Shown piece after piece: positions 1 to 32,000 of a stretch of DNA of 32,000 nucleotides. Under the pieces are notes generated by a model that was not told the origin of the DNA, did no database searches, and saw only the letters and a program-made list of their open reading frames with translations. The translations under genes were made by a program, and so were the position numbers. Numbering within the stretch: position 1 is the first letter of the stretch; each line of letters begins with the position of its first letter. Source of the stretch: an uncultured bacterium (GTDB lineage Bacteria > Patescibacteriota > Gracilibacteria > UBA1369 > PNNO01); the NCBI GenBank assembly GCA_963704705.1, contig OY969931.1:1-32000 (forward strand). Direction: 5' to 3'.

Positions 1-2055
1 GACGAGACACGAACAATTACAACCGCTCATGGTGGTAGTTATGCAGGTGAAGGTATTAATTCGGGCGGAACTCCTGGCGCAACTTACGGAACAACAAAAG
101 CCAGTACACCAGTTTATGGTGAACGTGGTGAAAATGCTTCTAATGCTATTTCGGCTCTTGGAGGCGGAGGTGTGAACATTTATGTTGCCGGAGATATCAC
201 AATTGATGGTGATGTAACTGCAAATAGCGGCCCTGTAACTTATGATCTTAATTATGATGCACAGGGTGCATGCAGCTTTACAATTGGCGCAACAGTAAGT
301 GGCCTGAGTTCAGGTGCAAAAGGTGTAATTATTGCGGATGCAAATAGTAATCCAACAGGAACGTTAACATTAAATATTATAGGCGGTACATTCCAGGATA
401 ACGAAACCATTATAGATGACTACTCTTCTCCATGTAACGCTGACGCGGACGGAACAGCGAGTGTTAATTCAGGTGCAGGCGCAGGCGGAACAGTTATAAT
501 CACTCAAGATTTAAGTGCTGCTCCAACAACAGCTATCTTCACAGGTAGCGGAACAATAAGCGCAAACGGAGGTGACGCAACATACCCTGGTGGTGGTGGA
601 CGTATATCAATCGATTCACCGTTGCTCGACGACCCTGATTTTGGAAGCTATGACTTTGGTGAAGCAACCGCAGGAACTGTTGAGGCTTTTGGCGGAACCG
701 ACGGCTCATCAGCTTATGCTGCGGCAGGTACAATGGTATATCTTGGTGACACACACAATGCTGATGACACTTTGATTATTGATCAAAACGGAAATTCCCC
801 AACCGGTTCAACCCAAACCGACCTTGCCGACACCCCTACTTTCGACAGAATTGAAGCAAACAACAGTGCTGATGCTGACTTAACAGGCGCAACAACTCAG
901 GTTTGTTATAACGTAAACAGCTCATCTGTAAGCGGAATAACTTGTAACACAACAACCTCTCTGCCGGATAAACCGGATTCATTACACATACAAACTTCAT
1001 CTAACGGAACAAGTTCAGGTGACCCTACCGAAGAACCGGGTTACATTGCAGGTAAAGGTAATGGTGTCAGCGACACAGCTCTTGATGTCGGCGACATTAC
1101 TCCTGTATTCGCAATGTACTTCCGTAATCCCGGCGACCCTACCGGCGACTACAATGTTGCTGAAATCCAGGTTGCGAGCGATGCCGGCTTCTCTACCCTT
1201 CTATGGGATGCGACAGTTGGCGGCGCTGACACACCTTTAACTTTAACAACCGCTGTTTCTGACGGCGAATGGACCGAAGATATTGATTACGCAGGTGACC
1301 CATTAAGCACATTAACAACATATTATGTTCGTGCAAGATTCCGAAAAACAACAGGCGACAGCCCAGGTTTATGGACTCACGCAGACTATAACGATCAATA
1401 TAAATTTATTATAAGTTCATATACTGATTTGTGGGTTGATAACTGTAACGGTGTACCTGCAAATACCGATGTGGTAATTACTCAGGATGGTACAACTACA
1501 GGTGACGATATGAGTATTATTTCTCCTGACAGATATGCTTATGGAGCTTGTGATATTAATATCTCTACAAGTGAATCTAGCTGGGAAGTTTATATGAGTA
1601 TGGCAACAGGCGAAACCGGGTTTATTAATACTATTAATCCATCATATCAAATTGATGATATTGATAATGCAAATAATGATTGTATTATCGATACTTCAGG
1701 TACCGGAACAGAACAAGAATTCGGGTTCAACATCACAACTTATCCAGCCGGAACCGCAGCCGAACAAATTGTTGACGATAATGTAAATTCAAATGCAAAT
1801 TGTAGATTAGATACCGGAACATATCCTGATGCCTGCGGCACAGGTGCAGGGGAAGGATATTATAATGATACCGCATGTTTCTTCAACCTTGAACCACTTG
1901 CAACAAAAGACACAATCTTAGATACTGATTTAGGAACTGCTTCAGGCCTTGATAACGGAAGATTCACTGCAACGTTCCATGCAACAACCGGAACAATGGA
2001 AGTATCTGGCGACTACGATGTCGTAGCTGAAGTAACAATAACAGCTAATCCATAA
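1..2055 (+). CDS. C-terminal part of a large secreted surface protein (5' end lies outside the window)
   Basis: Frame +1 is open from nt 1 through the GTG at 172 used by the ORF track (translated by eye: DETRTITTAHGGSYAGEG...), so the gene is cut by the window edge. It is G/T/A/D/N-rich with no TM segment and ends 7 nt before the next envelope gene. Confidence 0.7.
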   Translation, partial: DETRTITTAHGGSYAGEGINSGGTPGATYGTTKASTPVYGERGENASNAISALGGGGVNIYVAGDITIDGDVTANSGPVTYDLNYDAQGACSFTIGATVSGLSSGAKGVIIADANSNPTGTLTLNIIGGTFQDNETIIDDYSSPCNADADGTASVNSGAGAGGTVIITQDLSAAPTTAIFTGSGTISANGGDATYPGGGGRISIDSPLLDDPDFGSYDFGEATAGTVEAFGGTDGSSAYAAAGTMVYLGDTHNADDTLIIDQNGNSPTGSTQTDLADTPTFDRIEANNSADADLTGATTQVCYNVNSSSVSGITCNTTTSLPDKPDSLHIQTSSNGTSSGDPTEEPGYIAGKGNGVSDTALDVGDITPVFAMYFRNPGDPTGDYNVAEIQVASDAGFSTLLWDATVGGADTPLTLTTAVSDGEWTEDIDYAGDPLSTLTTYYVRARFRKTTGDSPGLWTHADYNDQYKFIISSYTDLWVDNCNGVPANTDVVITQDGTTTGDDMSIISPDRYAYGACDINISTSESSWEVYMSMATGETGFINTINPSYQIDDIDNANNDCIIDTSGTGTEQEFGFNITTYPAGTAAEQIVDDNVNSNANCRLDTGTYPDACGTGAGEGYYNDTACFFNLEPLATKDTILDTDLGTASGLDNGRFTATFHATTGTMEVSGDYDVVAEVTITANP

Positions 2056-2062
2056 AAATATT

Positions 2063-3052
2063 ATGAAAAATTTAAAACTTACAACCACGATTTTAGCCTT
2101 AACAATGCTGTTTTCAGCACTTGTTCCAAGCGCTTTTGCAATCGGCATTTCACCGTTACGTTTAGAGCTTAAAGCAAAGCCGGGTGAAACTGTCGAGGCA
2201 GGTGTTCAGGCTTTTAATTCAAAAGATGAAAAGCAGGTTGTTGTTTTAACCAAAGGTGATTTTCTTATGAATCAAAATGAAGATCTTGATTTTTATACTG
2301 AGCCGGACCCTGAAAATACACACAGTATGATGGACTGGATTCAGCTGCCTGAAGAAAATACTCCACTTGATCCTAAAGGGGGCGCTGAAATAAAATATAC
2401 GATTAAAGTACCGGAAGATGCAAAGTCGCAAAGTTATTACGGTGTGGTTTTTGTATCAAGTGCTAATCCTGAAATTATCGACACAGGAGCTGGCGTTGGG
2501 GTTGTAACCAATGTTGCCCAGCTTATTTTATTGGAAGTTGAAGGTGATTTAAAAACCGATATTAATGTTGATGATTTTAAAATAGATCAACAGGAACAAG
2601 GTGTTAGCTTTTTAACTCGTGTTATTAACAACGGAAACACTCATGACGCAGAGCAGGGTAAAATTATTATAACTGACAAAAAATTAAATATTCTTGAAAA
2701 TCTTGAACTAAATAAAGAAAAACATAACAGCTTGCCGGGCGTTCCAAAAACATTTGCGACCAACTGGGTTAAATTCCCTGGATATAAACAAGGTGTTTAT
2801 TATGCATACCTTGATCTTAAAGATGAAAATCAAAATCCTTTTTACGCTGAACTTAAATACAGAATTAACAATGATGGAAAAATTGAAACTCTTGGATTCA
2901 ATATGGGAAGAAGCTACGAAGAGGCATTAAAAACACATAATGCCGTGCCTTTAATTCCGATTGGAATTATTTTGGCCGCAGCATTGATGGCTGCTATAAT
3001 TACAAAATTTTGCTGCAATAAAAAAAAGAAAAACAAAAAAACTAAAAAATAA
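2063..3052 (+). CDS. Cell-surface beta-sandwich-type protein with signal peptide and C-terminal TM anchor plus polylysine tail (DUF916/NEW3-like architecture)
   Basis: Signal peptide LALTMLFSALVPSAFA. Motif MMDWIQL...LDPKGGAEIKYTIKVPEDA. C-terminal helix IPIGIILAAALMAAIIT followed by KFCCNKKKKNKKTKK. Shares this motif pattern with the 3054 and 4449 ORFs. Confidence 0.75.
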   Translation: MKNLKLTTTILALTMLFSALVPSAFAIGISPLRLELKAKPGETVEAGVQAFNSKDEKQVVVLTKGDFLMNQNEDLDFYTEPDPENTHSMMDWIQLPEENTPLDPKGGAEIKYTIKVPEDAKSQSYYGVVFVSSANPEIIDTGAGVGVVTNVAQLILLEVEGDLKTDINVDDFKIDQQEQGVSFLTRVINNGNTHDAEQGKIIITDKKLNILENLELNKEKHNSLPGVPKTFATNWVKFPGYKQGVYYAYLDLKDENQNPFYAELKYRINNDGKIETLGFNMGRSYEEALKTHNAVPLIPIGIILAAALMAAIITKFCCNKKKKNKKTKK

Positions 3053-3053
3053 C

Positions 3054-3641
3054 ATGCGAAAAGTACGTGCATACATAACAGGTTTAGTAACAATTGCGAC
3101 AATATTAATTGCCGGAATCGTTGCTGTGCCCGCTTTTGCATCGCATACAGATGAGCTCCACGAAGTCTCATATTATGGTGCGCCAGGAGAAGAATTGCAC
3201 GGTCAGGTTACTGTTATGAATCCTAGCAATGAAACAAAGGTTGTACAGGTTACTGCACAAAGCCTACAAGAACCACATGAAGAATGGTTATTTTTAGATC
3301 AGGAAAAATACACAATCGGGCCAAACGGCAAAGCTGTAATTTCTTATAAAGTTGTTATCCCAGCTGATGCCATGGGCGACGGCAAACACATTATTAATAT
3401 TCGTGAAATATCTCCAAACAATACTCTTAGTTTAAAACAGACTGTTTCGATATTTGTTGTAAGACCGTCAGCACCAACCGAAGGGGTGGCAGAAATAAAT
3501 ATATTCTACACAATGTTTTTTATTATGATAGTTGTTGCATTCGGTATTGGATTAACATTTGGTGGGGTAGCTTGTATAAAAAAAGTTCCTCATTTATTGG
3601 AGGACCACCCTAAGAAAAGGGCTAGTAAAAGGGGTAAATAA
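3054..3641 (+). CDS. Small paralogous surface protein with signal peptide and C-terminal TM anchor
   Basis: Starts 2 nt after the previous stop (operon coupling). Signal or N-terminal TM segment, motif EEWLFLD...IGPNGKAVISYKVVIPADA, C-terminal hydrophobic segment plus KKRASKRGK tail. Confidence 0.7.
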   Translation: MRKVRAYITGLVTIATILIAGIVAVPAFASHTDELHEVSYYGAPGEELHGQVTVMNPSNETKVVQVTAQSLQEPHEEWLFLDQEKYTIGPNGKAVISYKVVIPADAMGDGKHIINIREISPNNTLSLKQTVSIFVVRPSAPTEGVAEINIFYTMFFIMIVVAFGIGLTFGGVACIKKVPHLLEDHPKKRASKRGK

Positions 3642-3677
3642 ATGATATAATGAAGTAACTTGTGAAATTTGGAAGTA

Positions 3678-3706
3678 TTGACTTTGAACAAAAAATATTA
3701 TATAAT
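3678..3706 (+). promoter_or_regulatory. sigma70-type promoter (TTGACT-17-TATAAT) with about 130-nt leader before the 3838 gene
   Basis: TTGACT at 3678-3683, 17-nt spacer, TATAAT at 3701-3706, read directly. Confidence 0.5.
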
Positions 3707-3837
3707 ATATAGTGTACAAAATAAAAAATTCGACAATTTAATCAATAATTTCCGTGCTGGTCGAGACGGATGCGAAGGGAAAACAAAAGGTGGTTTAAAG
3801 GGTAAATTGTAAACGTTTATAATTAACCAAAACAAAA

Positions 3838-4359
3838 ATGAAAAAAGTATTAGCTCTTATGGCTGTGGTTGCAATGGTTGCAATCTCAAGCGTAGCTTAT
3901 GCTCAGACAACTGCAACTGTTAATGGTACTCTTGGCGCTGTCAGTTCTATCAACAGTTGTTCAGCAACTATCGCATTAGCTTACACCTCTGTAAATTCTG
4001 ATGATTGTGTTGCTGACAGCTACGTTTCAAACAATGCTGGTGGTACTACAATAGATTATGCTGCAGGAGGTGCTGCAACTATGGTTGCTTCTGGTACTAA
4101 TACCGCTCTTTCTCCTGTTGCTTCAGTAACTGCAGGTCAAAACGAATGGAGTTTATCAGCAACATCTACAACTATTCTAGGTGGTACTGCGTCAGGTGCT
4201 CCTGTTGCTCCTTCAACTGGTGGTGTTCAAGTACTAGCTGTTACATCTCCTACTGATGGTGGTAATCTTACACTTACGTTCGACGGTTCTGTAGGTTCAA
4301 CAGAAGACTCTGGAGAAACTTATTCAAACGTTGGTTCATTAACTATTACTCAACTTTAA
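3838..4359 (+). CDS. Small secreted T/S/A/G-rich protein (possible surface-structure subunit)
   Basis: Signal peptide MKKVLALMAVVAMVAISSVAYA. Low-complexity T/S/A/G-rich mature part with no TM anchor. Has its own promoter and terminator, which suggests high expression. Confidence 0.75.
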   Translation: MKKVLALMAVVAMVAISSVAYAQTTATVNGTLGAVSSINSCSATIALAYTSVNSDDCVADSYVSNNAGGTTIDYAAGGAATMVASGTNTALSPVASVTAGQNEWSLSATSTTILGGTASGAPVAPSTGGVQVLAVTSPTDGGNLTLTFDGSVGSTEDSGETYSNVGSLTITQL

Positions 4360-4380
4360 TAGTTAAAAAGCATAACAAAA

Positions 4381-4410
4381 AAAACCTCTTTTCTTAAGGG
4401 GTTTTTTTTT
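4381..4410 (+). terminator. Rho-independent terminator
   Basis: AAAACCTCTT / AAGGGGTTTT 10-bp stem (one G-U), 5-nt loop, followed by a T-run. Confidence 0.7.
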
Positions 4411-4448
4411 GTTATAATCTTTGTTGATATTCTTTAAGTTTAATCAAA

Positions 4449-5765
4449 ATGAAAAAATTACTCTGCATTGCTTGCGTTACTTTATTAAGTGTTTCTTTAT
4501 TAGTAGCACAAACTGTATTCGCCACTGCAATTAGTTCTGGAGATCAGGTTTTTACTGCTAACCCAGGGGACATTATAGAAGGCGTTGTGAGTGGTGGTAA
4601 TACAGAGGATATGCCTATGACTGTAAATATTGGAGCATTTAATACCTTTTTAAACGATGCAGGTGCTAGACAATTTGTTAAAGAAGACAGGCCAAGAGGT
4701 ATGTATGACTGGATCACTTTTGATCAAACGTCTGGCCTTGCAGACCCAGGTGAATTTGTTGAATTTAAATATACAATAACGGTTCCTGAAAACGTTGCCC
4801 CTGGCACTTATGATGCCGCATTATTGGTCACCACTTCTAGCTTGAATGATTCAGATGATTCAGAAGGGGTTGGGCTATCTGTACGAGCAGCAAGTTTAAT
4901 CTATGTAACTATTGAAGGAGACTCTAATGAATCGATGAGCTTGCAATCATTTGAATTAAATAATGGCAAGTTTTTACAAGGAGAAATTGTTTTTGAACTT
5001 ACATTAAAAAATGAAGGAGATGTGGGGATAATCCCACAGGGGAATATTGAAATTTTTGATGAAAAAGGCAACAAAGTTAATGAAATATATCCAATTATCA
5101 AAAGTTTTGAAGGTCAGGAAATAATAACAGGAAGACAAAATGAAATCCCTTTTAATCTCAATCAAAAAATGCTTCCGCCGGATGAAACGCGAACTTACAG
5201 CGCTCAATGGGAAAAGATTATTGCTCCTAAGGGCAAGTATACAGCAGAAGCAACAGTTTATTATGGAGAAGACGATAAAAAGTTAAAGGCTGAAATACCT
5301 TTTGAAATTGTTGAAAATTTAAAAATTTCTCAATTCGAAGCTGAAAAACCATGGAATAGTGCGTTACCTGTTAACTTTTTAATTAAATTACAAAATACTG
5401 GAAATCAAACAATTAATCCTACTGGCTATGTAACAATAAATAATATTTTTGGTTCTCAAAAGAAAAGAATCGACCTTGAAGATGCCGACCTAGTTCTTTT
5501 GCCTGGAATTGAAGCAACTTTAAACGGAACAGTATGGGACGAAGGTTTTGCTTTAGGATTATATACTGCAAATATACACCTAAGCTATGCTGATGTAGAC
5601 TACACGATGTCCAGTTCTTTCTGGGTACTTACATGGTGGCAAGCAGTTATAGTGATTGTTGTTCTGGTTTTATTGGTTTTCGTTGTCTACAAAGGGATCA
5701 AAGGATATGCAAAAATGAAAGGAAAATTGGAAAAATTGGAGCACAAGGAAAAAACAAGTGAATAG
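4449..5765 (+). CDS. Multi-domain paralogous surface beta-sandwich protein with C-terminal TM anchor
   Basis: Signal peptide. Motif MYDWITFDQ...ADPGEFVEFKYTITVPENVAPGTYDA parallels the 2063 ORF. C-terminal helix WWQAVIVIVVLVLLVFVVY plus a K-rich tail. Confidence 0.8.
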   Translation: MKKLLCIACVTLLSVSLLVAQTVFATAISSGDQVFTANPGDIIEGVVSGGNTEDMPMTVNIGAFNTFLNDAGARQFVKEDRPRGMYDWITFDQTSGLADPGEFVEFKYTITVPENVAPGTYDAALLVTTSSLNDSDDSEGVGLSVRAASLIYVTIEGDSNESMSLQSFELNNGKFLQGEIVFELTLKNEGDVGIIPQGNIEIFDEKGNKVNEIYPIIKSFEGQEIITGRQNEIPFNLNQKMLPPDETRTYSAQWEKIIAPKGKYTAEATVYYGEDDKKLKAEIPFEIVENLKISQFEAEKPWNSALPVNFLIKLQNTGNQTINPTGYVTINNIFGSQKKRIDLEDADLVLLPGIEATLNGTVWDEGFALGLYTANIHLSYADVDYTMSSSFWVLTWWQAVIVIVVLVLLVFVVYKGIKGYAKMKGKLEKLEHKEKTSE

Positions 5766-5782
5766 AATGACTTAAATAAGCT

Positions 5783-5814
5783 AAAAAGGCCGCCTTTTTT
5801 GGCGGCCTTTTTTA
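5783..5814. terminator. Strong, potentially bidirectional rho-independent terminator
   Basis: AAAAAGGCCGCC-TTTTTT-GGCGGCCTTTTTT perfect GC-rich hairpin flanked by A- and T-runs. Confidence 0.85.
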
Positions 5815-5825
5815 TAGCAAAAGTA

Positions 5826-5854
5826 TTGTCGTTTTTGGATTTTTGGTGTATAAT
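5826..5854 (+). promoter_or_regulatory. sigma70-type promoter (TTGTCG-17-TATAAT)
   Basis: Hexamers read directly. Lies 18-30 nt upstream of the candidate starts at 5872 and 5884. Confidence 0.5.
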
Positions 5855-5871
5855 ATATGTAGAAATAAAAA

Positions 5872-7929
5872 TTGAAATTTAACATGTTAAAAACAAAAAA
5901 TCATACTTTAGCAACATTATTTTCTGTTTGGGCAGTGCTTGTTTCTTTGATTATAAATATAAGCATTGCGCAGTCCGCTACGGTTTCTATAGGCGCTACA
6001 CTCGGTCCAAGTGATATTACAAACTTAACTGCTGTTGATTTTGCCCCAGGGACTGGTGAAGTAGTTTTAACATGGATAGCGAGTCCAACACCAAATATAG
6101 ACATTCAAAGGTTAGAAATCGCTGGTCCTCAAGGTCCAGGCGTGGACTTTACAACAAAAGATTTAACACCATTCCCTGGCTCTAACGCTCCAGATAATTA
6201 TGCAAATTATTTCCCTGGAACTAACATCACAGGCCTTGTTATCGGTGAAACTTATATTTTTCGAGTAGTATCAATTGCCGGAGCTCTCGAAAGTCCTGGT
6301 CTTCCTCCAGATGCCCAAATCCTCTTCACCCCTGCAGCAGCCAACCCTGCTCCAAACCTTTTAACAGTTACGGCTTCTAACGATACAAGTACGTCAACAT
6401 GGAATAATGGAGGAATTGACGATGCAACTTTGGAATGCAGACTTACTGCAAGTTTAATAAATCTTGATGTTGATCCACTCGGAGCAATTGTAAAAGATTC
6501 AGGATGGCTTCCTTGTCCGGATTCAGCTTCAAACTACAATCATACCTTCACAGGATTATCCTACGGCTCAAAATACTACTATCACGTTCAGACCAGAACC
6601 GGCGGCGTAGGTTTTAGTGCGTATTCAAATGTAATTTCACTTTTGCAGCCCGGAAGCGGAGGCGGAGGCGGTGTCGGAGGAGGCAGCGCTGCGATTTGCG
6701 GTAATGGCACACTTGAAGCACTTGAACAATGTGATGACGGAAACAGAACAAACGGCGACGGATGTTCATCAGGATGCGTGATCGAAACAACTGTTGTTCC
6801 TCCTGTTCCTCAAGTCTGCGGAAACGGTACCCGCGAAGGAACTGAACAGTGTGATGACGGCAATACAATAAGCGGCGATGGATGTACTGCGGCTTGTGTT
6901 TTAGAAATACCTGCACAATGCGGCAATGGTGTTGAAGAAATTGGAGAAGGTTGTGACGATGGCAATCTCGTAGATGGTGATGGATGCAGCTCTGTATGCA
7001 GCGTTGAAACTCCAACCCCAATTTGCGGAAATGGCATTCTCGAAAACTCTGAACAATGTGATGACGGCAATTTATTAAACGGCGACGGATGTTCATTTGT
7101 TTGCGAAACAGAACATGCGGCCCCTCCTGAAGGAGCGGTTTGCGGAAACGGCACAATCGAAGCTCCCGAACAATGCGACGACGGCAATACAATAAGCGGT
7201 GATGGATGCTCGGCAGCATGCGTAACCGAAGTTCTTCCTGTTTGCGGAAACGGTATTCTCGAAGAACCCACTGAACAATGCGATGATGGAAATAAAATTA
7301 ATGATGACGGCTGCAGCTCAACGTGTCAGCTTGAAAAAATAGTTAATGTAACTCTTGAAATCCGCGGAGCACCGGAGCTTAGAAAAACCAATCTTCCTGC
7401 AGATCAAAGAGTAACACAGTCAATATCAACATCCCGCGAGCTAAACCTTAGCGACACAATAAGCCAGCTTGGAAGCGCAGATTTCTTTCGTATAAACAAC
7501 ACACCTAACTTTGGATTAAATTCTCAGCTCGATATATTTAAACCCAGTATCAATAACCTTGATGTAATGGGTGTGACTCTTGATAACTGGGGTTATGCAG
7601 AAGTTCCGGTTACAATGGTTGCCGGCACTTATGATTTTGGCCTTAACGGCGAAGCCCACAACACAAAAGTTATTAAAACTATCGATATAACCGAAGATGG
7701 CCAACGAATCGTCCTCGACTTCACCCACAACAACACCACAAAACTCGTTGCCGGCGATACCCGCGACGACAACTTTGTTAATGCTCTCGACATCGCAACA
7801 ATGCTTGCATCTTACAAAGCAACCGGCGCAAATCTAAACGATTTAAACAAAGACGAATCCCCGATTGTAAACGCCATCGATATCGCTATCCTTATCTGGA
7901 ATTATAAAAAAGGCGGCGAAACCTTCTAA
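5872..7929 (+). CDS. Secreted protein with FN3-like region, 7 tandem Myxococcus-type cysteine-rich repeats and a C-terminal dockerin-like domain
   Basis: N-terminal hydrophobic signal. Seven copies of CGNG..E..EQCDDGN...GDGCS..C. C-terminal duplicated Ca-binding segments GDTRDDNFVNALDIATML and DLNKDESPIVNAIDIAILI (dockerin pattern). The track start is TTG at 5872; an ATG at 5884 is an alternative. Confidence 0.85.
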   Translation: MKFNMLKTKNHTLATLFSVWAVLVSLIINISIAQSATVSIGATLGPSDITNLTAVDFAPGTGEVVLTWIASPTPNIDIQRLEIAGPQGPGVDFTTKDLTPFPGSNAPDNYANYFPGTNITGLVIGETYIFRVVSIAGALESPGLPPDAQILFTPAAANPAPNLLTVTASNDTSTSTWNNGGIDDATLECRLTASLINLDVDPLGAIVKDSGWLPCPDSASNYNHTFTGLSYGSKYYYHVQTRTGGVGFSAYSNVISLLQPGSGGGGGVGGGSAAICGNGTLEALEQCDDGNRTNGDGCSSGCVIETTVVPPVPQVCGNGTREGTEQCDDGNTISGDGCTAACVLEIPAQCGNGVEEIGEGCDDGNLVDGDGCSSVCSVETPTPICGNGILENSEQCDDGNLLNGDGCSFVCETEHAAPPEGAVCGNGTIEAPEQCDDGNTISGDGCSAACVTEVLPVCGNGILEEPTEQCDDGNKINDDGCSSTCQLEKIVNVTLEIRGAPELRKTNLPADQRVTQSISTSRELNLSDTISQLGSADFFRINNTPNFGLNSQLDIFKPSINNLDVMGVTLDNWGYAEVPVTMVAGTYDFGLNGEAHNTKVIKTIDITEDGQRIVLDFTHNNTTKLVAGDTRDDNFVNALDIATMLASYKATGANLNDLNKDESPIVNAIDIAILIWNYKKGGETF
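6697..7335 (+). repeat. Seven tandem coding repeats (about 90-100 nt each) for the 4-Cys CGNG...EQCDDGN...GDGCS..C module
   Basis: Periodicity is visible in both the nucleotide and protein sequence. It generates long spurious ORFs on the opposite strand. Confidence 0.85.
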
Positions 7930-8195
7930 ATTTCAAACAGTTTCCTAAAAGGCGCATGCCCATAATCATAAGACCTCTTTTTTCTTGCCTTATCAAAGCT
8001 CTTTGTTCTAACCCAGCTCCTAAATAAATCCCCCAGTTCAGAATCGCCAACCCAAAACCCCACGCTTTTTTGCGTTACAAATGACCGCAAAAAAACCTTA
8101 ATCAGCGGACTTATCCCAATCCCGTATCTATCATGACATTTAGCTTTAACTAGATAATAAAGGTCGTCATTAAGCCTGATATTAATTTGCTTCAT
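7926..8195 (-). CDS. RelB/DinJ-like ribbon-helix-helix protein (orphan antitoxin-like)
   Basis: N-terminus INIRLNDDLYYLVKAKCHDRYGIGISPLIKVFLRSFV matches the RHH strand-helix-helix pattern of DinJ/RelB antitoxins. Its stop codon overlaps the stop of the convergent 5872 gene. Confidence 0.55.
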   Translation of the reverse strand: MKQINIRLNDDLYYLVKAKCHDRYGIGISPLIKVFLRSFVTQKSVGFWVGDSELGDLFRSWVRTKSFDKARKKRSYDYGHAPFRKLFEI

Positions 8196-8221
8196 ATTTA
8201 ATGGTGTTATGGAAAACTCAT

Positions 8222-8233
8222 CGTATGCAAATT
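8222..8233 (-). repeat. Inverted copy of the ATTTGCATACG core motif
   Basis: CGTATGCAAATT is the reverse complement of AATTTGCATACG, the core of the repeats at 8293, 11527 and 20483. Confidence 0.5.
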
Positions 8234-8292
8234 ACTATTAAATTGCTAACACTTCGTGTTGTTTTATTTTCGACAACAGCCACCTCCATACA

Positions 8293-8329
8293 GCTAGCAA
8301 AAAGCTGGCGATTTGCGTACGCTACTTTT
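8293..8329 (+). repeat. 37-nt intergenic motif, copy A (GCTAGCAAAAAGCTGGCGATTTGCGTACGCTACTTTT)
   Basis: 34/37 identical to copy B at 20483-20519. Lies just upstream of the -35 of the 8407 gene promoter. Confidence 0.7.
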
Positions 8330-8353
8330 ATCAACAAATCCCACTAAAACCCC

Positions 8354-8382
8354 TTGGAAAAATACCCAATTTATGATATAAT
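8354..8382 (+). promoter_or_regulatory. sigma70-type promoter with extended -10 (TTGGAA-17-TATAAT, TG at 8374-8375)
   Basis: Hexamers read directly, 25 nt upstream of ATG 8407. Confidence 0.5.
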
Positions 8383-8406
8383 ATTAGTAGAAAAAATAAA
8401 AACAAA

Positions 8407-11400
8407 ATGTTTAAACATATCATAAAATATACGGTTACTTTTATTATCGCGTTTATGTCAATTGTTCCTAATGCAATGGCAGCGCGTTTTTATGTAGAAG
8501 ATAACCCAAATCTACGCAAAGGATGTCCGGGTCAGGTTCGTGTTATGCTTGATACCGAAGGCAAGAACGTACTTGCTGCAGATGCGACCATGACTTACAA
8601 CGGCGCCCAGATGAGTGTAACAAATATGGGACTTGGCGTTACTCTTCCAATGCAGACTTACAATGTAATTTCAGGAGCGCTTCTTGAACTTTCAGGAGCC
8701 CGACTCCCTGCTACCGGTTCTTTTACAGGTAACGGACTTTACGGTTTGCTTTCTTTAACTCCTGATCTTGGAGCCGGAAGCATCAACCTTGGTTTTTCTC
8801 CTGATTTGTCAGTTGATAATGTAATCGCGGAAGACGGAACATTTGCAAATATTATTACTGCGGCAACCGGCCGCACTTTTGCTGTTAAAGACCGCTACAA
8901 TGTTGAAGTTGATGGAGTGGGATTCTGTAATCCTGATCTTACTCCACCGACTGTAACATTTATACTTCCTTCAAATGGTCAGGGCGGCGTGCCGGTTGAC
9001 CAGCCAAATGAAATTTTCTCAATCGCTGACAACCGTGCCGGAGTTGATATTTCGACTCTAAAATACACTATTGAAGGAGTTGATTATACAAATTCTACTC
9101 CTCAAACTACTGCCACTGAAGCAGGTGGTGTTTATAAAGTTGAAACAGCTTTTAATAACACGTGGGCTGAAGGTCAGCGTATTGATATAAGTGTTTATGT
9201 CTGCGATTTAAATACTGATCCAGGTCCTAATTGCGGAACAACCACCGGACACTTTAATATATATTCAACTCCGCCACCCGCGCCTTACTGTGGCGACGGA
9301 ATTGTTACATATACTAATGGTGAACAGTGTGATGATGGTAATGTTTTGGATGGCGATGGGTGCAGTGCCCATTGTTTTGATGAAATAGAACCTGTTGAAT
9401 GTCCGGAAGTTCCGGAAGTGGAAGAATGTCCTTCTGCGGGCCTTACTATTATTAAAGATGTTGGAACCGAATACCTTCCTGCTGAATCTCCGGCTGTAAT
9501 AACCGCTCCAACACCTAAAATTACAGAAGCTGATATTATCGAGGGAAATTATCCTGCGGTTGCTTCTCCTGTAAAAGAGAGTATTGCGGGTTGTACACGC
9601 GCAGATATCACCGCTGACCTAATTAAAGAATTTGATATCGTAAACAGATATAATATAAAGGATGAAAAATGTTTGGCAGATATTGAACATTGTATGCTGC
9701 CATTCCTTATACATTCAGCTTATAAAACAGCTGATCCAGAGGCAGACAGATATTACCCTGATGTATACCTGCAGGGTGAAAGAAAAGAACCGTTATTGAC
9801 TGACGATTCCGGCCCTGTAGATTCAAAAACAAAACAAGATATACATTTGGTTACCCGTGAAGGCGGACTTCAGGGCTTCTACCTTGATGTAGCAAACTTA
9901 AGTCCTTTCCGTCCGCAATGGAACATGACAAGAATCCAGATTGTTAAAGCATTAAACTGGGCTGTATTCGGCCAACAGTGGCAATATGAAGATGAATATC
10001 TGGCTGAAATCGGAGGCGAACAAAATCTTCCAAATGTTCGATCTCTTGCAGCAGACCTTACTCAATGGTGGTATCCAAGATACTACAATTTGGCTTGCGA
10101 CAAGGGCATCTTCGATTGTGATCCATTAACAAACTTCAACCCTGATGAAATTTGTTCTCCAACATGGAAACGCGATATATTCGCAAGATACAAAGTATAT
10201 TATGAAAGTCAAAAACAAGATGTTGTTGATCTAACAAAAGACAGCGATCACGACAGCCTTGTTGATGTAGATGAAGAAAATATCTTCTATACTAATCCTG
10301 ACAATAACGATACCGACAACGACACACTTGATGACGCGGACGAAATTTATGAATATAAATCAAATCCAAAACTATCAGATTCAGATTACGATGGTCTGTC
10401 TGATGGCGATGAAGTAAATAAATATAAAACAAGTCCGGTTGATGAAGACACTGACAACGATACATTTACTGACGGTGAAGAAATCAAGCTTGGTACCGAT
10501 CCTTTAGATCCAAAAGATTTCCCTGCAGACGCAAACAATAATGGAATCGATGACAACTGGGAGATTAAATATGGTATAAGCCCGCAAAACGGTACTGACG
10601 ACACTGACGGCGAAGGGCTTTCTGATCTGCTTGAATACCGTTATGGTACAGATCCTACAAATCCGGATACTGACGGCGACGGATTTAGCGATGCAGATGA
10701 AGTATTCCTTTATCAGTCAGATCCATTATCAACTACAAATATCAAAGACCTTGGCGTAAGAATAACAAATGTACTGGACAACATGATTTTGACTGACCCA
10801 CGTCCTTTGATTCAGGGCTTTGCGCCTGCTGAAGGAATGGAAGTTGAAATAATTTTACGAAATGAATTCGGACATGAAGTTGTGCTTGGAACCACTACAA
10901 CCAGCGTAAATAATGCTTGGGTGTTCACTCCTGACTTTGATCTGCTAAATGGTAACTTCTATCTTCTTGCAAAAGGCTTGGACCCTAATAATAAACAGGT
11001 GCTCGAATCGCCGTTAATATATGTAACCATGGATACTACTCTTAAAGTAGACCATCCAAAACCTGAAAGATTATCAGATGTAAATGTTACAGACGAAGTA
11101 TTATTGCAAGATCTTAAAATAGAAATCCGCGATTCTAATCCGACTTTAATAGGCCGCACAGGATTTAAAAATAAAGTAATTGCAACATGGCAATCAGCAG
11201 TTGGTACATCGGCAATAGTTGCCGACCTTGCCGGAGGCGAATTCCGCATCCAGCCTCCAACCGAACTTCCATGGGGCGAACATACTGTCTCGATTTACGC
11301 TATCCGCGAAAGCGACCGTGCAGTTAGTAAAGTTGTAACCCTTAAATTCGAAATCAAAGAACCTCTTGTTTCAATGCTGCGTGGTGTAGCCCTTGGTACA

Positions 11401-11514
11401 GAGCTTGTATTCCCTCTTTGGGTATGGACAACTATATTCTTAGGAATCGCTGCAACATTCGCAACAGTTACAATTATTCGAAAACGAAGAGGTAAAAAAC
11501 TTTTTAAAAAGTAA
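8407..11514 (+). CDS. Large TM-anchored surface protein with cohesin-like N-terminal domain, one Myxococcus-type Cys repeat and thrombospondin-type-3-like Ca-binding repeats
   Basis: Signal peptide. The region of about aa 26-165 has a cohesin-like strand pattern. CGDGIVTYTNGEQCDDGNVLDGDGCSAHC at nt 9284-9375. D-rich DxDxDxxxD repeats at about nt 10240-10720. C-terminal helix plus IIRKRRGKKLFKK. Confidence 0.85.
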   Translation: MFKHIIKYTVTFIIAFMSIVPNAMAARFYVEDNPNLRKGCPGQVRVMLDTEGKNVLAADATMTYNGAQMSVTNMGLGVTLPMQTYNVISGALLELSGARLPATGSFTGNGLYGLLSLTPDLGAGSINLGFSPDLSVDNVIAEDGTFANIITAATGRTFAVKDRYNVEVDGVGFCNPDLTPPTVTFILPSNGQGGVPVDQPNEIFSIADNRAGVDISTLKYTIEGVDYTNSTPQTTATEAGGVYKVETAFNNTWAEGQRIDISVYVCDLNTDPGPNCGTTTGHFNIYSTPPPAPYCGDGIVTYTNGEQCDDGNVLDGDGCSAHCFDEIEPVECPEVPEVEECPSAGLTIIKDVGTEYLPAESPAVITAPTPKITEADIIEGNYPAVASPVKESIAGCTRADITADLIKEFDIVNRYNIKDEKCLADIEHCMLPFLIHSAYKTADPEADRYYPDVYLQGERKEPLLTDDSGPVDSKTKQDIHLVTREGGLQGFYLDVANLSPFRPQWNMTRIQIVKALNWAVFGQQWQYEDEYLAEIGGEQNLPNVRSLAADLTQWWYPRYYNLACDKGIFDCDPLTNFNPDEICSPTWKRDIFARYKVYYESQKQDVVDLTKDSDHDSLVDVDEENIFYTNPDNNDTDNDTLDDADEIYEYKSNPKLSDSDYDGLSDGDEVNKYKTSPVDEDTDNDTFTDGEEIKLGTDPLDPKDFPADANNNGIDDNWEIKYGISPQNGTDDTDGEGLSDLLEYRYGTDPTNPDTDGDGFSDADEVFLYQSDPLSTTNIKDLGVRITNVLDNMILTDPRPLIQGFAPAEGMEVEIILRNEFGHEVVLGTTTTSVNNAWVFTPDFDLLNGNFYLLAKGLDPNNKQVLESPLIYVTMDTTLKVDHPKPERLSDVNVTDEVLLQDLKIEIRDSNPTLIGRTGFKNKVIATWQSAVGTSAIVADLAGGEFRIQPPTELPWGEHTVSIYAIRESDRAVSKVVTLKFEIKEPLVSMLRGVALGTELVFPLWVWTTIFLGIAATFATVTIIRKRRGKKLFKK

Positions 11515-11526
11515 TGCTGGAAAATA

Positions 11527-11552
11527 GCTAGCAATTTGCATATGGCGCTTTT
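11527..11552 (+). repeat. Shortened copy C of the intergenic motif (GCTAGCAATTTGCATATGGCGCTTTT)
   Basis: Shares the GCTAGC, ATTTGCATA and GC.CTTTT blocks with copies A and B. Abuts the promoter of the 11588 gene. Confidence 0.55.
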
Positions 11553-11578
11553 AATGAGCTCCCCCTCCGTGCTATAAT
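11550..11578 (+). promoter_or_regulatory. Extended -10 promoter (TGCTATAAT) giving an essentially leaderless transcript
   Basis: TATAAT at 11573-11578 preceded by TGC. ATG at 11588 is only 9 nt after the -10. The -35 is weak (TTTAAT/TTAATG). Confidence 0.45.
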
Positions 11579-11587
11579 GCAGCCACT

Positions 11588-12220
11588 ATGTTTGATTTGG
11601 GATCTCTCATATATCTGATTATTGGCTTGGTTGTTGCCATTTCCGTTCATGAGGCAGCACATGCTTTTGCTGCATATAAACTCGGCGACAACACTGCAAA
11701 GTTACAGGGCCGCCTTACTCTTAATCCGCTCGCGCACCTTGACCTTATGGGCACAATAATGCTTTTTTTCGCTGGCTTTGGCTGGGGAAAGCCTGTTCCC
11801 GTTAATCCTTATAACTTCAAAAATCCGGTTAAAGACTCGGCTATTGTTTCTTTGGCTGGTCCTGCTTCGAATTTTTTAACAGCTCTTTTGGTGAGTGTGC
11901 CTCTTAAATATTTCGCTGGCACATTGCCTGTTTGGCTTGATACAACGCTTTGGGTTATATTCGATATAAGCCTTATTTTGGGGATTTTTAATCTTTTGCC
12001 TTTCCCTCCGCTTGACGGCTCTAAAATATTCGCTGTGTTTGTACCAAAAAAATATCAGGCAAGATACTTTGAAGTCTTAAAAAAGAGCGAAATTTTCTTT
12101 TTGGTATTTGTACTCGCTGATATCTTTTTTATAAGAAGAATCCTTGGATATTCAATTTTATGGCTTGTACTTGGGTCTGTTTTCGACTTCGTTAAGGCTC
12201 TTATTTTTCTTGGAGGATAG
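11588..12220 (+). CDS. Site-2 protease family (M50) membrane zinc metalloprotease
   Basis: HEAAHAFAAYKLGD (HExxH in TM1), NLLPFPPLDGSKI motif, multiple TM segments. Confidence 0.85.
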   Translation: MFDLGSLIYLIIGLVVAISVHEAAHAFAAYKLGDNTAKLQGRLTLNPLAHLDLMGTIMLFFAGFGWGKPVPVNPYNFKNPVKDSAIVSLAGPASNFLTALLVSVPLKYFAGTLPVWLDTTLWVIFDISLILGIFNLLPFPPLDGSKIFAVFVPKKYQARYFEVLKKSEIFFLVFVLADIFFIRRILGYSILWLVLGSVFDFVKALIFLGG

Positions 12221-12508
12221 ATCCGCGCCCACATGTCAACTTCAATTTTTCAATATGTTGTGTTTTTGGCTTATACAAGCACAAGATGTGGTGTTTCCCG
12301 GCTATCGAAACTTGCAAGAAAAAAAGAACGCGAATATAGTAAAAATACTCTGAAGTGTTCGTTAGAACATTTACATGCAAACCCAACAGCAATTAAAGGG
12401 GAGCCAATATTTTTACTGACCGTGGTCTATAAATGAGGTACCCCACCTAAATTATTAGGTTTGTGCATGTCAACCGCTTCGACGGCAACTTCGGAGTTTT
12501 TTAATGGT

Positions 12509-13105
12509 CTATTTTAGAATTACGCTTGCCGGAATCTCAAATTTTTCAGGCTGAATAGCAACATTTGTTTCAACTCTTGTTGCAACCATTTGGTTAGTTA
12601 CACCAGCTATATTAACTTCTTTTTCAAGTACAATCCCGTTCCAGATGCATGCTGTTCCAATGTTAGGAACAATATATAGATCGCATTCTTGTCCTGCTAC
12701 AGTTTTTGTGGTTGCCACCTGTGGGTCTTCCGCGCTGTTTTTAATTCCAAGAGCTTTTTTAACTAAATATTTATTCTGATCTTCAGCTGATAATCCTTTT
12801 AAAGTTTCATAATCCGTACTTGGAAGTTCACTTGCTGTTGCTTTATCCATATCAACGCTATAAGCCTTGTCTCCAAGGTCCAGATCCAAAGTGTTTTTTT
12901 CAGTACCGGCAACACTAACCGATTTATAAAGTGCTTTTTGATCACCTCTCATATAAAGCGTTGCATCGCCTTCGGTCTGGCCGCTTAACTGATACTGAAC
13001 AAGTGCTGTGTCAAAATCATAAACCGCCAGTTCATTAGGATAATTCGGCGTGCATCCAGTCAAAACCAAAACCAAAAGCGCAAAGGGAATAGCAAATTTT
13101 TTCAT
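12509..13105 (-). CDS. Lipoprotein of unknown function
   Basis: Signal peptide with lipobox MKKFAIPFALLVLVLTGC. The mature part is soluble. Confidence 0.75.
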   Translation of the reverse strand: MKKFAIPFALLVLVLTGCTPNYPNELAVYDFDTALVQYQLSGQTEGDATLYMRGDQKALYKSVSVAGTEKNTLDLDLGDKAYSVDMDKATASELPSTDYETLKGLSAEDQNKYLVKKALGIKNSAEDPQVATTKTVAGQECDLYIVPNIGTACIWNGIVLEKEVNIAGVTNQMVATRVETNVAIQPEKFEIPASVILK

Positions 13106-13133
13106 GGTAAAATTAATTAATTACTTCTTTCGG

Positions 13134-13162
13134 AATATACCATATTAAGCGTAAATTGACAA
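13134..13162 (-). promoter_or_regulatory. sigma70-type promoter for the lipoprotein gene (TTGTCA-17-TATATT on the minus strand)
   Basis: The reverse complement of 13157-13162 is TTGTCA and of 13134-13139 is TATATT, with a 17-nt spacer. Confidence 0.45.
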
Positions 13163-13170
13163 CCACTTAC

Positions 13171-13863
13171 TTATGTAAGTATTATGTCTCCTCGCGCAAA
13201 TAAAATCAGCAAGACTCCAAGCGCAATCATCAATAAGCCGGTAAATAAACGCATCCATCTTTTATATTTTTCTTTCCAGTTTTTTATATCAAAGGCTGTT
13301 GTTCCAAAATATGCCAACGCAACAATAACCACCAGCGGAAGCACGAAAATCAAATTATAAATAAACAAATACCAAATTGCCAGCCAGTCCAGTTTTTCAG
13401 CTAAAATTGTTGTTATAGCAAGATACGGTCCTCCTGTACAAGGCAGCTCAACAGCCGAAACCAAAATTCCCAAAATAATCGCACTTGGAATCGTTACGTT
13501 GTCAGCATATTTTTTAACTCTTGCCACCTGTGATGCGGGTATGCTCAAACTAAAACCTTTTCCATACCAAAAATAATCTTTAATTTCAACAAATCCCAGA
13601 AATATAACCAAAAATCCAACCATAATACCAATCATTTCACCTATTTGAAGCTGATGAATAACAGTTAAAAGGCCCAGTCCTGCCAAAAAATAAGTAACAA
13701 AAACCGCAACAATATAAATTAATCCCGTTAACAGCATCATTTTTTTCTGCTCTTTTAACAGCAATAAGGCTGAAATAAGCAAAATAAGCACACCAATCGC
13801 GCACGGGTTTATCGAATCTATAAGCGCAGTAACAAGAACTGTAGTAAGTTTTAAATCTGGCAT
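13171..13863 (-). CDS. CcdA/DsbD-family transmembrane thiol:disulfide electron transporter
   Basis: Polytopic membrane protein with one Cys in each of two TM motifs, INPCAIGVL and ELPCTGGPYL, as in the cytochrome c biogenesis CcdA/DsbD transmembrane family. Confidence 0.7.
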   Translation of the reverse strand: MPDLKLTTVLVTALIDSINPCAIGVLILLISALLLLKEQKKMMLLTGLIYIVAVFVTYFLAGLGLLTVIHQLQIGEMIGIMVGFLVIFLGFVEIKDYFWYGKGFSLSIPASQVARVKKYADNVTIPSAIILGILVSAVELPCTGGPYLAITTILAEKLDWLAIWYLFIYNLIFVLPLVVIVALAYFGTTAFDIKNWKEKYKRWMRLFTGLLMIALGVLLILFARGDIILT

Positions 13864-13873
13864 TTTTTAATTG

Positions 13874-14230
13874 TTAACAGCCCGCAAGAGTAGCAAGCTC
13901 TTCAGGGTCGTGAAAACCGGAAGTAAATTCCTGACCCGGAATATCCCAGGTTGGAACCGATTCTATTTTGTTTTCAACGCAAAGCTTGGCTGTTTCAAGG
14001 TTTGTATTGGCGTCACACTCAACATAATTTATTAATTCAAAAGCATCACCGAAGGCTTCTTTTTGCTGCTTACAGTGGCTGCACCAGATCGCGCCATACA
14101 TTTTCACCCCTTTGTCGGTTAAGCACTGTGCGATTTCTTTTAATCGCGCGTCGTCAGGGGGCGCAACAGAGCCTCCGCCACAAGCAGTGAAAACGAAAAT
14201 AAAAACCAGAAGAAAAGCTAATTTTTTCAT
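13874..14230 (-). CDS. Thioredoxin-fold lipoprotein, VKOR-partner type (WCSHC active site)
   Basis: MYGAIWCSHCKQQKEAFGDAFELINYVEC...PTW closely mirrors the Trx-like domain fused to cyanobacterial VKOR. Lipobox FVFTACGG. I prefer the ATG at 14230; the ORF track uses the GTG at 14254, which overlaps the VKOR stop. Confidence 0.85.
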   Translation of the reverse strand: MKKLAFLLVFIFVFTACGGGSVAPPDDARLKEIAQCLTDKGVKMYGAIWCSHCKQQKEAFGDAFELINYVECDANTNLETAKLCVENKIESVPTWDIPGQEFTSGFHDPEELATLAGC

Positions 14231-14240
14231 AACATTAGGG

Positions 14241-14762
14241 TTAACAAAACTCACAAACCTTTGTTTCTTTTAAACCACTGTTGATAACTTTATATGCCCA
14301 AATGTGCAAAACCGCAATTATTATGATCAAAATTTGCTGGGCCACACAGTAAGGACAGAACGTATTAATCACAAAGGCTTCAACATAAGTCAGGTATAAA
14401 GAAAAGAGAATTCCAAAATAAACGAAGTATCTTACAATGTTCAAAACTGTGTTTGGTCTTAAAACTTTTAAAATTTTATTAAAAGGCACTTTTAGTGCTA
14501 CCCCAAGCGTGCCCACTAAAAGGCCCGTATAAAATATGAGTCCCCATATTGCCACAGGGATTCCAAACAAAACCGCGTATTCGGTCTGCGCAACTTTTGT
14601 ACAGTCGAATACGCTGCTTAAGCTGCAGCCTGCTGCACCCGGATTATAATATTCTATTGTTAGAATTATAGAAAAAATAATATTTAAAAATATAAAAAAG
14701 CTTGCGGCAACAAGTATTTTGTTCACTTTTGGGCGAACTAAATCTGGCGTGTTTTCTTTCAT
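14241..14762 (-). CDS. Vitamin K epoxide reductase (VKOR) family disulfide-bond-forming membrane protein
   Basis: Loop cysteines CSLSSVFDC followed by TKVAQTEYAVLFGIPVAIWG, and a CPYC redox motif in the last TM helix. Four to five TM segments. Confidence 0.85.
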   Translation of the reverse strand: MKENTPDLVRPKVNKILVAASFFIFLNIIFSIILTIEYYNPGAAGCSLSSVFDCTKVAQTEYAVLFGIPVAIWGLIFYTGLLVGTLGVALKVPFNKILKVLRPNTVLNIVRYFVYFGILFSLYLTYVEAFVINTFCPYCVAQQILIIIIAVLHIWAYKVINSGLKETKVCEFC

Positions 14763-15030
14763 GTTAATAAGTTGTTAACGTCGGCATATAGTATAACTGT
14801 TTTTGAACATCGGTTAAAGCGCTTTTATAAATGGTTTGAACTTGTTTTCAATATTGGTGTTCAAAACCCGTAAACGTCTTTCCTTTAATAAAACTGCTGG
14901 TTTTTGGGGGTGTGTTTGTACAACATTCTTTGTTTTTTTACAATTCTTACTACTTCTGTTTTTAATATAATTAATAATATAAATAAAACATTAAAAGAAA
15001 AAGTTTTTGAACAATGTCAAAATGTTTTTA

Positions 15031-15058
15031 TTGTTTTATTGTAGGGAATTTGTATAAT
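15031..15058 (+). promoter_or_regulatory. sigma70-type promoter for dnaN (TTGTTT-16-TATAAT)
   Basis: Hexamers read directly, 31 nt upstream of ATG 15090. Confidence 0.45.
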
Positions 15059-15089
15059 GGGGGTGTCTAATTTCTAAACCTTTTTTTAT

Positions 15090-16196
15090 ATGAAAGTCTT
15101 TTGTGATCAAAAAGATTTGTCGTACGCGCTAAATACTGTAAACAAAGCGATAAGTCCCAACAATACTCTTCCTGTGTTAAATAATATTTTACTTAAGGCT
15201 GAAAATAAAAAACTTTATTTATCAGCAACAAACCTTGAGCTTGCCATAAGTCTTAATATTGACGCAGACGTAAGGAACGAAGGCTCAATAACCGTGCCGG
15301 CAAGATTAATCACAAACCACATTTCATTGTTGAGTGACGGGCAAATAGAGTTAAATTTAACAGAAGGATTAACTCTTTCAATTAAATCAAAAGGGTCAGA
15401 AACTAAAATGAAAGGTATTAACGCAGACGAATTCCCGCTTATTCCAAAAATCGAAAACCCAAAGACAGTAAAAGTTTCAGCAAAAGATTTAAATAAAGCA
15501 ATTACAAGAACCGTTTTCGCGGCTAGTCAAAACCCGGCAAAACCAGTTCTTTCAGGCGTAAACTTTATTGTTGATAAAGATATAATGAAGGTTGTGGCAA
15601 CAGACAGCTACAGGCTTGCAGAGCAAAAAATCCCATTAAAAGAAAAGGTAGATTTCGATGTTCAATCAATCGTTCCGGCAAGAACAGTTCAGGAATTAGG
15701 GAAGGTTGTTGGGAAAGATGAAGACCAAGATGTAGAAATGGAATTTTCAGACAGCCAGATTTTATTTAAAATCGGATCTATTGAATTAACATCTCGATTA
15801 ATCGAGGGCGCTTTCCCTGCTTACGAAAAAATCTTTCCAAAAACAAGCAAGACAAAAATAGATGTCCAGCTCGACGAGTTTATAAAAACCGTAAAACGTG
15901 TTTCTTTGTTCGCGCGTGAAAACAACAATAATATTAAATTAGCCGCTACAAACGACGGAAAACTAACAATCTCAACAGACGAAACAAAAATCGGAGAAGA
16001 AAAGGCAGAGGTGGATGTTGAAATGAGCGGCGAGAACAACAAAATAGCACTTAACGCTCAGTATCTGGGCGATGTTCTTAATTATCTGGACATTGATAAA
16101 GCGCGCGTAGAACTCAACGACAAACTGTCACCTGCTGCAATTAAACCTTGCAACGATAACGACTATGTGTATATTATCATGCCACTAAAAGTATAA
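15090..16196 (+). CDS. dnaN: DNA polymerase III beta subunit (sliding clamp)
   Basis: 368 aa. The N-terminus (KVFCDQKDLSYALNTVNKAISPNNTLPVLNNILLKAENKKLYLSATNLELAI), the central ATDSYRLA and the C-terminal YIIMPLKV are typical of DnaN. Confidence 0.9.
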   Translation: MKVFCDQKDLSYALNTVNKAISPNNTLPVLNNILLKAENKKLYLSATNLELAISLNIDADVRNEGSITVPARLITNHISLLSDGQIELNLTEGLTLSIKSKGSETKMKGINADEFPLIPKIENPKTVKVSAKDLNKAITRTVFAASQNPAKPVLSGVNFIVDKDIMKVVATDSYRLAEQKIPLKEKVDFDVQSIVPARTVQELGKVVGKDEDQDVEMEFSDSQILFKIGSIELTSRLIEGAFPAYEKIFPKTSKTKIDVQLDEFIKTVKRVSLFARENNNNIKLAATNDGKLTISTDETKIGEEKAEVDVEMSGENNKIALNAQYLGDVLNYLDIDKARVELNDKLSPAAIKPCNDNDYVYIIMPLKV

Positions 16197-16210
16197 AAAA
16201 ATAATTTAGA

Positions 16211-19200
16211 TTGGTTCCGAAAGAAATTAAAATCAGTGAGCTTTTTGACACTGCCCAGAATATTCGCGTTTTGGACCTTTTTCACAAACATAAAAATATG
16301 AGCCTTAGCGGAGCCGGAAACTCCTCTTCAAAAGCGCTTATTGTATTTGAATTATTAAAAAAATTCACTGAATATAAAAAAGTTTTATGGGTTGTTAACG
16401 ACCCGATGGAACAGGAAAACCTCATGAAAACTCTTAGTATTTGGAGCAGCCTGGCAACATACAGTTATATTTTAAAAGAAGAAATTTCCAGGGAGAATTT
16501 AATTGAAACATTGAGTACAATCTCTCATCTTAGGGATTCTGAGCGCAAAATAATTATCGCACCTTACCAGGCGATTTTAGAGAACGTTCCTTCAAAAGAA
16601 GAAGTTGATGAAAAAAAGATTACACTTGAAGAAGGCCAGATAATCACAAATATTGAGCTTATTGAAGCTTTTGTTGATAAGGGTTACGAGGTTGCACCCG
16701 GAGACTTTCTTGAACAGGGAATGTACTACCAGAAAGGTGAAATTATAACGGTTTTTCCTGCGAACTCAGACCATCCTTTAAGAATAGAAATTGCTTTCGA
16801 TAAAATCGAATCAATGGATTATTACGAACAAGAGAATGGCGCGAAATCCATTAAAAAATTGAAAAAAGCAGATATATACCCCTTAAAAATCACAACAGAC
16901 ACAGGAGTTTTAACTGACTATCTAGACAAAAATACGCTTTTAATCGAAGACGAAATTGATGTAATCGACGATTATTTTGACGCGTGGAACGACCTTGTTG
17001 CGGAAGCATACGAAAAAAGCGCCTCATTAACTTTTACAACTTTCAACGAAGACGTGCCGGCGCATGAACATCTTCATTATTTGTCAGTCCTAAAATATCG
17101 GGGTTCATACGATTTTATAAGCGACCTTCGCGATAAACAGCGCACCAACTGGAACGTGGTTGTGTTTACAAAAAAAATTGGCGAATTAAAAACAATGCTC
17201 GACGACAGCAATGTTCCGTATACTCAAGACCCTGTGCAGCTCGCAAACATTCAGGAAAGCCAAAATTTTCTATTTGTTATTGAGATTGATAAAGAAGCGA
17301 TCTTTCCAAAATCTTTCCAAAACCCGGAGATAAAACTTTTATTTTTGTCAGACAAAGATATTCTTTCTTTGCAGGAAGAAGCTAAAAAATCATTCAACCA
17401 AAAAATATATTTAGACTTTTTAACAGGCTTAAAACCAAACGATTATGTTGTACACGCGGATCACGGAATCGCCCGATTCTTAGGCCTTGAGAGAAAAACA
17501 GTGGACGAAATCACCCGCGAATATTTGAAGCTTGGCTATGCAGAAAACGACAAACTTTTTGTGCCGATTGATCAGGCGGACAAAGTGAATAAATATATTG
17601 GAGCTGAAGAGAATGCGCCAAAATTAACAAGGCTCGGCTCTGCCGAATGGTCAACCATGACTAACCGCGTTAAAAAAGAAACCGAAAAAATCGCCAAAGA
17701 ACTACTGGTTTTGTATGCTAAACGAAAAAGCGCAAAAGGATTCGCCTACAAAAAAGACAATGATATTCAGGAGAAATTTGAAGCAACCTTTCCGTACGAA
17801 GAAACTCCGGGCCAATTTAAATCAATCAACGACGTTAAAGAAGATATGGAAAAAGACACGCCAATGGATCGTCTCGTTTGCGGGGATGTTGGGTTTGGAA
17901 AAACAGAGGTTGCAATGCGTGCTGCCTTTAAGGCTGTACAAAGCGGCAAACAGGTTGCGCTTGTTTCGCCGATTACAATTTTGACTGACCAGCATTACAG
18001 ATCTTTTACCAAAAGAATGGATCAATTTAATGTTCGTGTTGAAATGCTTTCTCGTTTTAAATCGCAAAAACAGCAAAAGGAAATTCTCGATAAACTAGCA
18101 AAAGGCGAAGTGGATATTGTTATTGGAACACACAGATTGCTTCAACCCGATGTTAATTTTAAAAATCTTGGACTAATAATTGTGGACGAAGAACAGCGCT
18201 TTGGTGTTAAACAAAAAGAAAAATTAAAAGAAATAAAAAGTGAAGTTGACGTTTTGACTTTAACTGCAACGCCGATTCCGCGAACATTAAACATTTGCTT
18301 AAACAAGCTTCGCGACATAACAACAATTACAACCCCGCCTCCTGGCAGACTTCCGATTATTACCGAGGTTCGCAGATTCAGCAACGGCCTTGTGCGTGAC
18401 GCTATCCTTCGCGAGGTTGCGCGAAACGGACAAATTTATTTTTTGCACAACCGGGTACAGACTATTGACGCAATGGCAGACAAACTGCGAAAACTTGTTC
18501 CTGAAGCCACTTTTGGAGTTGCTCACGGAAAGCTCGGCAGCGGCGATCTTGAAGACAGGATCGTTGCATTTAAAGAACATCAATTCGATGTTTTGGTAAG
18601 CTCAACAATTATTGAGAATGGAATCGACCTTGCGAACGCGAATACCTTGATTGTAAACAACGCGGAAAAATTCGGCTTATCACAACTTTATCAGTTACGC
18701 GGACGTGTAGGCCGCGGCAAAACCCAGGCTTATGCATACTTTTTATATAATGGGCAACGCCTTAAACTGGATGCTAAAAAACGCCTTCGTGCGATAGTTG
18801 AAGCCAGTGACCTCGGCAGCGGTTTCCAGATTGCAATGAAAGATCTCGAGATCAGAGGAGCCGGAGATATCTTGGGCGCAAACCAACATGGCGTTATAAA
18901 TGTTGTGGGCGTTTCGCATTTTATTCGCATGCTCAACAAAGCTGTTGAAGATCTTAAAGCTGGCAGACTTCAGGGCAAAGAAGGCCAGGAGATCGCCGAA
19001 GTCGCAATTGAACTTCCTGTTTCAGCCTTTATCCCTGACGATTATATAGTTAATGCAAAAGATAAAATTAATGCTTATCAAAAATTATCAGGCGCAGACA
19101 ACCTTGAATATTTAAATGACTTAAATGACGAAATGGTCCAGGAGTACGGCAAAATGCCTCGTGAAGTTCAAAATCTGTTCCGTGTACTCGAACTAAAAAT

Positions 19201-19450
19201 AGAAGCCAAAAAAGCAGGCCTTACCAACGTAAAGGCTGAAAACGTATCAATGGCCCGAGGAAAACAAATCGTTTTATCAATGTCGGTTCTCGTTAAACCG
19301 GAAAATATCATGAAGCTTCTTGAGTTTAATCCAAAGTGGCTTATCAGTGGCACAAAGCTAAAAATCAACATCGAAGACTTGGGGCTGCACTGGTTTGATG
19401 CTCTTGTCGACAATGTAAAGGTGCTTCAGAAAAAAATCAAAACAAGCTAG
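16211..19450 (+). CDS. mfd: Transcription-repair coupling factor
   Basis: Superfamily-2 helicase motifs GDVGFGKTEVAMRAAF, DEEQRFGV, TATPIPRT and QLRGRVGR, a CarD/TRCF-like domain (YVVHADHGIARFLGL), and a length of 1079 aa. TTG start. Confidence 0.9.
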   Translation: MVPKEIKISELFDTAQNIRVLDLFHKHKNMSLSGAGNSSSKALIVFELLKKFTEYKKVLWVVNDPMEQENLMKTLSIWSSLATYSYILKEEISRENLIETLSTISHLRDSERKIIIAPYQAILENVPSKEEVDEKKITLEEGQIITNIELIEAFVDKGYEVAPGDFLEQGMYYQKGEIITVFPANSDHPLRIEIAFDKIESMDYYEQENGAKSIKKLKKADIYPLKITTDTGVLTDYLDKNTLLIEDEIDVIDDYFDAWNDLVAEAYEKSASLTFTTFNEDVPAHEHLHYLSVLKYRGSYDFISDLRDKQRTNWNVVVFTKKIGELKTMLDDSNVPYTQDPVQLANIQESQNFLFVIEIDKEAIFPKSFQNPEIKLLFLSDKDILSLQEEAKKSFNQKIYLDFLTGLKPNDYVVHADHGIARFLGLERKTVDEITREYLKLGYAENDKLFVPIDQADKVNKYIGAEENAPKLTRLGSAEWSTMTNRVKKETEKIAKELLVLYAKRKSAKGFAYKKDNDIQEKFEATFPYEETPGQFKSINDVKEDMEKDTPMDRLVCGDVGFGKTEVAMRAAFKAVQSGKQVALVSPITILTDQHYRSFTKRMDQFNVRVEMLSRFKSQKQQKEILDKLAKGEVDIVIGTHRLLQPDVNFKNLGLIIVDEEQRFGVKQKEKLKEIKSEVDVLTLTATPIPRTLNICLNKLRDITTITTPPPGRLPIITEVRRFSNGLVRDAILREVARNGQIYFLHNRVQTIDAMADKLRKLVPEATFGVAHGKLGSGDLEDRIVAFKEHQFDVLVSSTIIENGIDLANANTLIVNNAEKFGLSQLYQLRGRVGRGKTQAYAYFLYNGQRLKLDAKKRLRAIVEASDLGSGFQIAMKDLEIRGAGDILGANQHGVINVVGVSHFIRMLNKAVEDLKAGRLQGKEGQEIAEVAIELPVSAFIPDDYIVNAKDKINAYQKLSGADNLEYLNDLNDEMVQEYGKMPREVQNLFRVLELKIEAKKAGLTNVKAENVSMARGKQIVLSMSVLVKPENIMKLLEFNPKWLISGTKLKINIEDLGLHWFDALVDNVKVLQKKIKTS

Positions 19451-19631
19451 GCAGACGAAATGCGCGGATTGACAAATTTAAAATTTGGATTTTTGGGCGA
19501 TGCTGGCCGGGCAGCTTGTTTTTGGCTTATCAAAAAGAAAAAACAGCTTTGTTTGCGGTTTCGTCCCGGGATGGGATTTGAGGATGACTTTCCTCGCCCG
19601 GCCCAGCAAGAACTCTTCGCCTTTCTGCCCC

Positions 19632-19660
19632 TTGACAAAACCACGTAATTCTTATACAAT
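19632..19660 (+). promoter_or_regulatory. Near-consensus sigma70 promoter (TTGACA-17-TACAAT) upstream of the GC-rich ORF
   Basis: Hexamers read directly. The about 100-nt leader contains the inverted repeat TTGTCA-N11-TGACAA (about 19700-19722). Confidence 0.5.
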
Positions 19661-19766
19661 TGTACTCTTTTGATAAATTGGCGATTCTACTCGCTCGATT
19701 TGTCAGAATGCATCATTGACAAGGCAGCAAGAAGATAACCCACAGCAATTCACTGGGAGGTGAATC

Positions 19767-20378
19767 ATGAAACGTTCGACGTTCAGTTTGGTGGTTTTCG
19801 CAGTCGCGCTCTTCACGGCCACGTCGGTCGCGTCAGCGCACGAGCTCACCCGCAAGGAGAAGACCTTCTCGGTCTTCGGCGGCTTTTCCGCCGACGTCAG
19901 TCACCGCGCCATGGGCGGCGTGGTGGGCATGGAGTTCAAGATCCACCAGTCGGAGCACCACCTCGTGCTCGGCCTCGCCCCCCGCGTCGACATCCTGCAG
20001 GGCCAGACCCCGATCACCATCGGCGTCAACCCCAGCATCGAGACCCTCTTCGTCGACGCCACCCTCAACCTCCGCTTGCGCATGATCGCGGCCGACTGGC
20101 TGGCGATCGTGGGCGACCTCGGAGTGGGCTTGCGCACGGTGCGTCATAACGACGCCATCGTGGACGAGTACCGAATGATCGAGGGTGGCACCCACTACTC
20201 CGCCATGATCTCCTGGGGCGCGGCGCTCGAGTTTCGGCTCAGCGACCTCTTCCGCCTCAGCGGGTTCTACCACGGCGGACTCGCCTTCAACCAGCTGGTC
20301 TCCCTCGGCATCGAGCCGGTCAAACACGACCGGGTCATCCACAAGCTGGGCATCATGCTTTCCATCTTCTTCGAGTAG
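19767..20378 (+). CDS. Signal-peptide protein with 8 amphipathic beta-strand segments (small outer-membrane beta-barrel-like); high-GC, probably foreign
   Basis: SD GGGAGGTG lies 6 nt before the ATG. Signal peptide MKRSTFSLVVFAVALFTATSVASA. Alternating hydrophobic strands (FSVFGGFSADV, VVGMEFKI, LVLGLAPRV, ATLNLRLRM, LAIVGDLGVGLR, AMISWGAALEFRL, RLSGFYHGGLAF, LGIMLSIFF). GC3 is near 100 percent. Confidence 0.7.
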   Translation: MKRSTFSLVVFAVALFTATSVASAHELTRKEKTFSVFGGFSADVSHRAMGGVVGMEFKIHQSEHHLVLGLAPRVDILQGQTPITIGVNPSIETLFVDATLNLRLRMIAADWLAIVGDLGVGLRTVRHNDAIVDEYRMIEGGTHYSAMISWGAALEFRLSDLFRLSGFYHGGLAFNQLVSLGIEPVKHDRVIHKLGIMLSIFFE

Positions 20379-20427
20379 TCGCACGCGCATTCCGCGCTGT
20401 GCCGGCTGCTTCCCGCCTGTCACTTCA

Positions 20428-20463
20428 ACACCCATCGTCCTTCGCGGCGGTGGGTGTCTTTTC
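20428..20463 (+). terminator. GC-rich rho-independent terminator of the GC-rich ORF
   Basis: ACACCCATCGTC / GGCGGTGGGTGT stem (with G-U pairs) followed by CTTTTC. Confidence 0.6.
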
Positions 20464-20482
20464 AAAATCCGCACACACTACT

Positions 20483-20519
20483 GCTAGCAAAAAGCTAGCG
20501 ATTTGCATACGCCACTTTT
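20483..20519 (+). repeat. 37-nt intergenic motif, copy B (GCTAGCAAAAAGCTAGCGATTTGCATACGCCACTTTT)
   Basis: 34/37 identical to copy A at 8293-8329. Contains the self-complementary GCTAGC-A5-GCTAGC hairpin. Confidence 0.7.
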
Positions 20520-20557
20520 GCACACGACCTCCAACCCCAAAGTATATTAAACAACAC

Positions 20558-20585
20558 TTGACTTTTTTCGCAAACAAACTATAAT
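20558..20585 (+). promoter_or_regulatory. Near-consensus sigma70 promoter (TTGACT-16-TATAAT) with about 130-nt structured leader
   Basis: Hexamers read directly. The leader has a nested hairpin (AGTGAC...GTCACT enclosing CCACT-TAAGT-AGTGG). Confidence 0.55.
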
Positions 20586-20722
20586 GATTTTACATTTGTT
20601 AGTGACTAAGGCTTCTCTCTCCCCACTTAAGTAGTGGCTTAAAAAGCACTTCGTCACTTATTTTTGACAAGTAGGGGGTAGTTAAAATTATCCACACACA
20701 CACGAGGAGGACACGTTCGAAA

Positions 20723-20971
20723 ATGGCAAATTCAAAGGGGAAAGGCGATCTGGAGGTTGAAGAGCCGTGCGTTCAGATTGAGTGCACAGTATGCGGCAAA
20801 ACGTTCCCGTGGCATGTCCCAATTTCCTTGAAAGATGAGGTTCTCGCGAGCCTGATCGCTCAGGGGCTGACAAGCGGACACGCCAATCGTGACGTACGCA
20901 GAAAGCGCGCAACCGGGCCCATAAACAAGGCCCAGCTGTCCAAGCGGCAGCAAAAACGCAAGGCCAAGTAG
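20723..20971 (+). CDS. Small (82 aa) protein with a Cys motif and a strongly basic C-terminal tail; function unknown
   Basis: GAGGAGG SD 12 nt upstream. CVQIECTVCGKTF motif. Tail RRKRATGPINKAQLSKRQQKRKAK. The overlapping antisense 128-aa ORF looks like junk (Cys/Arg/Ser/Pro-rich, TTG start). Confidence 0.45.
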   Translation: MANSKGKGDLEVEEPCVQIECTVCGKTFPWHVPISLKDEVLASLIAQGLTSGHANRDVRRKRATGPINKAQLSKRQQKRKAK

Positions 20972-21092
20972 GTCTCGAAGAAACAACGCTGTGTGGGGAT
21001 AAACAAAGAGCGGAGACTTTTAAAGTCAAATCCGTTCCAAACACTACCCCCTCACAGCAAAACCGAACTTTCAAAATCGATCTTTAAAATAT

Positions 21093-21503
21093 GGGGATGT
21101 ACTGGCATTCGACAGAGGTACTATTAATCTGTTAGTTGCAATCAGGGGATCGCGCTGTCTCCCCTCATATCCGTCCAGCGCATTTTTAAGTGCTACAACT
21201 GAAAAAACTGTAGCAGCTGCATACAGAAGTCTCTTCGGAGCTCCTGCAATGGCTGTTGCATAACTAAACGCCAATGCGTTTACGTCTTTATGGTTGATGT
21301 CTGATATTCCATAAAGGCGCCAATTATCAGGCTGGCCAATTTTTTACGGTTTAGATTATTGGCGAGGATGTAGACTAAACCACCCGGCTCGTGTATTTTT
21401 TTGTTCGCTTTCTATTCACGAGACGTAATTAAAACGGACTAAGATTGTAGACGCTGGCATTTTAAGCCTTTGCACCCGGGTTCGACTCCCGGCATCTCCA
21501 CCA
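21093..21503 (+). ncRNA. ssrA: Transfer-messenger RNA (tmRNA)
   Basis: The 5' GGGGATG pairs with the 3' CATCTCC-ACCA, giving a G3:U70 alanine identity pair. T-arm is CCGGG-TTCGACT-CCCGG. An internal tag frame ends ...YRSLFGAPAMAVA-TAA (stop at 21261-21263). Length 411 nt including the encoded CCA. Confidence 0.85.
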
Positions 21504-21518
21504 AAAAACAAAGCCCCC

Positions 21519-23357
21519 TTACGACTGGCCGGCTTTGAGTTTTTCTATAATTTGTTCCGGCGACGAGGAGAACAATTCTGCCAATTCTCCCAAGGGCGAA
21601 CTTAATATTACAGGATCTCCCGGCTCCAGTTTTTCTTTTTCAGATAAAATTCCACCTATTTCATGGGCTCCACCGGCAACAAATAACGAATAGGCTTTTG
21701 ATGCAAACTGTCCTTCACCTATTACGACCAGGCTTTCGCGAAGCTTCTGTGGAATGTTGTCAAAAAATGCCGAACTTAATCTTGTAAGATTTTGAAGACC
21801 GCGGACGCTGGGATCCGTTACAACACAGTTCCAGCCATAAATAATGCTTTCAGGGGTAAATGGGCATAGGCTGCGTTTGATTCTTTCTTCATTAATTCTT
21901 GCTAAAAATTTGCCAAAATCTCTTTGTTTCGGTGAGCGAACGCTAGAATAATACAAAGGATCCTGCCATTCTTCACTTTCAAAAACTCCCTGCACAGTGG
22001 TCTGATGCCCGAACATTAAACCGAGAAGGTTGTCGTTTTCTATATCACGCAGCATTGTAAAATGTGCATTTTCCTGTGATTTTTCCTCAAATCTCTGTAA
22101 TGTGACTTCCGGATCATGCCAGAATACAGCCTTTTCTCCGGTAACAGGATGATGCGAATAAGAATCCAAATCAAAAGTATCCAGATCTTCCATCGACACA
22201 TATTTTTTATCTGTTCCAAATACCTGAGCTGCAGAAATAGGCTTTCCTTCAGAAGGATAAACAAGAAACTGTTTAAATGCATTTGCAAAAATATATCTGA
22301 AAAAGTCGGAAATTTCCCTTAAAGTTTTTTCCGAGATTTCTTCTGAAGTATAATTTTCAATTTTCACTTTTTTCCCCTCCCTGGTTTCAAATGCTGAAGC
22401 GTCAGTCACATCATTTATCGAAATACCTGAATTTATTAGTCTCTCCGGAACAAGGGGGATCCCTTTAAAATACTTTTTATCTTTTTCTAAGTTTTCTGAA
22501 GGATGGAGGCTTCTATATTCAGCCTGAATATCTCTGCCTTCCGCCAGCCTGTCACCAAATTCATGCCTGAACTCATCTCGCGGCATAGAAACTGCTCTTC
22601 TCAAGTCTCCTGCTTTTCTAAGCAGAATTGCAACGCCGCCATATGGATCATACTGCAGATCTTCGTAGCCGAAAGCATGTATGAGCGGATATAAATTTGA
22701 ATCCCGGCGTGTTTCACCGACCGCAATAAGATCATCATATTCAGGATGTTGATTTAAAACCGCCGCAGCCAGATTTGCAAAATTTTGACCTCCTCTCACC
22801 TTTCTTGAAAGAGCCATTCTGTTCCAGAAAAGCGTCTCATGCGAGGCGGCTTCTTCAATTGTCATTTCGATTCTTTGTGCAATTTCCCTGACAATTCCAT
22901 CAACATCATAGGTTCCCCTGTAATTAATGTTTGATTCGACGCCGTCTCTTAACGGAGCCACAAATGAAACAGAAGAACCTTCTATTTTGCCCTCTTTTAA
23001 AAGTAAAGCTCCGTAAACTTTCTGGGAAAAATATAACTTCAGGTATCGTGCCATCAATTCCGGATGGAGCATAAATTCGGCTTTCGCCTCGCAGTCGGGG
23101 CATCTTAAATCAACTTCGCGGGTTCTTTCGAGTTCTTCAAGAGGCACGTATTCCTGGAGAGTGTCTTTAACACCGTAAACTTCATCAACAGACAAAACGC
23201 GTCTGCATTCCGGATTTGTACACACGGCATATTCCCCAAACCCTTTGTACCCGAACCATTCGCGTTCCTGTTTTGCAAGCTCATGCAGTTTATCATCCGG
23301 CAGTTGGCTCATATCCGGGTATTGCATAATTTCAATACCATCATCTTGAGAGTCCAT
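21519..23357 (-). CDS. Uncharacterised 612-aa protein with N-terminal 4-Cys ribbon and two internally repeated halves carrying GNAT-like motif A/B signatures
   Basis: CTNPEC...CPDC. Half 1 is WNRMALSRKVRGGQNFANLAAAVL...NLYPLIHAFGYE and half 2 is WNCVVTDPSVRGLQNLTRLSSAFF...AYSLFVAGGAHE. Starts 6 nt after the decarboxylase stop. Confidence 0.75.
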   Translation of the reverse strand: MDSQDDGIEIMQYPDMSQLPDDKLHELAKQEREWFGYKGFGEYAVCTNPECRRVLSVDEVYGVKDTLQEYVPLEELERTREVDLRCPDCEAKAEFMLHPELMARYLKLYFSQKVYGALLLKEGKIEGSSVSFVAPLRDGVESNINYRGTYDVDGIVREIAQRIEMTIEEAASHETLFWNRMALSRKVRGGQNFANLAAAVLNQHPEYDDLIAVGETRRDSNLYPLIHAFGYEDLQYDPYGGVAILLRKAGDLRRAVSMPRDEFRHEFGDRLAEGRDIQAEYRSLHPSENLEKDKKYFKGIPLVPERLINSGISINDVTDASAFETREGKKVKIENYTSEEISEKTLREISDFFRYIFANAFKQFLVYPSEGKPISAAQVFGTDKKYVSMEDLDTFDLDSYSHHPVTGEKAVFWHDPEVTLQRFEEKSQENAHFTMLRDIENDNLLGLMFGHQTTVQGVFESEEWQDPLYYSSVRSPKQRDFGKFLARINEERIKRSLCPFTPESIIYGWNCVVTDPSVRGLQNLTRLSSAFFDNIPQKLRESLVVIGEGQFASKAYSLFVAGGAHEIGGILSEKEKLEPGDPVILSSPLGELAELFSSSPEQIIEKLKAGQS

Positions 23358-23363
23358 ATATTT

Positions 23364-24590
23364 TTAGGTTAAAGTGTTATATGAAATATATTCCGGCAAT
23401 CCAAAACCGTTAAAAAGCGTTCCCTGACAGTCCAGGTAAGCCCCGGCTTCAGCCACCCATAAGTAGTCATCAGTTTCAATATTCACCGGAAGATCTACAT
23501 TATGGATTACATCTCCTGAATCGCAGGTTCTTCCAAAAATAGTAAAGGGAACTTTTTCTTCTGAGAATTTTTTTCCGCGAGGCGAATATGGCTGAAAATT
23601 ATATTTCCATCCCGGGTGTACAACGCTATCGCTGAAACTGGTAAAAAGACCATTAAAAATATAGGCGCATCTTTCCCCGCTTCTTTTTTCAACACTTGTA
23701 ACCGGAATTACAAGATCAACAGCTTCAGCAATAATTGAACGGCCCAGTTCGATTATTATCTCATAGCCATCCCCAAGCAATTCTTTAATTGCCATGTTTA
23801 TTGCTGTAATATATTCCGATACCTCATACTTGTCTTTTGGGAAATAATTAACGGGAATACCTCCTCCAAGATTAATAATATGAATATTTTTGTGAGCTTT
23901 TGCAACTTCGGCAATCTGCGAAATAGCATTTCTGAACGTTCGCGGATTTTTATTTTGCGAACCAGTATGCACCCCTAACCCACCTGTTACATTGGGCAAT
24001 CCATCCAGACGATCCAGAAGGTTTTCAGCTTCTTCCCTTGAAGCGCCGAATTTTGTTGAAAGATCAATCACGGCGTCCTCGTTGGGAGTCTCCATACGCA
24101 CAACCAGCTCCAGAGGCTTGTTTTGCGAATGAGTTAGAATTTTTTCAAGTTCCGCACGGGACTGTATAGTAAAATGGCTTACTCCCATTGCGCGGGCAGC
24201 CTCAATGTCTTTTTGTCTTTTAACAGGATGATTATATAGAATTCTTGCATCCGGATTTACCGCCAGCACATCCTTCATTTCATTAGGAGAAGCACAGTCA
24301 AAATCTTTTATCCCGGCACCGGCCAAAACCTGAAGAATTCGCTTTCGGGCATTCGCCTTAACTGCATAGGCAACAGTAAAATTGTTATGAACGCTCTCAC
24401 GCCCGAAATTTTCAATTAAAAATTGTCCTCTTTCATGTAAAGATCGTTCATTTAAAAAGCAGAAGGGGTCTTCGGGATATCTTTGGCATGTATCCTTCAT
24501 CACTTCAGTTAAAGTTTCTCCAGGATGACTGTAAAAAACCCCATCATCATCAAATGATTGGCCTTGAGAGTTATAAGCGGAAGAAACCAT
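23364..24590 (-). CDS. PLP-dependent group IV (Orn/Lys/DAP/Arg) decarboxylase family protein
   Basis: AYAVKAN (PLP-lysine motif), NLGGGIPV (phosphate-binding glycine loop), GRTCDSGD (active-site Cys motif). Confidence 0.85.
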   Translation of the reverse strand: MVSSAYNSQGQSFDDDGVFYSHPGETLTEVMKDTCQRYPEDPFCFLNERSLHERGQFLIENFGRESVHNNFTVAYAVKANARKRILQVLAGAGIKDFDCASPNEMKDVLAVNPDARILYNHPVKRQKDIEAARAMGVSHFTIQSRAELEKILTHSQNKPLELVVRMETPNEDAVIDLSTKFGASREEAENLLDRLDGLPNVTGGLGVHTGSQNKNPRTFRNAISQIAEVAKAHKNIHIINLGGGIPVNYFPKDKYEVSEYITAINMAIKELLGDGYEIIIELGRSIIAEAVDLVIPVTSVEKRSGERCAYIFNGLFTSFSDSVVHPGWKYNFQPYSPRGKKFSEEKVPFTIFGRTCDSGDVIHNVDLPVNIETDDYLWVAEAGAYLDCQGTLFNGFGLPEYISYNTLT

Positions 24591-24747
24591 CTGATATAGA
24601 TTAAGTGAAATTATATAATATAGGATATTTTGTTAAATAGCTAATTCATAAATGTTAAATATTTTTTATATAAAAATTTTTTTCGAAAAAACAAAAATAT
24701 TAAACTAAAGCATGTCAACGCAATATTCTTATATAATTCAATTTTTA

Positions 24748-24776
24748 TTGTTAAACAAGAGACTTTTTTGTATTAT
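24748..24776 (+). promoter_or_regulatory. Candidate promoter of the giant fibre gene (TTGTTA-17-TATTAT)
   Basis: Hexamers read directly in the 241-nt AT-rich divergent intergenic region. Confidence 0.35.
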
Positions 24777-24831
24777 TGATTTGTGATCCTCCTGTTATTC
24801 TGTTCAGAAAAATTTCAATAAATTAAAATTT

Positions 24832-27800
24832 ATGTTTCTAGTAAAAAAAAGATTTTTAAAAACACTTATTTGTTTTTTGGTTATATTTCAGTGTGGACTA
24901 GTTTCAGCCATCCCTGCTGCTTTTGCCGCAACAAATATAGGTACAGATGTTACAACGGACGGTGATGTTAAAGCCGGAGACGGATCCTTTATCCTGCTTG
25001 GATCCCAACCCGATCCTGACCCGGCAGGGGTGAATGGTGCTATATATTACAATACAACAAACAGTAAATTTCGTTGTTACGAAAACAGTTCCTGGAAAGA
25101 CTGTATTGCTTCTGCGGCTTCTGTTGTTCTTTCTTCAATCGGTTCCGCGATAGTGGCGAATACAATAAATAACGGCGACTTCGCCCAGATATGGAATTGG
25201 TCGCTTACCACAGCGGATCAGATAGGACTAAATATTTCTGAAAATTTAGCTTCGACAGCAGGTGGGGATCCGCGCCTTTTGGGAATTTCCACTCTTGTTG
25301 GTTCAACCGCACAACCCTTACATATTGAAAATTTTGGCAATAACAACAGTATAAGTGTTGATGACGAGCCGGGTGATACCACGCCTTTTGTAGTAACAGA
25401 AACTGGGCAGGTCGGTGTCGGCACTTCTACTTTTAACGTAGCCAATACTGAAAAATTGAAAGTTGAATCCGAACCCGGATCTCAAAGAATCTCCGGCTTT
25501 TACGGGGATATCAATGCTCCCCAATATATAAGCATTCAAAACAGAAATTCTGGCATCAACGCCAGTTCAGCCATATCCTCAGTTTCTGATGACGGCACAA
25601 CATTTTCAAATTATATCACAACAGGTATTGCGTCGTCGGGTTTTGCAGACCCACTTTATTCGATTGCAGGTCCCCATGATGCATATATTTTTAATGTTGC
25701 TGATTTTTCAGGTACTGGAGGAGGAAATCTCGTTATTGGTACCGCAGAACCTAATAAGAGTATTAAATTTGCTACCGGAGGAGGCCTGGATGCCAGCAAC
25801 GAACGATTAAGAATCGATTCCCTTGGCAATGTTGGAATTGGCACAACAACTCCGGGATCAAAACTTGATGTTAACGGAGAGATAAGATTTTCAAATGCCG
25901 CATCGGATTATGTCGGATTCACAGCTCCGGCAGCAGTTACAACTTCAACAACTTATACTTTGCCGGTAGACGACGGAACCGGCGGTCAGGCTTTGGTAAC
26001 CGATGGTTCAGGCAATTTATCATGGGCATCCGCAACCAGCGTATGGCAAAGAATTGGTACAGTACTTTCGCCGTTAATCGCGGGTGACGATATTACAACC
26101 ACTGGTAACATTTCAGCAACCGGAACAGGAACAGTAACTTCAGCAGGATTATTAACCGGCAGCGGAGGCGCAGATATCAGCGGTGCTGACGTAGAAATAA
26201 ATAAAGACAGCAATTTTAACACTTATATAAATACAGGCACTTCAACCGGAACAGTTAATATTGGAAGCAGTTTGGCAGGAGCCGTTGTGATAGAAAGTGC
26301 ATCAACCGTTACTTTACAGGGCGGAGCCAATACAATTACTTCGCCTACAGGTGAAATAAAATTTCAGGCAGCAGATTCAGCCACTACAGGAGTTGTAAAG
26401 GTTGGAGATGGTGGGGCTGGTTCAACCACACCCGATATTTTGGCTCTTGACGTTAAAAGTGACGCAGGAGATCCGGTATTAGGTAGTAACGGATCAATGT
26501 ATTACAACGCAAATACAAATAAATTTCGCTGCTATGTAAACGGCTCATGGAGCAATTGCGCCAGCGCGGCACTAGACACAACAAGCGCTGCCGTAGCAGC
26601 TAATACAATAAATAACGGCGATAACGCACAAAGATGGAATTGGTCGCTGACCACAGCCAATAAAAAAGGTTTCACTTTTGGTGAAAATGTGGCGTCAACC
26701 GCCAGCGGAGCACCGGTAATATTGACCGCTTCGACCCTGGCTTCGTCAACAGCCATGCCTTTATTTGTGGAAAATTTAGGAAACGGAAACAGCTTCAGAG
26801 TTGACGATTCTTCAGGAGATACAACGCCGTTTTTAATAGATGAAAATGGTAACGTAGCTATAGGCAGTAATTCTTTTGACCCGGTTAATCCCGAAAGATT
26901 AAAAGTAGAGTCTGGGCCTACTTCATCATCCTCTGTTATCTCAGCTTATGGTGATATCGATGCGCCTCTTTATATTGAAGTTAGAGATAGAAATTCTGGA
27001 ACTTCTGCTGCCTCAGTTTTTGCAGCTACAGCTGATGATGGAGACACTGGAACCAATTATGCCGCAATGGGAATTGCTTCTTCTGGATTTAGCGATCCTA
27101 CCTATGGTATTGCAGTTCCGCATGATGCATTCCTTTTTAACGTTGGGGACTTTACTGGTACGCAAGGTGGAAATATGATAATTGGTACTGTAGAGCCGGG
27201 TATGAGTATTAAATTTATTACTGGTGGTGGCGCAGCTGCTACAAATGAACAGATGAGAATTGACGAAAACGGGTACGTGGGAATCAACACAACAACTCCG
27301 GGTTCTGAGCTTGATGTAAACGGAGAGATAAGATTTTCAAATGCCGCATCGGATTATGTCGGATTTGCAGCTCCGGCAGCAGTTACAACTTCAACGACAT
27401 ATACTTTGCCGGCTGATGACGGCTCAAGCGGGGATGCTTTGGTTACAGACGGTTCAGGCAACCTGTCGTGGATGGGAGCCTTACCTCCTCTTAAGAGGGT
27501 AGGTACAACCATTTCTCCGGTTAATGACGGCGACGACATTACTACCTCGGGGAATCTTTATACTACAGGAACCGGCACCATTACCTCAGCAGGTTTATTA
27601 ACAGGCAACGCAGGGGCTGAGATTTCCGGTGCTGTAACGAATATAAACAATAACAGCAATTTTAATACAACAATTAATAATGGCACATCAACAGGGTCAG
27701 TAACAATAGGTAACAGTTCGGCCGGGACAATAGATCTAACAAGTGGCGCAGCCCTTACTTTAAACGGCGGAGCAACTTCCGGCTTTTCAACAACAGCCGG

Positions 27801-30800
27801 AGATATAGCGCTACGACCAGCAGGAACAACAACAACAGCATATGTGAAAATAGGCGATGGAGGAGCTGGCTCAGCAACTCCGGATTTACTTGCCCTTGAT
27901 GTAAAATCAGACGCAGGTGATCCTGCCGGAACAAACGGAGCAATGTATTACAATGCAAATGCAAATAAATTCCGTTGTTATGTAAATGGTTCATGGAGCG
28001 ACTGCGATACAACAGGAGGCACAGCAAGTTTACAGAGCGCATATAATAATGGCCCGGGAATAACAACAGCAGGCGCAGCTGATATTGCTTTCACCTTAAC
28101 TTCAGGCAATTTTACAGCTACAGGCGCAGGCGCGGTTAATTTAACGCCTACCAGCGCTTCAAGCTTTAATTCAGGAGGCGCTTTAACTTTAACAGGAGGA
28201 GCAGCATCAACCTGGTCAACAAGTTCAGGAGCTTTAACAATTACTTCTGCAGCTGCCACTACATGGGGAACAGGCGCCGGGGATTTAACTTTGCAGGCAG
28301 CCGGTTCAGGTACAACAGCCAGTGTTAAAATAGGTGCAGGCGGCGCAGGCTCAACAACACCGGATTTATTTAGCGTTGATGTAAAATCAACTACAGGCGA
28401 TCCTGCAGGCGGATATAATGGCGCGATGTACTATAATGAGTTTGATAATCTTTTCCGCTGTTATGAAGCAGGAGGCTGGAAAAACTGTGGTTCATCAGCA
28501 GCTTCGGCAACCACTTTAGAACAGGCTTATACCGCAGGGCCAACTATAACCACTTCCGGCGCTGATGTTGCATTAATTCTAACTTCAGGCAACTTTACTG
28601 CTTCAGGCGCAGGTTCGGTTGATTTAACGCCGACCAGCGCATCAAGCTTTACTTCAGGCGGCGCATTAACTTTAACCGGTGGCGCGGCATCCAGCTGGAC
28701 AACCACAGCAGGAGCATTAACGATTGATGCGGGAACAACAACTCCGGATGCTCTAAATTTGGGCACAACAAACGCTACGGCGGTAAATATAGGCAATGCT
28801 GGTGCAGCCACGATCAACGCAGGGTCATTTCAGACAGGCAATGATTCAAACACCGGTTCGTTAAAAATAGCAGACGGTTCATCTAATTATATTACCTTAA
28901 TCTCACCGGCGATTGCCGCAGATTACACGTTAACTTTGCCGGCTGACGACGGCACCCCAAACCAGTTTTTATCTACTAATGGCAGTGGCATCTTGTCCTG
29001 GACAAATCCTGTGAATCCAATGACTACCGAAGGGGATATGGCCTATTATACTGCGGGAGCTCCAGCCAGATTGCCAATTGGTATTTCAGGAACGGTATTG
29101 AAATCTGATGGCACAGACCCTGCATGGACAGCTCTGACGAGTTCGGATGTAGGTCTTGGCAACGTAACGAACGATGCTCAGATTTCAAAATCAATCGGAA
29201 CGGCAAAAGGTGATTTAATCGCATACACCGCGAGTAATTCACCGGTAAGATTACCAGTAGGCGCCAACGGTCAATATCTTGTTGTCGATTCAGGTCAGGC
29301 TACAGGTGTAAAATGGTCAAGTCTAACTATCGGAAATGATTCTCTCGATTTTGCACAGTTGATCGACACAATGACAGTTGATGCAAACACTTCAATAGAT
29401 CTCGCGGGATTCAATTTCACGATAAATGATTTAACAGGAGGCGGAGCACTGGGCATATCAACTAATGCAGCAGCTTTAACTTTAACAGCAGGGGCAGCTT
29501 CAACCTGGTCAACTTCTTCAGGTGCATTAACAATTGATTCAGCAGCAGGATTAAACCTTGGAACAACAAATGCAACAGGTATAACAATAGGTAGTGCAGG
29601 CGTAGCTACGACCAACATAGGGTCGTTTCAAACAGGCAATGGGGCAAATACCGGTTCATTAAAAATAGCGGATGGTTCAACGAATTACATCACATTAACT
29701 TCACCTCCAATAGCTACGGATTACACATTAACTTTACCAATTAACACCGGAACAAACGGACAGGCTTTAACTACAAACGGTTCAGGCACATTATCATGGT
29801 CAACAATATTTACAGATCCAATGACAACCAGGGGAGATTTAGTATATAGGGACGCAACAAATACAACTACAAGACTGGGCAGAGGCACTGCCGGCCAGGT
29901 TTTAAAATCAGATGGAACAGATATTTCATGGCAAACATTAACAAATTCGGATGTCGGCCTGGGCAATGTAACAAATACAGCTCAGATTGCAAAATCAATC
30001 GGAACGGCAAAAGGAGATTTAATCGGATATAGTGCAAGCAACACTCCGGCCAGAGTACCTTTAGGGGCACTTAACGGTTATGTTTTAACTCAGGATTCAG
30101 CTTCTGCAGCCGGGGTTAAATGGGCTGCACCTTCTGTTATTGACGACTCACTCGATTTTGCGCAGTTCAGTGATTCAATGACGCTTGACGCAAGCACTTC
30201 AATAAATCTCGCGGGCCAAAATTTAACAATTAATGACGCGACAGGAGGCGGAGCATTAAAATTGGGCACCGTTGATACAACTGGCACGTTATTTGTTCTT
30301 GATACTAAAACAACCGCCGGAGATCCTACCGGCACCAACGGGGCGATGTATTATAACTCCAATTCAAATACAAGGCGCTGTTATGATAACGGAGCATGGA
30401 AAAATTGCGATGCCAACGTTGCCAATTATCTGTTTGCGTATGATACTACGGATCAAACCGTATTAAGTACTGGCGCATTTCAAACGATTACTTTTACCAA
30501 CCCTTCAGCGGTTGCAAGTGGCTGGACTTACAGCGCAGGTAATTTTACCGCTCCTGCAGCCGGCCTTTATCTAGTACAATATAATGCCGAAGTTGGCAGA
30601 GATAACAACGGGGATAGTACAGTTACGATTCGTGCTACAAAAAATGCTGCGGAAATAAGCGGCAGCGCAGCTTTTTCTTCTCCGTCCAAGGGTAATAGAC
30701 CGGTCAGATTAATGAATTCTTTCATGGTCAATTTGTCGGCAAGCGATTTGCTTCAACTTCAATTAACAGCAGACGGTACAGGACACAGTGTTGGCTTGTT

Positions 30801-30864
30801 TTCAAATAATGACTACGGTACAACTAAACCAAGAATAACCCTAACCATAACAAAATTAACTTAA
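24832..30864 (+). CDS. Giant (2010 aa) secreted repeat fibre protein with tail-fibre-like repeats and a C1q/BclA-like C-terminal globular domain
   Basis: Signal peptide. Two units of about 482 aa in tandem. Five copies of a 24-aa NG.MYYN....RCY..G.W..C module. Eight G..GQ.L..DG.G...W-type motifs. Two GD(L)(I/V)Y...RLP.G..G..L..D....GVKW units. C-terminal YLFAYDTTDQ...ITFTN...GNFTAPAAGLYLVQYN...ITLTITKLT jelly-roll pattern (nt 30421-30861). Confidence 0.9.
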   Translation: MFLVKKRFLKTLICFLVIFQCGLVSAIPAAFAATNIGTDVTTDGDVKAGDGSFILLGSQPDPDPAGVNGAIYYNTTNSKFRCYENSSWKDCIASAASVVLSSIGSAIVANTINNGDFAQIWNWSLTTADQIGLNISENLASTAGGDPRLLGISTLVGSTAQPLHIENFGNNNSISVDDEPGDTTPFVVTETGQVGVGTSTFNVANTEKLKVESEPGSQRISGFYGDINAPQYISIQNRNSGINASSAISSVSDDGTTFSNYITTGIASSGFADPLYSIAGPHDAYIFNVADFSGTGGGNLVIGTAEPNKSIKFATGGGLDASNERLRIDSLGNVGIGTTTPGSKLDVNGEIRFSNAASDYVGFTAPAAVTTSTTYTLPVDDGTGGQALVTDGSGNLSWASATSVWQRIGTVLSPLIAGDDITTTGNISATGTGTVTSAGLLTGSGGADISGADVEINKDSNFNTYINTGTSTGTVNIGSSLAGAVVIESASTVTLQGGANTITSPTGEIKFQAADSATTGVVKVGDGGAGSTTPDILALDVKSDAGDPVLGSNGSMYYNANTNKFRCYVNGSWSNCASAALDTTSAAVAANTINNGDNAQRWNWSLTTANKKGFTFGENVASTASGAPVILTASTLASSTAMPLFVENLGNGNSFRVDDSSGDTTPFLIDENGNVAIGSNSFDPVNPERLKVESGPTSSSSVISAYGDIDAPLYIEVRDRNSGTSAASVFAATADDGDTGTNYAAMGIASSGFSDPTYGIAVPHDAFLFNVGDFTGTQGGNMIIGTVEPGMSIKFITGGGAAATNEQMRIDENGYVGINTTTPGSELDVNGEIRFSNAASDYVGFAAPAAVTTSTTYTLPADDGSSGDALVTDGSGNLSWMGALPPLKRVGTTISPVNDGDDITTSGNLYTTGTGTITSAGLLTGNAGAEISGAVTNINNNSNFNTTINNGTSTGSVTIGNSSAGTIDLTSGAALTLNGGATSGFSTTAGDIALRPAGTTTTAYVKIGDGGAGSATPDLLALDVKSDAGDPAGTNGAMYYNANANKFRCYVNGSWSDCDTTGGTASLQSAYNNGPGITTAGAADIAFTLTSGNFTATGAGAVNLTPTSASSFNSGGALTLTGGAASTWSTSSGALTITSAAATTWGTGAGDLTLQAAGSGTTASVKIGAGGAGSTTPDLFSVDVKSTTGDPAGGYNGAMYYNEFDNLFRCYEAGGWKNCGSSAASATTLEQAYTAGPTITTSGADVALILTSGNFTASGAGSVDLTPTSASSFTSGGALTLTGGAASSWTTTAGALTIDAGTTTPDALNLGTTNATAVNIGNAGAATINAGSFQTGNDSNTGSLKIADGSSNYITLISPAIAADYTLTLPADDGTPNQFLSTNGSGILSWTNPVNPMTTEGDMAYYTAGAPARLPIGISGTVLKSDGTDPAWTALTSSDVGLGNVTNDAQISKSIGTAKGDLIAYTASNSPVRLPVGANGQYLVVDSGQATGVKWSSLTIGNDSLDFAQLIDTMTVDANTSIDLAGFNFTINDLTGGGALGISTNAAALTLTAGAASTWSTSSGALTIDSAAGLNLGTTNATGITIGSAGVATTNIGSFQTGNGANTGSLKIADGSTNYITLTSPPIATDYTLTLPINTGTNGQALTTNGSGTLSWSTIFTDPMTTRGDLVYRDATNTTTRLGRGTAGQVLKSDGTDISWQTLTNSDVGLGNVTNTAQIAKSIGTAKGDLIGYSASNTPARVPLGALNGYVLTQDSASAAGVKWAAPSVIDDSLDFAQFSDSMTLDASTSINLAGQNLTINDATGGGALKLGTVDTTGTLFVLDTKTTAGDPTGTNGAMYYNSNSNTRRCYDNGAWKNCDANVANYLFAYDTTDQTVLSTGAFQTITFTNPSAVASGWTYSAGNFTAPAAGLYLVQYNAEVGRDNNGDSTVTIRATKNAAEISGSAAFSSPSKGNRPVRLMNSFMVNLSASDLLQLQLTADGTGHSVGLFSNNDYGTTKPRITLTITKLT

Positions 30865-30870
30865 TATTAT

Positions 30871-31314
30871 ATGAAATCAAACCTTCTTAAATCCAAAAAA
30901 CTAAGTCTCGCAATTAAAATTGTAATAATTTTTATTATTGCTCTAGTTGTTCTTTTTGCAATTTATTTTGCACTTGATCGTGCCGGCGTTATTCAAACTT
31001 ACCAGCTCGGTCTTCAGACGCAGGAACAACAAACTATGCAGCAAGAAGATCAGATGGCATTGGAAAGTCTTAAAAAGATTATACTGTTACCTGATGATTT
31101 TGATCCAACAATAGCTGTTATTAAAGATGCTGAAGCTTTAAAACAAGAGCAGCCTGACTTTTTTGGAAATGCGAAAAATGGCGATCGTGTGATTATTTAT
31201 CCGGATACAGCAATAATTTATGATTATCAGGCAAATAAAATTATTAAAGTAGGGCCTGTGACAATGCAACCTGCGCCAACTGCAGAAGGTGAGAATACCG
31301 AAACACCTCAATAA
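30871..31314 (+). CDS. Single-pass membrane protein, unknown function
   Basis: N-terminal TM helix LAIKIVIIFIIALVVLFAIYFAL. Q-rich linker. Starts 6 nt after the giant gene stop. Confidence 0.7.
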   Translation: MKSNLLKSKKLSLAIKIVIIFIIALVVLFAIYFALDRAGVIQTYQLGLQTQEQQTMQQEDQMALESLKKIILLPDDFDPTIAVIKDAEALKQEQPDFFGNAKNGDRVIIYPDTAIIYDYQANKIIKVGPVTMQPAPTAEGENTETPQ

Positions 31315-31316
31315 AT

Positions 31317-32000
31317 ATGAAAAAATTTACAGCATTATTCGCGATTATATTTTTTTTATCGTCGACTGTAGCTTTCGCTATCAACGACGTTACCATTACG
31401 GATGTCACAAATTTTGATTTAAATACCGCGGATACAGCGGCAGCAACAACAATCACTGCTGCAACAGGCGGTGTCGCAACAAATCTTTATGTTGAATCAA
31501 ATTATATTGATATTACAATCGACAACCTTTCTGCAATCACTTTTAATACAACCGTTGGTGGAAATTATTTGAAGATCACAAAAGTTTCAGGTTCAAGTGA
31601 TTACACGCTTGTTCCAACATGTCCAACAACGACCGCGACAATTACCGGCACAGGAGCTCAGGTGGTTTTGCGTCTACAGGTTTATACAACAGACCAATGT
31701 ACTGTCGTTGTTCCGCCATCAGGAGGCGGCGGCGGTGGCGGTGGAGGTATTATAAACACTCCTGGAGAATCTGTTTTGAGCTCCCCTTTTATAGACATTG
31801 ATGGGCACTGGGCGGAAGCATACATAAACAAGGTGTATAACCTCGGATATGTTCAGGGATATGAAGACAACACCTTCAAACCCGATCAATACATTACGCG
31901 TGCTGAAGCAGCCAAGTTGATTGCTCTATGGTTTGATAAAAATATAACCAACGCTTCTTGTTTAGCAGATTTCTATTCAGATGTGTCATGTGACGAATGG
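31317..32000 (+). CDS. Secreted SLH-domain protein (3' end outside the window)
   Basis: Not in the ORF track because it runs off the window. Translated by eye: MKKFTALFAIIFFLSSTVAFA signal, Gly9 linker, then FIDIDGHWAEAYINKVYNLGYVQGYEDNTFKPDQYITRAEAAKLIA, a typical S-layer-homology motif. Confidence 0.75.
   Translation, partial: MKKFTALFAIIFFLSSTVAFAINDVTITDVTNFDLNTADTAAATTITAATGGVATNLYVESNYIDITIDNLSAITFNTTVGGNYLKITKVSGSSDYTLVPTCPTTTATITGTGAQVVLRLQVYTTDQCTVVVPPSGGGGGGGGGIINTPGESVLSSPFIDIDGHWAEAYINKVYNLGYVQGYEDNTFKPDQYITRAEAAKLIALWFDKNITNASCLADFYSDVSCDEW

Follow-up and report, generated by a model that had tools for sequence, protein, structure and literature searches.

The interval between mfd and ssrA in the window, i.e. 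the whole 32,000-nucleotide stretch of DNA analysed, is occupied by two putative expression modules, each with its own promoter, Shine-Dalgarno (SD) box and single open reading frame (Table 1). The genome of this ultrasmall organism has a GC percentage of 41, and the closest relatives of its Mfd protein were found in MAGs and SAGs of Ca. Peribacteria, Peregrinibacteria and Patescibacteria (CPR). The mfd product matched the Pfam families UvrB_inter, CarD_TRCF_RID, DEAD, Helicase_C and TRCF, and the tmRNA scored 112.3 bits against RF00023 over the full length of the model (1-374, gathering threshold 47), with ATTEKTVAAAYRSLFGAPAMAVA* as the tag given by ARAGORN. ORFs flanking the locus were Mfd, an ORF of 612 aa without assignment, and a decarboxylase.

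Table 1. Features identified at the mfd-ssrA locus (positions of the window).
Feature	Position	Strand	Remarks
mfd, transcription-repair coupling factor	16211..19450	+	left flank, anchor for locus comparison
Post-mfd spacer	19451..19631	+	10-bp perfect inverted repeat, 19439-19448 / 19513-19522
Putative promoter P1	19632..19660	+	TTGACA-17-TACAAT; sigma-70 consensus match 11/12
Hairpin at the predicted 5′ end of ORF203 mRNA	19668..19708	+	17 bp; -18 kcal/mol, z -3.2
Shine-Dalgarno box of ORF203	19755..19762	+	GGGAGGTG, before ATG 19767
ORF203	19767..20378	+	predicted secreted 8-stranded OmpX/OmpA-like beta-barrel
Putative intrinsic terminator	20428..20463	+	12-bp perfect GC-rich stem (20428-20457), then UCUUUUC; -20.4 kcal/mol, z -4.7
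Palindromic intergenic repeat, host-type	20470..20520		GCTAGC-AAAAA-GCTAGC core, GCATACGC repeats at flanks
Putative promoter P2	20558..20585	+	TTGACT-16-TATAAT; consensus match 11/12
Structured leader RNA (predicted)	20592..20685	+	hairpin 20601-20658, then AGTAGGGGGTAGT at 20670-20682
ORF82, small basic protein	20723..20971	+	SD GAGGAGG at 20704-20710, before ATG 20723
Structured trailer RNA (predicted)	20988..21058	+	nested hairpin; -31.2 kcal/mol, z -6.65
tmRNA (ssrA)	21093..21503	+	right flank; ARAGORN and Rfam RF00023

Composition and expression signals of module A

The original prediction described the region as compositionally aberrant and built of self-contained expression modules, and both parts of this description held. 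On recount, the G+C content was exactly as claimed, 80/120 at positions 19921-20040 against 38/120 at 16261-16380 within mfd, and the 30 codons from 19986 to 20075 all ended in G or C, as part of a full run of 73 such codons (codons 46-118). ORF203 has a GC content of 0.639 and a GC3 of 0.917 (0.61, 0.39 and 0.92 by codon position), when GC3 is 0.38 in mfd and 0.16-0.40 in the remaining 17 long ORFs of the window. Its GC content lies 5.35 SD over the mean of the 600-bp windows elsewhere in the stretch (0.405 ± 0.044, maximum 0.498), an atypical composition relative to the host genome of the kind expected in a recently acquired island. Composition steps sharply at about 19.79 and 20.46 kb, in agreement with the predicted end of the GC-rich part near 20.47 kb.

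SD boxes of canonical type precede both ORFs, as had been noticed, and apart from a doubtful GTG start at 172 they were absent from the 18 further long ORFs in the window. Over the window and the loci of nine relatives together, an SD-like 5-mer was present in only 2 of 82 long ORFs.

Module A (19632-20463) is ordered as promoter P1, 5′ hairpin, strong SD, ORF203 and intrinsic terminator, so that a single gene stands between its own promoter and a factor-independent terminator, as in cassettes of the moron type. Both proposed sigma-70 promoters and the GC-rich terminator were upheld. Equivalents of P1 were kept at the homologous loci L001, L006, L057 (consensus match 12/12), L059 and L060. The 5′ hairpin was kept at seven homologous loci, with three base pairs in which both sides had changed and pairing was preserved, and it may serve as a stabiliser or regulator of the ORF203 mRNA. 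The terminator stem had compensatory changes in L001, and comparable hairpins were found in L006 and L057. The sequence context of the SD box, ATTCACTGGGAGGTGAATCATG, was the same in the window and L057 despite only 44% protein identity. The P1 promoter and 5′ untranslated region are AT-rich and host-like.

Judged from these signals, module A would constitute a complete high-expression unit, in which the strong SD would offset the GC-rich mRNA, when the other genes of the genome appear to start on A/U-rich leaders without SD.

The spacer between mfd and P1 aligned closely to that of the L001 lineage save for one insertion or deletion, and was mostly missing in L006. Positions 19466-19510 were considered as a displaced ssrA promoter and 5′ end, and this candidate was rejected, as the local alignment was no better than with shuffled sequence; for 19451-19640, the best local score against the tmRNA with its promoter likewise lay within the shuffled range.

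Module B with ORF82 and predicted structured RNAs, and the adjoining tmRNA

Module B (20558-21092) begins with P2, the sole good promoter preceding ORF82 and the tmRNA. The promoter and leader together shared 67-80% nucleotide identity over four lineages, when the identity was 48-63% for the ORF. The leader hairpin contained two pairs with changes on both sides, in an alignment that collapsed and gave no structure when the divergent L014 and L015 were included. The AGTAGGGGGTAGT motif occurred as a single copy, confined to the region upstream of the tmRNA. The trailer was conserved at 74-84% nucleotide identity across lineages, with compensatory changes in its inner stem, and its 3′ strand ACTACCCCCT (21043-21052) could pair with positions 20673-20682 of the leader as well, the two making up a 10-nt perfect inverted repeat. 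Besides the tmRNA, Rfam scans returned only noise (19400-21150 at E ≤ 10; L063 region at E ≤ 1).

ORF82 evolves fast and has a GC3 of 0.65. Its conserved parts are the N-terminus MANS.GKG, two Cys residues and the basic tail RR.R.TGP[IM]NK.QLSKRQ, with identities of 41% to the corresponding ORF of L063 and 32% to that of L012; the L057 ORF in the same position was not alignable to it. Word search gave no homologue of ORF82, and no match was obtained in Pfam, NCBIfam or PHROGs.

At bare loci the promoter adjoins the tmRNA, as in L016, where it lies 22 nt upstream. P2 was present in L012 and L057 as well, with none closer to the tmRNA there; no terminator or second promoter was found before the tmRNA at these two loci or in the window, and neither type of signal was detected at 20700-21092. 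On this pattern P2 appears to act as the promoter of ssrA, and the transcript starting there probably has the tmRNA as its 3′ part. Module B would then represent material inserted between the tmRNA and its promoter. The tmRNA would arise by read-through from P2 with subsequent processing of the 5′ end, and such read-through would imply that ORF82 is co-expressed with the tmRNA. Promoters, transcript ends, read-through into the tmRNA and processing were all deduced from sequence.

An operonic tmRNA is known from Bacillus subtilis, in which smpB and ssrA are co-transcribed. There, as apparently here, the tmRNA forms the 3′ part of a longer protein-coding transcript. The module B arrangement differs in that the upstream ORF encodes a lineage-specific basic protein of 60-80 aa instead of SmpB, and is bracketed by conserved structured RNAs with mutual complementarity. 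Small basic ORFs between promoter and tmRNA, bracketed by RNA structures, represent an arrangement of the ssrA unit not described before, and such an insertion may have consequences for the maturation of tmRNA or for ribosome rescue in CPR bacteria.

ORF203 as a predicted secreted beta-barrel

By inspection, codons 1-24 of ORF203 encode a signal peptide (MKRSTFSLVVFAVALFTATSVASA, followed by HE) with a basic n-region, a hydrophobic core and an AxA motif. ASAH was unchanged across four homologues, and the protein would be exported via Sec, with the signal peptide cut after ASA. The AlphaFold model contained eight long strands with a pLDDT of 85.4 and a pTM of 0.75, and was built on only nine sequences, when a four-sequence alignment gave a pLDDT of 48. 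In Foldseek searches of the PDB, the top matches were all outer membrane barrels with a probability of 1.0, namely OmpA-TM, Ail, OmpX, NspA and OmpW (E-values from 2e-6 to 1e-3). ORF203 is accordingly modelled as an 8-stranded membrane beta-barrel of the OmpX/OmpA type.

With these proteins ORF203 shares the signal peptide and, in the model, the eight long antiparallel strands of alternating hydrophobic and polar residues. An aromatic motif comparable to theirs lies at or near the C-terminus: it closes the protein in P0002 (…LSLHF) and P0007 (…TLFF), when ORF203 and most other homologues run 1-2 residues beyond the aromatic (FFE, FFIE, FFLK, VFFD). Identity in the structural alignments was only 10-14%. 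ORF203 also stands outside the known sequence families: searches of Pfam, NCBIfam, PDB sequences, PHROGs and PADLOC gave no match, no Pfam or NCBIfam match at E ≤ 0.1 was returned for ORF203, P0004, P0007 or P0008, and the profile of the ORF203 family matched no PDB sequence. A further difference concerns the producer. Patescibacteria are regarded as monoderm and presumably have no outer membrane, which leaves the barrel without an evident place in the cell that makes it. A predicted secreted protein of outer membrane barrel fold in CPR bacteria offers a concrete, testable candidate for the molecular contact of CPR epibionts with their hosts.

GC-rich DNA readily yields long spurious ORFs, and an antisense ORF is open over the same stretch, by which the GC-rich segment might be a structured RNA or non-coding element and the ORF203 frame itself spurious. 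This is hardly credible in view of the strong codon-position signal, the conserved protein alignment with dN below dS (dN/dS < 1), the canonical signal peptide and the confident barrel model. The antisense ORF (213 aa, 19833-20474, open in L063 too) was rejected as a by-product of the avoidance of A-ending codons, since its stops match the sense codons TTA, CTA and TCA.

Relatives, persistence of the composition and origin of the locus

In total, eight relatives of ORF203 were obtained by combining a cluster search over 5.8e9 proteins, which returned three clusters, with a profile search over 1.84e9 representative proteins, which returned seven proteins, one of them spurious. The resulting nine-sequence alignment was too divergent for building search patterns. 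No relative was found in GTDB species genomes, viral contigs (IMG/VR), phage genomes or plasmids.

Wherever closer relatives show the upstream context, the barrel gene is located directly 3′ of mfd (L001-L005, L006/L007/L063, L057 and L061), and in L001 and L002 the synteny extends as M50 peptidase … dnaN-mfd-barrel. The junction of mfd and cassette was seen in at least 10 independent contigs from various samples and assemblers, and the right junction via ORF82 to the tmRNA was reproduced in L057, L063 and L006, of which the L057 and L063 contigs cross both junctions and continue through the tmRNA. Since both junctions are spanned in independent assemblies, a metagenome assembly chimera, one of the options in the original prediction, is excluded for practical purposes, despite the sharp composition steps and the assembly-breaking repeat at 20480-20520 that could have suggested one. 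The suggestion of non-native (vector or synthetic) DNA has the same negligible likelihood: the same cassette follows mfd in independently assembled relatives, and none of 72,556 plasmid records matched its DNA.

The barrel diverges monotonically with Mfd. Identities for the Mfd C-terminal part and the barrel were 99/88, 91/60, 90/44 and 81/34%, respectively, in a comparison based for some loci on short Mfd fragments (61-145 aa). Synonymous sites of mfd were saturated between the lineages compared (pS 0.70-0.73). Between the window and L057, the same codon was used at 0.55 of identical residues, when independent draws would give 0.56; exchanges between G and C made up half of the differences at third positions (15/30), and GC3 was 0.92 and 0.89. 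Changes between the window and L001 were in balance (10 W>S, 8 S>W). As the turnover of synonymous sites between lineages is complete and GC has not fallen, the composition is persistent and not that of an unameliorated recent import; the GC-rich state of the ORF203 gene, which extends to a raised GC1 and to the 3′ untranslated region, is held at a steady level, and the cassette is an old resident, inherited within the lineage at this site and encoding a very fast-evolving protein. We infer that a directional force maintains GC3; it could be selection on the GC content, stability or expression of the mRNA, or a local GC-biased process.

GC anomalies inside bacterial genomes are usually read as recent transfer. 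The original prediction likewise included integrase-less horizontal acquisition, i.e. recent entry from a GC-rich donor with too little time to drift to the host composition. The GC of 0.64 and GC3 of 0.92 against a host GC3 of 0.16-0.40, the SD box in a genome otherwise without it, the missing cassette in several relatives of like Mfd distance and the GC-rich context of the L062 homologue would all fit such an event. It is nevertheless improbable, as the cassette with its promoter, hairpin and extreme GC3 follows mfd in several lineages with saturated mfd synonymous sites, Mfd and barrel divergence go together, codon choice is randomised between lineages at a GC3 of still about 0.9, and the promoter and 5′ untranslated region are AT-rich. 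No donor homologue was found in the 1.84e9 representatives or the GTDB genomes, and absence from the locus in relatives was not accompanied by a close donor elsewhere. The comparison of the spacer in sister genomes, which had been named beforehand as the check on a recent insertion, thus revealed a conserved cassette with conserved composition. A gene of GC3 about 0.9 has persisted in a genome of GC3 about 0.3 through complete synonymous turnover, which calls for caution before transfer or a chimera is deduced from composition alone, and makes the locus a compact natural case for what can keep the base composition of one bacterial gene so unlike that of its genome.

Among close relatives, the mfd-ssrA spacer varied in length between 58 bp and about 1.9 kb and differed in cargo, with gains, losses and one deletion remnant. 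The cassette was absent in L012, L028, L013, L015, L016 and L022, at similar Mfd distance. L011 retained only a 3′ remnant, which indicates loss there and not primary absence.

Repeated acquisition or gene conversion, with an external pool such as the DNA of GC-rich diderm hosts scavenged by epibionts as the source, would hold the locus at high GC in every lineage. This explanation is unlikely, and nonetheless has several observations on its side. The homologue P0005 on the 983-bp contig L062 was 50% identical to ORF203 over 123 aa, above L057, L061 and L060, and sits in DNA of GC 0.68 adjoining another gene of GC3 0.90, which is suggestive of gene exchange with a GC-rich pool; family searches gave no assignment for the GC-rich ORF upstream. 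Folds of this kind are typical of the outer membranes of diderms. The relative L028 has, elsewhere, a second GC-rich, SD-led gene (MBL fold), compatible with repeated imports, and GC1 and the GC of the 3′ untranslated region climb with GC3 across homologues (GC3-GC1 r = 0.92), as imported DNA would. Against this, the largest searches returned no homologue in any GC-rich organism, that one contig apart, and L062 ends in a Peribacteria-style promoter (TTGACAAAG…TATAAT), so that this contig, too, may derive from Peribacteria. Together with the gene, the AT-rich promoter and the hairpin 5′ of it are conserved even in the low-GC member L060 (GC3 0.48), and the monotonic relation to Mfd would need strict co-speciation with the donors. 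An ancient foreign origin of the cassette is possible, although no donor was found in the searches; that the barrel gene was acquired long ago from a diderm bacterium is plausible, if unproven.

The phage morons lom and bor of lambda resemble module A in having their own sigma-70 promoter and intrinsic terminator between two unrelated genes, a composition unlike that of the neighbours, and, in Lom, a member of the OmpX/Ail-type barrel family, a similar small barrel as cargo. A prophage or mobile-element remnant left beside ssrA as such a moron would further agree with the OmpX/Ail-like barrels encoded by phages (BFVD matches to E 3e-6) and with tmRNA genes being classical integration sites. 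This origin is very improbable. The cassette lies outside any prophage, between mfd and ssrA and thus on the 5′ side of the latter; PHROGs, IMG/VR and tblastn against phage genomes gave no match to it, and the window flanks contained no integrase, att duplication or phage gene. It has moreover kept a single chromosomal position while several lineages diverged, with an odd composition that persists instead of decaying. The integrase, transposase and att duplication reported missing in the original prediction were indeed not found: ORF203, ORF82 and the flanking ORFs had no integrase or transposase Pfam domain, and there was no att-like direct repeat of ssrA, direct repeats of 10-12 nt being at chance level.

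With ssrA islands the locus shares a variable accessory segment adjoining ssrA, with content differing among close relatives. It differs from them in the absence of an integrase and of a duplicated ssrA segment, and in its units, which are single-gene cassettes of 0.5-1.1 kb. The segment is inserted 5′ of ssrA, between promoter and gene or upstream of the promoter, unlike islands, which enter at the 3′ part of the gene. The spacer is best read as a lineage-native hypervariable accessory locus with two expression modules, neither an artefact nor a recent island, a reading to which we give a probability of roughly 0.6.

Functions for the two modules can be proposed only speculatively and are rather doubtful. 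The secreted barrel would insert, independently of BAM, into a diderm host's outer membrane, and Peribacteria, without an outer membrane of their own, would mass-produce it as a pore or anchor at the epibiont-host interface. ORF82, co-transcribed in a pre-tmRNA leader and thereby linked to the tmRNA, would act on ribosomes through its basic tail. An arms race with the host would explain the fast protein evolution and patchy loss, and the GC-rich, SD-led design would reflect either selection for a stable, highly translated mRNA or ongoing exchange with host DNA.

The host-type motif noted between the modules, at about 20480-20520, proved real, with a near-copy at 8290-8328 in the window. In the closest relatives, 4/5 contigs (L001, L002, L004 and L005) stop within this repeat, and its flank is inverted in L011 and L059.

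Composition and expression signals of the barrel gene

ORF203, the gene of module A, has a GC content of 0.64, with GC1/GC2/GC3 values of 0.61/0.39/0.92 at the three codon positions, when GC3 is 0.38 in the preceding mfd gene and 0.16–0.40 in the remaining long ORFs of the window. Against 600-bp windows taken from the rest of the sequence, its GC content is 5.35 SD higher. The original prediction, of compositionally foreign expression cassettes between mfd and ssrA (tmRNA), held as an observation, each of its listed items being present in the sequence, and its interpretation was supported in part. Its G+C counts of 80 and 38 per 120 nt, in ORF203 and mfd, were exact on recount, and the 30 consecutive codons ending in G or C (19986–20075) belong to a run of 73. 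An antisense ORF of 213 aa was rejected as an automatic by-product of the avoidance of A-ending codons in ORF203.

Table. Features of the window and of related loci (L numbers, loci or contigs of relatives; identities are to ORF203).
Sequence	Positions	Feature	Remarks
window	5872–7929, 8407–11514, 24832–30864	Very large predicted extracellular proteins	
window	8290–8328; near 20480–20520	Palindromic intergenic repeat	Two copies
window	12344–12501 (+)	6S RNA	RF00013, 62.5 bits; between M50 peptidase gene and minus-strand gene block
window	16211–19450 (+)	mfd	Left flank of cassette
window	19632–20463	Module A	
window	19767–20378	ORF203	Barrel gene
window	20558–21092	Module B	
window	20723–20971	ORF82	Small basic protein
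window	20673–20682 / 21043–21052	Leader / trailer pairing	10-nt perfect complementarity
window	21093–21503	tmRNA (ssrA)	
window	21519–23357 (−)	612-aa ORF	Convergent on tmRNA, 15 nt from its stop to tmRNA 3′ end; no Pfam, NCBIfam, PHROGs or PADLOC match
L001/L002		Barrel, 87–88% identical	Directly after mfd; full upstream synteny
L006/L007/L063		Barrel, 60% identical	Directly after mfd
L057		Barrel, 41–44% identical	Directly after mfd
L059		Barrel, 65% identical	Apparently after last mfd codons
L061		Barrel, 31–34% identical	Directly after mfd
L011	4486–4600	Cassette 3′-UTR remnant and palindromic motif	Directly after mfd stop
L028	750–1817	Second GC-rich island	GC 0.56, GC3 0.69; far from ssrA
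L028	9235–9560	Different cassette type	Directly after mfd
L063	2262–2757	Different cassette type	Between ORF78 trailer and tmRNA

The Shine-Dalgarno (SD) boxes reported before the starts of ORF203 (GGGAGGTG) and ORF82 (GAGGAGG) are both present, and the other genes of the window have A/T-rich sequence and, as claimed, no SD box before the start. An SD-like 5-mer was found in two of 82 long ORFs of the window and nine loci of relatives (L011–L016, L022, L028 and L063); host genes thus start after A/T-rich leaders, essentially without SD sequences. Each of the two predicted sigma-70 promoters matches the consensus at 11 of 12 positions, and the terminator of module A consists of a 12-bp perfect stem and a U tract (−20.4 kcal/mol, z −4.7), the stem co-varying between the window and L001. 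The near-consensus promoter is followed by a 5′-terminal 17-bp hairpin in the transcript, which seven loci have kept and in which some pairs are compensatory. The SD context of ORF203 is identical in the window and L057 at 44% protein identity, and the AT-rich promoter and 5′ UTR are conserved in all family members, the low-GC member included. Taken together, promoter, 5′ hairpin, strong SD and strong terminator would point to a stable, strongly translated mRNA. Module A works like a phage "moron"; unlike morons, it is not located in a phage.

Inheritance of the barrel locus and persistence of its GC richness

Homologues of ORF203 formed only three clusters among 5.8 billion proteins, and five further relatives emerged when 1.84 billion representatives were searched with a profile. 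Another match, P0009, was discarded as spurious, being a long repeat protein with short-stretch matches only. Contigs carrying the barrel locus derive from separate samples and separate assemblers, and those of L057 and L063 run on via an ORF82-type unit into the tmRNA and past it. Both junctions are therefore independently reproduced, which disposes of the assembly chimera and the non-native DNA that had been put forward as explanations; no plasmid DNA match was found.

A recent import, suggested by the odd composition, is contradicted by the occupation of the same site after mfd in relatives, by co-divergence with Mfd, and by the retention of GC3 through synonymous turnover. Identities of the Mfd C-terminal part and the barrel fall together monotonically (99/88, 91/60, 90/44 and 81/34%), with dN of 0.08 in the barrel vs 0.02 in mfd for the closest pair, and 0.34 vs 0.06 for the next-closest, a pattern as would be expected for a vertically inherited, very fast-evolving gene. 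For mfd, synonymous sites have reached saturation when the window is compared with L006 or with L057 (pS 0.70–0.73). When the segment was compared across relatives, as had been proposed, similarly high GC3 (0.89–0.92) was met at the same locus in the close homologues L001, L006 and L057, so the insertion is not recent; more distant barrel homologues had GC3 values of 0.83, 0.74, 0.74, 0.69 and 0.48.

At barrel residues identical in the window and L057, codon choice has become fully random, the same codon being used at a frequency of 0.55 when 0.56 is expected for independent draws, and G–C exchanges account for 15 of the 30 third-position differences. In the closest barrel pair, changes from A/T to G/C (10) and from G/C to A/T (8) are balanced. 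Since a neutral foreign remnant would have decayed towards the host GC3 over such turnover, the GC-rich state of the gene appears to be stationary, with some directional force maintaining it. Across homologues, GC1 (0.48 to 0.65, r = 0.92) and 3′-UTR GC (0.45 to 0.72) climb with GC3, when GC2 does not, and the force is therefore not limited to synonymous sites. Candidates for this force are selection on the mRNA, through its stability or expression, and a GC-biased process acting locally.

Other relatives of comparable distance (L012, L013, L015, L016, L022 and L028) lack the cassette, and the remnant in L011, the closest GTDB relative, looks like the result of a deletion of the barrel gene. 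The distance from mfd to ssrA is 58 bp in L016, 75, 105, 565, 845 and 1185 bp in others, 1642 bp in the window and ca. 1.9 kb in L063. The reported lack of an integrase and att repeats was borne out, and the insertion is not on the 3′ side of ssrA; with these hallmarks missing, likeness to tmRNA-associated islands is one of position only.

The ORF203 protein and its possible origin

ORF203 begins with a canonical signal peptide ending in ASA|HE, of which ASAH is invariant across four homologues. An AlphaFold model based on a 9-sequence alignment (pLDDT 85.4, pTM 0.75; a 4-sequence run was unusable) has eight long antiparallel strands, with alternating hydrophobic and polar residues. The top Foldseek matches in PDB were all outer-membrane barrels, i.e. 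the OmpA transmembrane domain, Ail, OmpX, NspA and OmpW (probability 1.0, E-values 2e-6 to 1e-3), and phage-encoded outer-membrane barrels were returned from BFVD. At the C-terminus, family members have an aromatic motif, mostly with one or two additional residues behind it. No sequence-family membership was found; according to the model, ORF203 has an OmpX/OmpA-type barrel fold, and it lies outside every described family. Patescibacteria are considered to have no outer membrane (PMC12102498; PMC8871954), and sortase and S-layer proteins are encoded in Peribacteria genomes (PMC4736985), which makes the insertion site of the barrel an interesting question. The locus is of interest because its compositional anomaly persists and because a CPR bacterium here encodes a barrel of the outer-membrane type.

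Capture of the gene long ago from a diderm bacterium rich in GC would agree with its barrel fold, its SD and its high GC content. The only hint of an external GC-rich pool is P0005 (154 aa), a 5′-truncated barrel without the first three strands, 50% identical to ORF203, on the 983-bp contig L062 (GC 0.68). It has a lipoprotein-like signal (LVAC) and begins 3 nt after another gene, which has a GC3 of 0.90 and no assigned family. Downstream lie a terminator and a promoter with perfect TTGACA/TATAAT boxes; as the contig ends with a Peribacteria-style promoter, L062 may itself be a Peribacteria locus. The second GC-rich island in L028, a Peribacteria single-cell genome, holds an SD-led gene for an MBL-fold (Lactamase_B_2) protein, with the true start probably at ATG 805, and GC-rich, SD-led genes may therefore be a small recurring class in such genomes.

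The ORF82-type unit, tmRNA and genomic surroundings

In bare loci (L016), a TTGACA-17-nt promoter lies ca. 20 nt before the tmRNA. In the window, L012 and L057, the sole promoter is TTGACT-16-TATAAT upstream of the ORF82-type unit, with no promoter or terminator between unit and tmRNA. From this arrangement, the unit seems to have been inserted downstream of the ssrA promoter and before the tmRNA, which would be produced through read-through from the upstream promoter and subsequent 5′ processing. Across lineages, nucleotide identity is 67–80% in the leader, 74–84% in the trailer and 48–63% in the ORF, the ORF in L057 being unalignable. The trailer forms a nested hairpin of very high predicted stability (−31.2 kcal/mol, z −6.65), the inner stem of which has compensatory changes, and the leader hairpin has both-side changes at two pairs. 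Because the stretch complementary to the leader overlaps the stem formed within the trailer, either of two pairings could form. The leader motif has a single copy and occurs upstream of tmRNA only.

Common to the ORF82 homologues are MANS.GKG at the N-terminus, two cysteines and the basic tail RR.R.TGP[IM]NK.QLSKRQ. Other small basic SD-led ORFs occupy the position in L015, L028 and as a third unit in L063. The different cassette type of L063 and L028 has its own promoter, SD, a small Arg/Lys-rich ORF and a conserved leader, GCGCTACCCTA...TTTAGAGGTGG...ATCATGCC. The tags predicted for the tmRNAs are long peptides, most of 21–30 aa (window, L012–L031, L057 and L063), and differ strongly among close relatives, e.g. 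ATTEKTVAAAYRSLFGAPAMAVA vs ADEAYNKAAFAKLFKAPALRVPAMAVA; in more distant relatives the tag is short, APAFAFAA.

Among GTDB species genomes, the Mfd proteins closest to that of the window (76–86% identity) come from MAGs and single-cell genomes that carry the labels Candidatus Peribacteria, Peregrinibacteria or Patescibacteria. Large DUF4215 cysteine-rich repeat proteins, a type described for Peribacteria (PMC4736985), are encoded in the window. Two of the three large extracellular ORFs combine DUF4215 repeats with fn3 or TSP3 domains, and one of 2010 aa had zero Pfam matches. The "host-type motif" described downstream of ORF203 does recur in the window, as a palindromic repeat of ca. 38 nt with the core GCTAGC-AAAAA-GCT(A/G)GC followed by GATTTGC(A/G)TACGC. 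Among the closest relatives, four contigs out of five (L001, L002, L004 and L005) terminate within this repeat, and its flanking sequence is reversed in L011 and L059.
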